From an uncultured Acidobacteriota bacterium (GTDB taxonomy: Bacteria; Acidobacteriota; Thermoanaerobaculia; Multivoradales; SZUA-115), in assembly GCA_963805975.1 (NCBI GenBank), contig CAWDVR010000001.1, forward strand, positions 758,106-822,105: a DNA stretch of 64,000 nucleotides, written 5' to 3'. The translations under genes were made by a program, and so were the position numbers. The notes under the pieces are model-generated. The model worked only from the letters and a program-made list of their open reading frames with translations. It had not been told where the DNA came from and searched no databases. Shown here in pieces: positions 1-64,000 of this stretch (positions within the stretch are counted from its first letter, which is position 1; each line of letters starts with the position of its first letter).

Positions 1-132
1 GCTGCGATCCAACCGAGCGATATCCAGGGCTTTCATTGGCATCCACCTAGCTCAAGGTCAAGGCAGTCTAGCAACACTGGTTGCACCGGCGCGACTCCGG
101 GTGGCCCCTTCCACTGCTAGACTTCGTATCGC

Positions 133-1812
133 ATGCCCCAGCTCGAAACTCCGTCCCTTCCCCGGACCATCCGTGCCCCTCGCGGCACTGCTCTGTCCTG
201 CAAGGGCTGGCAGCAGGAAGCCGCGTTGCGCATGCTGATGAACAACCTCGATCCCGAGGTGGCGGAGCGTCCGGCGGACCTCGTGGTCTACGGCGGCTCG
301 GGCAAGGCGGCGCGCAACTGGGAATGCTTCGAGGCCCTGGTCACGACCCTCCGGCGCCTGGAGGGGGACGAGACGCTCCTCGTCCAGTCCGGCAAGCCGG
401 TGGCGGTGTTCAAGAGCCACGCCGAGGCGCCCCGCGTGCTGATCGCCAACTCGCTGCTGGTGCCGCACTGGGCCACGGCCGACGAGTTCCGCCGCCTCGA
501 GGGCCTGGGCCTCACCATGTACGGCCAGATGACCGCCGGCTCCTGGATCTACATCGGCACCCAGGGCATCCTGCAGGGCACCTACGAGACACTCGCCGAG
601 TGCGCGCGCCAGCATTTCGGGGGCTCGCTCGCCGGCCGCCTGACGGTGACCGCCGGCCTGGGCGGCATGGGCGGCGCGCAGCCGCTCGCCGTGACCCTGA
701 ACGGCGGCGTCTGCCTGGCCGCCGAGGTGGACGCGAGCCGCATCAGGCGCCGCCTCGAGACCCGTTATCTCGACGTGTGCGCCGCGAGCCTCGAGGACGG
801 CATCGAACGGGCGCTCGCGGCGCGGGACGCCAAGCAGGCGCTGTCGATCGCCGTCGAGGCCAACGCGGTCGATCTGCTGGCCGAGCTCCTGGCTCGCGGC
901 CTGGTGCCCGACGTCCTCACCGACCAGACCTCGGCGCACGACGCGCTCCAGGGCTACGTGCCGCACGGCCTGCCCTACGCCGCGGCGCTCACCCTGCGGG
1001 CCGGCGACCCGGAAGGCTACGTCGCGCGCTCCATGGCCTCGATGGCCGAGCACGTGCGGCTGATGCGGGCGCTCCAGGAGCGGGGCGCGGTGACCTTCGA
1101 CTACGGCAACAACCTGCGCGGCCAGGCGCTGGCGGCGGGGGTGGCCGATGCGTTCGAGATCGGCGGCTTCGTGCCGCTCTTTATCCGGCCGCTGTTCTGC
1201 CAGGGCAAGGGACCGTTCCGCTGGGCCGTGCTGTCCGGCGACCCGGAGGACCTCGCGGTCACCGACCAGGCCATCCTCGACACCTTCCCGGAGGACGAGG
1301 CCCTGGGGCGCTGGATCCGCCTGGCTCGCGAGCGCGTGGCCTTCCAGGGCCTGCCGGCCCGCATCTGCTGGCTGGGCTACGGCGAGCGCGCCAAGGCCGG
1401 CCGGGTGTTCAACGAGCTGGTCGCCTCGGGCAAGGTCAGGGCGCCGATCGTCATCGGCCGCGACCACCTCGACTGCGGCTCGGTGGCCTCGCCCAACCGC
1501 GAGACCGAGGGCATGCTCGACGGCTCGGACGCGATCGCCGACTGGCCGATCCTCAACGCCCTGATCAACGCCGTGAACGGCGCCACCTGGATCTCCGTGC
1601 ACCACGGTGGCGGGGTGGGAATCGGCTACTCGATCCACGCCGGCATGGTGGTGGTGGCGGACGGCACGCCGGAGGCCGGGCGGCGGCTGGACCGGGTGCT
1701 GGCGAGCGACCCGGGCATGGGGGTGGCGCGCCACGCCGACGCCGGCTACGACGAGGCCGTAGAGTTCGGCCGTCGGCACGGGGTCGATCTGCCGATGCTC
1801 CCAGGTCCATGA
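133..1812 (+). CDS. hutU: urocanate hydratase (urocanase)
   Basis: 559 aa; N-terminal region and overall length typical of HutU ([30 protein letters not shown] ... GGxGK ... QSGKPV). Confidence 0.9.
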
Positions 1813-1862
1813 TTTTAGGGCCGATGATCTAGCAGCCCTCCCGCCGGGGAGCCCTGAGGCTC

Positions 1863-4800
1863 GTGCCGCGCAACCCTCCCCTCACCGAGACTCTGATCTC
1901 CCGGCCTTCGGCCGTCGAGACCGTGCTGCTCGCGGCCTCGGCGGCGACCCCGCTCCTGCCCGCGCCGTGGGGTGCTCTCGCCCTGGTCGTGCTCGCGGCG
2001 CTCTGGTGGCGCCGCCGGCCCTCGCGCCGCGAGCTCGCCGTGGCCCTCCCGGCGCTGGCGCTCGCCGCCGTTCTCCTGGCGGCCGGCTGGCTCGCCTCGC
2101 GGCCGGACGTCCGCACCCTCGAAGCGTGGGACGTGGCCGCCACCCGCCAGTACGGGCGCCTGTGGGCGGAGCTGGACGACCTGGCGCGGGAGGCCCGGGA
2201 GGCGGTGGGCCGGGCGCCGGTGACGCGCGCCGAGCGCCAGGCCGCCTTCGCGCGCCTGGCCGAGGTGGCGACCCCCGGCGGAACCGACCGCGCTTCGGTG
2301 CTGCTGGTCGATCCGGACGGCGAGGCGAGCGCCTGGTCGGGGAGCGGCCTGCTGCACGAGCCCACGCCCGAGGAGCTGCCGCCCCGCGGCCGGCACTTCC
2401 GTGCCGGGTTCACGGCCGTGACGCTGATGGTGATCGAGCCGCTGGACGATTCGCGGCGCCCCTGGCGCGTGGTGGCGGGCAGGAGCTTCCCGACCGACCG
2501 CCTTCCCTTCCCGCCGCCGGGCGGCGAGGCGGACACCGACTTCCGCTGGTCGGTGGTGGAGGAGACGCGCGATCCGGCCGGCGCCGAGGGCCTCCGCCTG
2601 GCTCCGGCTCTCCTGCCGGCCATGGTGATCACCCCGCGCCCGCTGCTCGCCCGCGGTCTCGCGGAGGCGAGCCCGATCTGGGGGAGAGCAGCCTGGGCGG
2701 CGCTCGCCGCGGCCCTGCTGGCGGTAGTGGTGCTGCGGGGCGTGGGGCTCCTGCTCACCGGCGGGGCGCGTGGCAGCCACGCCGGCTCGCTGACGGCTCT
2801 GGCGCTCGCCGGCACGGCCGCCGCGGCCAGCGCCGCGGGTGCGCCGGGGACGGCGGTGGCGGCCCTGGGCCTCGGCGTGCTCCTCGCGGCCCTGGGCCTC
2901 GCCTGGCAGGCGCCGGAGATGCCGCCCTGGGCCACGGCGGTTGCGGGAGGCTCCGCCGCGCTCGCCGTAGGCTTCCTCGCCTGGCTCTTCCAGGAGGCGC
3001 TGGGGCCGCTCGATCTGGGCTCGGACCTCTGGGCCGGGACCGAAGTCTTCTGCCTCCGTCTCGCGGCCGGGGTCGCGGCCTTCGGCCTCCTGGCCCTGGC
3101 GGGCCGGCGGCGGAAGCCGAGTGTCGAAGCCTCGGTCGCTGGCTCCTCGGTCGGGGGAGGGGGCCATGCGCTCGCCTGGTGGGCGGCCGGCCTGCTACTC
3201 CTGGCGTCCCTCGCCGCCGACCGCCCGCCGATCGCGCTCCTCCTGCTGGCGCTCTCCGGCGTGGCGATCGCCCTGTGGCTCGCCCACCGGCGCCTGCTCG
3301 CCGAGGCGGGGTCGTTCGCCGCCTTCGTGGCCCTCGCCTGGATCACAGGTGCCGTGGGCTGGGAGGTGGCGTACCGCCAGCTCCTGCGGCTCGAGGTCGA
3401 GCGGCAGGTGCTGCCGCGGCTGGCGCCGCCGAGCAGCGCGGAGATGGACGCCGTCGCGAGCGAGGTCTCGGGTTTCCTCGATGCGCTGGACCTCGAGTCG
3501 CTGACCGCGCGCCCGCTCGACGGCATGGACCGCCGCGACCTGGCCTACGCCGTGTGGCGCCAGTCGCCGCTCGCCCGACGCAGTGCGCTCTCCGCCGTCA
3601 AGCTGGTGCCGGCCGACCCCGAGGTCCTTCCCAGCCTGGGGGCCTTTCCGGAGCGCACCGTCTTCTCCTTCGGCCTGCCCCTCTCCGATGCCGGGGAAGC
3701 GGTCTGGGAGCCCGCGAGCTCGCCGGACCCGGTGCTCCCGGCCTGGGACGATCTGCTGGTGAACGGCGAGGTCCGGCTGACGGCGGGCGGCAGGCCCTGG
3801 GGCACGGCCCGCTGGTGGCTGGTGCCGCGGCCGGGCTTCGGCCTGGGCCGGAGGGAGAGCGCCGAGCAGGTGGTGGTGGGCCTGCTGCGCGGCGCGCCCG
3901 GCGATCCCCAGTCGGCGATCGGCCTGCCCGAGCCGGTGCTCTACGCCCTCTACCCGGGCGACGGCAGGCCGCTGGTCTCACCCTGGCAGGACGAGCCGCC
4001 GGCGCCGGCGCCGGTGGTGGCCGGCGACCGCTTCTCCGGCCTGGTCGAAACGCCGGAGGGGCCCACCTGGGCGTTTGCGCGGCGCGGGGCCGACGGCTAC
4101 GAGGCTCTCTACCTGCCGCGGCTCCAGGGCCTGGAAGCGCCGGAGCGGGTGGGCACGGCGGCGGCCACCGCGCTGCTGTTCGTGGCCGTCGCGACCCTGA
4201 TCGCGCTGCTCCTGGCGCTGCCGCGGCCCGCCTTCCGCGACCTGGTGACCCGCGCCGTGCGCTCCTACTCGCGGCGGCTGCTGCTGGTGTTCACGGCGCT
4301 CCTGGTGGTGCCCTTCCTGCTCCTCGACCTGGTGCTGCTGCGCACGGTCGAGGCCTCGCTGTCCCGCGACCAGGAAGCGCGCGGCGAGCAGGCGATCGTC
4401 GCCGCGCAGCAGGCGGCGCTGGCCACGATCGCCGGCCAGGAGCCCGGCTTCGGCATCGACACGGCGCTCTCGACCGAGTACCTGAAGGACCTGTCGCGCC
4501 TGGTCGACCACGACGTCAACGTCTACTTCGGCTCGGCCTTCCTCTCCTCGTCGAGCGGCGAGCTGTTCACGGCGGGCCTCCTGCCGCGGCGCATTCCGGG
4601 CGAGGTCTACGCCCGGCTGGCGCTCGAGGGCTACGGCATCGCCGAGCGCACCAGCCGGGCCGTGGACACACCCTACCTCGAGCTCTACCGCCCCATGGCG
4701 CTCCCCGGCGCGGCCGAGGGCGAGGCGGACGAGCCGCGCATCTTCCTCTCGGTGCCGCTCCTGGCGCAGCAGGAGGAGGCGGCCGGGGTGCTGGCGGGCC

Positions 4801-6137
4801 TGCGGCGCCGCGTCGTGGTGGCCACCACCTCGCTCTTCGCGCTGCTGATCGCGGTCGGCGGCCGGCTGGCCCGCAACTTCACGAAGCCTTTGCAGGAGCT
4901 GGTCGAGGGCACGCGGCGGATCGCCGCCGGCGCGCCCTCGCTCGACCTCGCGCCCTCCGACCTCGAGCTCGCCGCGCTGGTCAAAGCCGTGGACGAGATG
5001 GCGCGGCGCATCGCGCGCTCGCGCGGCGAGCTGCTGCGCGAGAAGGCGGTGGTGGAGCGGATGGTCGAGAGCATCACCTCTGGCGTGGTGTCGCTCGACG
5101 CCCGCCACCGCGTGGTGATGCACAACCGGGTGGCGGCCGAGCTCCTGGGCGTGGCGATCGGCGACCAGCTCGAGCAGGTGGCGGCGGCGCGCGAGCGCCT
5201 GCGCCCGCTCTCGACCTTTCTCGCGAGCCTGCCCGCGGCGAGCGACGGCAATCCGCGGCGCGAGACCGTCCGCTTCGGCGGCTTCGCCGGGGGCGAACGG
5301 GAGTGGACGCTTGTCTGGGTGCCGCTGCCCGCGGTTTCCGGGGCGGGGGTTTCCGGGGCGAGTGTCTCCGGGGCGCCGGCCGAGGGCTCCGGGGAGCCCG
5401 CCGCGCTCCTGGTGGTGGAGGACGTGACCGAGGTGTTTCGCGGCCAGCGCCTCGCCGCCTGGGCCGAGATGGCGCGCATGATCGCCCACGAGATCAAGAA
5501 CCCGCTCACCCCCATCCGCCTCTCGGCCGAGCACATGCGCCAGGTGCGGGTCCGGGACCCCGAGCACTTCGACGAGATCTTCGAGCGCTGCACCACCAAC
5601 ATCCTGCACCAGGTGGACGAGCTGCAGCAGATCGCCTCGGAGTTCTCGACCTACAGCCGCATCCCGCGGATCGAGGTGCGCGAAGGCGATCTGCGGCCGG
5701 CGCTCGCGGCGCTGGTCGAAGGCTACCGGGCGGCGCCGCCGCCGGGGCTCGAGGTGGCGGGAACGCTGCCGGCGGAGCCGGTGGTGGTGCGTTTCGACGA
5801 GCGGCTGCTCTCGCGCGCGGTGCGCAACCTGCTCGAGAACGCGGTGCGCGCCGCCTCGGCCACCCGGGAGGTCAGGAACGGCGGCCGGGTGGAGCTGACG
5901 CTCGAGGCGCAGCCCGCGGCCGGCGAGGCGCGCCTCGCGGTGCTGGACACCGGGCCGGGCGTGGCGCCGGACCTCCTGCCGCGTATCTTCGATCCCTACT
6001 TCTCGACCCATGACACCGGCACCGGCCTCGGGCTGCCCATCGCGCGGCGCATCGTCGAAGAGCACGGCGGCACGATCGCGGCCCGCAACCGGCCGGGCGG
6101 CGGGCTCGAGGTGGAGATTAGAATCCCGCTCGCATGA
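1863..6137 (+). CDS. large membrane sensor histidine kinase, NtrY-like (polytopic N-terminus, HAMP, PAS, HisKA, HATPase_c)
   Basis: 1424 aa, GTG start with upstream GGGGAG. About 700 aa of hydrophobic helices precede a HAMP-like segment and a PAS-like segment. HisKA H-box is IAHEIKNPLTPIRLSAEH and the ATPase G2 box is GTGLGLPIARRIVEEHGG. Confidence 0.8.
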   Translation: MPRNPPLTETLISRPSAVETVLLAASAATPLLPAPWGALALVVLAALWWRRRPSRRELAVALPALALAAVLLAAGWLASRPDVRTLEAWDVAATRQYGRLWAELDDLAREAREAVGRAPVTRAERQAAFARLAEVATPGGTDRASVLLVDPDGEASAWSGSGLLHEPTPEELPPRGRHFRAGFTAVTLMVIEPLDDSRRPWRVVAGRSFPTDRLPFPPPGGEADTDFRWSVVEETRDPAGAEGLRLAPALLPAMVITPRPLLARGLAEASPIWGRAAWAALAAALLAVVVLRGVGLLLTGGARGSHAGSLTALALAGTAAAASAAGAPGTAVAALGLGVLLAALGLAWQAPEMPPWATAVAGGSAALAVGFLAWLFQEALGPLDLGSDLWAGTEVFCLRLAAGVAAFGLLALAGRRRKPSVEASVAGSSVGGGGHALAWWAAGLLLLASLAADRPPIALLLLALSGVAIALWLAHRRLLAEAGSFAAFVALAWITGAVGWEVAYRQLLRLEVERQVLPRLAPPSSAEMDAVASEVSGFLDALDLESLTARPLDGMDRRDLAYAVWRQSPLARRSALSAVKLVPADPEVLPSLGAFPERTVFSFGLPLSDAGEAVWEPASSPDPVLPAWDDLLVNGEVRLTAGGRPWGTARWWLVPRPGFGLGRRESAEQVVVGLLRGAPGDPQSAIGLPEPVLYALYPGDGRPLVSPWQDEPPAPAPVVAGDRFSGLVETPEGPTWAFARRGADGYEALYLPRLQGLEAPERVGTAAATALLFVAVATLIALLLALPRPAFRDLVTRAVRSYSRRLLLVFTALLVVPFLLLDLVLLRTVEASLSRDQEARGEQAIVAAQQAALATIAGQEPGFGIDTALSTEYLKDLSRLVDHDVNVYFGSAFLSSSSGELFTAGLLPRRIPGEVYARLALEGYGIAERTSRAVDTPYLELYRPMALPGAAEGEADEPRIFLSVPLLAQQEEAAGVLAGLRRRVVVATTSLFALLIAVGGRLARNFTKPLQELVEGTRRIAAGAPSLDLAPSDLELAALVKAVDEMARRIARSRGELLREKAVVERMVESITSGVVSLDARHRVVMHNRVAAELLGVAIGDQLEQVAAARERLRPLSTFLASLPAASDGNPRRETVRFGGFAGGEREWTLVWVPLPAVSGAGVSGASVSGAPAEGSGEPAALLVVEDVTEVFRGQRLAAWAEMARMIAHEIKNPLTPIRLSAEHMRQVRVRDPEHFDEIFERCTTNILHQVDELQQIASEFSTYSRIPRIEVREGDLRPALAALVEGYRAAPPPGLEVAGTLPAEPVVVRFDERLLSRAVRNLLENAVRAASATREVRNGGRVELTLEAQPAAGEARLAVLDTGPGVAPDLLPRIFDPYFSTHDTGTGLGLPIARRIVEEHGGTIAARNRPGGGLEVEIRIPLA

Positions 6138-7597
6138 GAGGCCGTCACCCGTCGTTCTCGGCGCTCGCCCAGGCCGCCGCACTGGCGGCGGCAGTGCTGG
6201 CGCTCGCGGCCTGCCCGGGCGGACGGGGGCGGCTCGAGAAGCCCGAGCGCTCCGTGCTCTGGGTGACGCGAGGCGGCACGCTCGACTACGCCGACTTCGC
6301 GGCCCTCGGGCAGCGGGGCGTGGGAGAGCTGTTCGTCGAGGCCGGGCGCCTCTCCTGGCAGGGCGCCAGCCCGCGCATCGAGCCGGTGCCGACTCTCTCC
6401 CTGCCGCGGCGTACCGAGGTCACGCTGGTGATCACCGGCGCCTGGCCCCAGGAAGAGCTGGAGGCCGGAGAGACCGCGGCGCGGCTCGCCGGGGAGCTGG
6501 CCAGGGTCGCGGCGCGTGCCCGCGAGGCCAATCTCGAGGCCCTGGGCTTCCACTTCGATGTCGGCGCCAGGCGCTCGCTCGCCGGCTACGGCGCGACGCT
6601 CGGGGCGCTGCGGCGCGAGCTCGAGCCGCCGGCCTTCGTGTCGGCGACCGTGGAGCGCACCTGGCTCGGCGAGAAGGCCCTTCCCGACCTGGCACGCGCG
6701 GTGGACTTCCTGGTGCCCTTCCTCTACGGCCAGCGGCCGGGCGAGCCCGAGGACGCCGCGGCCTGGGACCTGCGGCGGGTGGAGGAGAACCTGCGCCAGG
6801 TCGAGGCACAGGGCAGCCGCTACCTGGTCGGCGTGGTGACGCTGGCCCGTACCCTGGAGATCGGCGGCCGGGGCGCCGAGACCACCCGTGTGTCGCTGCC
6901 CGCGCTGGTGCGCAACCCGGCGCTCGAGCTGGCCATCGGCTTCAGCCTCGAGGGCCTCGACCGCTCGGTCTACCAGTTCAAGGCGCGGGAGGCGGTGACG
7001 GTCGGCGGGCTCGAGCTGAAGCGCGGGGCAGGCATCCGGGTGATGGGCCTCGCCACCCACCACGTGGAAGAGCTCGAGCGCCGGCTCGGGGCGCTGGACC
7101 TCGGGCGCAAGCTCGGCACCGCCTACTACCGTCTGGCCGGGCCCGAGGAGCGGATGTCGCTGTCGCTCGCCAACCTCGAGCTGGCCCTGGCGCCGGAGCC
7201 GGCCCTCGCCGCGCCGCACCTTCGCCTGCTCCCGGCCGGCAACCGGCGCTACACGGTGGAGGTCGAGAACCAGAGCTCCGAGCGCTCCGACGTGATGGTG
7301 CTCGCCGGCAACTTCGTCGAGCTGCGGGTGGCGGGCGGCACCTTCCTCCGTGCCGATCCCGGCGCCTTTCTTCGCTGGGAGCTCCTGGAGGAGCGCGGCG
7401 GCGAGCTGGTGCGCTCCTTCCGCCGCGCCACCGTGCTCCGTCTCTACGCGCCCATCCTCGACGGCGGCGAGACCCTGGCAAGCGGCGCGATCGACGTGAG
7501 CGGCGGCACGGTCACGGCCTCCGGCTCCTTCGTGGTGCCGGGCGGCAAGGCGGTGGCGGCGGTGGTGGACGTGGCGCCCTCGACCCGGCCCGAGTAA
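6134..7597 (+). CDS. putative lipoprotein, co-transcribed with the sensor kinase
   Basis: ATG overlaps the kinase stop codon (ATGA). N-terminus carries a lipobox-like LALAAC signal. 487 aa; I recognise no other domain. Confidence 0.55.
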   Translation: MRGRHPSFSALAQAAALAAAVLALAACPGGRGRLEKPERSVLWVTRGGTLDYADFAALGQRGVGELFVEAGRLSWQGASPRIEPVPTLSLPRRTEVTLVITGAWPQEELEAGETAARLAGELARVAARAREANLEALGFHFDVGARRSLAGYGATLGALRRELEPPAFVSATVERTWLGEKALPDLARAVDFLVPFLYGQRPGEPEDAAAWDLRRVEENLRQVEAQGSRYLVGVVTLARTLEIGGRGAETTRVSLPALVRNPALELAIGFSLEGLDRSVYQFKAREAVTVGGLELKRGAGIRVMGLATHHVEELERRLGALDLGRKLGTAYYRLAGPEERMSLSLANLELALAPEPALAAPHLRLLPAGNRRYTVEVENQSSERSDVMVLAGNFVELRVAGGTFLRADPGAFLRWELLEERGGELVRSFRRATVLRLYAPILDGGETLASGAIDVSGGTVTASGSFVVPGGKAVAAVVDVAPSTRPE

Positions 7598-7645
7598 CGA
7601 ACGCGGCGCAGGGCGGCCCAATCTTCCTCCAGAGGAGGTTTCACC

Positions 7646-10600
7646 ATGCCGCTACGCCGCACGGGTTTCCCGCGCTCCGGCCTTGCTCCGCTCGCCGCCG
7701 CCGTACTGCTCGCCTTCGCCTTCGCCTTCGCCTCCGCCGAGCCCGCCCGTGCCCAGACGTGCTGGGCGTACGTGAACACCCCGGCCTCGGCGCCGATCAG
7801 TTGCGTGGATCAGGGCGACCTCTCGCCCGGCTGCTTCTGGAATGGCGACTGCCACGACGATCTCGACCTTTCGGACTGCTGCACGACCATCCCCGGCGGT
7901 CCGCAGAGCGTCCTCCAGATGCACTCCGCCTGGCATAGCTGCTTCGGCGCCATCGGCGACTCGGACGGCGACAACCCGCCCATGCGGGGCAACCGTTGGT
8001 ACGCCTTCCATCGCCAGATCGAGCACGACTACAACCTGTGGCGCGAGAGCGGTAACTTCTGCAACCCCACGGCCGGCAGCCCCCAGGGGTGCAAGATCGA
8101 GTCGGTCGACTGGTGCCCGAATATGCTGCTGCCGTACGGCTTCGACTGCGACCTCGCGGCCGGCGGCACCGGCTGCGGCACCCAGGGCTTCGTCGCCGAC
8201 AACTCGGCCCAGGACTGTAACCCCACCCTCGGCAGCACCAATCCCTGCCGGCCCAACAACGCCGCCTGCCCCGGCTGCCAGGCCTTCCCGCAATGCCTGT
8301 TCCTGGGCGGCGCCGGCCCGGCGGCGTGCCCGCTGGCACCCAGCGCCTCCTGCTCGGGCACCGGCGTCAACCTGCCCCACACCGAGCTGGCGGACTTTCC
8401 GGACGTCGAGGAGCTGACCACGCTCCTGGACTCGAGCTTCCACGGCAACATGCACGGCGCCGTGGGCACCGCCGGCCCCTGCGGCGACATCAACAGCTCC
8501 GGCTGCTCGGTGCGCGATCCCATGTTCTGGCGCCTGCACAAGGCGATCGACGACGTGGTGCGCGCCTGGCAGGACATCAACGCCACCGACGTGATGGTGG
8601 TGGTCGACCGCTCGGGCAGCATGAACGAGCTGGACTCGACGGGCGACAGCAAGCTCACCGCCGCGCTCGAGGCCGCCGACCTCTTCGCCGACCTGATGGA
8701 GGACGCCCGCGCCGACGGCCAGACCAACCGCATCGGCGTCGTCTCCTACGCCTCGAACGCCGGCGACGCGGCGCGCAACCTGGCGCCGATCGCGGCCGGG
8801 CCCACGCTGCGCGATCCCGGCCAGCCGTTCCCCAATGTGCTCGCCGCGATCGGCGGCGCGGGCGGCGGCGGCTGCACGGGCATCGGCAGCGGCATCCAGG
8901 CGGCGGCCGACCAGATCTGCCCCGGGGGCGACTGCGGCGCCGTGCCCGATCCGCCGCCGGCCGGCACCAACCGCCGCAAGTCCATCCTGCTGCTGACCGA
9001 CGGCATCGAGAACGTGCCGCCGTGCCTGCAATCGGCCGGTCCCGCCGGCGCGACCTGCGGTGGCCAGTGCTTCGGCGCCACGCTCGATGCGACCCGGCTC
9101 TACGACACCCAGGTCTGCGCCGTGGGCTTCGGCGACGCCGGCTCGCTCAACGGCGATCTCCTGACCCTCTTCGCCGAGCGCCAGGGCGGCATCTACATGC
9201 AGAACCCGGCCCTCGACCCGGACGGCGAGTGGATCGATCTCAAGGACTTCTTCGCCAAGTGCTTCGGCCAGTTGACCGACGAGTTCCTGGGGCTCGATCC
9301 CAAGGGCATCCTCGCCCCCGGCCAGGCGGCCAGCGAGGCCATCGAGTACACCTCCTGCGGCGACGGCAAGCTGACCTTCGTCGGCGGCTGGAAGACGGCT
9401 GTCGACCGCGGCGAGCTGCGCCTGCTGATCCACGCCCCGAACGGCGACCTGGTGCGACCGGGCGCCGGCGTGGAGACCTCGACCCAGGCCACCTGGGACT
9501 TCTCCCGGCTGCGCCTGCCCTACGGCACGGCCTCGACCGGCCTCTGGCAGGCCCACCTCGTGCGCCCCCACCGGGCCTTCGTCAACGGTTTCACGAGCGA
9601 CGCCTTCGCCGACCCCAAAGCCGGAGTCGAGCTGGTGCGGCGCGAGATCCAGCGCCTGTGCCCGACGGGATGCAAGCGGGTGCTCTACTTCGAGGACCAG
9701 ACGCTCGGCACCTCGGTCTACGACAAGGCGATCCAGGTCGAGCTCGGCACGCGCCTCCTGGGCACAGTCTCCCGCACCAACCGGCCCGACGAGCTGGCGG
9801 GCCTGCTGCGCCGCGAGTGGGACCTGCTGGTCTACGCCCACCAGAAGGGCGAGGCGCCGGAGCCCTACGACGGCCCCCTTGCCGAGCGGATCTGCGGCGG
9901 CCAGCGCGCCATCCTGACCGACACCCGCGGCCAGGCCGCGGCCTCGATCCTCAAGTGCGCGGGCGCGGCCTACGACGAGGGCCGCAACCACAGGCTGCTG
10001 GCGGTGGACGGTGAGCTGCTCGCCGGCCAGCACAAGCTCCACGACCCCGGCCATGCGATCTGGAGCTATGGCCTGCGGCCCGCGGGGAGCACCGCCCAAG
10101 CGCGGCTGGACGGCCGGACCCACGGCATCGTGGCTGCGGTCCAGCGCGGGGCCGAGCAGCGCTGGTTCGTGGACGTGCTGGTGCGGGGCCTGAACAAGCT
10201 CGAGGCCCACAAGCCGGTGTCGCACTTCGAGACCGGCAGCGATCTGCTGCCGAGCGTGCGGATCTCGCCCTTCACCGTCACCGCCGGCGGCTTCGACCGC
10301 GTCCAGGCCAGGGTGGAGATCGAGCGCCCGCTCCTCGGCCTCGGCACGCTGCTGGCCCGCACCGGTCTCGCCAAGGAGGTGCGGATCGGCGAGGAGCGGC
10401 TCGACCCGCGCGCCGCCACGCTCCTGGCGCTCGAGCAGGCGCGCCGCGGGCCGGTGATCCCCACCACCACCGAGACCTACCCGCTGTTCGACGACGGTAC
10501 GAACGGCGACCTGGTGGCGGGCAACAACTACTTCTCGGCCCAGCTTCCGCGCGCCGCCTCGGCGGACGGCATGTACCGCTATCGCTACATCCTGGACCTC

Positions 10601-11242
10601 GAGAAGAACGGCTGCACCACGCGGCGCGAGCTGACGCAGTCGGTGTTCGTCGAGGTGGGTGTCGACCCCACGGCGAGCGGCGTACAGGCCACGCCGCACC
10701 AGCCCGGGGCCGCCGGGGGCTACGACGTGACGCTCACTCCCCGCGACCGGCTGGGCAACCTCTGGGGCCCCGGCCGTCCCGGCGCCATCCAGTGCCGCGC
10801 CGACGACGGCTGCCGCTGCGACGCAGGGAAGGTGACCGACCGCGGCGACGGCTCCTACGTGATCCCGGTGGCGGTCAAGGCGAACGCCCGGCAGTGCCGC
10901 ATCGACGCCTTCGGCACGGTCTTCGACCTCGCCTGGAACCGCCGGCCGGCCTCCTGCGCGGCGCTCCTCAAATCGCTCGACAATCCGCGCATCGACGGCG
11001 CACTGCGCAACAAGCTTCGCTTCAAGGTCGAGGCCGCCTGCGAGCAATGGCACGCCGTCGAGGGCGACTGGAGCCTGGCCACCACCCAGGCCAGCTCGAC
11101 CCTGGCCGAGGTGCTACACGAGATCGAGTCCCACGCCGGCGCCGACCTGCCGGCAGCCGACGTCGCGGAGCTGAAGCGACGAGTGCAGGAGCTGGCGAAA
11201 GAGGGCGGGCTCGAGGTGGGGGAGGCGCATCCGCATCACTGA
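7646..11242 (+). CDS. secreted multidomain protein: type-3 copper (tyrosinase-like) domain + von Willebrand factor A domain + ~700 aa uncharacterised C-terminal region
   Basis: Signal peptide MPLRRTGF...ASAEPARA. CuA-like histidines (MHSAWHSCFG ... WYAFHRQ) and a CuB-like motif (FHGNMHGAVG ... DPMFWRLHKAIDD). VWA with a MIDAS motif (VVVDRSGSMN ... LLLTDGIEN). Confidence 0.7.
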   Translation: MPLRRTGFPRSGLAPLAAAVLLAFAFAFASAEPARAQTCWAYVNTPASAPISCVDQGDLSPGCFWNGDCHDDLDLSDCCTTIPGGPQSVLQMHSAWHSCFGAIGDSDGDNPPMRGNRWYAFHRQIEHDYNLWRESGNFCNPTAGSPQGCKIESVDWCPNMLLPYGFDCDLAAGGTGCGTQGFVADNSAQDCNPTLGSTNPCRPNNAACPGCQAFPQCLFLGGAGPAACPLAPSASCSGTGVNLPHTELADFPDVEELTTLLDSSFHGNMHGAVGTAGPCGDINSSGCSVRDPMFWRLHKAIDDVVRAWQDINATDVMVVVDRSGSMNELDSTGDSKLTAALEAADLFADLMEDARADGQTNRIGVVSYASNAGDAARNLAPIAAGPTLRDPGQPFPNVLAAIGGAGGGGCTGIGSGIQAAADQICPGGDCGAVPDPPPAGTNRRKSILLLTDGIENVPPCLQSAGPAGATCGGQCFGATLDATRLYDTQVCAVGFGDAGSLNGDLLTLFAERQGGIYMQNPALDPDGEWIDLKDFFAKCFGQLTDEFLGLDPKGILAPGQAASEAIEYTSCGDGKLTFVGGWKTAVDRGELRLLIHAPNGDLVRPGAGVETSTQATWDFSRLRLPYGTASTGLWQAHLVRPHRAFVNGFTSDAFADPKAGVELVRREIQRLCPTGCKRVLYFEDQTLGTSVYDKAIQVELGTRLLGTVSRTNRPDELAGLLRREWDLLVYAHQKGEAPEPYDGPLAERICGGQRAILTDTRGQAAASILKCAGAAYDEGRNHRLLAVDGELLAGQHKLHDPGHAIWSYGLRPAGSTAQARLDGRTHGIVAAVQRGAEQRWFVDVLVRGLNKLEAHKPVSHFETGSDLLPSVRISPFTVTAGGFDRVQARVEIERPLLGLGTLLARTGLAKEVRIGEERLDPRAATLLALEQARRGPVIPTTTETYPLFDDGTNGDLVAGNNYFSAQLPRAASADGMYRYRYILDLEKNGCTTRRELTQSVFVEVGVDPTASGVQATPHQPGAAGGYDVTLTPRDRLGNLWGPGRPGAIQCRADDGCRCDAGKVTDRGDGSYVIPVAVKANARQCRIDAFGTVFDLAWNRRPASCAALLKSLDNPRIDGALRNKLRFKVEAACEQWHAVEGDWSLATTQASSTLAEVLHEIESHAGADLPAADVAELKRRVQELAKEGGLEVGEAHPHH

Positions 11243-11279
11243 GCGGTGGAGCCTGTGACGCTGGCCCTCGAGTCGCGGC

Positions 11280-12558
11280 TCAGGTTCCGTCCACCACGAG
11301 GCTCCAGGCGGAGAGGTCGCCGGTCTCGAAGCTGTCCTCGAAGATCGATGAGGGCGTGGCGTAGGCCACGAAGGCGCCGGTGCCCCACTCGATCTGGTTG
11401 TCGGCAGGCGGGGTGAGGGTGGCGGCGAAGGAGACGTCGCCCGCTTCGTTGATCGCCACTCCGCCGCCGAAGACCGGGCTCGAATCGTTCTGGTCGACGC
11501 GCGCCGTGCCGAGGTCGGTGGGCAGGAGGTCGTGCTCGCGGACCACGCGCGCGGAGCATGGTGCCGTCGCCCACGAAGACGGCGCGCAGGCCACTCTCGT
11601 CGAAAGCGCGGAAGGCGACCAGACCGGTCTCGTTGACGGCGGGCGCGAAGAACTCGAGCTCCGAGAGGTCGGGCCCGGACTCGACCGCGATGGTGACGGT
11701 GGTCACTCCGTCGGACAGGAACACGCCACGCCCGCCGGCGACCAGGGTGGCGAGGAAGACCACGCGGCCGTCGTTGGTGAGCGCCACGCTGTTGTCGAAA
11801 CGCGCGTAGGGCGAGGCGGCGTTGGAATCGACGTCCTCGGCGATCAGCACCGAGCTGCCGTTGGGTTCGAAGATGCGGATCTGGTCCGGCCGGCTCTCTG
11901 CGATCTCCCCCGCGGCGCCGAGCCGCACTTTGCCGGCGATCTGCCGCGCGTCGTTGAAGGCGGGGGTGAAGAGGAAGGAGTAGGGGCTCCCCACCACGAC
12001 GCCGGCTTCGGCGGCGTGGATCGGCACGGTGGAGGTGCCGTCGTAGGAGACCCAGGTCTGGCCCGAGCCCGAGAAACCGGCCCGGTAGCCCACCTGCCCG
12101 AGGTCGTTGATCGAGGGCGACCCCCATGAGGAAGCACCCAGGGGCAGGTTGGTGAGGAAGCCGGCGGTGTCGGTCTTCGAGTCGTAGGTGTAGAGGCCTT
12201 GGGGGCTCGAGAACGCCTCGTCCCACACCGCGACGCCGGCGTTGTTCAGGCCCACGGAGAGCACGAAGGCCTCCTCGTCGCTCTGGTAGACGATCTCCCC
12301 CTGGGCCTGGCCTCCGAACCACACCCCCTGGCCGGTCGAGCTTGGCAGCACCTCCAGGTCGAAGGCCATCTGTCCCAGGTCGTTCAGCCGTGGCGTGGTG
12401 TTCGAGAAGAAGGCGCTCCCCGGCAGGTTGAAGGCGCCGCTGAAGTTGGCTCTCGCCTGGAGCTCGAAGGTTTCGTAGGTCGGGACCTCGGCCGTGGCGC
12501 CAGAGGCTAGCGCCGTGGCGAGGAGAAAGCTGGAGGCAGATCGCAGGGTGGGTTTCAG
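11280..12558 (-). pseudogene. FG-GAP/beta-propeller secreted protein paralog, frameshifted (candidate pseudogene or sequencing error)
   Basis: Two overlapping minus-strand ORFs (11236..12369 and 11280..11594) rejoin after a 1-nt shift near 11570 in a CGCGCGCG run. The signal-peptide-like N-terminus (LKPTLRSASSFLLATALASG) lacks an ATG; only a CTG with an AAGGAG 6 nt upstream is available. The C-terminus ends IFEDSFETGDLSAWSLVVDGT, as in the other motif-bearing proteins. Confidence 0.5.
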
Positions 12559-12612
12559 AAGGGGCTCCTTCCCGAAGACGTCTGGATCCTAGCGCAGCGC
12601 CGGGAGGGTGCC

Positions 12613-15129
12613 GTGCGCCCGGCCGCGGCACGCCCAACTGCTAAGCTTCGACAGATGTCGTTGCTCCCGAAGCTGCCGGCTGCCGTGCTGGGCGCCGGCC
12701 TCGCCGCCTCGATCCTCGCGCCCGTGCTCTCGTCCGCGCAGCCTCTGGCGCTGCGCCTGCCGGTGCTCTCGCTCCGCGAGGCGGCGATCACGGTCGCCCC
12801 GACCCTTGCCGCGAGGCCCGATGCGAACGCCGAGGACGTCGCCGAGCCGCTACCCCCGAGCTCCGAGGTGCTACCGCGGGCGCTCGCCCTGGAAGAGGAG
12901 GCGGAGCGGACCCGTGCCGAGCTCGCGCAGTCGTTCGGCCAGGCTGCCGGGGACCCGGAGCTGGCGGAGCTCCAGGAAGGCTTCGCGCGCCTGCGGCGGC
13001 GGCTCGCCGCGGTGGTGGGCGAAGGACCGATCGACGGCGACCGCGTGGCGCGGCTCCGGGCGCGGGCCCGGAAGGCGGGCGCCCATCTCGAGCAGGAGCT
13101 GGAGGCCACCTACGGCCGCTACCGCCGGCTGGAGCAGCTCGCCTCCGACTGGGACGGCCACCGCGACTTCTTCGCCCGCTGGCAGGCGGCGCTGCTCGCC
13201 GACCCCAGCTACGGCTCGCTGCGCGACGAGCTCACCGAGACCCGCCAGCGCATCGAGGTCGTGCGCGCCGAGATCGCCGCCGCGGTGCCGGCGGCCCGCG
13301 AGGCGCAGCAGCGGGCGCAGGGCCTGGTGCGGGAGCAGCGCGAGATCGAGGTCGAGGTCGAGCGCACCCTGGACGAGTGGGAGGCGAGCCTGCGGCGCCC
13401 GAGCGGCCCGGCCATGGTCACGCCGGCCTTCCTGGCCGAGCTCGAGCAGACTCAGGTCCTCGAACAGATTGGGGTCAGCGTGCCTCGCGATACCAGGCTC
13501 ACGCCCCCCGGGCTGGATGCCGATTTTCTGCGAGACCACGCGTTCACCCTCCTGCTCCAGATCGCGGTGGGCCTGCTGGTCGCTTTCGGAGCGCGCTGGC
13601 TGCACCACGCGGCAGGCCCGGAAGACCCCTGGCACGGCCTCCTCGCACGCCCCTGGGCTCTGGGCCTGTTCGCTGCCGTGGCCGGCTTCGGCTCGCTCTA
13701 CGACCCGGCGCCGGGCGTGTGGCGACTGCTGCCGGCGGTGCTGCTCGCGGTCTCGCTGGCCCGCTTGGCCGGCGCCACCTTCACCCGGCCGCGCGCCCGC
13801 TGGGCGGTCTACCTGCTCGCCCTGCTGCACGTCGCCTTCGAGGGCGCGGAGACCCTGGGCCTGGCCGAGCCGGTGGCGCGGCTGGTGCTGCTCTCCCTGG
13901 CCCTCGTGCCCCTCGCCCTGCTGCTACCGAGCGTGCTCCGCGAGCATCGCGAGCACGACCGCCTGACGCTCTTCGGCGTGGCGCTGCGGCTGGGAGTGGC
14001 GCTCCTGGCGGTGCTCGCTCTGGCCGAGGTGGCCGGTTTTCATCCGCTGGCGCGCTGGTTCTACCAGGCCGGCCTGCGCAGCACGATCGTGATCTTCGTC
14101 ACCTCCTTCATCCTGCTGCTGGCGGCCAAGCTCAGCCGCCTCCTGCTGGCCTCGCCGGCCGTTGCCCGCCGTCGCCTCCTGTCCCAGCGGCGCGAGGAGC
14201 TGGCACGGCGCTTCCGGCGCGCGCTCACGGTGGTGGTGGTCGCGGTCGCGGCGCTGTTCATGGCCGATATCTGGCACCTGGCGGACTCGCCGTACTCGGC
14301 GTGGCTGTCGCTCCTACGCTGGAACGCGTCCTTCGGCAGCTACCGGGTGACCGCCGGGCAGGCGCTCTTCGCCGCCGGGGCGCTCTACCTGGCCCTGGTG
14401 GTCTCCTGGCTGCTGCGCGCCGCGCTCGACGAACGGGTGGCGCACGGCGGCGGCCTGGACCGCGGCGCCGGCGACTCGGTGAAGACCCTGATCCGCTACT
14501 CGTTCATCGTCGTCGGGTTCTTTCTCGCCCTCTCGCTCCTGGGGATCGACCTCTCGAACTTCGCGATCCTGGCCGGCGCCTTCGGCGTGGGCATCGGTTT
14601 CGGGCTGCAGAACGTGGTCAACAACTTCGTCAGCGGCCTGATCCTGCTCTTCGAGCGACCGGTGCGCGCCGGTGACTCGGTGGTGGTGGCGGGCGACAGC
14701 GGGGTCATCCGGCGGATCGGCCTGCGCTCGACGGTGATGCAGACCGGCGACCGCGCGGAGATCATCGTGCCGAACAGCCAGTTGATCGCCGAGAAAGTGA
14801 CCAACTGGACGCTGTCCTCGCGCTCCGCCCGCTTGGCGGTGCCGGTGCGCGTTGCCTACGGCAGCGACCTGCGCAAAGTGCAGGAGATCCTGGAAACGCT
14901 CGCCCGGGAGCACCCCAAGGTCTTGCCGGAGCCCAAGCCCCAGGGCCAGATCGTGGCGCTGGGGGAGAGCGCCATCGCTTTCGAGCTGCGCGCCACCGTG
15001 GCCGACGTCGAGCAGCGGGGGGACGTGCAGCACGACCTCATGGCCGCCGTGGCCGAGCGTTTCGACGCCGAGGGCATCGCCATCCCGTTCCCGCAACGGG
15101 AGGTGCATATACAGAAGGAGGATGGATGA
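12613..15129 (+). CDS. mechanosensitive ion channel, MscS/MscK family, with a large N-terminal periplasmic domain
   Basis: 838 aa; GTG start with GGGAGGG 4-5 nt upstream. The C-terminal MscS core motif is GFGLQNVVNNFVSGLILLFERPVRAGD. Multiple TM helices and a signal peptide. Confidence 0.8.
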   Translation: MRPAAARPTAKLRQMSLLPKLPAAVLGAGLAASILAPVLSSAQPLALRLPVLSLREAAITVAPTLAARPDANAEDVAEPLPPSSEVLPRALALEEEAERTRAELAQSFGQAAGDPELAELQEGFARLRRRLAAVVGEGPIDGDRVARLRARARKAGAHLEQELEATYGRYRRLEQLASDWDGHRDFFARWQAALLADPSYGSLRDELTETRQRIEVVRAEIAAAVPAAREAQQRAQGLVREQREIEVEVERTLDEWEASLRRPSGPAMVTPAFLAELEQTQVLEQIGVSVPRDTRLTPPGLDADFLRDHAFTLLLQIAVGLLVAFGARWLHHAAGPEDPWHGLLARPWALGLFAAVAGFGSLYDPAPGVWRLLPAVLLAVSLARLAGATFTRPRARWAVYLLALLHVAFEGAETLGLAEPVARLVLLSLALVPLALLLPSVLREHREHDRLTLFGVALRLGVALLAVLALAEVAGFHPLARWFYQAGLRSTIVIFVTSFILLLAAKLSRLLLASPAVARRRLLSQRREELARRFRRALTVVVVAVAALFMADIWHLADSPYSAWLSLLRWNASFGSYRVTAGQALFAAGALYLALVVSWLLRAALDERVAHGGGLDRGAGDSVKTLIRYSFIVVGFFLALSLLGIDLSNFAILAGAFGVGIGFGLQNVVNNFVSGLILLFERPVRAGDSVVVAGDSGVIRRIGLRSTVMQTGDRAEIIVPNSQLIAEKVTNWTLSSRSARLAVPVRVAYGSDLRKVQEILETLAREHPKVLPEPKPQGQIVALGESAIAFELRATVADVEQRGDVQHDLMAAVAERFDAEGIAIPFPQREVHIQKEDG

Positions 15130-17699
15130 TTCGGAAGGTGATCGTCTGCAACGTGGTGCTCGGTTTCGCCCTGGCCGGCTCGCTGCCGGCCGACGAGCCG
15201 GCGAAAGACGCCAGCGCTCTGCCCACCGTGGCGGCGAAGACCTCCGGGCTGACGGCCAGGCCCGGCCTCTTGACGCTCTACGCCGACGAGGCACGGGGCA
15301 AGCTGTGGCTCGAGGTGCCGCCGGCCGGCAAGAACGGCGTGGTGGCCGAGCTGCTGTACGTCGAGGGCATCACCACCGGCGTGGGCTCGAACCCGATCGG
15401 GCTCGATCGCGGCCAGCTCGGCGACGGCCGGGTGGTGACCCTGCGGCGGGTGGGCGGCCGGCTGCTGATCGAGGAGCCCAATCTCTTCTTTCGGGCGTTG
15501 TCGAGCGATCCGCGCGAGGTGGAGAGCGTGCGTCAGTCGTTCGCCACCTCGGTGCTGTGGGGCGCCGAGCTCGCGGCCCTCGACGCGGACGGCCGCGCAC
15601 TGGTGGACTTCACACCCTTCCTGCTGCGCGACGCGCACGGCGTGGCCGCGACGCTCAAGCGCGCGGGCCAGGGCGCCTACGCGCTCGACGCCGGCAGGAG
15701 CGCCGTGGACCTCGCCTCCTGCCTGGTGTTCCCCGAGAACCTCGAGCTCGAATCGCTGCTGACCTTCAGTGCCGCCGAGCCCGGGCGGCTGGTCTCCGAC
15801 GTGCTTGCGACCCCCGAGCTGATCACCGTCACCCTCCACCAGTCCTTCCTCCGCCTGCCCGAGCCGGGCTACCAGCCGCGGCGCTTCGACCCCCGCGCCG
15901 GCTCCTTCTCGATCAGCTTCCAGGATTACGCGGCGCCGCTCGGCGCGCCCATCGAGACGCGCTGGATCGTCCGCCACCGCCTGGAGAAGGTGGACCCCAG
16001 GGCGGCGCGCTCGCGGGCCAAGAAGCCGATCGTCTACTACGTGGACCCCGGCGCGCCCGAGCCGGTGAAGAGCGCGCTGATCGAGGGCGCCTCGTGGTGG
16101 GCGCGGGCGTTCGAGGCAGCGGGCTTCATCGACGGCTTCCGCGTCGAGGTGCTGCCGGAAGGGGCCCATCCGCTCGACGCGCGCTACAACGTGATCCAGT
16201 GGGTGCACCGCTCGACGCGCGGCTGGTCCTACGGCGGCGGCCTCATCGACCCGCGCACCGGCGAGATGCTCAAGGGTCACGTCACCCTGGGGTCGCTCCG
16301 CGTGCGGCAGGACCGGCTGCTGTTCGAGGGCCTGCTCGGCACCGAGCACACCGGGAGCGGCGCCGACGACGACCCGACCCGGCTCGCGCTGTGGCGGATC
16401 CGGCAGCTCGCGGCGCACGAAGTGGGCCACGCGCTGGGCTTCTCGCACAATTTCGCGGCCTCGACCTACGGCGGCCGTGCCTCGGTGATGGACTACCCGG
16501 CGCCGCTGGTGGGCATCACCCCCGCCGGCGAGCTCGACCTGTCCCGGGCCTACGGCGTGGGGGTCGGCGCCTGGGACGTGCACGCGGCGCGCTTCGCCTA
16601 CTCCCAGTTCCCGCCCGGCGCGGACGAGGCCGGCGAGCTCGAGCGCCTGTCGGCGGAAGCGGTGGAGAAGGGCCTGCTGTTCCTCTCCGACGCCGACGCC
16701 AGGCCCCTGGGCTCGGCCCATCCCCTGGCGCATCTATGGGACAACGGCAGCGACCCGGTGGCGGCGCTCGAGCACACGATGCGCGTGCGGGCGGTGGCGC
16801 TCTCCCGCTTCGGCAAGCGCAACCTCGCGGCCGGCCGGCCGCTCGCCCTGCTCGAGGAGGTGCTGGCGACCGTCTACCTCCATCACCGCTACCAGGTGGA
16901 GGCGACCTCCAAGCTGGTGGGTGGCGAGGACTACCGCTACGGCGTCAACGGCGATGCGCAGCCGGCGGCGCGGCCGGTCGACGGGGACACCCAGCGGCGG
17001 GCCCTCGCCGCCGTGCTCTCGACTCTCGCCCCGGCGGCGCTCGACCTGCCGGAGGAGGTGCTGGGGCTGCTCTTGCCGCGGCCCGCGGACTACGAGCCCT
17101 CGATCGAGCAGTTCGCCTCGGCCACCTGGCCGGCGTTCGACGCTCTGGGCGCGGCGGCCACCGCCGCGGACCTCGCGGTGGCGCCGCTCGTCGAGCCACG
17201 GCGGGCGGCGCGGCTGGTGGACCAGCACCGCCGCGAGGCCTCGCTGCCGGGTCTGGAGGAAGTGGTCGCGGCCCTGGTCGAGCGCGTCTTCGAGCGTACC
17301 CCCGCGCCGCCGCGGCTGACCGAGATCCAGCGCACCGTGCAGGCGGTGGTGGCTTCACGGCTGATCGGCCTCGCCGGCGACCGCTCGACCACTCCCGCGG
17401 TGCGCGCGCGGGTGGGTGCCGCCCTCGCCGATCTGCAACAGCGACTGCGTCTGCCGGTCGATTTGCTCGTGCTGGATGACGAGGGCGAGAGCGCGTTTCG
17501 CGCGTACCTGGCCGCCGAGATCAGCCGCTTCCTGGAGCGGCCGGCTGCACCGGTGGAACGAGTGCTGCCCGCGCCGCCCGATCCGCCGCCCGGCAGCCCG
17601 ATCGGAGCGGCCACGGCGGGCGGCGGCCCGGGGTACGAGGCATGGCGCCTCGCGGACGACGACGGTTGCTCGCTCGGACGGATGGGGGATGGCCGCTAG
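15126..17699 (+). CDS. secreted zinc-dependent metalloprotease (metzincin, HExxHxxGxxH)
   Basis: 857 aa. ATG overlaps the MscS stop (ATGA). Signal peptide present. Zinc motif is HEVGHALGFSHNF. Confidence 0.75.
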   Translation: MIRKVIVCNVVLGFALAGSLPADEPAKDASALPTVAAKTSGLTARPGLLTLYADEARGKLWLEVPPAGKNGVVAELLYVEGITTGVGSNPIGLDRGQLGDGRVVTLRRVGGRLLIEEPNLFFRALSSDPREVESVRQSFATSVLWGAELAALDADGRALVDFTPFLLRDAHGVAATLKRAGQGAYALDAGRSAVDLASCLVFPENLELESLLTFSAAEPGRLVSDVLATPELITVTLHQSFLRLPEPGYQPRRFDPRAGSFSISFQDYAAPLGAPIETRWIVRHRLEKVDPRAARSRAKKPIVYYVDPGAPEPVKSALIEGASWWARAFEAAGFIDGFRVEVLPEGAHPLDARYNVIQWVHRSTRGWSYGGGLIDPRTGEMLKGHVTLGSLRVRQDRLLFEGLLGTEHTGSGADDDPTRLALWRIRQLAAHEVGHALGFSHNFAASTYGGRASVMDYPAPLVGITPAGELDLSRAYGVGVGAWDVHAARFAYSQFPPGADEAGELERLSAEAVEKGLLFLSDADARPLGSAHPLAHLWDNGSDPVAALEHTMRVRAVALSRFGKRNLAAGRPLALLEEVLATVYLHHRYQVEATSKLVGGEDYRYGVNGDAQPAARPVDGDTQRRALAAVLSTLAPAALDLPEEVLGLLLPRPADYEPSIEQFASATWPAFDALGAAATAADLAVAPLVEPRRAARLVDQHRREASLPGLEEVVAALVERVFERTPAPPRLTEIQRTVQAVVASRLIGLAGDRSTTPAVRARVGAALADLQQRLRLPVDLLVLDDEGESAFRAYLAAEISRFLERPAAPVERVLPAPPDPPPGSPIGAATAGGGPGYEAWRLADDDGCSLGRMGDGR

Positions 17700-18591
17700 G
17701 AAGGCCCGACCCGTTGCGCCGGTGGCGCGCGCGCGGCCGGCGCGACGCTGGCTGCCGTTCGCCCTGGGCGGTGCGCTGGCGGCGGCCGGGCTGGCGCTGG
17801 CCGCCGGTCTCGGGCTCGGAGGCAGCCGTGCCGGCGAGACTCAGGCGGCTCCCCCGGCGCCCCCTCCGAGCTTGCCGAGGGCGGCTCGGCTGCGGGTGGA
17901 GGTAGTGGCCACCTACCCCCACGACCCGCAGGCTTTTACCCAGGGCCTGATCGAGAAGGGCGGCATCCTCCTGGAGAGCACGGGTCTCTATGGCGGTTCG
18001 GGCGTGCGCCGCGTGGAGCTCGAGACCGGCAAGGTCCTCGCGGAGGCGCGCCTGCCGCGCACGCTCTTCGGCGAGGGCTTGGCATGGGTGGACGCACCGG
18101 GGAAGGCAGGGCGGCTGGTGCAGCTCACCTGGCAGGAGGGCAAGGCCTTGGTGTGGGACGCGGCGAGCTTCCGGCCCGAGGGCGAACATCAGTACCAGGG
18201 CGAGGGTTGGGGCCTGTGCTTCGACGGCCGCCGCTTCGCGATGAGCGACGGCAGCGATCTCCTCACCTTCCGGGACGCCGACACCTTTGCCACGCTCTCC
18301 CGCGTGCAAGTCACGCGGGACGGCCTGCCCGTGGGCAGCCTGAACGAGCTCGAGTGCGTGGGGGAGGAGATCTACGCCAACCGCTGGCAGTTCGAGGAGA
18401 TCGTGCGGGTGGACGCCGCCAGCGGGAGGGTGACGGCGACCATCGACGCCTCGGGCCTGCTCACCCCCGCCGAGAGAGACGGTACGGATGTCCTGAACGG
18501 CATCGCCTACCGTGCGAAGACCGGCACGTTCCTCCTCACCGGCAAGCTCTGGCCGAAGGTGTTCGAGGTCCGGTTCGTCCCGGTGCCGTAG
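17689..18591 (+). CDS. glutamine cyclotransferase (plant/bacterial-type glutaminyl-peptide cyclase, beta-propeller)
   Basis: 300 aa. Start overlaps the protease stop by 11 nt. Signal/TM segment present. Family-typical motifs are YPHDPQAFTQGL, LESTGLYGGSGVRRVELETGKVL and LNGIAY. Confidence 0.75.
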   Translation: MAARKARPVAPVARARPARRWLPFALGGALAAAGLALAAGLGLGGSRAGETQAAPPAPPPSLPRAARLRVEVVATYPHDPQAFTQGLIEKGGILLESTGLYGGSGVRRVELETGKVLAEARLPRTLFGEGLAWVDAPGKAGRLVQLTWQEGKALVWDAASFRPEGEHQYQGEGWGLCFDGRRFAMSDGSDLLTFRDADTFATLSRVQVTRDGLPVGSLNELECVGEEIYANRWQFEEIVRVDAASGRVTATIDASGLLTPAERDGTDVLNGIAYRAKTGTFLLTGKLWPKVFEVRFVPVP

Positions 18592-18624
18592 CGAACAGGG
18601 CGCACCGCGTGCGCCCTTTCCCCT

Positions 18625-18975
18625 TCAGTTCGCCGCCACCGGTGCGGTGGCCTCTTCGAGGATCTCGAGATGGCCCCAGCCTTCGAGCTTCGCGAGGTCG
18701 ATCTCCGCCACGCAGCGCACCGGCACTCCGTCGAGCTTCAGGTTGCCGGCCAGCTTCACCTCGCCCTGGCCGTTGTCGAAATCGGCCTTCGAGAGATCCG
18801 AGTGCTGGTGGTCCAGACGGAAGCCGAGCTCCGTGCCGCCACGGGTCTCGGTGAACTTGACGTGGACGTAGTTGCGGTCGATCGCGGCCTTGAGCTCCTT
18901 CAATGCGTCGTCGCGCACGGCGCCGATCACCACCCGGTGCTCGCCCTTGGCCAGCTTGTACGGCAGTTCGCTCAT
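18625..18975 (-). CDS. hypothetical small protein (116 aa)
   Basis: Strong SD (GAGGAG 6 nt before the ATG at MSELPYKLAKGE...). Clean ORF on a coding-dense strand. No domain recognised. Confidence 0.5.
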   Translation of the reverse strand: MSELPYKLAKGEHRVVIGAVRDDALKELKAAIDRNYVHVKFTETRGGTELGFRLDHQHSDLSKADFDNGQGEVKLAGNLKLDGVPVRCVAEIDLAKLEGWGHLEILEEATAPVAAN

Positions 18976-19123
18976 CACAATCTCCTCTGTTGGATACACC
19001 TCGACGGCGGGGCCTTGCGTGCCCACCCCTAAGAAATGCGCCAAGCGCCCGGTTGGGGACAAGCCGAGCGTCCTGGCTCCCGGCCGCGAGCCGGGAGAAT
19101 GGGCTAGCATAGGCCATACAAGA

Positions 19124-19612
19124 ATGCGCCTCGAGAGGAACCTGCCCTTCTGGCTGCTGGTCGCGGGCGCAAGCCTGTGGGTCGGCTCCGTGTTCCTGGC
19201 ACCACTCGCCAGGGCCAACGGCTGGGCGGCGGGCTCCTGGGTCTACGCTTTCTTCGACCCCGTCTGCCACCAGCGGCCGGAGCGCTCGTTCGCCCTCTGG
19301 GGTGAGCCGCTCGCCGTCTGCCATCGCTGCCTCGGCCTCTACACGGGCTTCCTGGCCGGGCTCCTCGTGCTGCCCGTCTGGGAGGGCCTGCGGCGGCGCC
19401 TCCTCGATCGCCCGCGCCTGCTTCTCGCTTTCGCCGCGCCCATGCTCGTGGACGTGGCCCTCTTCGCCGTGAACATCCCGGCGAGCCGCTACGCGACCGG
19501 CTTCGTCGCCGCGTTCCCCCTGGCCGTGCCGGTGTGGGCGGCCGCCAGCGAGCTCTATTCGCGCGCCCTCAGAGCGGGGGCGCGCCCTCGACTTCAGGGA
19601 GAAAGACCATGA
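19124..19612 (+). CDS. DUF2085-like membrane protein (CxxC ... CxxC)
   Basis: MRLERNLPFWLLVAG...DPVCHQRPERSF...AVCHRCLGLY: paired Cys motifs between TM helices. Confidence 0.6.
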   Translation: MRLERNLPFWLLVAGASLWVGSVFLAPLARANGWAAGSWVYAFFDPVCHQRPERSFALWGEPLAVCHRCLGLYTGFLAGLLVLPVWEGLRRRLLDRPRLLLAFAAPMLVDVALFAVNIPASRYATGFVAAFPLAVPVWAAASELYSRALRAGARPRLQGERP

Positions 19613-20157
19613 ACGGATCGAACTCGAAGCTCAGGCCCGCGCTGATCGGCGGCGCGGCGTTGGGGGCGGCCTCCGCCATCCCGCCGATCAACTTTCTCAA
19701 CTGCGCCTGCTGCGCGCTGGTGATCGGCGGCGGCCTGCTGGCGATGTACCTCTACATGAAGGACTCGCCCCCCGCGCCGCAGCCGCCCTACGGCGACGGC
19801 GCCATCCTGGGCCTGATGGCCGGCGCCATCGGCGCCGTGGTGGCCACCATCGTCACCATCCCGGTGCAGCTGATCATGGCCAGCTTCATGAACCCTGAGG
19901 GCCAGGCGCAGCAGATCCGCGAGGCCTTCGACCAGGCCGACCTGCCGCCCGCTGTCGAGCAGTTCGTGATCAACATGGCGAGCCCGACGCTCAACGCCAC
20001 CAAGCTGCTGATCGGGCTGGCGATGAACCTGGTGATCTTCGGCATCTTCGCCATGATCGGCGGCATCATCGGCGCCGCGGTCTTCCACAAGAAGGGCCGG
20101 CCCATGGCCCCGGCGCCGTACGAGCCGCCTCCGCCGCCGCCGGTCATGAACGTGTAG
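19609..20157 (+). CDS. hypothetical integral membrane protein, Pro-rich C-terminus
   Basis: ATG at MNGSNSKL with GGGAGA upstream; 4 nt overlap with the previous gene; several hydrophobic helices. Confidence 0.55.
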   Translation: MNGSNSKLRPALIGGAALGAASAIPPINFLNCACCALVIGGGLLAMYLYMKDSPPAPQPPYGDGAILGLMAGAIGAVVATIVTIPVQLIMASFMNPEGQAQQIREAFDQADLPPAVEQFVINMASPTLNATKLLIGLAMNLVIFGIFAMIGGIIGAAVFHKKGRPMAPAPYEPPPPPPVMNV

Positions 20158-20187
20158 GCTGGGGAGCCACGCGGCGGAGCCGCCCGG

Positions 20188-21831
20188 ATGGACAAATCGA
20201 ACCGCGCCCTCTCCGTCGCTTCCGGGATCTTCCTCTCACGCCTGGCCGGCTTCCTACGCGGCCGGGCGATCGCCCACTACTTCGGTGTCGGGCCCTTTGC
20301 CGATGTGTTCGCCACCGCCCTGCGGGCGCCGAACGCGCTGCAGGTGCTGCTCGGCGAGGGCACGCTCTCGGCCTCGTTCATCCCGGTCTACGTGCGGCTG
20401 CTCGAGGCGGGCCGGAAGGAGGAGGCCGGGCGCTTCGCCGGCGCCGTCCTGGGGCTGCTGGTCGCCGTCACCGCCGCTGCCGTGCTCCTGGGGATGGCGT
20501 TCGCCGGGCCGCTCGTCGCGCTGCTGACGCCCGGCTACCTGGCCGACGCCGGCCGCGTGGCGGCGGGCGAGGCCACGGCCGACCGCTTCGCGCTCTCGGT
20601 GCAGGCGGTGCGCATCGTGTTCCCGATGACCGGCTTCCTGGTGCTCTCGGTCTGGGCGCTGGGCGTCCTCAACAGCCACCGGCGTTTTTTCCTGGCCTAC
20701 TTCGCGCCCGTGCTGTGGAACGCGGCGATCCTCGCCGCGCTGGTGGCGGCGGGCCGCGGCTGGTGGCCGGGTGTCGGCGCCGCCAACCTCGACGGCCTGC
20801 TCTACGCCGCCTGCTGGGGGGCGCTCGCCGGAGGGGCGCTGCAGTTCCTGGTGCAGTTGCCTACCGCGCTCTCGCTCCTCGGTGGGCTCCGGCTCTCGCT
20901 GAGCCCGGCCGTGCCGGGAGTGAGGGAAGCGCTGGCTGCCTTCGGCCCGGTGGTGGCGGGCCGGGGCGTGGTCCAGCTCGCCGGCTATCTCGATCTGATC
21001 CTCGCCTCGCTTCTTGCGACTGGCGCCGTGGCGGCGCTCGCCAACGCGCAGGTGCTCTACCTGCTGCCGATCTCGCTTTTCGGCATGTCGGTGGCGGCGG
21101 CGGAGCTGCCGGAGCTGGCGCGGGCGGGCGCCGCTTCGCGCGGCCGGCTCGCCGAACGGCTGTCGGGGGGGCTGGGGCAGGTCGCCTTCCTGACCGTGCC
21201 GGCGGCGCTCGGCTACCTCTTCTTCGGGTTTCTGATCGTGGGCGCTCTCTACCGCACGGGCCGCTTCGGCGAGGCCGAGACCTGGCTCGTCACCTGGGTG
21301 CTCGCCGGCTACGCCCTGGGCCTGCCGGCGAGCACGCTGTCGCGGCTGCTCCAGAACAGCTTCTACGCCCTCTCCGACACCCGCACGCCGGCCCGTATCG
21401 CCGGGCTGCGGGTAGCCGTGGCCGCTGCCGCCGCGGTGCCGCTCATGGTTTGGCTCGACCGCTACACGGTACCGGGCTCGGAGCTGCGGCTGGGTGCGGT
21501 GGGATTGGCCCTCGGCGCCTCGCTCGGCGCCTGGCTCGAGCTCTGGCGGCTGCGGAAGGCGCTCGCCGTAGAGGTCCCAGATCTCGCGTGGCCCTGGCCC
21601 GAGCTCGGCCGGATGCTCGCCGCCGCGGCGCTCGCGGCGCTGCCGGCCGCGCTTCTCTGGTGGCTCGCCGCCCGGCTGCACCCGGTGCTCGCCGCGGCCC
21701 TGGTGCTGGCGCCCTTCGCGGTGCTGTACTTTCTGATAGCGCGCTGGTTGGGGCTCCGGCAGACTGAGCGGTGGCTCGGGAGCCGCTTTCGTCGCGGCGG
21801 AGGGAACAAGCGCGGGGGGGGCCGCGTTTAA
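20188..21831 (+). CDS. murJ: lipid II flippase MurJ (MviN)
   Basis: 547 aa polytopic protein. N-terminus MDKSNRALSVASGIFLSRLAGFLRGRAIAHYFGVGPFADVFATALRAPNALQVLLGEGTLSASFIPVY matches the MurJ family. Confidence 0.85.
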   Translation: MDKSNRALSVASGIFLSRLAGFLRGRAIAHYFGVGPFADVFATALRAPNALQVLLGEGTLSASFIPVYVRLLEAGRKEEAGRFAGAVLGLLVAVTAAAVLLGMAFAGPLVALLTPGYLADAGRVAAGEATADRFALSVQAVRIVFPMTGFLVLSVWALGVLNSHRRFFLAYFAPVLWNAAILAALVAAGRGWWPGVGAANLDGLLYAACWGALAGGALQFLVQLPTALSLLGGLRLSLSPAVPGVREALAAFGPVVAGRGVVQLAGYLDLILASLLATGAVAALANAQVLYLLPISLFGMSVAAAELPELARAGAASRGRLAERLSGGLGQVAFLTVPAALGYLFFGFLIVGALYRTGRFGEAETWLVTWVLAGYALGLPASTLSRLLQNSFYALSDTRTPARIAGLRVAVAAAAAVPLMVWLDRYTVPGSELRLGAVGLALGASLGAWLELWRLRKALAVEVPDLAWPWPELGRMLAAAALAALPAALLWWLAARLHPVLAAALVLAPFAVLYFLIARWLGLRQTERWLGSRFRRGGGNKRGGGRV

Positions 21832-21855
21832 TTGCTTTGAGGAGCCTCATCGACC

Positions 21856-22437
21856 ATGGACACTCTGCTCAGCGTCTGTCTCGGCATCGGTCTCGCGGCG
21901 GCTTGCGGCTTCCGCATCTTCGTGCCGTTCCTGCTCATGAACCTGGCGGCGCGAGCGGGCTACCTGTCGGTGGCGGGCGGCTTCGAGTGGATCGGCTCGA
22001 CGCCGGCGCTGATCCTCTTCGCGGTCGCGACCGGCCTCGAGATCGCGGCCTACTACGTTCCCTGGCTCGACAACGCCCTCGACACCGTGGCGGGGCCGCT
22101 CGCGGTGGTGGCCGGCGTGGTGATGATGGCCTCGTCGGTCACCGGCATGAACCCGATGCTCAAGTGGACGCTGGCGCTGATCGCCGGCGGGGGCGCGGCC
22201 GGGCTGGTGGCCGGCCTCACGGGCGCCGCCCGCGGCGCTTCGAGCCTCACTACCGGCGGCGCTGCCAACTTCCTGGTGGCGAGCGTCGAGGCGGTGGGCT
22301 CGGTCGCCATGTCGGTGCTGGCCATGGCCCTGCCGCTGGTTGCCGCCGTGCTCTTCGCGGTGGCCGTGTTCCTGGCCTTTCGCTGGCTCGCGACGCGGGT
22401 CGCCGGGGGATCCCCGGCGGCCGCCGCGAGCGGATGA
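21856..22437 (+). CDS. DUF4126-family membrane protein
   Basis: N-terminus MDTLLSVCLGIGLAAACGFRIFVPFLLMNL and Gly/Ala-rich helices. Confidence 0.65.
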   Translation: MDTLLSVCLGIGLAAACGFRIFVPFLLMNLAARAGYLSVAGGFEWIGSTPALILFAVATGLEIAAYYVPWLDNALDTVAGPLAVVAGVVMMASSVTGMNPMLKWTLALIAGGGAAGLVAGLTGAARGASSLTTGGAANFLVASVEAVGSVAMSVLAMALPLVAAVLFAVAVFLAFRWLATRVAGGSPAAAASG

Positions 22438-22441
22438 GGAC

Positions 22442-23566
22442 ATGGGCCGGTCTCCCGCAGCCGGGCTCGCGTGGATGCTCCTCCTGGGCGCCGGCTGCGC
22501 CTCGGCGCCGCCGCCCGCCAAGCCCTGGCGCCAGGCCCTGGAGGCCGAGCTCGCCGGCCGCGGCTTCTCTCCGACCGCCCTGACCATCCCTTTCGAGATC
22601 GATCCCTCCGGCCGCGCCTGGCTGGCCCAGGAGAAGCCGCTCTCCGAACCCGACGCGGACCCTCTGCAACGCCTGCTCGATCGCATGGTGGCAGAGGACG
22701 GCCTCGGCATCACCTACCTCCGGAGCTTCACCGGCACGGCAACGGAGGTGATGGAGCAGCGCAAGGCCAACTGCCTGGGCTTCGTCAACCTGTTCGTGGC
22801 CATGGCCCGGGAGCTGGGCCTCGAGGCCTTCTTCGTGGCGGTCGAGGATCGCCCGGTCTACGACCGTGCGGGGGACCTGGTGCTGATCTCCGACCACGTC
22901 TCGGCCGGTTTCTTCAGCGCCGGCGAGCTTCGGCTGCTCGACTTCCAGGCGGGGGAGGACCCCTCGTACAAGCAGGTGCGCCCGGTCTCGGACCTCGACG
23001 CGCTGGCCCGGTACTACTCGAACCGCGGCGCCGAGCTGGTCCGCGAGGGCAAGGCCCGGGAAGCCAAGGGGTGGCTGGAGACGGCGGTGCGGATCGCGCC
23101 TTCGCTGCCGGCGAGCTGGGTGAACCTCGGCGTGGCGCGGCGGCGGATCGGGGACCTGCCGGGAGCCGAGGCGGCGTATCGCACGGCGCTCGAGACGGAC
23201 CCCGCTACGCTCTCCGCCTACCAGAACCTGGCCGCGCTGCTGCGCTTGCGCGGGCAGGAAGAAGAGGCCATCCGGCTGCTCGCCGCGACGGAGAAGGCCG
23301 GCAACCGGAACCCGTACAGCTACCTGTCGCTGGGCGACTGGAACCGCGAATCGGGCCGGCTGGAGGAGGCCCGGCGCTGCTATCGGCGGGCGCTGTTGCT
23401 GGACAGTCTCAAGGCCGAGCCCTACGCGGCGCTGGGGGAGCTGGAGCTCGAGGGCGGCCACCTCGACCGCGCGCGCCGCTGGTTGCGCAAGGCCAAAAAG
23501 CTCGACCCCGCGGACGAGCGCACGTCGAGCCTCGAGCAGCGGCTGGCGGGGCGGCAGGCGAGCTGA
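22442..23566 (+). CDS. lipoprotein with transglutaminase-like cysteine protease core and C-terminal TPR repeats
   Basis: Lipobox LLLGAGCAS; Cys/His/Asp triad context (KANCLGFVNLF ... ISDHVSAG); TPR-like repeats (AEAAYRTALETDP, AKKLDP). Confidence 0.6.
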   Translation: MGRSPAAGLAWMLLLGAGCASAPPPAKPWRQALEAELAGRGFSPTALTIPFEIDPSGRAWLAQEKPLSEPDADPLQRLLDRMVAEDGLGITYLRSFTGTATEVMEQRKANCLGFVNLFVAMARELGLEAFFVAVEDRPVYDRAGDLVLISDHVSAGFFSAGELRLLDFQAGEDPSYKQVRPVSDLDALARYYSNRGAELVREGKAREAKGWLETAVRIAPSLPASWVNLGVARRRIGDLPGAEAAYRTALETDPATLSAYQNLAALLRLRGQEEEAIRLLAATEKAGNRNPYSYLSLGDWNRESGRLEEARRCYRRALLLDSLKAEPYAALGELELEGGHLDRARRWLRKAKKLDPADERTSSLEQRLAGRQAS

Positions 23567-23570
23567 CCGG

Positions 23571-23697
23571 CGCCCCTCACCCCGTCCCTCTCCCCGCTAA
23601 CGCGGGGCGAGGGCGCCACCGCCCGCCCCTGAGAACCACAGGCCACCCTCCGGTCCCCTCTCCCCGCTTGCGGGGAGAGGGCCAGGGTGAGGGGCCC
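23571..23697. repeat. compound GC-rich palindromic (REP-like) element; a second copy lies at ~32781..32865
   Basis: Outer arms CCCCTCACCC/GGGTGAGGGG enclose two hairpins of the form CCCTCTCCCCGC-loop-GCGGGGAGAGGG. It sits immediately after a stop codon, so it may double as a terminator. Confidence 0.5.
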
Positions 23698-23745
23698 TGG
23701 ATCCACTCTTGACGCCCTCCCCTCCCTCTGCTTTGCTCCGCCCGC

Positions 23746-25983
23746 ATGGCTCAGCCCTCGACGTGGCGTATCTGGGTCGACACCGGCGGGACGTTCACGG
23801 ACTGCCTGGCGGTCGACCCCGGCGGTGCGCTGCACCGCGCCAAGGTGCTCTCCACCAGCGCGCTGCGCGGGCGCGTGGTGGCGGTGCTCGACGGCCGGCA
23901 CGTCGAGATCGAAGCGCCGTGGCAGGCGCCGGACGGTTTCTTCGCCGGCTTCGAGTGGCGGCGGCTCGGGGGCGGGGAGACGACCGCGGTCTCCGGCTAC
24001 GACGCGGCCTCGCGCGTGGTCGAGCTGGCCGCCGAGCCGACGCCGGAGCCGGTGGCCGGAGAGGGTTTCGAGCTGCTGTCGGAGGAAGAGGCGCCGGTGC
24101 TCGCGGTGCGGCTGGTCACCGGCACGGTGCCGGGCCGGTCCCTGCCGCCGGTCGCGCTTCGCCTCGCCACCACCCGCGGCACCAACGCCCTGCTCGAAGG
24201 CAAGGGCGCGCAGACGGCGCTGTTCATCACCCGTGGCTTCGGAGACTTGCTCGAGATCGGCACCCAGCAGCGGCCGGACCTCTTCGCGCTGGCGGTGGTC
24301 AAGCCGCGGCCGCTGCCGGCAGTGGTGGTGGAGGTCGAGGAGCGGCTGGCGGCCGACGGCTCGGTGCTGGTGCCGCTCGACCCCGCCGCGGTGGAGCGCG
24401 CCGGAATCGAGCTCAGGGCGCGAGGGATCGAAGCGGCGGCCGTCGCTTTCCTCCATTCCTACCGCAACCCTGCCCACGAGCAAGCCGCGGCGGCGGCGCT
24501 CCGGCGAGCCGGCATCGCCCAGGTCTCGGCCTCGGCGGAGCTCGCGCCGCGCATCAAGATCCTGCCGCGCGCCGAGACCGCGGTGGTGGACGCCTACCTC
24601 GGACCCGTGATCCGCGGCTATCTCGAGCGCGTGGCCACGGCCCTGGGGAGCGGCAGCAGCCTGCACGTGATGACCAGCGCCGGGGGCCTGGCCCGTGCCG
24701 AGTCCTTTCATCCCAAGGACAGCCTCCTCTCCGGGCCGGCGGGCGGCGTGGTGGGAGCCGCGCGCGCCGGGCGGCGGGCCGGCTTCCGGCGGCTGATCGG
24801 CTTCGACATGGGCGGCACCTCGACCGACGTGGCCCGCTACGACGGCGACTTCGACTACACCTTCGAGCACCAGGTGGGCCGGGCGCGGCTGGCGGCGCCG
24901 GCGCTCGCGGTCGAGACCGTGGCAGCGGGCGGCGGCTCGACCTGCGCCTTCGACGGCACGCAGCTCCTGGTGGGCCCGGAGAGCGCCGGGGCCCGGCCGG
25001 GCCCCGCCTGCTACGGCGCCGGCGGGCCGCTGACCCTGACCGACGTCAACCTGCTCCTCGGCCGGCTGGCGCCCGGCTTCTTCGGCATCCCGCTCGACCA
25101 AGAGGCGGCCGAGCGGGCGTTCCGGGAGCTGCTGGCCCCCCTGCACCGCTCCTCGCCGGCCGTCGAGCCCGAGGCCGTGCTGGAGGGCCTGCTCGCGATC
25201 GCCGACGAGCGCATGGCCGGCGCCATCCGCACCCTTTCCGTGGCGCGCGGCTACGACCCCGCCGACTACGCTCTGCTCGCCTTCGGTGGCGCCGGCGGCC
25301 AGCACGCCTGCGCGGTGGCGGCTCTGCTGGGGATCTCGACCGTGATCGTGCCTCCGGACGCGGGCCTCCTGTCCGCCGCGGGGCTGGGCGCGGCCGTGGT
25401 CGAACGGTTCCGGGAGCGGCAGGTGCTGGCGCCGCTCTCCGAGGTCGAGGCGGAGCTTCCGGCCTGGCTGGCGAGCCTCGGGCGCGAGGCCGCCGCGGCG
25501 GTTGCGGCCGAGGGCGTGGCGGAGCAGGAGATCGTCGTCCGGCGCCGCATGGTGCACCTTCGTCTCCTCGGCCAGGAGGCGTCGCTCGCCGTCGAATGGA
25601 GCGAGGGCGAAGACTTGGCCGCGGCTTTCGTCACTGCCTACCAGAGCCTCTACGGCTACCGGCCTCTGGCCGGGTGCGCGGTGGAGATCGAGTCGCTGCG
25701 GGTGGTGGCCTCGTCGCGGCCGGAGCCGGAGCTTGCGGTCGGTCCCGTCCCGAGCGGCCATGCGGCCCGGGCGAGCGGCCGGAGCCGTGCGTTCTTCGAT
25801 GGCGCCTGGCGCGAGACGGCGGCCTTCGCCCGCCACGAGCTCGAGCCCGGGGCGGAGCTCCTTAGCCCGGGCCTGGTGCTGGAGGCCCACGCCACCACGG
25901 TGGTGCCGCCCGGCTGGCAGGGGAGAGTCGACGCGAGCGGCGCACTGATACTGACTTTGAGCGAGATCAAGGAGATCCCATGA
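23746..25983 (+). CDS. hyuA: hydantoinase/oxoprolinase family protein, A subunit (HyuA-like)
   Basis: 745 aa. N-terminal RIWVDTGGTFTDCL motif and overall similarity to the Hydantoinase_A family. Confidence 0.8.
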   Translation: MAQPSTWRIWVDTGGTFTDCLAVDPGGALHRAKVLSTSALRGRVVAVLDGRHVEIEAPWQAPDGFFAGFEWRRLGGGETTAVSGYDAASRVVELAAEPTPEPVAGEGFELLSEEEAPVLAVRLVTGTVPGRSLPPVALRLATTRGTNALLEGKGAQTALFITRGFGDLLEIGTQQRPDLFALAVVKPRPLPAVVVEVEERLAADGSVLVPLDPAAVERAGIELRARGIEAAAVAFLHSYRNPAHEQAAAAALRRAGIAQVSASAELAPRIKILPRAETAVVDAYLGPVIRGYLERVATALGSGSSLHVMTSAGGLARAESFHPKDSLLSGPAGGVVGAARAGRRAGFRRLIGFDMGGTSTDVARYDGDFDYTFEHQVGRARLAAPALAVETVAAGGGSTCAFDGTQLLVGPESAGARPGPACYGAGGPLTLTDVNLLLGRLAPGFFGIPLDQEAAERAFRELLAPLHRSSPAVEPEAVLEGLLAIADERMAGAIRTLSVARGYDPADYALLAFGGAGGQHACAVAALLGISTVIVPPDAGLLSAAGLGAAVVERFRERQVLAPLSEVEAELPAWLASLGREAAAAVAAEGVAEQEIVVRRRMVHLRLLGQEASLAVEWSEGEDLAAAFVTAYQSLYGYRPLAGCAVEIESLRVVASSRPEPELAVGPVPSGHAARASGRSRAFFDGAWRETAAFARHELEPGAELLSPGLVLEAHATTVVPPGWQGRVDASGALILTLSEIKEIP

Positions 25984-26534
25984 ACGGACGCGGATGGAGA
26001 GCCTGGATCCTGGCCCTGGCGTCGAGCGGCATCGTGCTCGCCGCGGCGGCGCAGCCACCGGCCCCGCCGGGCGAGACGAGTGTCGGCGTCGAGGTCGCGC
26101 GCCTCAACGCCAGCCTCCAGGAGCTGGTGGCGCTGATGAAGAAGCAGCTCGACGGGCAGCGGATCGAGCTTCTGATGCGCCAGGTGGAGCTCAAGCGCAG
26201 CAAGCTGGCGCCGTTCGAGGCCGAGCTGCGCTCGACGCGTGCCGCGCGGGACGGCGCCGAGCAGGAGCTGCAGAACCTGAAGGTCAACCAGGAACAGATG
26301 GAGCAGAGCCTCGAGGCCGAGCTCGGGTCCACGGACGGCACGCCCGAGCAGGCGGAGCAGATGGAGAAGATGGTCGAGCAGAGCCTGCGCCATTTCGTCC
26401 TCCAGACCAAGATGACCAGAGACCGCCTGGCGAGCCTGGAGCAGAAGCTGCAGATCCTCGACAGCGACGCGGCGACGGCCCGTGCCGAGGTCGAGCACTG
26501 GGAGGCGCTCGTCGAACGCGAGCTGCAAAGGTAG
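25980..26534 (+). CDS. secreted coiled-coil protein (hypothetical)
   Basis: ATG overlaps the hyuA stop (ATGA). Signal peptide present. The rest is heptad-like, Glu/Leu/Gln-rich. Confidence 0.5.
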   Translation: MNGRGWRAWILALASSGIVLAAAAQPPAPPGETSVGVEVARLNASLQELVALMKKQLDGQRIELLMRQVELKRSKLAPFEAELRSTRAARDGAEQELQNLKVNQEQMEQSLEAELGSTDGTPEQAEQMEKMVEQSLRHFVLQTKMTRDRLASLEQKLQILDSDAATARAEVEHWEALVERELQR

Positions 26535-26572
26535 CTCGACAAAAAAGAGAACGGTCGTGCTATTCTGGCGGC

Positions 26573-27163
26573 GTGTCCAAGGGTGAAGAGACCCGGGCCG
26601 CGATCCTCGATGCGGCGCTCGCCTCGGCCAGCCGTGTCGGTCTGGGGGCGCTCAGCCTGGGGGACCTCGCCCAGCAGGTAGGCCTGTCGAAGAGCGGCCT
26701 CTTCGCCCACTTCGAGTCGAAAGAGCATCTGCAGTTGGAGGTGGTGCAGCGCGCAAAGGATCGCTTCGTCGAAGTGGTCATCGGCCCCGCCTTGCGCCAG
26801 CCACGCGGCGAGCCCCGCGTCCGCGCCCTCTACGAGAACTGGTTCCGCTGGTCGAGCGCCAGCGAGCTGCCCGGCGGCTGCGTGTTCATCGCCGCGGCCA
26901 GCGAGCTCGACGATCGGCCCGGCCCGCTCCGGGACTCGATCGTCGCCGCACAGCGGGACTGGCTGGGGGTGCTGGCGCAGGCCGCCCGCATCGCCATCGA
27001 GGAAGGCCAGTTCCGCGCCGGGCTCGACGCCGACCAGTTCGCCTGGGAAGTGAAAGCCACGATCCTCGCCTACCATCACTTCGCCCGCCTGCTCCAAGCC
27101 GAGGACGCGAAGGCCCGTGCCTTCCGCGCCTTCGAAGCCCTGCTCACCTCCGCCCGCGCCTGA
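26573..27163 (+). CDS. TetR/AcrR-family transcriptional regulator
   Basis: N-terminal HTH signature (TRAAILDAALASASRVGLGALSLGDLAQQVGLSKSGLFAHFESKEHLQL). GTG start is inferred (no ATG in frame), so the start is uncertain. Confidence 0.7.
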   Translation: MSKGEETRAAILDAALASASRVGLGALSLGDLAQQVGLSKSGLFAHFESKEHLQLEVVQRAKDRFVEVVIGPALRQPRGEPRVRALYENWFRWSSASELPGGCVFIAAASELDDRPGPLRDSIVAAQRDWLGVLAQAARIAIEEGQFRAGLDADQFAWEVKATILAYHHFARLLQAEDAKARAFRAFEALLTSARA

Positions 27164-27174
27164 AGGAGATCCCC

Positions 27175-28089
27175 ATGGTCGAGACGGTCCTCGCCGGAGC
27201 AGAAAAAAGCACGATCGTTCGGTCTCATTTTGACGCGCCACCCCCGCCGCCACCCGGCGCCGGCCTGCTCGGTGCGGTGGTGCGCGCCGCGGACCAGCTC
27301 TCGCCCGCCTGGGGCGCGAGCCTCGCCGCCCGGCTCTTCACCACGACCCGGCGCCGTCGCACGCCGGCCCGCGAAGCGGCGTGGCTCGCAACGGCCGAGC
27401 GCTCGACGCTCGTCGTGGGCAGCCACCGGCTGGCGGCCTGGACCTGGGAGGCCATGGGCGACGGCGAGGGCGGACCCACCGTGCTCCTGATCCACGGCTG
27501 GGAGGGCCGTGCCTCGCAGCTCGGCGCGGTCGCCTCGGCGCTCGCCGGGGCCGGCTGCCGTGCGATCGCGGTGGACCTTCCGGCGCACGGCGAGACCGCC
27601 GGCCGGCGCACCAATCTCTACGAGATGGCCTCGGTGGTCGAGGGCCTGGCCACGCGGCTGGGCCCGCTCGCCGGCATCGTCGCCCACTCGTTCGGAGCGG
27701 CGGCCACCACGGTGGCTCTGCGCCGTCCGCTCGACGTGGAGCGGCTGGTCTACCTGGCGCCGTCCGAGGACTTCAATCATTTCACCGGCCTCTTCGGACG
27801 CTGGCTCGGCCTCGAGGCCTCGCTCGTCGAGCGCATGCAGCAGTCGATCGAGCGCCGCATCGGCATCGGCTGGAACGAGCTCCGTGCCTCCCACCTGGCG
27901 CCGTCGATGACTAAACCGCTGCTGATCTTCCACGACGAGCAGGATGCCGACGTGCCCGCCAGTCACGGCCTGACCTATGCCGCGCGCTGGCCCGGCGCGC
28001 GGCTCGTTACCACCCGCGGCCTCGGGCATCGGCGCATCCTGCGCCAGCCGGAAGTGGTGACGGCGGTGGTGGACTTTCTTCGAAGATAG
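27175..28089 (+). CDS. alpha/beta hydrolase
   Basis: LLIHGWEG ... nucleophile elbow VAHSFGAAA (GxSxG) ... C-terminal His region. 304 aa. Confidence 0.7.
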   Translation: MVETVLAGAEKSTIVRSHFDAPPPPPPGAGLLGAVVRAADQLSPAWGASLAARLFTTTRRRRTPAREAAWLATAERSTLVVGSHRLAAWTWEAMGDGEGGPTVLLIHGWEGRASQLGAVASALAGAGCRAIAVDLPAHGETAGRRTNLYEMASVVEGLATRLGPLAGIVAHSFGAAATTVALRRPLDVERLVYLAPSEDFNHFTGLFGRWLGLEASLVERMQQSIERRIGIGWNELRASHLAPSMTKPLLIFHDEQDADVPASHGLTYAARWPGARLVTTRGLGHRRILRQPEVVTAVVDFLRR

Positions 28090-28226
28090 GAATCGCAATT
28101 TGGCTATTTAAGGTCACGAAAGTGCAGGTAGGCGCACTCCTGTGGTTAGAGCACACGAGAAACCACCTCGGCCGGACGTGGACGGACAAGGCCCGCCCAG
28201 GCCGGCCCTCAACAAGGAGAAGCTCC

Positions 28227-28892
28227 ATGCTGCGCAAGATCCTGCTCGTCGCGTCCGTGTCCCTGCTCGCGGCTTCGGCTGCCTGGGCCAAGCCGCCGGT
28301 CTACTTCAGCTTCGCCTCGGACGACTACCACGAAGGGCCGACCTTCAAGGCCAGCGGCGCCCTGTTGTATGGCCAGGGTCGGGTCGACCTGATGGTCGAT
28401 CAGCAGAGCGATTTCGAGGGCGGGGTGGTGATCTTCCCGAGCTTCTTCGAGCTCAAGGCCCAGATGCACTCGTACAACGTGGTGGCGGTCGGCCCTGCCT
28501 TCCTCCACATCTGGGAGTATGAAGGCGAGCTCAGCTTCACCCACTACGACACCGCGTTCGGCTTCCCGCTGTTGCTGACGACCCGGTTCAAGTACGCGGT
28601 GCTGACCAGCCAGTCGCCCTCCGCCACGCAGGCGGGAGAGACGATGACTCTCCAGGCCTCGCAGAGCGTGGACTCCAACGTGGTCTTCCGGGACGGTGCC
28701 GGCCTCGAGGCGGTGCTGAATCTGGTCTACCCGGACGACTATGTCGGCTACAGCTCGGACTTCGCCTTCACCTTCACCAACGTGCGCAGCGGCGGCCTCG
28801 TCGGCCCGCCGCCGAACGTGGACCCCGGCGGCAAGTTCCGCGACGATTGGGAGTCCGAGGGCAGCTTCTCGGCCTCGGGCGGGAACGGCTGA
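28227..28892 (+). CDS. secreted hypothetical protein
   Basis: AAGGAG then ATG; signal peptide MLRKILLVASVSLLAASAAWA. No recognised domain. Confidence 0.5.
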   Translation: MLRKILLVASVSLLAASAAWAKPPVYFSFASDDYHEGPTFKASGALLYGQGRVDLMVDQQSDFEGGVVIFPSFFELKAQMHSYNVVAVGPAFLHIWEYEGELSFTHYDTAFGFPLLLTTRFKYAVLTSQSPSATQAGETMTLQASQSVDSNVVFRDGAGLEAVLNLVYPDDYVGYSSDFAFTFTNVRSGGLVGPPPNVDPGGKFRDDWESEGSFSASGGNG

Positions 28893-29002
28893 CGTTCGTA
28901 GCGATCGGATAGGAAACGGAAACCGGTAGTAGTCAATCGATACGCCCCCTCGGGCCGTGAGGACGGCAGCGGCGAAATCGATACACTGTCTCCGGTTTCC
29001 CC

Positions 29003-30589
29003 ATGCCCCGCCCCGAAGCCGTAGACCTCGAGCTCTTCACCCACCGATTCGCCGCCGTGGCGCGCGAGATGGGGGAGATGCTGCGGCGCACGGCGCTGTC
29101 GGTGAACGTCAAGGAGCGTCTGGACTTCTCCTGCGCGGTGCTCGACGCGGCCGGCCGGCTGGTGGTGAACGCGCCGCACATCCCCGTGCATCTCGGGGCC
29201 CTGGGCCTCTGCGTGCGGAAGGTACGGGAGGCGCTGCCGCTCGGGCCCGGGGACGTGGTGGTGACCAACCACCCGGCGTACGGGGGCTCGCACCTGCCGG
29301 ACGTGACGGTGGTCACGCCGGTCCATCTGCCGGGTGCCGTCCACCTGCCGGATACGGGCGCGCTGCTGGGCTACGTGGCGAGCCGCGCACACCACGCGGA
29401 GATCGGCGGCGCGCGGCCGGGCTCGATGCCGCCCGCCGCCACCTGCCTGGCGGAGGAGGGCGTGGTGATCCCGCCGATGTACCTGCTGCGCGGCGGCGTG
29501 CCGGCGTGGGGCGAGATCGAAGCACGGCTCGCCGCACCGCCCTTCCCCTCGCGTGCGGTTGCAGAGAACCTGGCGGACTTGGCGGCGGCGGTGGCCGCGA
29601 ACCACCGTGGCGCCGCGGAGCTCGGGGCCCTCGCTGCCGCGCACGGCGCCGGCACGGTCGCGCATTTCATGACCGCCCTGGCGGAGCGCGCCGCCGACCG
29701 GGCCCGAGCGGCCCTCGGCCGCCTGCCCGAGGGCGAGCACCGGGCGGAGGAGCGGCTGGACGACGGCTCGCCGATCCGTGTCCGCATCGCCGTCAGCGAA
29801 GGCCGAGCGGTGATCGACTTCACGGGCACTTCCGGCGCCCATCCCGGCAACCTCAACGCGCCTCCGGCCGTGACCCGGAGCGCCGTGCTCTACGTGCTGC
29901 GGCTGCTGGTGGGCCAATCCGTACCGTCGAGCTCGCTGCCGTTGAACGAGGGCCTGCTCGAGCCGGTGGAGCTGATCCTCCCTCCCGGCCTGCTCAACCC
30001 GGACTTCCCGGCGGATCCGGCCGCGGCTCCGGCGGTGGTGGGCGGCAACGTCGAGACCAGCCAGCGGGTGGTGGACACGCTGCTCAAGGCCCTCGGCCTC
30101 GCCGCCTGCAGCCAGGGCACGATGAACAACGTGCTCTTCGGCAACCCCGGCTTCGGCTACTACGAGACGGTGGCGGGCGGCTGCGGCGCGACCGAGGGCT
30201 TCGACGGTGCCTCGGCCGTCCACAGCCACATGACCAACACCCGAATCACCGACCCGGAGGTGCTCGAGCTGCGCTACCCGGTGCGCCTGGAGCGGTTCGC
30301 GGTGCGCCGCGGCTCGGGAGGGCGCGGGCGCTTCCGCGGTGGCGATGGCGCCGTCCGCGAGTACACCTTCCTCGAGCCGGTCTCGCTCTCGATCCTCTCC
30401 CAGCACCGCAACGAAGGCCCCTACGGCGCCGACGGCGGCGAGCCTGGGGCGCCGGGCCGTCAGCGCGTGGTGCGCACGGACGGCGAGGTGGTGGAGCTCG
30501 CCGCGATCACGGCGTACGACGCCGAGGTCGGTGATCGGCTGCTCCTCGAAACACCGGGCGGAGGGGGATGGGGCAGCGAAAGGGGATAA
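29003..30589 (+). CDS. hyuB: hydantoinase/oxoprolinase family protein, B subunit (HyuB-like)
   Basis: 528 aa. The N-terminal half carries Hydantoinase_B family motifs, including [22 protein letters not shown]. Confidence 0.8.
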
Positions 30590-30616
30590 ACTTTCGCCAC
30601 GGTTCTCGTATCCATC

Positions 30617-31234
30617 CTGGGCAAGGAGGCCACCATCCTCACCATCGCGTACCTCGCGTTGACGGTCTTCGGCTGCGGCTACGTGCTGGTCTCGTTGCTG
30701 CTGGGCCACGGAGATTTCGGTCACGAGGGTGACCATGCCGGGGGCCTGCACGAGGTGCACGTGGACTACGGCGTGAACCACACCGGCCACGGCACGGCCG
30801 AAGCCGGGCACGGCTTCTCGGACTTCCATTTTCCGTTCTTCTCGCCGCTGGCGCTGGCCACCCTCCTGGGCTCGGTCGGTGCCTTCGGCCTCATCACCCG
30901 CCACGGGCTCGGGGTGTCGGAAGGCTGGAGCCTCGCCCTCGCCCTGCCCGCGGCGCTCGCCACCACCTACGTCATCACCTACGCCGGCTGGCGGCTGGCC
31001 TCGGGCTCGCGGGGCACCAGCCAGATCTCGCCACGGGATCTCGAAGGAGCGGCCGGCGAGGTCATCACGCCGATCCCGGCGGGTGGGGTGGGAGAGGTGG
31101 CGGCGATGGTCGGCGGCCAGCGCTTTGCCAGCGCGGCGCGCGAGGAGCACGGGCGCGAGGTGCCGCGCGGCGCTCGGGTGACGGTCAAGTCGATGGTTGG
31201 GACCACGCTTCTGGTGAGCAAAGGGGAGAGTTGA
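30617..31234 (+). CDS. NfeD-family membrane protein (short form, C-terminal OB-fold)
   Basis: N-terminal TM helices, a His-rich loop, and a C-terminal OB-like segment (GEVITPIPAGGVGEVAAMVGGQRF...RVTVKSMVGTTLLV). The start is uncertain: CTG at 30617, or TTG at 30659 as in the ORF table. Confidence 0.6.
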   Translation: MGKEATILTIAYLALTVFGCGYVLVSLLLGHGDFGHEGDHAGGLHEVHVDYGVNHTGHGTAEAGHGFSDFHFPFFSPLALATLLGSVGAFGLITRHGLGVSEGWSLALALPAALATTYVITYAGWRLASGSRGTSQISPRDLEGAAGEVITPIPAGGVGEVAAMVGGQRFASAAREEHGREVPRGARVTVKSMVGTTLLVSKGES

Positions 31235-31235
31235 G

Positions 31236-32765
31236 ATGCAATTCAGCACCGCCACGCTGTTGCTCTGGGGCGCGGGAGCGCTCGGAGTCCTGATCCTCGG
31301 CTATGTGCTCGCCTACCTCGCCTTTCTCAAGAAGGTGGGGCCGAACGAGGTGCTGGTGGTCTCCGGCCGCGGCAAGGTCAAGTTCATCACCGGCGGCGCC
31401 GACATGGTGATCCCGCTCTTCCACACCTGGAACACTCTCTCGCTCCAGGTGATGACCCTCGACGTCACCACCCCCGAGGTCTACACCTCGCAGGGCGTGC
31501 CGATCCTGGTGGACGGCGTGGCGCAGATCAAGGTGAGGAAGGACGAGGCTTCCCTGCACTCCGCGGCCGAGCGCTTCCTGGGCAAGAAGCCCGAGGAGAT
31601 CGCCCGCATCGCGCTCGAGACGGTGCAGGGTCACCTGCGCGCCATCCTCGGCACGCTGTCGGTCGAGGACATCTACAAGAACCGCGACCAGTTCGCCCAG
31701 AAGGTGCAGGAGATCTCGGCCGGCGACCTGGCCAACATGGGCCTGGGGATCGACTCCTTCACTATCCGCGACATCCGCGACAAGCACGGCTACCTCGAGG
31801 CCCTGGGCAAGCCGCGCATCGCCGAGGTCAAGCGCAACGCGGCGATCGCCGAGGCGCAGGCCAACCGCGATGCGTCGATCGCCCAGGCCGACGCCGAGCG
31901 CGAGACCCGCCAGCGCCAGGCCGAGGCCCAGAAACTGTCGCAGGAGGCCGAGGCCATGCGCGACGCGGCGGTGGCCGAGGCCAACGCCGACCGGGCGCGG
32001 CGCCAGGCCGAGGCCGACGCCTCCGCCTACCGCGCCGCCGAGGTGGCGAACCAGCAGGCGTCCGAGGCCATCGCCGACCAGCAGCGGACCGCCAACCTGA
32101 AGAAGGCCAACGCGGACATGGCCTACGAGCTGCAGAAGAAGACGATCGAGATCCAGGTCCAGGAGCAGGAGATCCAACGCCGCGAGAAGGAGCTCGACGC
32201 CACCATCCGGCGCCAGGCGGACGCCAAGCGCTACGAGATCGAGACCCTGGCCGAGGCCGACCGCAAGCGCATCGAGACCCAGGCGCAGGCCGAGAAGAAC
32301 CGGCTGGTGACAGTGGCCGACGGCGAGAAGGCGCGCGGCTTCGCGGCGGCCGAGGTGCAGGCGCGGCAGGGCCAGGCCGAGGCCGCGGCCCGGCAGGCTG
32401 TGGGCCTGGCCGAGGCCGAGGCGAAAAAGGCCCAGGGCTTGGCCGAGGCTCTGGCGATGGAGAAGAAGGCCGAGGCCTGGCAGAAGTACAACGAGGCGGC
32501 GGTGATGCAGATCCTGGCGCCGCTGCTCCCCGAGATCGCCCGCGCCGTGGCCGAGCCGCTGACCAAGGTGGACCGCATCACGCTGGTCAACACCGGCGGC
32601 GGCGAGGTCGGCGTCTCGCGCATCACCGGCGAGGTGGCCAAGATCATCGCCCAGGTGCCGCCGGTGCTCGAGTCGCTGACCGGCATCAAGCTCGAGGACT
32701 TGGTGAAGGGGCTCAAACCGGGTGGCGGGGGCGCGAGCCCGAAGCCCGAGACGACCGAGCCCTGA
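31236..32765 (+). CDS. flotillin / SPFH (band 7) domain protein
   Basis: 509 aa. N-terminal TM, SPFH domain, then a long Ala/Glu/Gln-rich coiled coil; classic partner of NfeD. Confidence 0.85.
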   Translation: MQFSTATLLLWGAGALGVLILGYVLAYLAFLKKVGPNEVLVVSGRGKVKFITGGADMVIPLFHTWNTLSLQVMTLDVTTPEVYTSQGVPILVDGVAQIKVRKDEASLHSAAERFLGKKPEEIARIALETVQGHLRAILGTLSVEDIYKNRDQFAQKVQEISAGDLANMGLGIDSFTIRDIRDKHGYLEALGKPRIAEVKRNAAIAEAQANRDASIAQADAERETRQRQAEAQKLSQEAEAMRDAAVAEANADRARRQAEADASAYRAAEVANQQASEAIADQQRTANLKKANADMAYELQKKTIEIQVQEQEIQRREKELDATIRRQADAKRYEIETLAEADRKRIETQAQAEKNRLVTVADGEKARGFAAAEVQARQGQAEAAARQAVGLAEAEAKKAQGLAEALAMEKKAEAWQKYNEAAVMQILAPLLPEIARAVAEPLTKVDRITLVNTGGGEVGVSRITGEVAKIIAQVPPVLESLTGIKLEDLVKGLKPGGGGASPKPETTEP

Positions 32766-32780
32766 TCCGCGCGAAAGCTG

Positions 32781-32865
32781 CCCTCACCCCGCCCCCTCGC
32801 CCAGCAGACCCTGCCGTTCTCCGGTCCCCTCTCCCGCTCGCGGGAGAGGGCAGGGGAGGGTACCC
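32781..32865. repeat. second copy of the GC-rich palindromic REP-like element seen at 23571..23697
   Basis: CCCTCACCCC ... GGTCCCCTCTCCCGCTCGCGGGAGAGGGCAGGGGAGGG, directly after the flotillin stop codon. Confidence 0.45.
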
Positions 32866-32966
32866 CAAGCTCGCCGTGCACTCGCGCCCTCCTTCCGATA
32901 GAATGATGCAAATTTACTGCTAGTTCTTCGGCAAGCGTTCGCTCGCTGAAATGAAGGGAGGTTCCC

Positions 32967-33650
32967 ATGGCATCCCGTCGGTTGCTGGTGATCGGTGCTT
33001 GGTCCCTCAGTGCAGTGATGGTTCTGGGTCTCGTGGCGCTCCCGGTCAGCGCCCAGGAGACGACGGTGAAGAACGACTCGGTGAGCGACTTCGAGCAGGT
33101 CGCCATCCAGGCCGGCTTTGCCGCCAACGAGCGCGCCGCCGTCTGGCTGACCTCGCCCTGCGACGGCAAGCTGGTGGCCGTGCAGATCCTCTGGCGCTCC
33201 CTTTTCGGCGGCACCGGCGACACCCTCGGCGAGTCGATCCTCATCCAGGAGGCGGGCACGTTCCCGACTCCCGGTACGACGCTCTCCACCCTTTCCGGGC
33301 CGCTCCTCACGGACGGATTCCTGAACGAGTACCGCTTCCTGGACCAGGGCGGCACCGTGCCGCTCTCCGTGCCGCTGGCCCTGGACCAGGTCTTCGTGGT
33401 CTCGTTCCGCTTCCTCACAGCGACGCCCGGCCTCGGCCCCAGCCTGGTCACCGACGTCGACGGCTGCCAGGCGGGCAAGAACGCCATCTTCGCCATCCCG
33501 CCTTCGACCTGGTTCTCGGCCTGCTCACTCGGCGTGTCCGGGGACTTCGTGATGCGGGCCGTGGTGGACTGCAGCGTGGTGGAGGAGGAGATCTTCTCCG
33601 ACGACTTCGAGACCGGCGACACGTCGCTCTGGACGGTCACCGTTCCTTAG
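32967..33650 (+). CDS. secreted hypothetical protein (227 aa) ending in the shared C-terminal tail
   Basis: GGGAGG then ATG; signal peptide. The C-terminus ends ...EEEIFSDDFETGDTSLWTVTVP. Confidence 0.55.
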   Translation: MASRRLLVIGAWSLSAVMVLGLVALPVSAQETTVKNDSVSDFEQVAIQAGFAANERAAVWLTSPCDGKLVAVQILWRSLFGGTGDTLGESILIQEAGTFPTPGTTLSTLSGPLLTDGFLNEYRFLDQGGTVPLSVPLALDQVFVVSFRFLTATPGLGPSLVTDVDGCQAGKNAIFAIPPSTWFSACSLGVSGDFVMRAVVDCSVVEEEIFSDDFETGDTSLWTVTVP

Positions 33651-33761
33651 CGACCTCCGCCTCGGTTCCAGCGGGCTCCTTGTAAGGTTTCCTCCGCTTC
33701 CGGGACTACCAGGACAGGCGGGCGGTGAATCACCGCCGCCCGCGGCCCTGGGAGGCCTGGG

Positions 33762-35240
33762 ATGGCTCGTTCTCCCGCGTTCCGACGCGTTCTGCTCTTC
33801 GCCGGCCTCGCGCTAGCCTCTTCGATCTGGGCGGCAGCCAGTGCGGCGGAGCCCGCTCGCTCGCTCCAGCTCTCTCCCTGCCACCTCGACGGCCTCGACC
33901 AGGAGGTGCGCTGCGGCGTGCTCGAGGTGGCGGAGGATCGCGCGGCGGCCGGCGCGGGGCGTCGGCTTTCCATCCACGTCGCCGTGATGCCGGCGCGGCG
34001 GCGCGACGCCGAGGCCGATCCGCTCTTTTTGCTGGCCGGCGGGCCGGGGCAGGGAGCGCAGACCTTCGCGCCCCTCCTCGAGCCCTTCTTTCGCGAGGTG
34101 CTGCGCCGGCGGGACATCGTGCTCGTGGACCAGCGCGGCACCGGGGACTCGAGCCCGCTCGCCTGCGCGTCTCCGGCCGACGAGCTGGCGGGCCTGGCGG
34201 GCGGCGCGATCCTCGAGACCGATGTCGCCGCCTGCCGCGCCAAGCTCGATGCGGACGTGCGGTTCTACGCCTCCGAGCCCGCCATGCGCGACCTCGACCA
34301 GGTCCGCGCGGCCCTGGGCTACGAGCGCATCAATCTCTGGGGCGGCTCCTACGGCACCCGCGCCGCCCTGGTCTATGCGCGCCTCTTTCCCAGCCGGGTG
34401 CGCACCGTCGTGCTCGATGGCGCCGCGCCCTTCGAGCTGCGCTTCCCGCTCTCCATGGCGGCAGACAGCCAGCGCGCGCTCGACCGCCTGCTCGCGGCCT
34501 GCGCGGCCGAGGCCGCGTGCCGCGCCGCCTACCCGCGGCTCAGCCCGGACCTCGACGAGCTGCTGGCCCACCTGGCCAAGAGACCGGCACGGGTCTCGGT
34601 CCGCCATCCGCGAACCGGGATCGCGCAGACCGTCGAGATCGGCCGCGACGCCTTCGCCGCCGGCCTGCGCGGCGGCCTCTATTCGCCCGGCCAGCAGAGC
34701 CTTCTCCCGCTGGTCATCGAACGGGCGACGCAGGGGGACTTCGAGCCCTGGGCCACGATGCAGCTCGCGACGGCGGCCTGGTCGCGGGACACCATGGCGC
34801 TCGGCGTCACGCTCTCCGTGCTCTGCACCGAGGATCTCTCCCGCGTCCGCGAGGCGGAGATCGAGAGCGCCAGCGCGCGCTCGTTCCTCGGCACGCTGGA
34901 GATGGAGGGCTGGCGCCAGTGGTGCGGGGCTTGGCCGGCGGGAGAGCTCGATCCCCGGCTCCTCGAGGCGCCGCCCGTGGCCGTGCCGGCGCTGGTCCTC
35001 TCGGGCGACCTCGACCCGGTGACGCCGCCGCGCTGGGGCGAGGTGATGGCCCGGCACTTCACTCCGCACCGGCACCTGGTGGTGCCCGGAGCGGGCCACA
35101 ACGTTTCCTTTTCCGGCTGCCTGCCGGAGCTGATCGCGGAGTTCATCGCGCGCGGCAGCGCGGACGGCCTGGATGCCGCCTGCGTCGAAGCCGTCCGCCG
35201 CCCGCCGTTCGTGCTCGACAGCGCCGGCACCGCGCCCTGA
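33762..35240 (+). CDS. secreted alpha/beta hydrolase (TAP/proline-iminopeptidase-like)
   Basis: Signal peptide; LFLLAGGPGQG oxyanion region; nucleophile GGSYG; 492 aa. Confidence 0.7.
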   Translation: MARSPAFRRVLLFAGLALASSIWAAASAAEPARSLQLSPCHLDGLDQEVRCGVLEVAEDRAAAGAGRRLSIHVAVMPARRRDAEADPLFLLAGGPGQGAQTFAPLLEPFFREVLRRRDIVLVDQRGTGDSSPLACASPADELAGLAGGAILETDVAACRAKLDADVRFYASEPAMRDLDQVRAALGYERINLWGGSYGTRAALVYARLFPSRVRTVVLDGAAPFELRFPLSMAADSQRALDRLLAACAAEAACRAAYPRLSPDLDELLAHLAKRPARVSVRHPRTGIAQTVEIGRDAFAAGLRGGLYSPGQQSLLPLVIERATQGDFEPWATMQLATAAWSRDTMALGVTLSVLCTEDLSRVREAEIESASARSFLGTLEMEGWRQWCGAWPAGELDPRLLEAPPVAVPALVLSGDLDPVTPPRWGEVMARHFTPHRHLVVPGAGHNVSFSGCLPELIAEFIARGSADGLDAACVEAVRRPPFVLDSAGTAP

Positions 35241-35254
35241 AGGGAGAGCAACCG

Positions 35255-35985
35255 ATGATCGAAGCACGGCAGCTCCACAAGCGCTTTGGTTCTTTGACCG
35301 CCGTCGAGGAGGTCAGCTTCCAGGCGGATGACGGCCGCATCACCGGCCTCCTGGGCCCCAACGGCGCGGGCAAGACGACCTCGATCCGCATGCTCACCGG
35401 GCTGCTGCGGCCGGACCGCGGCAGCGCCACCGTCGGCGGCGTGGACGTGGCCCGCGAGCCGGAGGCCGCGCGGCGCAAGCTCGGCGTCCTGCCCGACGCG
35501 CCGGGCCTCTACGCGCGGCTCACGGCCCGCGAGCACCTCGTCTACGCCGGCCGCCTGCAAGGCCTCGCCGGCCGTGACCTCGAGCGCTCGGTGGACGGCC
35601 TCATCGAGCGGCTCGGCATGCAGGGCATCGCCGGCCGCCGCGCCGCCGGCTTCTCCCAAGGCGAGCGGCGCAAGGTGGCGCTCGCCCGCACCCTGGTCCA
35701 CGACCCGCAGCACGTGCTGCTCGACGAGCCCACCAACGGGCTCGACGTGGTGGCCGCCCGTGCCGTGCGGCAGGAGATTCGCGGCCTGGCCGAGGCCGGC
35801 CGCTGCGTGGTGTTCTCGAGCCACGTGATGTCCGAGGTCGCCGCGCTCTGCGACCGCATCGTGATCGTGGCGCGGGGGCGCGTCGTGGCCGCCGGCACGG
35901 TCTCCGAGCTCAAGGCCAGGGCCGGGCGCGAGGATCTCGAAGACGCTTTCATCCAACTGATCGGCGACGGGGAGGGACTCCAGTG
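35255..35985 (+). CDS. ABC transporter ATP-binding protein
   Basis: Walker A GPNGAGKTT; signature FSQGERRKVALA; Walker B LLDEPTNGLD. Confidence 0.85.
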
Positions 35986-37152
35986 ATGCGCGCACCCATG
36001 TTCGTCGTCTTCGCCAAGGAGCTCAAGGACGGCCTGCGCGACCGGCGCTCGCTCACCTCGGCGTTCCTGTACTCGTTCTTCGGCCCGCTGGTGCTGAGCT
36101 TCGCTCTGCTGGCGGTGGGCCGCCAGGCAGACGAGCGAGGCCCGCTGCCGCTGCCGGTGGCCGGCGCGGAGCACGCTCCCGGCCTGGTGCTCTTTCTCGA
36201 GCAGCACGGCGCCGTGGTCGAGCCCGCGCCGGCGGATGCCCCTGCCGCGGTGCGCTCCGGCCAGGCAGCCGCGGTGCTGCGCCTGCCCTCGGGCTACGGT
36301 GAGGACTTCCGCAGCGCCAGGAGCGCAGAGGTCGAGCTGCTCTTCGACTCGGGGGCGCGCCAGAGCCGCGCACGGGCCGAGCGGGTGGCCGGGCTGGTGG
36401 AGCGCTACGGTGCGGAGACGGCCCGCCAGCGCCTGCTGGCCCGCGGCGTCTCGCCCGAGGTGATCCGGCCGCTGACCCTCCGCGAGCGCGACTACGCTGC
36501 GCCGGGGGCGAGGGCCGCCGCGACCCTCGACATGCTGCCCATGTTCCTGCTCGCCGCGGTGTTCATCACCTGCATGAGCGCGGCGATCGACGCCACGGCC
36601 GGCGAGCGCGAGCGGGGCTCGCTCGAATCGCTGCTCGTCCATCCCGTGCCGCGCTCCGCCTTCGCGTGGGGCAAATGGCTGGCCGCCGCCGTGCTGGCCG
36701 CCCTGGGGCTCGCGCTCACGCTCGCGGTATCGCGCGCCATGCTCGGCGCGGAGAAGATGCAGGCGCTCGACGTGGTACCCGGCCTCGACCGCGCCACGGT
36801 CACCGCGCTGCTGGCGGTGCTGCTGCCGGTCGCTCTCCTGGCGCCGGCCCTCCAGATGCTCATCGCGCTCTTCAGCCGCAGCTTCAAGGAGGCGCAGACC
36901 TATCTCTCCCTCTTCCTCTTCGTGCCCATGCTGCCCGGTTTCTTCTTCAGCTTCGGCAGCAGCGAGCCGGCGCGCTGGATGGAGTGGGCGCCGGTGGTCG
37001 GCCAGCAGTTGCTGGCTTCGAAGGTGCTGCGCGGCGAGCCGCTGGGTCTCGAGGCGGTGGGCCTGGCCGCGGCCACGGTGGCGGTGGCGGTGGTCTCGGC
37101 GACCGCCACCGGTTGGTTGCTGGGCCGCGAGCGCGTGGTGCTCGGACGGTAG
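35983..37152 (+). CDS. ABC-2 type transporter permease
   Basis: ATG overlaps the ATPase stop (TGATG). 389 aa with an N-terminal TM, a periplasmic loop and a C-terminal TM bundle. Confidence 0.7.
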   Translation: MMRAPMFVVFAKELKDGLRDRRSLTSAFLYSFFGPLVLSFALLAVGRQADERGPLPLPVAGAEHAPGLVLFLEQHGAVVEPAPADAPAAVRSGQAAAVLRLPSGYGEDFRSARSAEVELLFDSGARQSRARAERVAGLVERYGAETARQRLLARGVSPEVIRPLTLRERDYAAPGARAAATLDMLPMFLLAAVFITCMSAAIDATAGERERGSLESLLVHPVPRSAFAWGKWLAAAVLAALGLALTLAVSRAMLGAEKMQALDVVPGLDRATVTALLAVLLPVALLAPALQMLIALFSRSFKEAQTYLSLFLFVPMLPGFFFSFGSSEPARWMEWAPVVGQQLLASKVLRGEPLGLEAVGLAAATVAVAVVSATATGWLLGRERVVLGR

Positions 37153-37153
37153 G

Positions 37154-37720
37154 ATGGACGAGATCGTGGTCCTGGCCGGCTGGTTCCGCGCGGCTCGGCA
37201 TGAGGAGGAAGAGTTGCAGCGCGCTGCCGACGTGGAAGCCCGCCTGGCGGCGATCCTGGCCCGTGAGGGTCCCGCCCTCCGGCGCGTGGCTGCCTCCTAT
37301 GCCAGGGATGCGGCGCGGCGGGAGGATCTGTTCCAGGACATCTGCCTCGCCCTCTGGACCGCGCTGCCGCATTTCCGGGGCGAGTCTTCGGAGCGCACTT
37401 TCGTGTTCCGCATCGCGCACAACCGCGGCATCGCCGCCGCGGCCCGGCGCCGCGAGGTCACCGAGGATCTCACCGCGGCGGAAGAGGTGGCGGACGCCGG
37501 GCCCAACCCGGAGGCCGCCGCCGACCACCGCCAGCGCCGGGCGCAGTTGCAGGAGGCGGTGGCGGGCCTGCCGCTCGCCCTGCGCCAGGTCCTCACGCTG
37601 GCGCTCGAAGGCCTGTCGCACCGTGAGATCGGTGAGGTGATCGGTATCTCGGAAGGCAACGTCGCGGTGCGCCTGACGCGCGCCCGGAAGCAGCTCCAGG
37701 CAAGGCTCGGGAGGTCGTGA
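37154..37720 (+). CDS. ECF-family RNA polymerase sigma factor
   Basis: Region 2 (DLFQDICLALW ... FVFRIAHNR) and region 4 (LSHREIGEVIGISEGNVAVRLTRARKQL). Starts 1 nt after the permease stop. Confidence 0.8.
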   Translation: MDEIVVLAGWFRAARHEEEELQRAADVEARLAAILAREGPALRRVAASYARDAARREDLFQDICLALWTALPHFRGESSERTFVFRIAHNRGIAAAARRREVTEDLTAAEEVADAGPNPEAAADHRQRRAQLQEAVAGLPLALRQVLTLALEGLSHREIGEVIGISEGNVAVRLTRARKQLQARLGRS

Positions 37721-38334
37721 GCATGGCGATGAACGATCGTGAGCTCGAGAGCTGGCAGGCCGACTGGCGAGACGAGCCGCCGGGCGAGAGCCCGGCCCGA
37801 GCGATCGACATCGCGGCGATCTCGCGGCGGGTGCGGCGGCAAACCGTGGGCTTGGCAGTCCAACTGGCGGTGTCCGTCGCGCTCACCGTGGGCGGCCTCG
37901 CCGTGCTCGGCTGGGTGGCGGCGCGGGCCGCCAACGCCTGGGACTGGCTCCTCCTCGCCGGCTTCGCGGCGCTCTTCGGCCTCGCCCTCGCCTTCGAGGC
38001 CGGCAGCCTCCGCGGCCTCTGGCGGCCGGCAGCCGAGAGCACCTCCGACTTCCTGGACCTCTCGATCCGCCGTTGCCGGCGCCGCCTCAGAACCCTCCGT
38101 GCCGGCGCCTGGCTCCTCGCCGGCGAGTGGCTGCTCTTCCTGCCCTGGATTCACCTGCGATCGGTGGAGAAGGCCGGCCAGCCCGGCGGCGGCGCCGGCA
38201 CCTACCTCCTGGGCCTCGGTCTTCTCGTGGCCTTGAGCCTGGCCTGCGCCGCGGCCAGCACCTGGCTGGGCCGCCGCACCCGCCGCGAGCTGGCGGCATT
38301 GGAGGCGATGCAGCGGGGGTTGGAGGGTGAGTGA
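37717..38334 (+). CDS. putative membrane anti-sigma factor
   Basis: Overlaps the sigma-factor stop. Short cytoplasmic N-terminus followed by several TM helices. Assigned by position downstream of the ECF sigma. Confidence 0.5.
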   Translation: MSMAMNDRELESWQADWRDEPPGESPARAIDIAAISRRVRRQTVGLAVQLAVSVALTVGGLAVLGWVAARAANAWDWLLLAGFAALFGLALAFEAGSLRGLWRPAAESTSDFLDLSIRRCRRRLRTLRAGAWLLAGEWLLFLPWIHLRSVEKAGQPGGGAGTYLLGLGLLVALSLACAAASTWLGRRTRRELAALEAMQRGLEGE

Positions 38335-38394
38335 GAAGCCTGCGCAGCCACAGGTGCCTTATTTCATCCCGCGTCGCCCAGCGCTTTACTCAAC

Positions 38395-38550
38395 AGCTCA
38401 CCCAGCCCGGCTTTTTTCCGCGTCGTGCCGCATCTCTTCGATGTCCAGCTCGCCACGCCGCACCTTGAGAACACCAAGGTAAGGGACTTCAAGCTCGTCG
38501 AGAACCCGCACGACCTCCAGAGTGGCTCGGAGCGCGTCGGCGAGGGGCAC
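38395..38550 (-). CDS. possible small ORF (51 aa), MNT-like nucleotidyltransferase N-terminal fragment?
   Basis: GTG start overlaps the stop of the upstream 86-aa gene. Product VPLADALRATLEVVRVLDELEVPYLGVLKV... resembles the N-terminus of minimal nucleotidyltransferases but is far too short. Coordinates are approximate. Confidence 0.2.
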
Positions 38551-38551
38551 C

Positions 38552-38812
38552 TCAGTAGCCTTGGACCTCGGGATCCCAGCCGAAGCCGCGGATCATGGTC
38601 TCGCGGTCGAGCCAGAGCGCGGCCAAGCGGAGGCTGCGTTCCTGCTCCGAGATGCCGGCCCCGTACTTGGCGAGAATGCGAGCCAGCGCCAGCTGACGGG
38701 CCGCGCGATTCAGGTCCATCACGCGATCGAGCTTCTCGCGTGGGGTCATACGACGGTAGCCCTCGATCAGGATCGCCTCGACCTCGGGCGCCGTGTCGGA
38801 GAGCGGAAGCAT
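38552..38812 (-). CDS. hypothetical small protein (86 aa)
   Basis: ATG at MLPLSDTAPEVEAILIEGYRRMTPREKLDRVMDLN...; fills the gap between trmL and the anti-sigma gene. Confidence 0.45.
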   Translation of the reverse strand: MLPLSDTAPEVEAILIEGYRRMTPREKLDRVMDLNRAARQLALARILAKYGAGISEQERSLRLAALWLDRETMIRGFGWDPEVQGY

Positions 38813-38859
38813 GCCGGCAGTATAGCTTCCACCCCATGATGGGCCGCGAGGCGGCGGCC

Positions 38860-39357
38860 TCATCGCCGACCCGCGGAACGCTGCCGCATCACCTCGTAGA
38901 GCGCCACCGCCACGCTGGTCGAGAGGTTGAGGGAGCGGACCTCGCGATCGATCATCGGGAGCGTGACCAGGCGGTCGGCGTGGCGGCGCCGCAGCTCGGG
39001 CGGCAGGCCGGTGCTCTCCTGACCGAAGACGAGCACCGGGTTGGGTGGGAAGGCGACGCTCCAGTGGTCCCGGCCACCTTCGGCCGAGAAGAAGAACGGC
39101 TCGCCGAGCGTAGGCAGCTCGGCCTCGAAGCTCTCCCAGGACGGCCAGAGCACCGGCGCGACGCGTGGCCAGTAGTCGAGGCCGGCGCGCCGCACCTCGC
39201 GCTCGTCGAGCGAGAAGCCCAGCGGTTCGACGAGGTGCAGGCGGGCGCCGGTCGCGAGGCAGGTGCGGCCTGCGTTGCCGGTATTCCAGTGGATCTCCGG
39301 CTGGACGAGGACGACGTGGGCGAGAGGTGCCGGGGACGGCGGGGCGGCGTCGGGCAT
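38860..39357 (-). CDS. trmL: tRNA (cytidine34/uridine34-2'-O)-methyltransferase TrmL, SpoU/TrmH family
   Basis: 165 aa SPOUT fold; VVLVQPEIHWNTGNAGRTCLATGARLHLVEPLGF ... LVFGQESTGLP ... VRSLNLSTSVAVALYE. Confidence 0.75.
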   Translation of the reverse strand: MPDAAPPSPAPLAHVVLVQPEIHWNTGNAGRTCLATGARLHLVEPLGFSLDEREVRRAGLDYWPRVAPVLWPSWESFEAELPTLGEPFFFSAEGGRDHWSVAFPPNPVLVFGQESTGLPPELRRRHADRLVTLPMIDREVRSLNLSTSVAVALYEVMRQRSAGRR

Positions 39358-39409
39358 GCGCGGAGTATGGCGGGATCCGCGCCACCCGCCGCCGCTCCCT
39401 CCGGAGCAA

Positions 39410-41035
39410 CTACTTCACGAGCTCCAGGCTGTCGATTTGGACCGAGCCGGCCTCGAAGCCGGGCACGTCGAAGTAGAAGTAGACGTAGCGCAGATCTGTC
39501 AGGTCCGTGACGCCGAAGGCCGAGAGCGGGATGCGGATGGTCTCGAGCGCGCTCATCGTCAGGTCTTTGATGCCGTCGGTTCCGAGGTGATTGAAGACGT
39601 AGGGATAGGGAACCGAGCCGTAGTCGCTGGCCTTGACCTTGGACGACCACCCGGCGCCGGTGTAGAGGCGCACGTGGAAGTCCTGGGCCTGGTCCTCGGT
39701 GTTCCAGGCGTCGTCGTAGTTCTGGCCGACGCGCAGGCCGAGATGGGTGTAGGTGCTGACGTTGCGTTGCGCGCCCACGAACGGCAGGTTGGCCGCGGGG
39801 ATCGTCCACCGCACGTAGGGTGTGAGGCCGGTGTCGTTCCACTTGATGCGCATGCCGCGCGTGTCGTGGGGCGCCGCCGGGTCCATGTCCTGGAGCTCGT
39901 CGACGGCGAGGACGGCGATGGTGTCCGACTTGGTCACCGAGCCGCCCATGGTGTTGGTGCTCCAGCCGACGTGCTCGAAGTTGTCGATCACCCGCCGGGG
40001 GATGTCGCTGAACTGCTGCGTGAGCACCACGGCGGCCGAGGCCGCCGGCCGGGCGGTGCCGTCGAAGAAGGCGCGGTAGTCCGCCTGGTTCCAGACTTGG
40101 AGGCGCAGAAACGCGTTGATGTAGCCCAGCGCCACGTTGCGGTGGTCGGTGCAGGACAAGGTGCCGTCTCCCACCGGGCACGGGCCCTCATCCGTGAAGC
40201 CCACGTGGTTGGCGCGCTCCAGGAAGACCATCGCCTTGCGGATCTGGTGCGCGGGGTTGAGGACGCCCTCGACCGAGGTCTCGCTGCCGGCCCGGTCGTA
40301 GATCGCGAAGGCGGTGCGCTCGGGCGAGGTCGGCCAGGGCTCGATGGGCTCGCCGTTCACGTCGGGATCGCGCGAGCCGTAGATCGCCAGAAAGCCCGGG
40401 ACGATGGTGCCGTCGAGGGTCTCCTTGGGGTCGTCTCCCCCGTTGCCGCCGTCGGTGGGGGCGATCGAGACCACCGCCCGCACGTCGTACTCCAGGTGGC
40501 CCAGGCCGGGGTTGTCCGCCAGCATGCGCGCCGCGGTGACCGCCGCCTCGCCGCCGCGGCTGTGGCCGACGAAGGCGACCTTGCCGCTGAGCTTCGCCTT
40601 CCAGGTCCAGAACGCGTTTACGGAGTTGAGGAAGGAGATGGCTTCCTGGGCACGGCCCTCGTTGGAGCCGCTGTCGAAGGCGCCGTTCGAGAGGCTCGCC
40701 ACCACGAAACCGTTCTTGGCCAGGTGGTCGAACAGGTAGTCGTGGTCGTTCTTGGTCATGCCGTTGCCGTGGGTGAAGACCACGATCGGCCGGCCGCTCG
40801 GCGGGCCGTCGGCCGAGTCGCAGGTCGAGGAGGGCCAGCGCAGGTAGCCGGAGATCGCGGGCACGCCGTCCCCGCCGTAGTTCCAGTAGGGGTTGCTGGA
40901 ATAGGCGCAGGGATAGGTCTGATAGGTGGTGGGGTCGGACGGGAGGGCGAGGGCGGGCATGGCGAGGGCCGAGCCGAGGGCCACGGCGGCGAGCGCCGGC
41001 CAGCCGCCATGGCGAGAGTGGGTCGTCGGGCGCAT
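39410..41035 (-). CDS. secreted alpha/beta hydrolase (lipase/PAF-acetylhydrolase/chlorophyllase-like) with a C-terminal beta-rich domain
   Basis: Signal peptide; VVFTHGNG; nucleophile elbow FVGHSRGGEAAV; 541 aa. Confidence 0.7.
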   Translation of the reverse strand: MRPTTHSRHGGWPALAAVALGSALAMPALALPSDPTTYQTYPCAYSSNPYWNYGGDGVPAISGYLRWPSSTCDSADGPPSGRPIVVFTHGNGMTKNDHDYLFDHLAKNGFVVASLSNGAFDSGSNEGRAQEAISFLNSVNAFWTWKAKLSGKVAFVGHSRGGEAAVTAARMLADNPGLGHLEYDVRAVVSIAPTDGGNGGDDPKETLDGTIVPGFLAIYGSRDPDVNGEPIEPWPTSPERTAFAIYDRAGSETSVEGVLNPAHQIRKAMVFLERANHVGFTDEGPCPVGDGTLSCTDHRNVALGYINAFLRLQVWNQADYRAFFDGTARPAASAAVVLTQQFSDIPRRVIDNFEHVGWSTNTMGGSVTKSDTIAVLAVDELQDMDPAAPHDTRGMRIKWNDTGLTPYVRWTIPAANLPFVGAQRNVSTYTHLGLRVGQNYDDAWNTEDQAQDFHVRLYTGAGWSSKVKASDYGSVPYPYVFNHLGTDGIKDLTMSALETIRIPLSAFGVTDLTDLRYVYFYFDVPGFEAGSVQIDSLELVK

Positions 41036-41405
41036 CTTCGTCTCCCAGGAATCGTGCGGAGGCCGGGTGCCAGCCTCGCGGTTCGGGGACGAAGATAGGC
41101 ACGGGCCACGGGGAAGTTGTTACCGCGGGCTTACCGAGCCCTGAGGACAGGCTTACCGGGCGGCCCGGAAGCGAGGACTGGATCACCACGCGGATGGCGC
41201 CCACGCCGGTGTCAAGCTCGACGAGCTGATCGATCTCGAAGAGCTGGATGAAACAGAGCTCGATCGCATTCGCGATCAATACGAGAAGCTGACGAAGCTA
41301 GGCGCGAAAAGTAAGGAAAAAAGAGGCTGAAAGGGCTTGGAGCGGGATCGCGGCTGGCAGAGAATCGGATACCGCTTGTCGCGGCCCAACTTCCAAGGAG
41401 AAGCC

Positions 41406-41726
41406 ATGAAGCGATCTCTCGTCCTCGTGCTGTTCCTCGCCTTGACGTTTGGTACCGCCTCGTCCTTCGCCGCACCCTGCGGGCCGCCGAACCCGATGTC
41501 GACGCTACTCTGGCTCGAAGAAGAGAACGCTCCCATCGCCACGCCGGCGGTCGACCTCTTCCCGCCGACGGCTGCTCCGCGCGCCGGAGGCGCCTGCACC
41601 GCCGACGATCGCGCCGCCTGCCGACAGGACTGCTGTACCGAAGGTGGATGCGAGGGCTTCCAGGTGCTGTGGTCGTACTACTTCGGCTACTGCATGTGCA
41701 ACTGCCTCGGCTACTGCTCGGGCTAA
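41406..41726 (+). CDS. small secreted cysteine-rich protein (106 aa, 10 Cys)
   Basis: AAGGAG then ATG; signal peptide MKRSLVLVLFLALTFGTASSFA. The C-terminal half is Cys-dense (ACRQDCCTEGGCEGFQVLWSYYFGYCMCNCLGYCSG). Confidence 0.5.
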   Translation: MKRSLVLVLFLALTFGTASSFAAPCGPPNPMSTLLWLEEENAPIATPAVDLFPPTAAPRAGGACTADDRAACRQDCCTEGGCEGFQVLWSYYFGYCMCNCLGYCSG

Positions 41727-41739
41727 CGAAACGGGGAAC

Positions 41740-41773
41740 GAAAAAGGGCGAGCCGTCGGCGCGCCCTTTTTCC
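41740..41773. terminator. bidirectional rho-independent terminator
   Basis: AAAAAGGGCGAGCCGTCGGCGCGCCCTTTTT: a GC stem flanked by an A-tract and a T-tract, between convergent genes. Confidence 0.5.
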
Positions 41774-41794
41774 TGCTGCGCGCTTCTCGGCCTG

Positions 41795-42433
41795 CTAATC
41801 GACCGTGACCCGGATGTCGCCCACGCCGCAGTCGACCTCGAGGCGGGAGGCGCCCTTGCCTCTGTTCCACTCGAGCCCCTTGCCCACCAAGCCGGTGCCC
41901 TCGATGGTCTGACCTTCGAGGGTCAGCTCGACGTCGCCCACGCCGGTGTCGAGCTCGACCGCACGCAGCGCGGCGGCGTCCATCGTCACCTTGACGTCGC
42001 CCACGCGGGCGTCGATCTCGACGTCGTGAGCCATGCCGCTGACCACGATGTCGCCGACCCCGGAGTCCGCGGAGAGGTGGGTGCCGCGCGGCACCTCGAC
42101 CTTGGCGGACATCGACAGCCCTTTGTCGCCGAACTTGGGGTAGCCCTGGATCTCGATCAGCAGCTCGTCCCCCCGCCGGCGGTCGCCGACGCTGATGTTT
42201 TCGGCGGCCTGCTTGCAGTCGCTGTTGTTGGGATCGGTGCAACGGATGTCGAGCTGCACCTTCACCTTGTCACCGGTGGTGCCGGTGATCACCAGGTCAC
42301 CGACGCTGATGTCCACCTGCACGAGGGTGGCGCCGGTCAGGGCGGCTTCGTTCTCGACTGTGCGGACGGTCGCCGCCGAGAGCGGGGAGGCGAGGGCGGC
42401 GAGGAGTATTGCGGGCACGATCTTTGATTTCAT
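41795..42433 (-). CDS. secreted beta-strand repeat protein (DUF4097/putative-adhesin-like GVGD repeats)
   Basis: GGAGGA then ATG; signal peptide MKSKIVPAILLAALASPLSAA; repeated xxGVGD[IV]xV units. Confidence 0.65.
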   Translation of the reverse strand: MKSKIVPAILLAALASPLSAATVRTVENEAALTGATLVQVDISVGDLVITGTTGDKVKVQLDIRCTDPNNSDCKQAAENISVGDRRRGDELLIEIQGYPKFGDKGLSMSAKVEVPRGTHLSADSGVGDIVVSGMAHDVEIDARVGDVKVTMDAAALRAVELDTGVGDVELTLEGQTIEGTGLVGKGLEWNRGKGASRLEVDCGVGDIRVTVD

Positions 42434-42523
42434 GGTTCCTCCAAGTGGTAAAAAGGGTGCTGCAGCGGCAGATTTTGCCGCTCGGTGCTGATCCAGGATC
42501 GTCACACGGAACGGAGAGCATCC

Positions 42524-44005
42524 ATGAGAATCGACTATGCAAGCTCCCGGCCGAGAAAACGGCCTTCGCTCTTCTTTGGTTTCACCGCTGCGACGGCCCT
42601 CGCCCTGGCCTCGCTCGCGGCAGCGGGGTGCTCGACCAACCCGGCCACCGGCAAGCGCCAGCTCGCCGTGATCGGCGAGGCGCAGGAGATCGAGATGGGG
42701 CGGCAGGCCGACCGCGAGGTCCAGGGCTCGCTCGGCCTCTACCCGGACGACGACCTCCAGCGCTACGTGCAGGGCCTCGGCAGCCGGCTCGCCGCGAGCT
42801 CCGAGCGACCCCAGCTCCCCTGGCAGTTCCGTGTGGTGGACGATCCCACGGTCAACGCCTTCGCGCTGCCAGGCGGATTCATCTACGTCACCCGCGGCAT
42901 CCTGGCGCACATGAGCTCGGAGGCCGAGCTGGTGGGGGTGCTCGGCCACGAGATCGGCCACGTCACCGGCCGGCACTCGGTGGAGCAGATGAGCAAGGCG
43001 CAGCTCGCGACCCTGGGACTGGGTGTGGCCATGATCGCCAGCGAGGACGTGCGACAGTTCGGCGACATCGCCCAGGCCGGCCTCGGGCTGATGTTCCTGA
43101 AGTTCGGGCGCGACGACGAGCGCCAGGCCGACGACCTCGGCCTGCGGTACCTCACCCGTCTCGACTACGACCCCAAGGAGATGCCGAACGTGTTCCGCAC
43201 CCTGGACCGCGTCGGCGCCGCCGCCGGCAGCGGCCGGGTGCCCAACTGGCTCTCCACCCACCCGGCGCCGCAGGACCGCGTCTCCCGCCTCAATCAGGCG
43301 ATCTCCGCGCTGCCCGCCGAGGAGCAGCAGGGCGAGGTGAACCGCGACGCCTACCTCCAGAAGCTCGACGGCGTGACCTTCGGCACCGACCCGCGCGAGG
43401 GCTTTTTCAAGGGCAACGTCTTCTACCATCCCAGCATGGCTTTCCAGCTCACCTTCCCACAAGGCTGGAAGCTCTCCAACGAGAAGCAGGCAGTGGGCGC
43501 CATGAGCTCGCAGCAGGACGCGGCCGTGGTCCTGATGCTCGCCGCGGCGGGCAACGCGGACGAGGCGGCGCGGACGTTCTTCAATCAGCAGGGCGTCGAG
43601 CGCGGCCAGGCCTGGCGCCGCAACTTCTACGCCTTCCGCACCACTCCCGATCCCACCGGCCAGCGCCAGGATCTCAACGGCGTGGTGGGCTTCTTCGAGC
43701 ACGGCGGCAAGGTGTTCCAGCTTCGTGGGATGTCGCTCGCCGGCCGCTGGACCGGCTACGAGCGGGCGGTGCTGGCGGCGCTCGAGAGCTTCGAGCGCTT
43801 GACCGACCCGCGCTACCTGAATGTCAAGCCCAAGCGCCTCGAGATCGTCCGCCTGCCGCGCGCCATGAGCTTCAACGAGTTCCTCGAGCGCTACCCCTCG
43901 ACCGTCGAGGCGCAGGCGGTGGCGATCCTCAACGAGGTCGAGGCCACCACCCAGCTCGAGTCCGGCCGCATGATGAAGCGGGTGGTGGGAGGGGAGCTGC
44001 CGTAG
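42524..44005 (+). CDS. M48-family zinc metalloprotease lipoprotein (BepA/YcaL-like)
   Basis: Lipobox LAAAGCS; HExxH (VLGHEIGHVTGRHS) with a downstream Glu; long C-terminal extension. Confidence 0.8.
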   Translation: MRIDYASSRPRKRPSLFFGFTAATALALASLAAAGCSTNPATGKRQLAVIGEAQEIEMGRQADREVQGSLGLYPDDDLQRYVQGLGSRLAASSERPQLPWQFRVVDDPTVNAFALPGGFIYVTRGILAHMSSEAELVGVLGHEIGHVTGRHSVEQMSKAQLATLGLGVAMIASEDVRQFGDIAQAGLGLMFLKFGRDDERQADDLGLRYLTRLDYDPKEMPNVFRTLDRVGAAAGSGRVPNWLSTHPAPQDRVSRLNQAISALPAEEQQGEVNRDAYLQKLDGVTFGTDPREGFFKGNVFYHPSMAFQLTFPQGWKLSNEKQAVGAMSSQQDAAVVLMLAAAGNADEAARTFFNQQGVERGQAWRRNFYAFRTTPDPTGQRQDLNGVVGFFEHGGKVFQLRGMSLAGRWTGYERAVLAALESFERLTDPRYLNVKPKRLEIVRLPRAMSFNEFLERYPSTVEAQAVAILNEVEATTQLESGRMMKRVVGGELP

Positions 44006-44045
44006 GAGCACCGAAGCCCGGCGGACCGCCGGGCGGATCTCAGAA

Positions 44046-45347
44046 TCACCGCTGGAACGCAGGCTCGTGAACGCGTGGCGGTGCCGGCGGCAGCGGCAGG
44101 GCGGCGTAGACCTCGCGCCGCACCAGGCCCATCCAGGGATCGGAGATCGGGTCCCGGAAGAGCTGGCCGTAGATCCACAGGGTGAGTTTCTCGAGATCCA
44201 GGTTCGCAGCCGAGGCCAGGTAGTCGCTCGCCAGGGCCATCAGAATCGCCCGCCGGTAGCGGCTCTCGTTGAGCACCTCGTCGAGCGCCATGTCGGCCTC
44301 GAAGCTCTCGATCAGGAGCAGGCCCTCGCTGTCCTCCACCGTGCCGTGCTTGCGGAGCAGGAAGGCGCGGCTGGTTTCGTCCATCCGTGCGCTCGCTCGC
44401 CGTTCCGCCACCAGGCGCTCGATCTCGGCGTCCGGCACCTCCAGGCCGAGGGCCCTGACCAGCGGCACCTCGGTGGCGACCTTGGCTACGGTGGCACTGC
44501 CTACGAGGGTGGGCGGGGCGGCGACCGACGAGCCCGGCGGCGAGTCTCGCGGCGCGCCGCCGGCAGGGCGAGCGAAGCGGGCGTCGAGCCGCTCCCGGTT
44601 GGAGTCGTGGCGCTTCGTCACCCAGCCCCTGAAGGCTTCGCCCTCGAGCCGGTTGGCGGTCGCCACGGAATCGCGGGCCGCGCGCAGCTCGCGCTGGAAG
44701 GTCCCCGGCGTGTAGAGGCCGGGCAGCACGTCGAGAACGCGGCCATGGCTGTCGAGCAGGTAGTGCAGGCTGTTGCCGGTGACCGTCTGCCGGAGGGTCC
44801 TGCCGTCGCCGAAGTCGATCGTCACCTTGGGTACCGGCCGCACCGAGTGCCAGTGGAGCACGAACTGTTCGCGCAGCAGCTCGCCGATCTCGCGGTTCGG
44901 GTAGAGCGCGGTGCGGAAGAAGCGGCTGTTGGCGCAGGACAGCTCTTCGTCCAGCCGGCCGAGGAGGCGCAGAGACAGGATCGGTTTGCCGGTCGCCAGC
45001 GCCTCGGCCTTCGCCGCCTCGAGGTCGGTGTACCAGAAGAGGCGGATCGCGGCGCAATCGGCCACGCCGCACACCCGGTCGAGCGCGGCGCCGCCCACGC
45101 TTTCGCCGCGATCGAGCAGCGCCAGGACCGAGGCCATCCCGGCCGGGCCAGCCTCGCGCAGCAGCTCGATCGCCACATCGGTCTGCGGAGTCGTTTCCTG
45201 CAAGGCCGCGCGGGCCAGGGCCTCGAGGTCCTGCGCCGACGCGGCCTCGAAGGCGGTGGCGGCGGCACAGCCCGCGCCGGCAAGAGAAAGGGAGACGACG
45301 ATCGACGAAGCGGCGACGGCCAGGTTCTTGGGTTTCACGCTGCCCAC
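44046..45347 (-). CDS. hypothetical lipoprotein (433 aa)
   Basis: Lipobox SLSLAGAGCAA; no recognised domain; divergent from the two-component operon. Confidence 0.5.
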   Translation of the reverse strand: MGSVKPKNLAVAASSIVVSLSLAGAGCAAATAFEAASAQDLEALARAALQETTPQTDVAIELLREAGPAGMASVLALLDRGESVGGAALDRVCGVADCAAIRLFWYTDLEAAKAEALATGKPILSLRLLGRLDEELSCANSRFFRTALYPNREIGELLREQFVLHWHSVRPVPKVTIDFGDGRTLRQTVTGNSLHYLLDSHGRVLDVLPGLYTPGTFQRELRAARDSVATANRLEGEAFRGWVTKRHDSNRERLDARFARPAGGAPRDSPPGSSVAAPPTLVGSATVAKVATEVPLVRALGLEVPDAEIERLVAERRASARMDETSRAFLLRKHGTVEDSEGLLLIESFEADMALDEVLNESRYRRAILMALASDYLASAANLDLEKLTLWIYGQLFRDPISDPWMGLVRREVYAALPLPPAPPRVHEPAFQR

Positions 45348-45503
45348 CTCCAGGCGCTGGTGGCGGCCTTCCTGACCGCCAGCGAAACCCTAGCGCCAGA
45401 GCGGGTGGCGCAACGTAACGCCTGCGTAACTCCTGCCGGCCGCTGTCGCGGACGGCCCTCCCGAGCGCGAGCGCTGCGCTAGCATCGGCGCGAGGAATCG
45501 ACG

Positions 45504-46190
45504 ATGCCGCAGCGGACGATCCTGGTGATCGAGGACGACGTGGCCATCCGCCGCGGCATGGTGGCGGCGCTCCGCCACGCCTCGTTCGCGGTCCGCGAGG
45601 CCGGCGACGGTGCGGCGGGCGGTGAGCTGGCGCTCGGCGGCGAAATCGATCTGGTGCTCCTGGACCTCGTGCTGCCGCTCGTGGACGGGCTCGAGGTCCT
45701 GCGGCGCATCCGGCGCGAGGAGCCGGCTCTGCCGGTGATCCTGGTGACCGCGCGCGGCGCCGAAGACGACCGCGTGCGCGGGCTCGAGCTGGGCGCGGAC
45801 GACTACGTGGTGAAGCCCTTCGGCGCCCGCGAGCTCCTGGCGAGAGTGGAAGCCCTGCTGCGGCGCTCACCCGAACGGCCGGCGGTTCTTTCGCGGCTCG
45901 ACCTTCCCGGCCGCGAGGTGGACTTCGAGAGTTGCGAGGTGCGCTTCGAGGATGGCCACTGCGAGGCGCTGTCGAAGCTCGAAGGCGGCCTGCTGCGCTA
46001 CCTGGCGAAGAGCCGCGAGCGCATCGTCTCCCGTGACGAGCTCCTCACCCGTGTCTGGCAGCAGAGGCCGCACCTGGTGGCGACCCGCTCGGTCGACATG
46101 ACTATGGCCCGCCTGCGCAAGAAGCTGCGCGACGAGAGCGAGGAGGTGCTGATCACGGTGCGCGGGAAGGGCTACAGGCTCCGATCGTGA
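45504..46190 (+). CDS. OmpR-family response regulator
   Basis: Receiver domain (ILVIEDD ... DLVLLDLVLP ... KPF) plus a winged-helix C-terminus (TVRGKGYRL). Confidence 0.85.
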   Translation: MPQRTILVIEDDVAIRRGMVAALRHASFAVREAGDGAAGGELALGGEIDLVLLDLVLPLVDGLEVLRRIRREEPALPVILVTARGAEDDRVRGLELGADDYVVKPFGARELLARVEALLRRSPERPAVLSRLDLPGREVDFESCEVRFEDGHCEALSKLEGGLLRYLAKSRERIVSRDELLTRVWQQRPHLVATRSVDMTMARLRKKLRDESEEVLITVRGKGYRLRS

Positions 46191-47773
46191 TCCGCCGGCC
46201 GCTCCTGGTGGCTGCCGCCTTCGTCGCGAGCGCCCTGGTGCTGCTCGGCGCGCTGGCCTGGATCACATCCATGACGCTCGCCCTCGAGCGTTCGGAGATC
46301 GAAGCGCTCGGCAAGGCGATCGCCGAGGAGAACATCCGCATCGCGCTGTGGCGGATGGACGCCTCGCTCGCCGAGCTGTTGGCGCGCGAGAACCGCCGGA
46401 GCGCGGCTCAGCACCGTGCCGCCAGCCAGTCGCCGGCGGAACCAGGGCAGATCGTGCGGGCGCGCTTCGAGGTCGGGCCAAGACCGGCGCCGCCCAAAGG
46501 CCCGAGGTCGGCCGCGCCGCTACCGGACAAATCACTGGCTCTGGACGTGGACCGGCTGAACGCCAGTGCCAACGAAGCGGGCCAGCAGATGGCCTTCAGT
46601 CAGGAGGTGCTCAACTCCCAGGCCTTCCAGCGCCGGCAGGAGCTGGCGCAGCAGAACCTCGTGCTCTCCTCACCACCCCAGGAGGCGGCGCCTGGGCCGG
46701 TCCCGGCTGTGGAGCCGGTCGCCGAGGTGGAGTCTGCCTTCGAAGGACAGTGGGAGGGCGACGAGCTGTTGCTGCTGCGGCGGGTGCTCGAAGGCGACCA
46801 GCGGCTGGTGCAGGGCGTCCGGCTCGACTGGCCCGCGCTGTCGAGCGCGCTCCTGGCGCAGGTGCGCGAGGTAGTGCCGGGGGCACGCCTGGAGCGCTCG
46901 TCCGGCCCTGCCGACCCGAGTCGCCAGCTCGCGGTGCTGGCGCTGCGCCTGGTGCCGGGGCCGCCGCCCGAGCCCGCACCGCCGGACTGGACGCCGGTGC
47001 GGCTGACCCTGGCCGCGGCCTGGGGCGCGGCGCTGCTCTGCCTCGCCGGGGTGGGTGCGCTCCTGGCGGGCTCGGTGTCGCTCTCCCAGCGCCGTGCGGA
47101 CTTCGTGTCGGCAGTCACCCACGAGCTGCGCACGCCGCTCACCACGCTGCGCCTCTACTCGGACCTGCTGGTCGAAGGCGCGGTGGCACCCGAGGAGCAC
47201 CGCTCGTACCTCGCCACCCTGAAGCGCGAGGCCGACCGGCTCGGCCACCTCGTGGACAACGTACTGTCGTTCTCACGGCTGGAGCGGGTGCGCGCATCCG
47301 GGGCGCGAGAGCAGGCGGCGGTGGGGGAAATGGTCGCACGGGCGCTGCCACGGCTCGAAGAGCGAGCGGCGCTCGCCGAAACGACGATCGAGGTCGAGGT
47401 TCCCGCCGAGGCGATCGGCGCGCTCGTCCGCACCGATTCCGCGGCGGTCGAGCAGATCCTCTTCAACTTGGTGGACAACGCTTGCAAGTATGGTGGCGAT
47501 GCCGAATCGCCGGCGATCCGCCTGGCCATTGAGCTGCGCGGCAGCTACGCCGTGCTGAGCGTCTCGGACCACGGGCAGGGACTCGGCCCCCGCGAGCGCC
47601 GGCGCCTGTTCCGCCCCTTCCACCGCTCGGCGGCGCAGGCCGCCGGTTCGGCGCCCGGCGTGGGCCTCGGCTTGGCGCTCTCCCGCCGGCTCGCCCGCCG
47701 CATGGGCGGCGATCTTCAGCTGGCGAAGTCAGAGCAGGGAGCGTGCTTCGAGCTGCTGCTGCGGCGGGCGTAG
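46187..47773 (+). CDS. sensor histidine kinase (cognate of the upstream regulator)
   Basis: ATG overlaps the RR stop. Two TM segments flank a periplasmic domain. HisKA H-box VSAVTHELRTPLTTL; HATPase GVGLGLALSRRLARRMGGDL. Confidence 0.8.
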   Translation: MIRRPLLVAAAFVASALVLLGALAWITSMTLALERSEIEALGKAIAEENIRIALWRMDASLAELLARENRRSAAQHRAASQSPAEPGQIVRARFEVGPRPAPPKGPRSAAPLPDKSLALDVDRLNASANEAGQQMAFSQEVLNSQAFQRRQELAQQNLVLSSPPQEAAPGPVPAVEPVAEVESAFEGQWEGDELLLLRRVLEGDQRLVQGVRLDWPALSSALLAQVREVVPGARLERSSGPADPSRQLAVLALRLVPGPPPEPAPPDWTPVRLTLAAAWGAALLCLAGVGALLAGSVSLSQRRADFVSAVTHELRTPLTTLRLYSDLLVEGAVAPEEHRSYLATLKREADRLGHLVDNVLSFSRLERVRASGAREQAAVGEMVARALPRLEERAALAETTIEVEVPAEAIGALVRTDSAAVEQILFNLVDNACKYGGDAESPAIRLAIELRGSYAVLSVSDHGQGLGPRERRRLFRPFHRSAAQAAGSAPGVGLGLALSRRLARRMGGDLQLAKSEQGACFELLLRRA

Positions 47774-47777
47774 CAGC

Positions 47778-48161
47778 TTACTCCTGCGCGATCTGGATGA
47801 AGTTGCCGCAGGTGTCCTCGAACATCGCGATCTTCACCGGCCCGGCCTGGGTTGGCGGCATGCGGAACACGACGCCCAGCTTCTGCAACCGCTCGAACTC
47901 CTTCTGCACGTCGTCGACGCCGAACATCGTCCACGGGATGCCCTGGTCGAACATCGCCTTCTGAAAGGTCTTGGCCGCCGGGTTGCCATTGGGCTCGAGC
48001 AGCAGCTCGGTGCCGTCGGGATCGGCGGGCGACACCACGGTCAGCCAGCGCGCTCCGCCGGCCGGGACGTCCGTCTTCTTCACGAAGCCCAGCACCTCGG
48101 TGTAGAACTGCAGGGCCTTCTCCTGGTCGTCGACCAGCACGCTGGTCACGATGATCCTCAT
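47778..48161 (-). CDS. VOC/glyoxalase-family protein
   Basis: Strong SD (AAAGGAGAAAGG) before the ATG at MRIIVTSVLVDDQEKALQFYTEVLGF; 127 aa. An upstream in-frame extension is not supported by an SD. Confidence 0.7.
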   Translation of the reverse strand: MRIIVTSVLVDDQEKALQFYTEVLGFVKKTDVPAGGARWLTVVSPADPDGTELLLEPNGNPAAKTFQKAMFDQGIPWTMFGVDDVQKEFERLQKLGVVFRMPPTQAGPVKIAMFEDTCGNFIQIAQE

Positions 48162-48617
48162 CGAGCCTTTCTCCTTTCCCGGGGCGGGCGTCCCCAGGCT
48201 GTCCTGGGTTCCGAAGGTCGCGGTTGCGAACAATAGGGTGATCAAGCTTGCAAGCATCGTGGATCTGTTCACGGGCTCTCCTCGTTGGCCGGTTAGCTCT
48301 CGGCGCGACGGCTTGTCGAAGATCTTCTTCAGGGTCTCGGCCTGCTGGGGTGGGCGCGATCTGAAGTAGACACTTGGGGGCCACCGCAATGGGCAGAGGC
48401 TCGACACCAGGGTGATCAGCAGGCCGGCCAGGAAGCCCCGGCCGAAGCTCAGCCGGCCCGTCTGCTCGCGGTAGGAGGCCGAAGACCAGGATGCCGCCCA
48501 AGAGCCGGCGCCGCGACGCCGGAACGGTGTGGGTCGAGGTGGCCACGGCAGGTCGATGATACCGGCTCGCCTGCCCGGGAGCGTGCCGGAGATCGGCTAT
48601 GCTCGGGGCGAGGGATC

Positions 48618-49184
48618 TTGCCCAACGAGACCATCACGGAGCTACTGGAGCGAAGCGGCGGGAGCGGCCCGGAAGTGGTCAACGAGCTGGTGCCGCTGGT
48701 CTACGAAGAGCTGCGCTCGATCGCCCATCGCTTCCTCGCCGCCGAGCGCCGGCCAAGGCAGACCCTCGACACCACGGCGCTGGTTCACGAGGCCTATCTC
48801 AAGCTGATCGGCAGCCGCGGGCTCGCGGCTCACGGCCGGGCGTACTTCTTCGGCGCCGTGGCCCGGGCCATGCGGCAGGTGCTGGTGGAGGCCGCGCGGC
48901 GCCGCGGGCGGCTGCGGCGCGGCGGTGGCGAGGCGCCCTTGCCGCTCACCGGCATCGAGGCGGTGGCGGACGATCGCGGTGCCGAGGTGCTCGCCATCGA
49001 CGAGGCCCTGACCGAGCTCGCGACGATCTTTCCACGCCAGGCACAGGTGATCGAGTGCCGGTTCTTCGGCGGCCTGTCGGTGGAGGAGACCGCGGAAGCC
49101 CTCGAGATCTCGCCCCGCACGGTCAAGCGCGACGGGTCGCTGGCGCAAGCCTGGCTCTTTCGCGCTCTCCGAGGCGGCGCCTGA
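48618..49184 (+). CDS. ECF sigma factor of the Ser/Thr-kinase-associated (Sigma70_ECF) type
   Basis: ELVPLVYEELRSIAHRFLAAERRPRQTLDTTALVHEAYLKL plus a region-4 HTH; immediately followed by a kinase gene. Confidence 0.8.
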   Translation: MPNETITELLERSGGSGPEVVNELVPLVYEELRSIAHRFLAAERRPRQTLDTTALVHEAYLKLIGSRGLAAHGRAYFFGAVARAMRQVLVEAARRRGRLRRGGGEAPLPLTGIEAVADDRGAEVLAIDEALTELATIFPRQAQVIECRFFGGLSVEETAEALEISPRTVKRDGSLAQAWLFRALRGGA

Positions 49185-49188
49185 CGCG

Positions 49189-51603
<2,415 letters not shown>

Positions 51604-51643
51604 TCGGCGGAGCGCGGCCCACGCCGGAGAGCCCGGTCCCGGC

Positions 51644-52915
51644 TCAAGGGAAAGTCTCGGTCCAGGCCGAGGTGTCGCCGCTCTCGAAGCCGTCGGCGAA
51701 GATCCGGTTGCCGAAGAACAGCACCGCGCCGGGGGTGCCGGGGTGCTCGGTGGTGTAGGGCGCCCCGGCGAGCACGCCGGCGGCTCCGAGAGCGACGGTG
51801 GTGCCCAACTGGTCGTAGTCGAGCGGCTCGCTCCGCTTCAACCTGTGCACCAGATGCCAGCTCGAGGCGTGGGGATTGCCGGTGCGCAGGTAGCGGTACA
51901 CCGCGCCGGCATTGACCCCGCCGTCATCCTCGCCGATCGCACCCGCCACCAGCTCCACGGACCCGGTCGGGCTCGCCGCCAGGTCGACGCTCCAGCCGAA
52001 CCAGTCGTGGTCCGTCGCCTCGGCCGGCCGCAGCAGCGCCTGCAGCTCGAACTCTAGAAACGGGAGGGTCACGACCTCGTAGACGTAGCCGCCGCCCGCA
52101 TCGGTGAGCGCTCCCGGCGCAGTGGTTCGGTCCAGGTACGGCGAACCGACGGCCAGGAGGTCGCCGTCGAGCGCCACCGCCCAGCCGAAGTCGGCGCCGG
52201 TCTGACTGGAGGCCGGAGAGACGATCTCCTGCAGCTCGATCCAGCTCCCCGCCCGGGCATAGACGTGGACGGCACCGTTGTCGCCCCGCCCCGGTGCCCC
52301 GGCGACGATCACCGGGCCGTCGATCGCCAGGCCCCGGCCCAACTGGTCGGCGAAGCCGCCCACGAAGGTCTTTGCCAGCATCCACGAGCCGGGGCTCTGC
52401 TGCTCGTAGATCCGCACCCGGCCGCTGCCGCCGAAGAAGTCCGGCTGCCCGATCGCCAGCGTCGTGCCGTCCATGACCAGCGCCCACACCCAGCCGCCGT
52501 CGATCCCCGATACCTCTACCTGGCCGCTGTCGGCGTGCCGGAGCGAGGTGGTGGCTCCTCCGGAGTCGAGCATCGCGTAGAGGAGATAGAAGCCGGCCGT
52601 CACCGGCAGGTATTGCGGAGCTGTCGGCAGGATGGGTGGATGAGAGACCCAGGAGGTGGCCCCCGGCCCGAGCGAGAAGCGCTGCGCGGCCCCCGCCTGC
52701 GGCGCGCCGACGATGGCGATCGAGCTGGCGTCTGGCGTGTCCGCGAGGGCGAGCGTGGCTCCGAAAGCGGGACCCGGCGGCAGCTCGGTGAGATAGTCCC
52801 AGAGCAGTGTCTGGTCCTCCGTGCGAGTGGGTACGGTGCCGGCGTGAGCCTCCGGCATCGTCGACACGACAAGAGCGAGCGAGAAGGTCAAAGCCTGGAA
52901 GCTAGGGTTGCGCAT
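51644..52915 (-). CDS. secreted FG-GAP/integrin-alpha-like beta-propeller protein with the conserved C-terminal tail
   Basis: Signal peptide; repeated ...VAGAPGRGDNGAVHVY... FG-GAP-like units. Ends RIFADGFESGDTSAWTETFP. Confidence 0.65.
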   Translation of the reverse strand: MRNPSFQALTFSLALVVSTMPEAHAGTVPTRTEDQTLLWDYLTELPPGPAFGATLALADTPDASSIAIVGAPQAGAAQRFSLGPGATSWVSHPPILPTAPQYLPVTAGFYLLYAMLDSGGATTSLRHADSGQVEVSGIDGGWVWALVMDGTTLAIGQPDFFGGSGRVRIYEQQSPGSWMLAKTFVGGFADQLGRGLAIDGPVIVAGAPGRGDNGAVHVYARAGSWIELQEIVSPASSQTGADFGWAVALDGDLLAVGSPYLDRTTAPGALTDAGGGYVYEVVTLPFLEFELQALLRPAEATDHDWFGWSVDLAASPTGSVELVAGAIGEDDGGVNAGAVYRYLRTGNPHASSWHLVHRLKRSEPLDYDQLGTTVALGAAGVLAGAPYTTEHPGTPGAVLFFGNRIFADGFESGDTSAWTETFP

Positions 52916-52993
52916 GGCGTGGGGTTCCTCCTCTCCTCCCTGCGCCGGGAAGAGGTCGAAAGGGCCACGCCTGCTTTCGCCCGCCCTACGCCA

Positions 52994-54259
52994 CTAGGGC
53001 TCGACAGCGCTCCAGGCCGAAGTGTCCCCGCTCTCGAAGCCGTCGGCGAAGATCCGCGAGCCGAAGAACAGCACGACCCCGGAGCTGTTCTCACTGTTGA
53101 CCACGCCATTGGGGGCGCCGGCCAGAACGCCGCGCTCGGTGATCGCGACGGTCGCCCCCAGGCGCTCGAACGGATGGGGATCGCTGCTGATCATCCGGGT
53201 CACCTCCACCCAGCTCGACGATTCACCCTCGCCCGTTCGAGCGTACTGATGGATCGCGCCCGCGTTGGTGGCTCCTTCCCCGTCCTCTCCAGGAGCCCCG
53301 GCCACCAGCCGGGCACTACCGGCCGCGGGCCCAAAGAGATCCACGCTGGTTCCAAAGAAGTCATGATTCGTGGCTCCCGCAGGACGCAGCAGGGCCTGCA
53401 GCTCGAACAGCAGAAACGGGAACGTCACCACCTCGTAGACGTAGACGCCGCCCACGTCGATCAGCGTTCCCGGCGCGGTGGTGCGGTCCAGCCACGGCGA
53501 GCCCACGGCCAGGATGTCGCCGGCGAGCGCCCCGCCGAACTCGGCCTCGACCTGGCTCGCGGCGGGGGAGTCGATCACCTGGAGCTCGATCCAGCTCGTG
53601 GCCCGCGCATAGACATGGACGGCGCCGTTGTCCCCCCGGCCCGGCGCGCCGGCGACCACGGTCTGACCGTCGATTGCGAGCGCCGCGCCGAGCCGATCGC
53701 CGAACCCGCCGCCGAAAGTCTTCGCCAGCACCCAGTTCCCGGTGCCGTGATCTTCGTAGATCCGCACTCGGCCGCTGCCACCGAAGAAGGCCGGCTGACC
53801 GATCGCCAGGATGGTGCCGCGCTTGACCAGGGAGAGCACCGGGCCGCCGTCGATCGTCGGGATCACCACCGAGCCCTCGGTGCGCCGGATGGTCGAGGTC
53901 GTCCCTCCCGGGTCGAGGGCGGCGTAGATCGCGAAGCCCTCGACCGACACCGGCACGAGCTGAGAGGTCGTCGGGTCGATCGAAGTATGTCCGTGCCAGA
54001 AAGTCTCGTCGGGCCTGAGCTCGAACAGCCGCGCCGCGCCGGCCGTCGAGCCGACGATCCCGAAGGTATAGCCCGCCTCAGTCTCGGCCATGTCGAGCGT
54101 GGCGCCGAAACCGGCGTTGGATGGCAGAAGGGGATCGAGGTCCCAGAACAGGGTCTCGTCCTGAGTAAGGGTCCCGGCGGCCCCGGCACCGAAGGCAAGT
54201 GCCCACAGGCTGGTGGTGATCGATGTGAGAGCGAAAATCCGCAGGCGGTGGTTGCGCAT
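52994..54259 (-). CDS. secreted FG-GAP/integrin-alpha-like beta-propeller protein, tandem paralog
   Basis: Collinear with the 51644..52915 protein. Ends RIFADGFESGDTSAWSAVEP. The 5' leader is conserved with that of its paralog. Confidence 0.65.
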   Translation of the reverse strand: MRNHRLRIFALTSITTSLWALAFGAGAAGTLTQDETLFWDLDPLLPSNAGFGATLDMAETEAGYTFGIVGSTAGAARLFELRPDETFWHGHTSIDPTTSQLVPVSVEGFAIYAALDPGGTTSTIRRTEGSVVIPTIDGGPVLSLVKRGTILAIGQPAFFGGSGRVRIYEDHGTGNWVLAKTFGGGFGDRLGAALAIDGQTVVAGAPGRGDNGAVHVYARATSWIELQVIDSPAASQVEAEFGGALAGDILAVGSPWLDRTTAPGTLIDVGGVYVYEVVTFPFLLFELQALLRPAGATNHDFFGTSVDLFGPAAGSARLVAGAPGEDGEGATNAGAIHQYARTGEGESSSWVEVTRMISSDPHPFERLGATVAITERGVLAGAPNGVVNSENSSGVVLFFGSRIFADGFESGDTSAWSAVEP

Positions 54260-54347
54260 GGTGGTTCCTCCTCCCCTCCCTGCGCTCTGGGGAGAGGGGG
54301 CGGGCCATCGTCATGGCAAGTAACTCAGGGATCGGCGGGTGCCGCCC

Positions 54348-54734
54348 TCATCGCGCCGGATCGACCCAGACGAGACCCTCCACCTGCTCGAAATGCCGGT
54401 CGAAGGAGATTAGATCGGCGCCGGTCTCCATCGCCTGGGCGGCGATCCAGATGTCGTTCGAAGGAATGGGGCAGCCCTTGCGGCGGAGCGCGTGGGTGAT
54501 TCGGCTGTAGCGATCAGCAGTGGTGCGCGTCACCGGCAAGAGGCTCACGCGTGGAAGCGCCAGGAAGCGATCGAGCTCGAGCAGGTTCTGTTCCAGCCGA
54601 CTCCCGCCGCGAAATCCAGCCAGTACTTCACCCACCACCACGGTCGAGAAGATCAGCGCCTTGGCGCCCATGACCAGCGCGCTCACTTTGGCATGCCCAT
54701 GGCCCAGAGCCGAGTACGCGTTGGTGTCGAGCAT
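54348..54734 (-). CDS. vapC: PIN-domain toxin VapC
   Basis: 128 aa; MLDTNAYSAL ... acidic PIN residues. ATG lies 5 nt after the antitoxin stop. Confidence 0.75.
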   Translation of the reverse strand: MLDTNAYSALGHGHAKVSALVMGAKALIFSTVVVGEVLAGFRGGSRLEQNLLELDRFLALPRVSLLPVTRTTADRYSRITHALRRKGCPIPSNDIWIAAQAMETGADLISFDRHFEQVEGLVWVDPAR

Positions 54735-54739
54735 GACTC

Positions 54740-55006
54740 TCACTTCCAGAGCTCCTCGTCGATCTCGTCGAAGATCTTGGTGGCCTCCTGGAACTCTTTC
54801 AAGTCCTGGTCGCTCCAGCTCCCGATGAACCAATCGAGCGAGTTGCCGATCACGTCCTCGTCGGGCTTGGGGGCGGCGAGCCCCGCTCCTCGCCGGAGCA
54901 ACTTGAGAACGGCCTGATTCAGCGACAGGCCCTCGTCCTTCGCCAGGCTTCGGACCTTGCGGGCGAGGTCGTCGTCGAGGCCGCGGATCGTGAGCTGGTC
55001 AATCAT
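54740..55006 (-). CDS. vapB: VapB-type antitoxin
   Basis: 88 aa; MIDQLTIRGLDDDLARKVRSLAKDEGLSLNQAVLKLL (DNA-binding N-terminus) and an acidic C-terminus. Confidence 0.6.
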   Translation of the reverse strand: MIDQLTIRGLDDDLARKVRSLAKDEGLSLNQAVLKLLRRGAGLAAPKPDEDVIGNSLDWFIGSWSDQDLKEFQEATKIFDEIDEELWK

Positions 55007-55085
55007 AGGCACCTCCCGCGAGTCAGGTATGACTCGCTCCGAGTCATTATCGTGACTCGGCGGTGCAGGGTCAAGGGTGGCAGCG

Positions 55086-56174
55086 CTACCGCACCCGCTT
55101 GCGCCGGTTCTTGATGTAGTCGGCGAGCAGGAACTCGCCCAGGTTGTAGGGCGAGGCAAAGTAGGCGCGGCCGCGGTTGATGCGGGTCAGCTTGTCCACG
55201 AAGTCGGTCAGCAGCTCGTCCGTCGCCAGCATGAAAGTGGTGATGACCACGTTCTGCCGGCGGCAGAGGTCGGCCTCCTCGAGAGTGAGGTTGACGATCC
55301 TCAGGTCGAGGCCGAAGGGGTTCTTGTACACCTGGCCGTTCTCGGTGATGGCCGAGGGCTTGCCGTCGGTGATCAGGAAGATCTGCTTGTTGGGCTGCTT
55401 CTGGCGGGCGAGCAGGCCGCGGGCGAGCTGCAACGCCTCGCGCGTGTTGGTGTGGTACGGCCCGGCCTGGATGTAGGGCAGGTCCGAGAGGTTCACCCGC
55501 TCGGCCCGGTCGCCGAAGAGGATCACCGACAGGTGGTCCTTGGCGTACTTGGTGGTGATCAGCTCGGTCAGGGCGAGGGCCACCTTCTTGGCCGGCGTGA
55601 TGCGGTCCTCGCCGTAGAGGATCATCGAATGGCTGACGTCGATCGCCACCACCGTGGCGCACGAGGTCAGATGCTCGGTCTCGTGGACCTCCAGGTCCTG
55701 CTCGGCCAGCTCCAGGCCGCCGTGGGTGCGCTTCATCGCGTTCTGGAGCGAGCGTGCGGCGTCCAGGTGGTGGAGGTCGTCGCCGAACTCGAAGGCGCGG
55801 GTCTCCGGCAGCCGTTCGACGCCGTCGCCGGGCGCCTGGATGGCGTGGTAGCCCGGCCCGGCCCGCTCCAGGCTGCCGAACACCTCCTCGAAGGCCGAGC
55901 GCCGCACCCGCCGCTCGCCCGAGGCGGTGAGCTGGGAGCCACCCTGGCCGTCGCGCTGGATGAGCTGCTGCTCCTCGAGGCTGGCAAAGAAGGCCTCGAG
56001 ATCCACCGACTCGTCGATGTAGCCCTCCTTCTGCAGGTAGCGCATCCACTCCATGGCCTCGTCCACATCGCCGCCGGTGGCGAGCAGGAGCTGGTTGAAG
56101 AGGCGCAGCAGATCGAGCCCGGCAAGAAGGGCCTGGAGGAGAGCGGGATCGAGATAGGCGTAACGGTGGCGCAT
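55086..56174 (-). CDS. VWA-domain protein (CoxE/ChlD-C-terminal-like)
   Basis: MIDAS-containing VWA (VVAIDVSHSM ... FLITDGKPS). Operonic with the AAA+ ATPase. Confidence 0.75.
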   Translation of the reverse strand: MRHRYAYLDPALLQALLAGLDLLRLFNQLLLATGGDVDEAMEWMRYLQKEGYIDESVDLEAFFASLEEQQLIQRDGQGGSQLTASGERRVRRSAFEEVFGSLERAGPGYHAIQAPGDGVERLPETRAFEFGDDLHHLDAARSLQNAMKRTHGGLELAEQDLEVHETEHLTSCATVVAIDVSHSMILYGEDRITPAKKVALALTELITTKYAKDHLSVILFGDRAERVNLSDLPYIQAGPYHTNTREALQLARGLLARQKQPNKQIFLITDGKPSAITENGQVYKNPFGLDLRIVNLTLEEADLCRRQNVVITTFMLATDELLTDFVDKLTRINRGRAYFASPYNLGEFLLADYIKNRRKRVR

Positions 56175-56201
56175 GGGATCTACGATCCGGGTCGGGGCAG
56201 G

Positions 56202-57704
56202 CTAGTTCACGTCTCTCTTACCCTTCGACACCGGGCGCTTCAACAACTGAAACTTGACCATCTCCTTGAAGCTGATCCGGCTGTCGAGATCCTGGCGTGC
56301 GAGCTTCAGGTGCTGGTGCAGACCCTCGAGCACCAGCTCGGCGGCGAAGGCGCGCTCCTCGGCGGTGGCGCCGCGGCGCTCGACGAGCGGCATCAGCCCC
56401 GGCACGCGCTCGAGCTCGCCGGCGTGCTCGGCGAAGGTCGACTCGTCGGAGAGCGTGATCGCGTTGCCCTCGGCAAACCAGCGGAGGACGCCGGTGTAGG
56501 GTCCGTGGTCCTCCTCGTTGCCGGTGCCCGCGTCCTTGCCGAGCTCGGGAAAGCGCTCGTCGAAGACCTTGCGGATCGCCGCCCCGATCAGCCGCCGCGC
56601 CACCACCTCGGCGCCCTGCTGCTCGCCTTCGTAGACCACCTCCACTTTGCCGGTGATGGCGGGGAGCAGCATCTGCAGATCGGCGAGCCGCGGGTAGACC
56701 TGCGCCTCGCCGGTCGCCAGTGCGCGCCGCTCGAGGTTCGAGGTCAGCAGCTCGAGCGCCGAGATCGACACCCGCGCCGAGACCCCGGAGCTCTGGTCCA
56801 CGAGGTCGCTGGCTCGCGCCGCGAAGGAGATCTCCTCGACCAGCTCGCGGATCTCGTCCGGGATCACCACCCGGGTCTCGCCGCGCTCGGTCCAGGCCTC
56901 CTGGCGGGTGATCGCCGCCGCCGTGGCCACGTCCGGCGGATAGTGCGTCAAGATCTGCGACGCGATACGGTCCTTGAGCGGCGTGATGATGGTGCCGCGG
57001 TTGGTGTAGTCCTCGGGGTTGGCGGAGAACACCATCTGGATGTCGAGCGGGATGCGCACCGGGAAGCCGCGGATCTGGAGATCGCGCTCCTCGAGGATGT
57101 TGAACAGGCCGACCTGGATGCGGGGTGCCAGGTCCGGCAGCTCGTTGATGGCGAAGATGCCGCGGTTGGTGCGCGGAATGATGCCGAAGTGGATCACTTC
57201 CGGGTCGGCGAAGGTGAGCTTGCGGGTCGCCGCCTTGATCGGGTCGATGTCGCCCAGCAGATCGGCGATCGAGACGTCCGGGGTCGCGAGCTTTTCGTTG
57301 TAGCGCTCCTCACGTCCCATCCAGGCGACCGGCGCGTCGTCGCCGGCGCGCGCGATCAGGCGCTGGCCGGGCACCGAGATCGGTGCCAGCGGGTCCTCGT
57401 TGAGCTCGCTGCCGGCCAGCACCGGCACCCACTCGTCGAGGAAGTCGGTCAGGCCGCGCAGGATGCGGGTCTTGGCCTGGCCGCGCAGGCCGAGCAGGAT
57501 GAAGTCGTGCCCGGCCAGGATGGCGTTCACCACGCCGGGGATCACCGTACGGTCGTAGCCCAGGACGCCGGGAAAGAGGCTCTGGCCCGAGGCCAGGCGG
57601 GCGCGCAGGTTGTCGCGCAGCTCGCGCTTGACGCTCCGCGGCTGGTAACCGCTGGCCTTGAGCTCACCGAGGGTCGAGATCTTGGGGGGAGCGGTAGGGG
57701 CCAT
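56202..57704 (-). CDS. AAA+ ATPase of the Mg-chelatase ChlI/BchI-like clade with a degenerate P-loop
   Basis: 500 aa. P-loop region LLGLRGQAKTRIL, Walker B IFAINELPDL, and a sensor region LFNILEERDLQIRGFPVRIPLDIQMVFSANPEDY. The start shares the A of trxB's stop codon. Confidence 0.7.
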   Translation of the reverse strand: MAPTAPPKISTLGELKASGYQPRSVKRELRDNLRARLASGQSLFPGVLGYDRTVIPGVVNAILAGHDFILLGLRGQAKTRILRGLTDFLDEWVPVLAGSELNEDPLAPISVPGQRLIARAGDDAPVAWMGREERYNEKLATPDVSIADLLGDIDPIKAATRKLTFADPEVIHFGIIPRTNRGIFAINELPDLAPRIQVGLFNILEERDLQIRGFPVRIPLDIQMVFSANPEDYTNRGTIITPLKDRIASQILTHYPPDVATAAAITRQEAWTERGETRVVIPDEIRELVEEISFAARASDLVDQSSGVSARVSISALELLTSNLERRALATGEAQVYPRLADLQMLLPAITGKVEVVYEGEQQGAEVVARRLIGAAIRKVFDERFPELGKDAGTGNEEDHGPYTGVLRWFAEGNAITLSDESTFAEHAGELERVPGLMPLVERRGATAEERAFAAELVLEGLHQHLKLARQDLDSRISFKEMVKFQLLKRPVSKGKRDVN

Positions 57705-58663
57705 CAGTCCAGCGCCTCCAGCCAGCGCTCGGCGTCGATCGCAGCCTTGCAGCCGGTCCCGGCCGCGGTCACCGCCTGGCGGTAGCTCGCGTCCACGGCA
57801 TCGCCGCAGGCGAAGACGCCCGGCACTCGCGTCCTGGTGGTGGGCTCCTCGACCTGGATGTAGCCGACCTCGTCGCGGTCGAGCTTGCCGGCGAAGAGCT
57901 CGGTGTTGGGCGAGTGGCCGATGGCGACGAACACGCCCTGGGTGGGAAAGACGCTCTCCTCGCCGGTGACCACGTTCTGGACCTTGACGCCAGTGACGCT
58001 GGCTTCGCGGGTGCCCAGAACCTCGGCGACCACCGAGTCCCAGAGCCAGGCGATCTTCTCGTTCTTCATCGCCCGCTCCTGCATGATCTTCGAGGCGCGC
58101 AGCTCACGGCGGCGGTGGATCACCGTCACCTTGGAGGCGTAGCGGGTGAGGTAGTTGGCCTCTTCCATGGCGGTGTCGCCGCCGCCCACCACCACGATCT
58201 CCTTGCCCTTGAAGAAGAAGCCGTCGCAGGTGGCGCAGGCCGAGACGCCGTAGCCCATGAGGTGGGACTCGGAAGGGATGCCGAGGAGCTTGGCCTGGGC
58301 ACCGGTGGCGATGATCAGCGTGTCGCCGGTATAGGTGCCCTCGTCGGTCTTGACGGTGAAAGGCCGCTCCCCGAGGTCGACCTCGGTCGCGGCCTCGAAC
58401 TTGACCTGGGCGCCGAAGCGCTTGGCCTGCTCGCGCATCTGGTCCATCAGCTCCGGGCCGAGGATGCCCTGGGGAAAGCCGGGATAGTTCTCGACGTCGG
58501 TGGTGATGGTGAGCTGGCCGCCCGGCTGATGGCCTTCGAGCACCATGGGCTTGAGCTCGGCCCGCGCCGCGTAGAGCGCCGCGGTCAGCCCGGCCGGGCC
58601 GGAGCCCAGGATCAGCACGGGGTGGTGGTTGGGCGTGGAGGGGGTGGCTTCAGCCGTCGACAT
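57704..58663 (-). CDS. trxB: thioredoxin-disulfide reductase
   Basis: 319 aa; FAD site GSGPAG; redox CATC; NADPH site [10 protein letters not shown]; C-terminal GDAVD. Confidence 0.85.
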
Positions 58664-58862
58664 TGAGGTGCGGACCTCCCGGAGGTTCGAGCTTAGAGGT
58701 TGGGATCGGCCGCCATCCGGCACGAACGAGGCGACGACCGGCTGGCAGTATAGCTGGAGCGCCAGATCGCTGGAGAGCCAGCAAGAGGGGAGAACCGCCG
58801 CCGGCGCCGGGCGCATTCCAGGCCGGTGCCGGGCTCCTGCTACGCTTGGCGCCGGAGACTCG

Positions 58863-59366
58863 ATGAGCGCCCTATACCAGAGCAGCCTGCCCTGGAACCG
58901 GAAGAGGCCGCGCGTTCTGGTCGTCGCCTGCTCGGACGGCCGACTGCAGCAGAACCTCGACGAGTTCCTCACCCATCACCTCGGGATCCAAGACTACGAC
59001 CGCCTGTACGCGCCGGGAGGGCCGGGTGCCCTCGCCGGCACCGGTCTCGACTACTTGCGCAGCAGCCAGTACCGCGAGGACCTCGAGTTCCTGCTCCAGG
59101 TCCACGGCGTCGAGGAGGTGCTGCTGATCTTCCACGGCCCGGCCCCGGACGGGCCTGCCGAGGCGCTCTGCGCCGGCTACCAGCGCAAGCTGCCCTTCTC
59201 CTCGCCAGAGGAGATCCATCGCCAGCAGGAGCAGGACGCCCGGCGGGTGATCGAGGTCTGCACCGCCTGGGGCCAGCAGGTCCACTGCCGGGTGTTCCGC
59301 TGCGAAGTGGACTCGGCCGACCGTATCCGGTTCAACGAGCTGGAGGTGGCGGTCCGCGGGAAATAG
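58863..59366 (+). CDS. hypothetical protein (167 aa)
   Basis: ATG at [30 protein letters not shown]...; between trxB and sdaA; no confident domain call. Confidence 0.45.
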
Positions 59367-59423
59367 CCCGCGCGGGGTAGGGCGCTGGGCCCAGCAGATA
59401 CAATCCCCCCTTCGGCACCCGGC

Positions 59424-60803
<1,380 letters not shown>

Positions 60804-61005
60804 GGGCGGGTCCGGGGCGTCGCCGTGCCTGACGGCTCTGGCTCTGGAGGTGAGGGCCCGGCCGCAAACGAGCCTGGCCCGATCCCGCAAATCCGGAGAA
60901 GACTCCACTTCGGCCCGCCTCGATAATCCCAACAAGCAAAGCGTCGGCAGGCCCTCCTCCGGAACAAGAGGGCCGAAAAATTATTCTGGACCAAGGAGGT
61001 CCCAT

Positions 61006-62274
61006 ATGAAGCGAATCGCCATCCTTGCCTTCGCCTTGGCGTTGGCTGTCGTGGGTGCGTTCGTCGCCAGCGGAGGTCCGGTCTCTCCGGACGCCTCCAT
61101 GGCGGCCAAGGCCATGCCAGCCTCGCAGCTCTTCGATCCGCTGGGCCAGGAGGCCGACGTGATCTACCTGCTGGCCAACTCCTCGGTGGTCTTCGGGCCC
61201 GACCCGCACGGCCGCAGCGAGGAGATCACTTTCATCGGCCCGGTGACCGTCCCCAAGTGGCCCATGAAGGGCTACGGCCGCCGCGTCCTTCCGGACGGCA
61301 GCCAGCAGATCGACATCGAGCTGACCCAGTCCGACCTCACGGGTGAGAGCTATCTGATGGGCGGTCCGGTCATCCTCGGCGAGCACCCCGACCTGCGCTC
61401 GCTGGGAACCATCACCGAGCGTCCCGCGTCGAGCATGCGTCACGCCAGCAACAAGGCCGCGGCCACCAACGACGGCACGGCCGCCAGCGCCGAGACCGCC
61501 GAAGAGGCCGAGGAAGTTCCGGCCGACTTCGTGGTCAAGCGGAAGGTTCTCCTGACCACCGCCAAGGGCATCCTCTACAACGAGACGGCGGTCCCGGTTC
61601 GTGGCCGCGTCGACGCCATTCCCCCGGTCAAGTTCCAGAGCACCCCGACCGGCGTCAACGTGTTCCGCGGCATGGAGCTGCCCGTTGCGCTGCTCGACAA
61701 GACCGGCAACGTGAACGGCTGGTTCTACAGCAAGGCGCACATGGCCTATGCCGTGAAGCCCGCCGCCATCGAGCGTTCCTTCCTCAAGGGCACGGTCGCG
61801 CTGCGCCAGGGCGACCGCACCGAGAACGTCGCGGTCAGCGGTCCGGTGGAGATCCACCACCTCGCGACCGGCACGTCGAAGAACGACGTCGAGTTCATGA
61901 TCCTCGCGCTGCGTGGCCGCTCCGAGCTGCTGGGCGGCGACATCATGGTTTCCGAAACCTTCAGCGATCGCGATCACTTCTCCCGCGGCCAACTCGCGTG
62001 GCAGGGCGGGGGCGCCGGCCAGACCACGGCCGACCTCTTCCTCGACCTCTACACGCCGGCCACCAAGCTCACCACCCGCGAGCCGATCCAGCTCAAGGGC
62101 AACGTGAGCGCGTTCCACGAGGTGGGCAACCTGGACAAGGGCAAGCTCAGCCTGCCGATGTATCTCTCGAACGGGCAGTACTCGAGCTCCGGCGCACGGA
62201 CCCTCTATGACGAGTCCGAGAAGCCGGCGGTCGACGTGGTGAGCATCAACTTCAACCTCACCGAGCGGATGTAG
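61006..62274 (+). CDS. secreted hypothetical protein (422 aa)
   Basis: GGAGG then ATG; signal peptide MKRIAILAFALALAVVGAFVA. Lower GC3 codon usage than its neighbours. No recognised domain. Confidence 0.5.
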   Translation: MKRIAILAFALALAVVGAFVASGGPVSPDASMAAKAMPASQLFDPLGQEADVIYLLANSSVVFGPDPHGRSEEITFIGPVTVPKWPMKGYGRRVLPDGSQQIDIELTQSDLTGESYLMGGPVILGEHPDLRSLGTITERPASSMRHASNKAAATNDGTAASAETAEEAEEVPADFVVKRKVLLTTAKGILYNETAVPVRGRVDAIPPVKFQSTPTGVNVFRGMELPVALLDKTGNVNGWFYSKAHMAYAVKPAAIERSFLKGTVALRQGDRTENVAVSGPVEIHHLATGTSKNDVEFMILALRGRSELLGGDIMVSETFSDRDHFSRGQLAWQGGGAGQTTADLFLDLYTPATKLTTREPIQLKGNVSAFHEVGNLDKGKLSLPMYLSNGQYSSSGARTLYDESEKPAVDVVSINFNLTERM

Positions 62275-62309
62275 CTCGAGCCACCTCGCCCTGGGAGGGG
62301 CCGCGAGCC

Positions 62310-64000
62310 ATGCCGAGGTCCGGCCTCGCTCCAGATCGATCCAAGACCGAAGGCGGGTCCGGCCGCCTTCGTTTTGTTTTTTGGCGGCTGGCGCTCTGCA
62401 CGGCGGTGGTGCTGGTCGCGGCTCCGGCCTGGCCCCAGCTCGGCTCCCGGAACGGACCGGCCTCGATCGAGACGCTCGCCGGCGGCGGCCCGGTGGGGGA
62501 CGGGGGACCGGCGCTCGCGGCCCGGCTCAACCTGCCGGGCGGCGTGCTCGAGGCGCCGAACGGCGACCTCGTGATCATCGACTTCGGCAACCACCGCATC
62601 CGGCGCGTGGACCGGCAGACTGGGTTGATCGACACCATCGTCGGCACCGGCGAGGCCGGCTACAACGGCGACGGCATCCCGGCGCGGCAGGCGCAGCTCT
62701 CGCGGCCCGAGTACGCCACCTACGGCCCGGAGGGCGACCTCTACATCGCGGATTCCTACAACAACCGGGTGCGCAAGGTGGATCACGCCACGGGCCTGAT
62801 CTCCACCGTGGCCGGCAGCGGGGAGCGTGGCGCGGCAGGCGACGGCGGGCCGGCCACCCGGGCGGAGATGCACTTTCCCGAGGGACTGACCCTCGACCGC
62901 GAGGGCAACCTCTTCATCGGCGACACGGTGAACCGGCGTATCCGCCGGGTGGACGCCAAGACCGGCATCATCACCACCTACGCCGGTTCAGGCGAGGTCG
63001 GCGTCAACCGCGAAGGAACGCCGGCGGCGGAGGCCAAGTTCCTGCGTCTCGCCCGGATCGCCATCGACGGCGCCGGCAACCTCTACGTGGCCGACAGCCC
63101 CACGCAGCGCATCCTGGTGATCGACGCCGCGACCCGGCAGGTGCGCACCTACGCCGGCACCGGCAAGCCCGGCTTCTCCGGCGACGGCGGGCCCGCGACC
63201 GCGGCCCAGATGCGCTATCCCGAGGGCCTCTTCGTGGCCGGGAACGGCGATCTCTACTTCGCCGACGTGGCCAACCACCGGGTGCGGCGGGTGGAGGCCA
63301 GGACCGGCCTCATCGACACCGTGGCCGGCAACGGCGAGAAGGGCTTCGCCGGCGACGGCGGCCCGGCCCGCGAGGCGCGGCTGTGGAGCCCCGGCCGCAC
63401 CTGGCTCGACGCGCAGGGCAACCTCCTGATCTCCGACATCCTCAACTCGCGGATCCGGCGCGTGGACGCCAGGACCGGCGTGATCTCGACCGTGGCCGGC
63501 AGCGGCAGCTTCGGCGACGGCGGCCCGGCCAATCAGGCGGTGCTCTCGGTGCCGGGCGACGTGGTCTATGCGCACGGCAAGGTCTACGTCGCGGACTACG
63601 GCACGCGGCGGGTGCGGGCCGTGGACCTGGCGAGCGGCGTGATCTCGACCGTGGCCGGCGGCGGCACCGGCTCGGAGGGCGGCATCCCGGCCACCGAGAT
63701 CGAGCTGCTGCTGCCCGAGGGCATCGCCGTCGACGGCGGCCGGGCGCTCTACATCGCCGACAACCCGGCGAGCCGGGTGTGGAAGGTGGACCTCGCGACC
63801 GGCATGCTCTCCGTCTTCGCCGGCAGCGGGCAACCGGGCTACTCGGGCGACGGCGGCCCGGCGACGGCGGCCCAGCTCTACCTGCCGGGCGCGGTCGCCG
63901 TCGGAACGGACGGTACGATCTATATCTCCGACTTCGGCAACCAGGCGGTGCGCGTGGTGGATCCCCGGAGCGGCGTGATCCAGACGCTCTCCGCCGCGCA
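62310..64000 (+). CDS. secreted NHL-repeat beta-propeller protein (5' part only; runs off the window)
   Basis: GGGAGGGG 9 nt upstream of the ATG. Repeated NHL units (YIADSYNNRVRKVD, FIGDTVNRRIRRVD, YVADSPTQRILVID, ...). No stop before 64000. Start uncertain (ATG 62310 versus GTG 62406). Confidence 0.65.
   Translation, partial: MPRSGLAPDRSKTEGGSGRLRFVFWRLALCTAVVLVAAPAWPQLGSRNGPASIETLAGGGPVGDGGPALAARLNLPGGVLEAPNGDLVIIDFGNHRIRRVDRQTGLIDTIVGTGEAGYNGDGIPARQAQLSRPEYATYGPEGDLYIADSYNNRVRKVDHATGLISTVAGSGERGAAGDGGPATRAEMHFPEGLTLDREGNLFIGDTVNRRIRRVDAKTGIITTYAGSGEVGVNREGTPAAEAKFLRLARIAIDGAGNLYVADSPTQRILVIDAATRQVRTYAGTGKPGFSGDGGPATAAQMRYPEGLFVAGNGDLYFADVANHRVRRVEARTGLIDTVAGNGEKGFAGDGGPAREARLWSPGRTWLDAQGNLLISDILNSRIRRVDARTGVISTVAGSGSFGDGGPANQAVLSVPGDVVYAHGKVYVADYGTRRVRAVDLASGVISTVAGGGTGSEGGIPATEIELLLPEGIAVDGGRALYIADNPASRVWKVDLATGMLSVFAGSGQPGYSGDGGPATAAQLYLPGAVAVGTDGTIYISDFGNQAVRVVDPRSGVIQTLSAA
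62345..62382 (+). terminator. intrinsic-terminator-like hairpin plus T-tract (terminator for the upstream gene, or a leader attenuator)
   Basis: GAAGGCGGGTCCGGCCGCCTTC followed by GTTTTGTTTTTT. It lies inside the predicted N-terminal coding region of the NHL gene. Confidence 0.45.

Follow-up and report, generated by a model that had tools for sequence, protein, structure and literature searches.

A predicted secreted bacterial protein uniting a type-3 dicopper domain, a von Willebrand A domain and an adhesin-like stalk

Gene Organization and Features

The window, i.e., the whole 64-kb stretch of DNA analysed here, carries on its plus strand a complete open reading frame (ORF) of 1198 aa plus stop (7646..11242). 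The protein comprises a signal peptide, a type-3 dicopper (T3Cu) domain, a von Willebrand A (VWA) domain and a long C-terminal region, with the following features:

7631..7638, plus strand: Shine-Dalgarno sequence AGAGGAGG, 7 nt 5' of the ATG, a strong ribosome-binding site
7646..11242, plus strand: complete ORF of the T3Cu-VWA-stalk protein (ORF call, GC3 0.94, dN/dS ~0.25)
7646..7753, plus strand: Sec-type signal peptide, aa 1-36, predicted cleavage between ARA and QTCW
7754..8581, plus strand: type-3 dicopper domain, aa 37-312, with ~13 conserved Cys
7910..8056, plus strand: CuA helices, aa 89-137, with H93 (7922-7924), H97 (7934-7936) and H122 (8009-8011)
8267..8296, plus strand: C208-x2-C211-x5-C217 (CPGCQAFPQC), nearly invariant (119/120 homologs), within the CuA–CuB insert
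8405..8581, plus strand: CuB helices, aa 254-312, with H266 (8441-8443), H270 (8453-8455) and H298 (8537-8539)
8582..9280, plus strand: VWA domain, aa 313-545, with Cys-rich inserts, complete MIDAS and a VWA_2 match
9281..9595, plus strand: β-jelly-roll/PPC-like domain, aa 546-650 (predicted model)
9608..9985, plus strand: five-stranded α/β domain (flavodoxin/GATase1-like), aa 655-780 (predicted model)
9998..10945, plus strand: three Ig/MG-like β-sandwiches, aa 785-1100, forming an adhesin-like stalk
10955..11239, plus strand: clade-specific tail of three helices, aa 1104-1198, containing LHEIESH, two conserved Cys and a His-rich terminus

The GC content by codon position was 0.69/0.52/0.94, with neighboring genes alike, and dN/dS relative to the ortholog at locus L001 was ~0.25 in each domain. 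All motifs quoted in an earlier, sequence-only reading of this DNA were found, namely MHSAWHSCFG (aa 92-101), WYAFHRQ (aa 118-124), FHGNMHGAVG (aa 265-274), DPMFWRLHKAIDD (aa 291-303), DRSGSM (aa 321-326) and TDG (aa 451-453).

Reality and Distribution of the Fusion

The 1198-aa gene is real. The fusion is not a mis-assembly, because it recurs in over 100 independent assemblies, among which are the chromosome of Bradyrhizobium sp. TZ2 and Tahibacter soli. An artefact in which adjacent tyrosinase and VWA genes had been joined by mis-assembly or a sequencing frameshift was thus rejected, and its probability is practically negligible: at least 120 homolog clusters, drawn from numerous independent assemblies that include finished genomes, had the same continuous architecture, the CuB helix passed directly into VWA strand β1 in all homolog clusters, and both GC3 and dN/dS were uniform over the whole length of the gene. 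No support for such an artefact was found; one relative (L008) was split over two ORFs.

Nor is the fusion a one-off. A search for it in other genomes recovered the same architecture in at least 158 protein clusters from Acidobacteriota, Lysobacterales and Bradyrhizobium, and the family, whose members go down to ~44% identity, is widespread in soil bacteria. Even T3Cu domains with merely 31–40% identity still had a VWA domain directly after the CuB helix. The family appears to have been overlooked because HMM-based surveys mostly name its members "vWA domain-containing protein". The literature on bacterial tyrosinase-VWA fusions yielded only papers on molluscan shell and byssus, in which the two occur as separate proteins.

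The Dicopper Domain

Residue conservation was counted over 120 homologs, and the six putative copper ligands (H93, H97, H122, H266, H270, and H298) were invariant in 118–120 of them. In a confident predicted model, these residues sit on four long helices, with two ligands of each copper site on one helix and the third on a second, and the resulting four-helix bundle resembles the fold of solved type-3 copper proteins. Ligand conservation and structure prediction, both proposed earlier as checks, therefore agreed with a type-3 copper domain, and the region described as Cys-rich does hold ~13 conserved Cys. The second shell followed the same pattern. Aromatic residues are expected at position H3-4 in both sites and an Asp at HB3+4 (Aguilera, 2013); at CuB, F294 (H3-4) and D302 (H3+4) were invariant, while CuA had an invariant W118 at H3-4 instead of Phe.

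The suggestion that both sites are of the tyrosinase type held only in part: two sites with six His are present, but the CuA spacing of H-x3-H-x24-H is of the arthropod/β-subclass type. In the 2013 classification, bacteria had the α-subclass only, and H-x3-H at CuA was reported as absent from them (PMC3658974). Pfam Tyrosinase (PF00264), the profile named for an HMM scan, did match above its cut-off (29.9 vs 22.6 bits), although only over the CuB half (aa 262-310, profile positions 170-213). Hemocyanin_M remained below its cut-off (13.6 vs 20.8 bits), as did the MelC2 equivalog NF047834 (12.4 vs 450 bits), and a single-sequence search of the PDB with the window protein gave only marginal CuB matches (E 0.23). 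The best structural and profile matches were to arthropod hemocyanin, hexamerin and prophenoloxidase (PPO).

Judged from its sequence, the copper domain falls outside the classical bacterial tyrosinases: their H2(8)H3 spacing calls for a His at position 113, where the window protein has Met, and the nearest matches are arthropod proteins. The classical enzymes comprise Streptomyces MelC2 with its caddie MelC1, the Verrucomicrobium, Ralstonia and Burkholderia pro-tyrosinases with a C-terminal lid, and the core enzyme of Bacillus megaterium. The window protein shares with them the CuB motif matched by Pfam Tyrosinase and a bacterial, extracytoplasmic setting. Its CuA, however, does not have the form H(n)H(8)H (the residue nine before H122 is M113, and the second His is H97), it is about four times larger, and no caddie was seen in the flanking genes p487 and p377, neither of which had a Pfam match above the curated cut-off. 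The premise that bacterial tyrosinases are ~300-aa enzymes with a caddie was itself too narrow, as three architectures have been described (PMC9454253); T3Cu-VWA would be a fourth, outside those three.

With arthropod hemocyanin/PPO, the window protein shares a four-helix dicopper core in which each site has H-x3-H on one helix and a His on a second. In the best PDB profile matches, the CuA region aligned as HxxWH...RGxx[WF]YxxHxQ, and H93-x3-H97 was aligned to HxxWH of arthropod PPO8, PPO1, and PPO2, with the second His four residues on in the same helix. In contrast to the arthropod proteins, which are cytosolic and have no signal peptide, it is bacterial, predicted to be secreted, Cys-rich, and fused to VWA and a stalk, and Pfam detected neither Hemocyanin_N nor Hemocyanin_C in it. 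Hemocyanins and hexamerins, which are not enzymes, are among the closest structures, and this speaks against an enzymatic role. A reading of the domain as a non-catalytic module of a large surface adhesin, with reversible O2 binding or a structural role, is nevertheless very improbable, since the six His and the second-shell residues were invariant down to ~44% identity and it is not obvious what purpose an O2 carrier would serve in a secreted protein of bacteria. Hexamerins have lost the copper-ligand His.

Two further Cys features were noted. The cysteines of CPGCQAFPQC may form disulfides or bind metal. A Cys-His thioether, which in fungal and molluscan enzymes has the arrangement C-x-H, was considered for C99 and rejected; a disulfide is more likely, because C99 lies two residues past H97 and not in C-x-H.

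The VWA Domain, Stalk and Tail

Only about 8 residues separate the CuB helix, which continues straight into the next domain, from strand β1 of VWA. As had been claimed, the VWA domain has an intact MIDAS, formed by D321-x-S323-x-S325 (8606-8620), T411 and T451-D452; D321 and D452 were invariant among the 120 homologs, and S323, S325, T411, and T451 nearly so. Pfam VWA_2 (PF13519) matched with 32.9 bits (cut-off 27), and profile matches included 4rck and the VWA domains of factor B and CLCA1. Extracellular MIDAS VWA proteins, such as complement factor B, CLCA1, the pilus tip adhesins SpaC/RrgA and mussel PTMP1, likewise have a complete DxSxS...T...D, with significant profile matches, and a VWA that is attached to a module with a catalytic or an adhesive function; here, however, the partner is a putative dicopper oxidase, and the VWA domain carries extra Cys-rich inserts.

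The long C-terminus left without assignment in the sequence-only reading amounts to ~650 residues and gave a confident model (pLDDT 92.6) with a jelly-roll, an α/β domain, Ig-like sandwiches and a helical tail. Within this model, no domain with a recognisable catalytic fold was found, nor was a catalytic motif recognised in the α/β domain (aa 655-780). The Ig/MG-like stalk resembles FdeC, invasin, PrgB, Sap, and α-2-macroglobulin; this region contains the motif DDGTNGDL..NNY, and its choice-of-anchor X match was sub-threshold. The tail ends in H1195-P-H-H1198 (HPHH; 11228-11239).

Type-3 copper domains within larger periplasmic or secreted proteins are also found in PvdP, the pyoverdine-maturation tyrosinase of Pseudomonas, and in TSP3-, RTX-, and Big_12-linked proteins (P0167, P0180, and P0170). 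As a further point of likeness, P0167 and P0180 share the CuA motif HxxWH...FxFH. Unlike the window protein, these multidomain proteins are without VWA and have other accessory domains, and PvdP is encoded in a biosynthetic cluster, whereas the window gene lies in none.

Export

The signal peptide proposed earlier was confirmed as a Sec-type signal at aa 1-36 that is followed by a mature N-terminus, QTC[WF]xY, conserved family-wide, while the N-terminal regions of the sampled homologs differ from one another. Tat export, considered for R4-R5, was rejected because no twin arginine is conserved across the N-termini of the sampled homologs; classical bacterial tyrosinases, in contrast, use Tat to export a folded holo-complex. 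Some homologs add C-terminal DsbA/thioredoxin, P-domain, cohesin or subtilisin modules, which, together with the signal peptide, the conserved mature N-terminus and the many conserved Cys, points to an extracellular protein.

Gene Neighborhood and Copper Supply

The upstream genes were as described previously, with a 1424-aa HAMP-PAS-HisKA kinase and an overlapping 487-aa lipoprotein (lipobox LALAAC), although the label "NtrY-like" was not upheld, as the kinase gave no specific NtrY-like signal. Of all loci compared, only L001 (84% identical) showed synteny with this pair; the synteny had already disappeared at 75% identity. A functional tie between the window gene and the pair was therefore rejected; a neighborhood common to a single 84%-identical relative tells little about function. 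Among the loci compared, neither a partner gene nor a substrate gene was conserved around the window gene and its close relatives, and the 64-kb window contained no paralog, YtkA-like gene or di-haem peroxidase at E ≤ 1e-2 to 1e-3.

Relatives differ in their apparent means of acquiring copper. HxH occurred within the last 15 residues in 49 of the 120 homologs, compared to 1% of internal windows. A downstream pair of YtkA-like and MauG-like genes was present at 9/9 tail-less loci and 0/8 His-tailed loci. This contrast is confounded by phylogeny, as the tail-less forms, in which alone the pair (YtkA-like plus a MauG/MbnH-family di-haem enzyme) was found, may all belong to one clade. The YtkA-like product is a Met/His protein with an invariant MPxHxHG, and YtkA/CtaK proteins serve the assembly of extracytoplasmic copper sites (PMC13344008). 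As HxH tails and the YtkA/MauG pair never occurred together, this distribution suggests that copper is captured in cis or, alternatively, in trans.

The same observations bear on a role that lies in copper or redox homeostasis and not in the catabolism of phenols, with which the protein would be a CueO-like periplasmic oxidase of catecholate siderophores or Cu(I), or a copper-buffering or sensing protein tied, in the window, to the upstream kinase. His-rich tails are frequent in the family, the operon of the relatives combines two families linked to copper sites, and the gene starts 48 bp 3' of the kinase-lipoprotein pair, the intervening sequence being free of terminator-like sites (the sole plus-strand match lay within the coding sequence of p487). 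Still, we regard this role as improbable: the accessory genes can equally well be read as chaperones for a copper enzyme, the kinase synteny is confined to one close relative, and no cop or cus genes were found among the adjacent genes examined.

Putative Function

The reading that we favor, with roughly even confidence, is that of a self-contained, Sec-exported, disulfide-rich extracytoplasmic enzyme acting as a tethered phenol/catechol oxidase. The apo-protein would be exported unfolded, folded oxidatively and loaded with two Cu outside of the cytoplasm, a step in which the C-terminal HxH tail probably aids and for which the YtkA-like downstream protein appears to replace it in tail-less relatives. 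The dicopper site would then take up O2 as a side-on peroxide and oxidize a phenolic or catecholic substrate to the quinone. The MIDAS metal could grip a carboxylate on a protein or polymer, and MIDAS and the Ig-like stalk would together hold the oxidase at a surface, matrix or polymeric substrate instead of free in solution.

A more specific role in protein cross-linking, which comes close to the anchored cross-linking or melanising oxidase suggested in the sequence-only reading (in itself a plausible proposal), is also conceivable but rather unlikely. In such a "glue" enzyme, MIDAS would bind an acidic motif on a matrix or surface protein and the dicopper site would convert its Tyr to DOPA/quinone, so that the biofilm or cell-surface matrix is cross-linked or hardened. 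The rigid and universally conserved T3Cu-VWA junction, the adhesin-like stalk and, by analogy only, the co-occurrence of VWA proteins and tyrosinases in molluscan byssus and shell matrices are consistent with this role, whereas no conserved substrate or matrix gene adjoined the gene in the loci compared, and the active site would have to be wide enough for protein-bound Tyr.

In a bolder and more speculative reading, to which we give a low probability, the T3Cu-VWA proteins would add a new, fourth class to the type-3 copper enzymes described from bacteria. Here, a hemocyanin/PPO-type site (H-x3-H CuA) and MIDAS would act as one unit, with MIDAS docking an acidic macromolecule and the copper site oxidizing its aromatics; Cu would come from the HxH tail or a YtkA-like chaperone, and, in the tail-less clade, a cofactor derived from the protein itself may be put in place by the MauG-like enzyme. 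Should this reading hold, the family would also become a candidate for a relative, among bacteria, of the copper site of arthropod hemocyanins and phenoloxidases. That the CuA site and fold are nearest to arthropod hemocyanin/prophenoloxidase bears, in any case, on the origin of this branch of the superfamily.

A regulatory part in the turnover of phenolics and in the storage of carbon, both in soils and in wetlands, has been discussed for bacterial type-3 copper oxidases (PMC9454253), of which three small architectures are known. The version present in soil Acidobacteriota, Lysobacterales and Bradyrhizobium is much larger and putatively surface-tethered. The complementarity of HxH tails and YtkA/MauG genes opens a way to test how an exported dicopper enzyme acquires its metal when it has no caddie, and genetics should be feasible, since family members occur in the cultured hosts Tahibacter soli BL and Bradyrhizobium sp. 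TZ2.

Gene and Genomic Context

The gene under study and its neighbors in the window are as follows.

133-1812, urocanase, part of a syntenic block
1863-6137, + strand, histidine kinase of 1424 aa (HAMP-PAS-HisKA-HATPase), upstream of the oxidase gene
6134-7597, + strand, lipoprotein of 487 aa with the lipobox LALAAC
7631-7638, + strand, Shine-Dalgarno sequence AGAGGAGG
7646-11242, + strand, oxidase gene
11236-12369, - strand, convergent ORF of 377 aa
12613-15129, MscS-family channel, part of the same syntenic block
15126-17699, + strand, Met-zincin gene (DUF4953/DUF5117)
17416-18591, + strand, glutaminyl-cyclase ORF

The oxidase gene has 1198 codons and its ATG is preceded, at a distance of 7 nt, by a strong Shine-Dalgarno sequence. 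GC at the three codon positions was 0.69/0.52/0.94, a pattern matching that of the surrounding genes in a window of ∼72% GC, and dN/dS was ∼0.25 relative to the 84%-identical ortholog at locus L001, alike across all domains. The probability that this ORF is an artefact is practically negligible. All motifs quoted in the sequence-only reading were located in the protein where it had placed them, and the secreted tyrosinase–VWA fusion that it described is real and more general than supposed, being the fixed architecture of a widespread family.

The sensor kinase and lipoprotein noted earlier upstream of the oxidase gene are present, the lipoprotein start overlapping the kinase stop, but they are syntenic in L001 only, which also shares the block containing the urocanase and the MscS-family channel; the neighbors were unrelated in eight other loci compared. 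About 1000 N-terminal residues of the kinase had no Pfam match, and the lipoprotein matched DUF3142 below threshold only. The 377-aa ORF shares the last 7 nt of the oxidase gene, stop codon included. The MXAN_5453 family and the choice-of-anchor NxxGxxAF repeat both matched it below threshold; its GC3 was 0.83, below that of its neighbors, and it had no evident signal peptide at the called start. As listed, the glutaminyl-cyclase ORF overlaps the Met-zincin gene before it by ∼280 nt; it probably starts at a more downstream codon.

Distribution of the Family

A word-indexed search with the window protein returned 158 clusters, and the homolog counts below refer to the 120 listed. Among these, the same fusion was recovered from other genomes at 43–84% identity, covering 74–100% of the query except in the truncated P0093 (53%) and P0109 (69%). 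Named sources included Thermoanaerobaculia, Pyrinomonadaceae, Candidatus Angelobacter, Lysobacterales including Tahibacter soli, and Bradyrhizobium sp. TZ2, the closest relatives being Thermoanaerobaculia MAGs, which makes that class the probable origin of the window. The homologs were annotated at source as “vWA domain-containing protein” or “hypothetical,” and literature searches for a bacterial tyrosinase–VWA fusion found no paper on one. None of the three bacterial tyrosinase architectures given in a review (PMC9454253) resembles the type-3 copper (T3Cu)-VWA-stalk arrangement. The family is uncharacterized and widespread, and belongs to the type-3 copper oxidases rather than being a new kind of system.

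Type-3 Copper Domain

Pfam supported the proposed tyrosinase domain in part, since PF00264 scored 29.9 bits (cut-off 22.6) but covered the CuB half alone (aa 262–310); Hemocyanin_M, at 13.6 bits, was below its cut-off. The six proposed copper-ligand histidines (H93, H97, H122, H266, H270, and H298) held up in 118–120 of 120 aligned homologs, and W96, W118, F294, D281, D291, W295, D302 and ∼13 cysteines were likewise conserved. In the insert separating CuA and CuB, the motif C208-x2-C211-x5-C217 (CPGCQAFPQC, 8267-8296) was nearly invariant (119/120 homologs); its cysteines could form structural disulfides or serve in redox chemistry or Cu(I) binding.

The assignment of CuA as tyrosinase-type did not survive. 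According to Aguilera et al. (PMC3658974), alpha- and gamma-type sites, including those of all bacterial tyrosinases examined, follow H1(n)-H2(8)-H3, a displaced second histidine occurs in the beta-subclass only, and bacteria were found with the alpha-subclass only. The spacing in the window protein is H93-x3-H97-x24-H122, with Met113 at position H3-9. With a copper-domain-only profile, the best PDB sequence matches were arthropod PPO and hemocyanin chains (top match 4yzw, E = 1.3e-3, individual domain E-values >1), and the PPO alignment placed “emHtaWHecfG...rgqrWyafHrq” opposite “lhHwhWHlvyp...RGElFyymHqQ.” In contrast to classical tyrosinases, the window protein reached only 12 bits with the MelC2 equivalog model (cut-off 450). 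Other secreted proteins of bacteria that lack VWA, P0167 and P0180, also carry the HxxWH...FxFH motif, so this type of CuA site is not confined to the fusion. The spacing, the profile matches, the low MelC2 score and the motif in P0167 and P0180 agree on a non-classical copper site, and the CuA site appears to be of the hemocyanin/PPO type. The arthropod affinity is to be read as a likeness in structure and motif that does not prove ancestry, and it is weak by sequence alone because the individual domain E-values exceed 1. A non-catalytic role like that of hemocyanin, whose chains are among these matches, seems very improbable.

VWA Domain and Stalk

The VWA domain was confirmed by Pfam (VWA_2, 32.9 bits, cut-off 27). 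Its MIDAS residues (D321-x-S323-x-S325, T411, and T451-D452) were invariant or nearly so, and the family profile matched solved VWA domains (4rck, complement factor B, CLCA1, SpaC, and mussel PTMP1). Only a few residues lie between the CuB helix (...HKAIDDVVRAWQDIN) and VWA strand beta1 (DVMVVVDRSGSM), a junction that persists in relatives whose copper domain is just 31–40% identical. A copper-domain search of 1.84 billion representative proteins (E ≤ 1e-3) gave 81 matches, of which nearly all full-length ones were 900–1600 aa, and VWA was found in all but one of the long matches scanned with Pfam. The exception was P0143 (572 aa), to which no Pfam family matched, and there was no clear case of a stand-alone copper domain among the matches of this search that were examined. 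The fusion is old, because VWA accompanies nearly all scanned long matches, even those of 31–40% identity.

The C-terminal region, previously considered unassignable, resolves into domains in a very confident predicted model of aa 546–1198 (pLDDT 92.6); a catalytic fold was not recognized in it. The model contains:

aa 785-1100, three Ig- or macroglobulin-like sandwiches
aa 1104-1186, three-helix tail

Top Foldseek matches of the stalk were tandem-Ig adhesins and S-layer proteins (FdeC, invasin, PrgB, Sap, and bacterial alpha-2-macroglobulin), and from the model aa 546–1198 may be read as a spacer, adhesion or oligomerization scaffold.

Proposed Copper Loading

His-rich HxH C-termini are a signature of the family. 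HxH occurred inside the final 15 residues of 49 of 120 homologs, compared with 1% of internal windows of the same proteins, and 52 of the 78 proteins of 1100–1280 aa had at least two His among the final 12 residues. The window protein ends in ...GEAHPHH (H1195-P-H-H1198, 11228-11239), and members of its clade share the helical tail, with LHEIESH and two Cys.

Short homologs (∼1060–1090 aa) end directly past the last Ig-like domain, without a His-rich tail. Downstream of these forms, a YtkA-like and then a MauG-like gene were found in nine of nine loci with downstream sequence (L004–L007, L009, L011, and L015–L017; the L004 contig ends after the first gene). Stop and start codons often overlap in these gene rows, and the two genes are probably translationally coupled, as in the following pairs.

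L006, 13195-13587 and 13293-14813, YtkA-like and MauG-like
L015, 6728-7147 and 7144-8418, YtkA-like and MauG-like

The YtkA-like protein (PF13115, 130–147 aa) has invariant MPxHxHG and LLxMxGxW motifs, while the second gene encodes a MauG/MbnH-family di-haem enzyme (PF03150). Neither gene was present beside His-tailed forms in the eight loci examined (the window and seven others). YtkA/CtaK proteins are implicated in extracytoplasmic copper-center assembly (PMC13344008), and MauG/MbnH enzymes modify partner proteins, one of them copper-binding (PMC11951088). From a small sample uncorrected for phylogeny, we infer that HxH copper capture is provided either in cis by the tail or in trans by the YtkA-like protein, and that this would replace the missing caddie protein in metallation. 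That the protein itself serves in copper homeostasis is a reading to which we assign a low probability.

Proposed Function

The window protein is an exported, disulfide-rich, multidomain protein on an adhesin-like stalk, with its dicopper ligand set and MIDAS intact. The apo-protein would leave the cytoplasm unfolded, through the Sec pathway, since the N-termini of the homologs sampled shared no twin-arginine motif; oxidative folding and copper loading would follow outside the cytoplasm. The dicopper site would then activate O2 and oxidize phenolic or catecholic substrates, while MIDAS and stalk would tether the oxidase to a surface, a polymer or a partner protein. For this exported, copper-loaded phenol or catechol oxidase held by MIDAS and stalk, whose functional part is drawn from homology and gene context, we see an even chance. 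A narrower variant, in which the oxidase cross-links protein tyrosines, is unlikely.

Domain Additions and Other Observations

Several homologs carry extra C-terminal modules, namely DsbA/thioredoxin (P0017, P0021, P0023, P0025, and P0026), a proprotein-convertase P domain (P_proprotein; P0068, P0071, P0075, and P0079), cohesin (P0013), and subtilisin (Peptidase_S8) with PPC and CARDB (P0080). These additions are lineage-specific, on the same core, and fit an extracytoplasmic location; the DsbA fusions in Pyrinomonadaceae could couple thiol oxidation to copper or quinone chemistry.

In L008, from a Thermoanaerobaculaceae MAG, the 62%-identical homolog (P0093, 729 aa) is split into overlapping ORFs at 9836-12109 and 11745-13730, caused by a frameshift, which would make it a pseudogene, or else by misassembly. 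Haem proteins recur near the family, as cytochrome c-type neighbors in addition to the MauG-like genes: a multihaem Cytochrome_C554/MtrC-like protein lies downstream of the His-tailed homolog P0047 (L018, 7143-8942), and a faint Cytochrome_CBB3 match lies upstream of the His-tailed P0090 (L014, 4952-6517).

Follow-up and report, generated by a model that had tools for sequence, protein, structure and literature searches.

Several secretion or anchoring machineries came to light through C-terminal sorting tags, among them sortase, exosortase, rhombosortase, the T9SS and myxosortase. The tripartite signals (LPXTG, PEP-CTERM, IPTL-CTERM, MYXO-CTERM and GlyGly-CTERM) combine a near-invariant motif with a transmembrane helix and an Arg/Lys cluster, and they are found at the extreme C-terminus of unrelated signal-peptide proteins, with many copies per genome. 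The T9SS type A C-terminal domain (CTD; Por_Secre_tail, TIGR04183) of Bacteroidota is a soluble C-terminal signal without a membrane helix, a folded domain of about 70-100 residues on Sec-exported cargo, and a single machinery serves many cargo proteins, among them peptidases, glycosidase-like propellers, adhesin repeats and even a PAD_porph enzyme. GC-type dockerin ends (NF041540) are C-terminal, are not membrane-embedded and are thought to dock cargo non-covalently; the dockerin module has about 60-70 residues with duplicated Ca2+-binding loops. The eukaryotic PTS1 (-SKL) and KDEL signals have 3-4 residues at a fixed distance to the carboxyl end and are read by a soluble receptor. We know of no established prokaryotic sorting signal that is short, soluble and acidic in the manner of the tail described here.

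The tail is widespread in Thermoanaerobaculia, where it forms a previously undescribed C-terminal tag on members of dozens of unrelated secreted families. It resembles the tripartite signals in its extreme C-terminal position, its many copies per genome, its near-invariant motif and its unrelated signal-peptide carriers, but it has neither the transmembrane helix nor the Arg/Lys cluster and is acidic (D, E and D, no K or R; net charge about -4). Without helix and basic cluster, the usual route through an intramembrane sortase-like enzyme is closed to the tag. Like the T9SS CTD, the tag is soluble and lacks a membrane helix, and it has a comparable range of cargo; it differs in that it is only 19 residues long and predicted to be unstructured, and in that its carriers are Acidobacteriota. 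With dockerin ends it shares the C-terminal position outside the membrane, without sequence similarity. The tag is also, like PTS1 and KDEL, a short peptide at a fixed distance to the free carboxyl end, but those signals belong to eukaryotic compartments, whereas the tag has 19 conserved residues, the last five of which are dispensable in some genomes.

Four exported proteins of the window end in the same tail

The 64-kb stretch of DNA analysed here (the window) contains four copies of the tag. These copies and their carriers are as follows:

51644..52915 (-): carrier 1, 423-aa secreted FG-GAP_2 beta-propeller with a signal peptide
51647..51703 (-): tag copy 1, IFADGFESGDTSAWTETFP, then stop 51644-51646; regex match 51662-51700, Trp to stop 5 residues
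52994..54259 (-): carrier 2, 421-aa FG-GAP_2 protein, tandem paralogue of carrier 1 with 57% identity
52997..53053 (-): tag copy 2, IFADGFESGDTSAWSAVEP, then stop 52994-52996; regex match 53012-53050, Trp to stop 5 residues
32967..33650 (+): carrier 3, 227 aa, consisting of a signal peptide, an unmodelled beta-sandwich domain and the tag
33591..33647 (+): tag copy 3, IFSDDFETGDTSLWTVTVP, then stop 33648-33650; regex match 33594-33632, Trp to stop 5 residues
11280..12558 (-): carrier 4, NxxGxxAF-repeat (MXAN_5453-like, DUF7453) protein in two reading frames
11283..11345 (-): tag copy 4, a variant, IFEDSFETGDLSAWSLVVDGT, then stop 11280-11282; regex match 11304-11342, Trp to stop 7 residues
11555..11565 (-): approximate site of the one-base frameshift of carrier 4, a CGCGCGCG run

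A six-frame regular-expression search with F.[DN].FE.GD.S.W returned exactly these four matches, and the matching DNA pattern, found four times in the window, was absent from 100 dinucleotide-preserving shuffles. Re-reading of the window agreed with the initial annotation on the four ORFs and their tails and on a frameshift in the 11280-12558 (-) gene, which lies at the run listed above and could reflect a pseudogene or an assembly error. This gene had been taken for a third FG-GAP paralogue. It matches instead NF045523 (MXAN_5453 family MYXO-CTERM-anchored protein), TIGR05002 (choice-of-anchor NxxGxxAF repeat) and DUF7453, and the tail is therefore carried by three unrelated architectures rather than by the two first described. 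The conserved unit was likewise longer than the 14 residues originally proposed, comprising 19 residues from the hydrophobic residue before the first Phe through the C-terminal Pro.

The two FG-GAP proteins, as tandem paralogues, count as one independent case within the window. In the case of carrier 3, the beta-sandwich comprises ~175-190 aa (residues ~16-205 by homology; residues 30-203 in the structure model, pLDDT ~97), and Foldseek matched the model to CBM or jelly-roll-like structures too weakly to name the fold (E of at least 1e-3). The likely start of carrier 4 has no ATG, GTG or TTG, and the N-terminus encoded there is signal-peptide-like. Signal-peptide-like N-termini were in fact found on all four window carriers, as had been claimed.

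Position and conservation of the tag

The consensus of the tag is [ILV]-F-x-D-G-F-E-[ST]-G-D-T-[ST]-A-W-S-x-[TV]-V-P-COOH. Haft has listed eight attributes of tripartite C-terminal sorting signals (bioRxiv 10.1101/2023.06.07.544157, section 5), and six of the eight (1, 2, 3, 6, 7 and 8) were found for the tag, with attributes 4 and 5 absent. A scan without a stop-codon requirement placed 110 of the 126 genomic copies among the matches listed within 8 residues of the stop, and the stop stood exactly at +5 after the Trp in 77 of them; all four window copies fell within 5-7 residues (attribute 1). The enrichment at C-termini on which the tag proposal depended was thus borne out among these matches. 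In 103 of 120 database matches the motif started 18 residues from the end.

Eight residues (F, D, G, F, E, G, D and W) were each conserved in 90-100% of 56 tails (attribute 3). Flanks that the search pattern had left free were also constrained among the matches listed, with Phe at -2 in 116 of 124 and I, L or V at -3 in 111 of 124, and a C-terminal Pro ended 68 of 77 copies among the matches listed. This conservation had sharp edges, one at the stop codon and the other three residues upstream of the Asp; beyond the tag's hydrophobic residue nothing further upstream was conserved. Only 0-8 residues, mostly polar, followed the Trp, so that neither a hydrophobic transmembrane segment after the motif (attribute 4) nor a basic cluster at the end (attribute 5) was seen, the end being S-x-T-V-P. 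The sole exception was L052, in which a transmembrane helix and RLKER follow the tag. The tail had been described as unlike PEP-CTERM, LPXTG and GlyGly-CTERM, and the lack of both helix and basic cluster agrees with that description.

Tail ends were divided into two classes, the +5 end (SxTVP) and an end at or near the Trp. Among the matches listed, 81 of 85 same-assembly pairs shared their class, a value never reached in 5000 shuffles, which averaged 53 and peaked at 70. Some genomes end the tag right at the Trp, and the xTVP end is therefore dispensable. A few copies were internal or N-terminal, namely L103 inside an RHS-like protein, L028 before a 152-aa domain and L024 just after a signal peptide, which indicates that a free C-terminus is not strictly required.

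Many jelly-roll, CBM or LamG-type domains start like F-E-x-G-x-x-x-W, and the tag might be the first beta-hairpin of such a domain, left behind as a truncated remnant. The further sequence that follows L028, L024 and L103 would suit an ordinary domain edge of this kind. Pfam and NCBIfam scans of the four carriers, four isolated tails and 56 tails found no model that covers the tag, and a single one of the 56 tails matched positions 2-22 of the 155 of NTTRR-F1 (NF033675), which would again suit a domain edge; however, this match reached 12 bits (E = 0.17) against a cut-off of 70, the other 55 tails matched nothing and Pfam was empty. In L028 the motif was followed by a Pro-rich linker and not by a continuing domain. 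Random truncation would not give a stop exactly at +5 in 77 of 126 copies among the matches listed, nor a conserved S-x-T-V-P, and the motif is maintained over at least 67 assemblies and, among the matches listed, 56 Pfam families. We consider a domain edge very improbable. The truncated remnant was rejected on the score of the NTTRR-F1 match and on the distance to the stop.

Codon usage of the tag

Among the matches listed, 110 of 126 copies had distinct 33-mers and every four-fold degenerate site varied; the tag's Ser was encoded by TCN as well as AGY codons. Because the codons vary freely, selection acts on the protein. The four copies of the window differed at synonymous and at some non-synonymous sites, and the two adjacent FG-GAP genes had nearly identical tag DNA, with 2 synonymous differences. 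Near-identity of this kind would be expected of a mobile or recombining 3' segment that was copied onto many genes by recent gene conversion and not kept by selection on the peptide. Against such a cassette stand the distinct 33-mers and the switch of Ser between TCN and AGY, the sharp edges of conservation described above, the differences among the window copies, and the presence of the tag in a Kangiella MAG of 44% GC as well as in genomes of 70% GC. A DNA-level origin is extremely unlikely and is effectively refuted by codon diversity across genomes, which also speaks against recent recombination of one 3' end, an outcome that the initial annotation had named as damaging to its proposal.

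Taxa and cargo

The tag was found in at least 67 assemblies, nearly all of them MAGs of Thermoanaerobaculia or other Acidobacteriota, and in outlier taxa (Bryobacterales, Kangiella, Polyangiaceae and Gemmatimonadota). Assemblies had up to 6 copies among the matches listed, and the window alone has 4 (attribute 2). A tblastn search of plasmids with the consensus gave no match. The 72 carriers among the matches listed spanned 56 Pfam families, including subtilases, trypsin-like, M14 and M28 peptidases, BNR, LVIVD and FG-GAP repeats, MtrC-like multihaem cytochromes and PAD_porph, with folds as different as propellers, sandwiches, alpha/beta peptidases and multihaem cytochromes. Many carrier pairs thus had the signal alone in common (attribute 7), and blastp clustering placed no more than 8 of the 77 carriers among the matches listed in the largest related group. 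By a crude heuristic, signal peptides were predicted on 59 of 77 carriers among the matches listed versus 133 of 371 neighbouring ORFs (p = 6e-11; attribute 6), in line with the expected enrichment of the tag on signal-peptide proteins. The tag probably covers a large share of the predicted exported proteins in an abundant, almost uncultured acidobacterial class, and its cargo (peptidases, glycan-acting propellers and MtrC-like multihaem cytochromes) is relevant to the breakdown of polymers and to extracellular electron transfer in soils and sediments.

Known sorting signals at the position of the tag

Homologues of the carriers end in other signals, which scored above their NCBIfam cut-offs in the case of PEP-CTERM, IPTL-CTERM and the T9SS CTD (attribute 8, homologues with another signal or none). 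For the body of carrier 3, homologues ended in PEP-CTERM (23.2 and 19.3 bits, cut-off 16), IPTL-CTERM (21.0, cut-off 20.5) or a T9SS CTD (34.4 and 30.6, cut-off 23), and FG-GAP homologues ended in IPTL-CTERM (27.9) or a T9SS CTD (37.4). The T9SS CTD thus holds the same position on homologues of two window proteins. Both among homologues of the 227-aa protein and among those of the FG-GAP proteins, dockerin-like ends stood where the tag would be, with matches below the cut-off (16 and 24 bits versus 29). The families matched by carrier 4 are named "MYXO-CTERM-anchored" and "choice-of-anchor" in NCBIfam. Judging from these sequence comparisons, each of the three window architectures has homologues with an established sorting signal where the tag would be. 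Since relatives from other phyla carry known sorting signals at this position, the tag probably directs its cargo to a putative machinery for secretion or surface sorting.

Predicted structure of the tail

AlphaFold modelled the body of carrier 1 with a pLDDT of about 95 and its tail with 45-60; considering both bodies, FG-GAP and 227-aa, values were about 95-97 for the bodies and 45-68 for the tails. The tails were not docked, which is how the prediction of the tail's structure suggested in the initial annotation turned out. The low confidence of the tail may partly reflect few informative alignment rows over it. Neither the consensus peptide nor a profile of 56 sequences, searched against PDB sequences, returned more than chance-level matches (HasA and the WD40 protein SWD1, E about 0.2).

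The tag begins only 2-5 residues past the last beta-strand of the body, which is where an intramolecular element could act, either as a stabilising cap (a short beta-hairpin or Ca2+-binding loop guarding the exposed last strand) or as a stub whose terminal Pro protects it from carboxypeptidases in surroundings rich in proteases. Neither role would call for a trans-acting partner. The three acidic residues and the frequent Pro end are compatible with this, as are the many secreted peptidases among the cargo and the fact that both weak PDB look-alikes are internal beta-hairpins. A packing element would, however, co-vary with the fold, whereas one 19-mer is kept on unrelated folds of 56 Pfam families among the matches listed, and the tail was undocked on either body. 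Protection from exopeptidases leaves the near-invariant DGFESGDTSAW unexplained. In homologues the tag is not simply missing but is replaced by true sorting signals, and the uniformity of tail ends within genomes indicates a shared factor. On balance we regard an intramolecular role as unlikely.

The tail could also be a quality-control or turnover signal, governing degradation or maturation and not destination, and read by a periplasmic PDZ-type tail-specific protease or a stress sensor. DegS reads the C-termini of OMPs and Prc/CtpA those of its substrates, and recognition of a C-terminus would fit the fixed distance to the free end, the conserved terminal V-P, the genome-specific form of the tail end and the flexibility and accessibility predicted for the tail by modelling. 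PDZ ligands, however, comprise about 3-5 terminal residues, compared with 19 conserved residues here, and the DGFESGDTSAW core is retained even in tags that end in Trp or are internal. The swap with PEP-CTERM, IPTL-CTERM, T9SS and MYXO-CTERM favours a destination signal, and no PDZ protease was recurrent near tagged loci. A turnover signal is thus, in our judgement, quite unlikely.

A candidate sorting tag

We infer a sorting function for the tail and consider it reasonably likely that a separate protein reads the tail as a linear sorting tag at the C-terminus. With no known prokaryotic sorting signal of such a form, the argument rests on analogy, and by that analogy the function of the tag may come closest to that of a T9SS CTD or a dockerin, cut down to a short anchorless peptide. 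Cargo would be exported by Sec and its N-terminal signal peptide removed, after which the flexible, acidic, aromatic-studded 19-mer would stick out from the folded body. Each genome would encode one dedicated receptor or processing system, in the periplasm or the outer membrane, to bind the 19-mer and either carry the cargo across the outer membrane or retain it at the cell surface, with this single machinery serving many cargo proteins. Recognition by another protein, export or surface retention as its outcome, and cleavage or persistence of the tag are all steps that we infer. The earlier proposal of a candidate sorting, processing or docking tag is supported by these sequence data, since neither of the two other outcomes that it had named as contrary was found: the tag is not the edge of a described domain family, and it is not without enrichment at C-termini.

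Homology of the machinery to those already known is unlikely, given that the tag lacks the transmembrane helix and basic cluster found in all tripartite signals and falls far below the T9SS CTD in length. TIGR04183 matched neither the carriers nor any of the 56 tails, which, together with the length of 19 residues, upholds the earlier distinction from a T9SS CTD. No T9SS components were detected in the window or among neighbouring genes. Pfam scans of 20 other window genes detected no secretion or sortase-like gene, consistent with the earlier remark that the window holds no obvious cognate processing enzyme. At 118 tagged loci among the matches listed, no neighbour family recurred, whether 448 ORFs were clustered by blastp or 112 neighbours scanned with Pfam, and the tagged loci inspected from Bryobacterales, Kangiella, Polyangiaceae and Gemmatimonadota had nothing in common. 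Scattered carrier genes without a recurring neighbour are expected for a one-to-many system. PEP-CTERM-like ends were absent from the neighbouring ORFs, a result that is little informative because the loci were picked for carrying the tag. A tag HMM would better annotation by predicting surface-exposed or secreted proteins, and it could serve as a query for the machinery by phylogenetic profiling.

Related short tails

More tentatively, and somewhat short of an even chance, the tag may represent a new Sec-dependent pathway of outer-membrane export or surface attachment in Thermoanaerobaculia, with a 19-residue anchorless acidic signal and a receptor or sortase-like reader, and may be part of a wider '[ILV]-F-x-[DN]-G-F-[DE]' tail family with members in other phyla, such as Xanthomonadales-type Gammaproteobacteria and Gemmatimonadota. 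The full-text literature searched contained no paper on the motif or the short tails and none of relevance on secretion in Thermoanaerobaculia, and the libraries searched contained no description of the short tails. These tails have the first half of the tag and its extreme C-terminal position, without the S-G-D-T-S-A-W-S-x-T-V-P half, and the shared core alone suggests that they are related to the full tag. Among 270 homologues there were 13 occurrences, 10 of them within 8 residues of the end, and one was from a Rhodanobacteraceae MAG (P0345).

Carriers of the tag in the window

A six-frame regular-expression search for F.[DN].FE.GD.S.W returned exactly four matches in the window, all in tails whose sequences agree with those quoted in the initial annotation. 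The equivalent DNA pattern also occurs four times in the window (G+C 71%), compared with no occurrence in 100 dinucleotide-preserving shuffles. The four carriers and their tag sites are as follows:

51644-52915 (-), FG-GAP_2 protein; tag at 51662-51700 (-), stop 5 residues past Trp
52994-54259 (-), second FG-GAP_2 copy; tag at 53012-53050 (-), stop 5 residues past Trp
11280-12558 (-), frameshifted NxxGxxAF-repeat gene; tag at 11304-11342 (-), stop 7 residues past Trp
32967-33650 (+), 227-aa protein without any Pfam or NCBIfam family match; tag at 33594-33632 (+), stop 5 residues past Trp

The FG-GAP_2 genes are tandem paralogues (57% identity). The gene at 11280-12558 had been described as their frameshifted paralogue; the one-base frameshift, in the CGCGCGCG run near 11555-11565 (-), is present, but the paralogy does not hold. 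The matches of its two frames to NF045523 (MXAN_5453 family MYXO-CTERM-anchored protein) are consecutive, and TIGR05002 (choice-of-anchor NxxGxxAF repeat) and DUF7453 are matched as well. The frame of its signal-peptide-like N-terminus, LKPTLRSASSFLLATALASGATA (~12558, -), contains no ATG, GTG or TTG. Possible explanations for the state of the gene are a pseudogene, an assembly error and a non-canonical start. Because the FG-GAP_2, 227-aa and NxxGxxAF-repeat identities differ, the tail is carried by three unrelated architectures rather than the two initially counted.

A 1198-aa secreted protein with a tyrosinase central-domain match and a VWA domain (7646-11242, +) adjoins the frameshifted gene and lacks the tag. 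Two small overlapping ORFs adjoining the FG-GAP pair (54348-54833 and 54740-55159, both -) look by eye like a PIN-type toxin and antitoxin, a VapBC-like pair. The gene directly downstream of the 227-aa gene (33762-35240, +) encodes a secreted alpha/beta hydrolase of S33 type whose C-terminal domain is TAP-like; since such hydrolases are only sporadic beside other tagged genes (3 among 112 neighbours), this adjacency is probably coincidental.

Occurrence, placement and length of the tag

A profile of the four window tails matched 950 of 5.8 billion proteins. The 120 matches listed are short fragments whose upstream sequences are unrelated, and in 103 of them the motif starts exactly 18 residues before the C-terminus. 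A scan of one genome per species with back-translated DGFE[ST]GDT[ST]AW, in which no stop codon was demanded, found at least 118 loci in at least 67 assemblies. Nearly all listed matches carry the labels Thermoanaerobaculia, Thermoanaerobaculales, Holophagae, Acidobacteriota, Ca. Multivoradales or Ca. Sulfomarinibacteraceae (MAGs); the outliers are two Bryobacterales MAGs, a Gemmatimonadota MAG, a Polyangiaceae bin, a "Deltaproteobacteria" bin, an Acidimicrobiia bin and a Kangiella MAG, whose tagged locus has a G+C of 44%, in line with that genus.

Elsewhere, too, the tag is overwhelmingly C-terminal, a point that the initial annotation had proposed to check: among 126 listed copies with the stop in view, the stop falls within 8 residues past Trp in 110 and exactly 5 residues past it in 77, and nine copies end at Trp itself. 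Where the search pattern left residues free, position -3 is I, L or V in 111 and position -2 is Phe in 116 of 124 listed copies, with no conservation further upstream. Past Trp, the 77 listed copies continue with Ser (63), any residue, Thr or Val (61) and Val (53), and 68 close on a C-terminal Pro. The conserved flanks therefore define the unit as a 19-mer, [ILV]-F-x-D-G-F-E-[ST]-G-D-T-[ST]-A-W-S-x-[TV]-V-P-COOH. Relaxed versions (DLSGW, DAGEW, SLAGW and others) end at least 10 more neighbouring ORFs, all C-terminally.

Non-terminal copies are rare among those listed. One lies inside an RHS/YD-like protein, 547 residues before its end (L103, JAXDKS010000041.1), one is joined by a Pro linker to a 152-aa Cys-rich domain that follows it (L028), and one directly follows a signal peptide (L024). 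In L052 (CAWDGW010000008.1, minus strand), the full tag leads into a degenerate second copy of its own start (ALFGDG), after which come a transmembrane helix and a basic end (MLLVLMVAGAAVMRLKER); the result is a hybrid of tag and tripartite-style anchor.

The codons behind the tag vary freely. The 126 listed copies comprise 110 distinct 33-mers, every degenerate site varies, both Ser positions use TCN and AGY codons, and synonymous differences also separate the four copies in the window. Selection thus acts on the peptide and not on the DNA. Recombination of one gene 3' end, or a recently spread DNA cassette, would account for near-identical tails on different genes; because the codons vary in this way, the cassette is ruled out, and we give it next to no weight.

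Cargo and homologues

The tag accompanies diverse cargo. The 72 complete carriers from the listed loci represent 56 Pfam families, including BNR, LVIVD, FG-GAP, GSDH, beta-helix, PAD_porph, LamG, subtilase, trypsin-like, M14 and M28 peptidases and MtrC/MtrF-like multihaem cytochromes; the largest group of mutually similar carriers numbers 8 of 77. Signal peptides, called by a crude heuristic, were found on 59 of 77 listed carriers versus 133 of 371 neighbouring ORFs (odds ratio 5.9, p = 6e-11).

Searching 1.84 billion representatives exhaustively with phmmer (E <= 1e-3) gave 432 relatives of the 227-aa body (residues about 16-205), an N-terminal beta-sandwich domain of ~190 aa that has no Pfam or NCBIfam model and for which Foldseek gave weak CBM-like matches and nothing stronger. 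The closest taxon-labelled relative, from a Thermoanaerobaculia MAG (69% identity), bears the tag. The relatives share an "...IRAVVDC" boundary, immediately after which their ends differ: the tag, PEP-CTERM (23.2 and 19.3 bits; NCBIfam cut-off 16), IPTL-CTERM (21.0; cut-off 20.5), T9SS type A CTD (34.4 and 30.6; cut-off 23), dockerin-like ends or a very short "[ILV]F[AS]NGF[ED]". The body thus behaves as a "choice-of-anchor" domain. Every close FG-GAP relative (identity 37-70%) has the tag, and the ends found on distant relatives are IPTL-CTERM (27.9 bits), a T9SS CTD (37.4 bits) or dockerin-like sequence; the NCBIfam names of the NxxGxxAF-repeat carrier's families likewise refer to interchangeable anchors. 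The tag occupies the site at which known sorting signals are found.

Structure, class and proposed function

In the AlphaFold2 models, the body of the 227-aa protein is a beta-sandwich (pLDDT about 97) and that of the FG-GAP protein a propeller (about 95); the last ~20 residues of each model (pLDDT 45-68) lack stable secondary structure and do not touch the body. An intramolecular cap or exopeptidase block is an unlikely role for such a tail. PDB sequence searches with the tag gave only chance-level similarity, to internal beta-hairpins. A truncated jelly-roll edge is very improbable.

The tag shows attributes 1, 2, 3, 6, 7 and 8 of Haft's list for C-terminal sorting signals (bioRxiv 10.1101/2023.06.07.544157) and lacks attributes 4 (transmembrane helix) and 5 (basic cluster); membership of the tripartite class was rejected. 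It also falls outside the T9SS CTD family, because it has no model match, is only 19 aa long and is unstructured in AlphaFold2 models. Neither Pfam (2025) nor NCBIfam (June 2026) has a model for the tag, which argues against its being the edge of a described domain, and a full-text literature search did not find the motif. The tag is real and strongly non-random, is apparently undescribed, and its architecture is unlike all known classes.

Tail-end form is constant within assemblies: some always have SxTVP, and in JAIOJS01, JAAELT01, JAUIDB01 and JAUIJL01 tails end at Trp or at most 3 residues beyond. The same class was found in 81 of 85 listed same-assembly pairs (5000 shuffles: mean 53, maximum 70); unrelated proteins of one genome therefore obey a shared rule, as would be expected of a single machinery that reads every one of them. 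This is suggestive and not proof, because shared ancestry of the genomes adds to the signal.

By every comparative criterion testable, the tag behaves like a sorting signal, and the sorting, processing or docking role suggested initially is supported. In the best-supported reading, which we consider fairly probable, the tag is a linear signal at the C-terminus that a separate protein recognises, and it directs cargo exported by Sec either to outer-membrane export or to retention at the surface, with a single machinery in each genome. The Sec system would export the cargo, a separate protein would read the tag, and that machinery would then move tagged cargo across the outer membrane or hold it at the surface; the tag may be cleaved, covalently transferred or simply bound. 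Tagged genes are scattered: 112 neighbour proteins (174 Pfam families) include no recurring family or cognate gene, and Pfam annotation of 20 other genes of the 64-kb window revealed no secretion or sortase-like gene. A PDZ-type turnover signal is quite unlikely.

Related C-terminal elements

In a set of 270 homologues of the FG-GAP and 227-aa proteins, there are 13 occurrences of the core "[ILV]F.[DNS]GF[ED]" that lack the Trp half; ten lie within 8 residues of the C-terminus, and one comes from a Rhodanobacteraceae MAG. Because this short core clusters at C-termini, the first half of the tag may be an older, broader element. Short "[ILV]F[AS][ND]GF[ED]" tails followed by 0-8 residues were seen in homologues P0136, P0149, P0155, P0156, P0189, P0245, P0345, P0349 and P0376. 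Among the distant FG-GAP_2 proteins, many (P0359, P0377, P0387, P0399, P0412, P0421 and about 10 others, with Planctomycetota MAGs as the source of some) end in "...[FY]Q.W[YF]RDP...[ST]NA[LV]....P-COOH", a module without an NCBIfam model that may be another undescribed C-terminal element.
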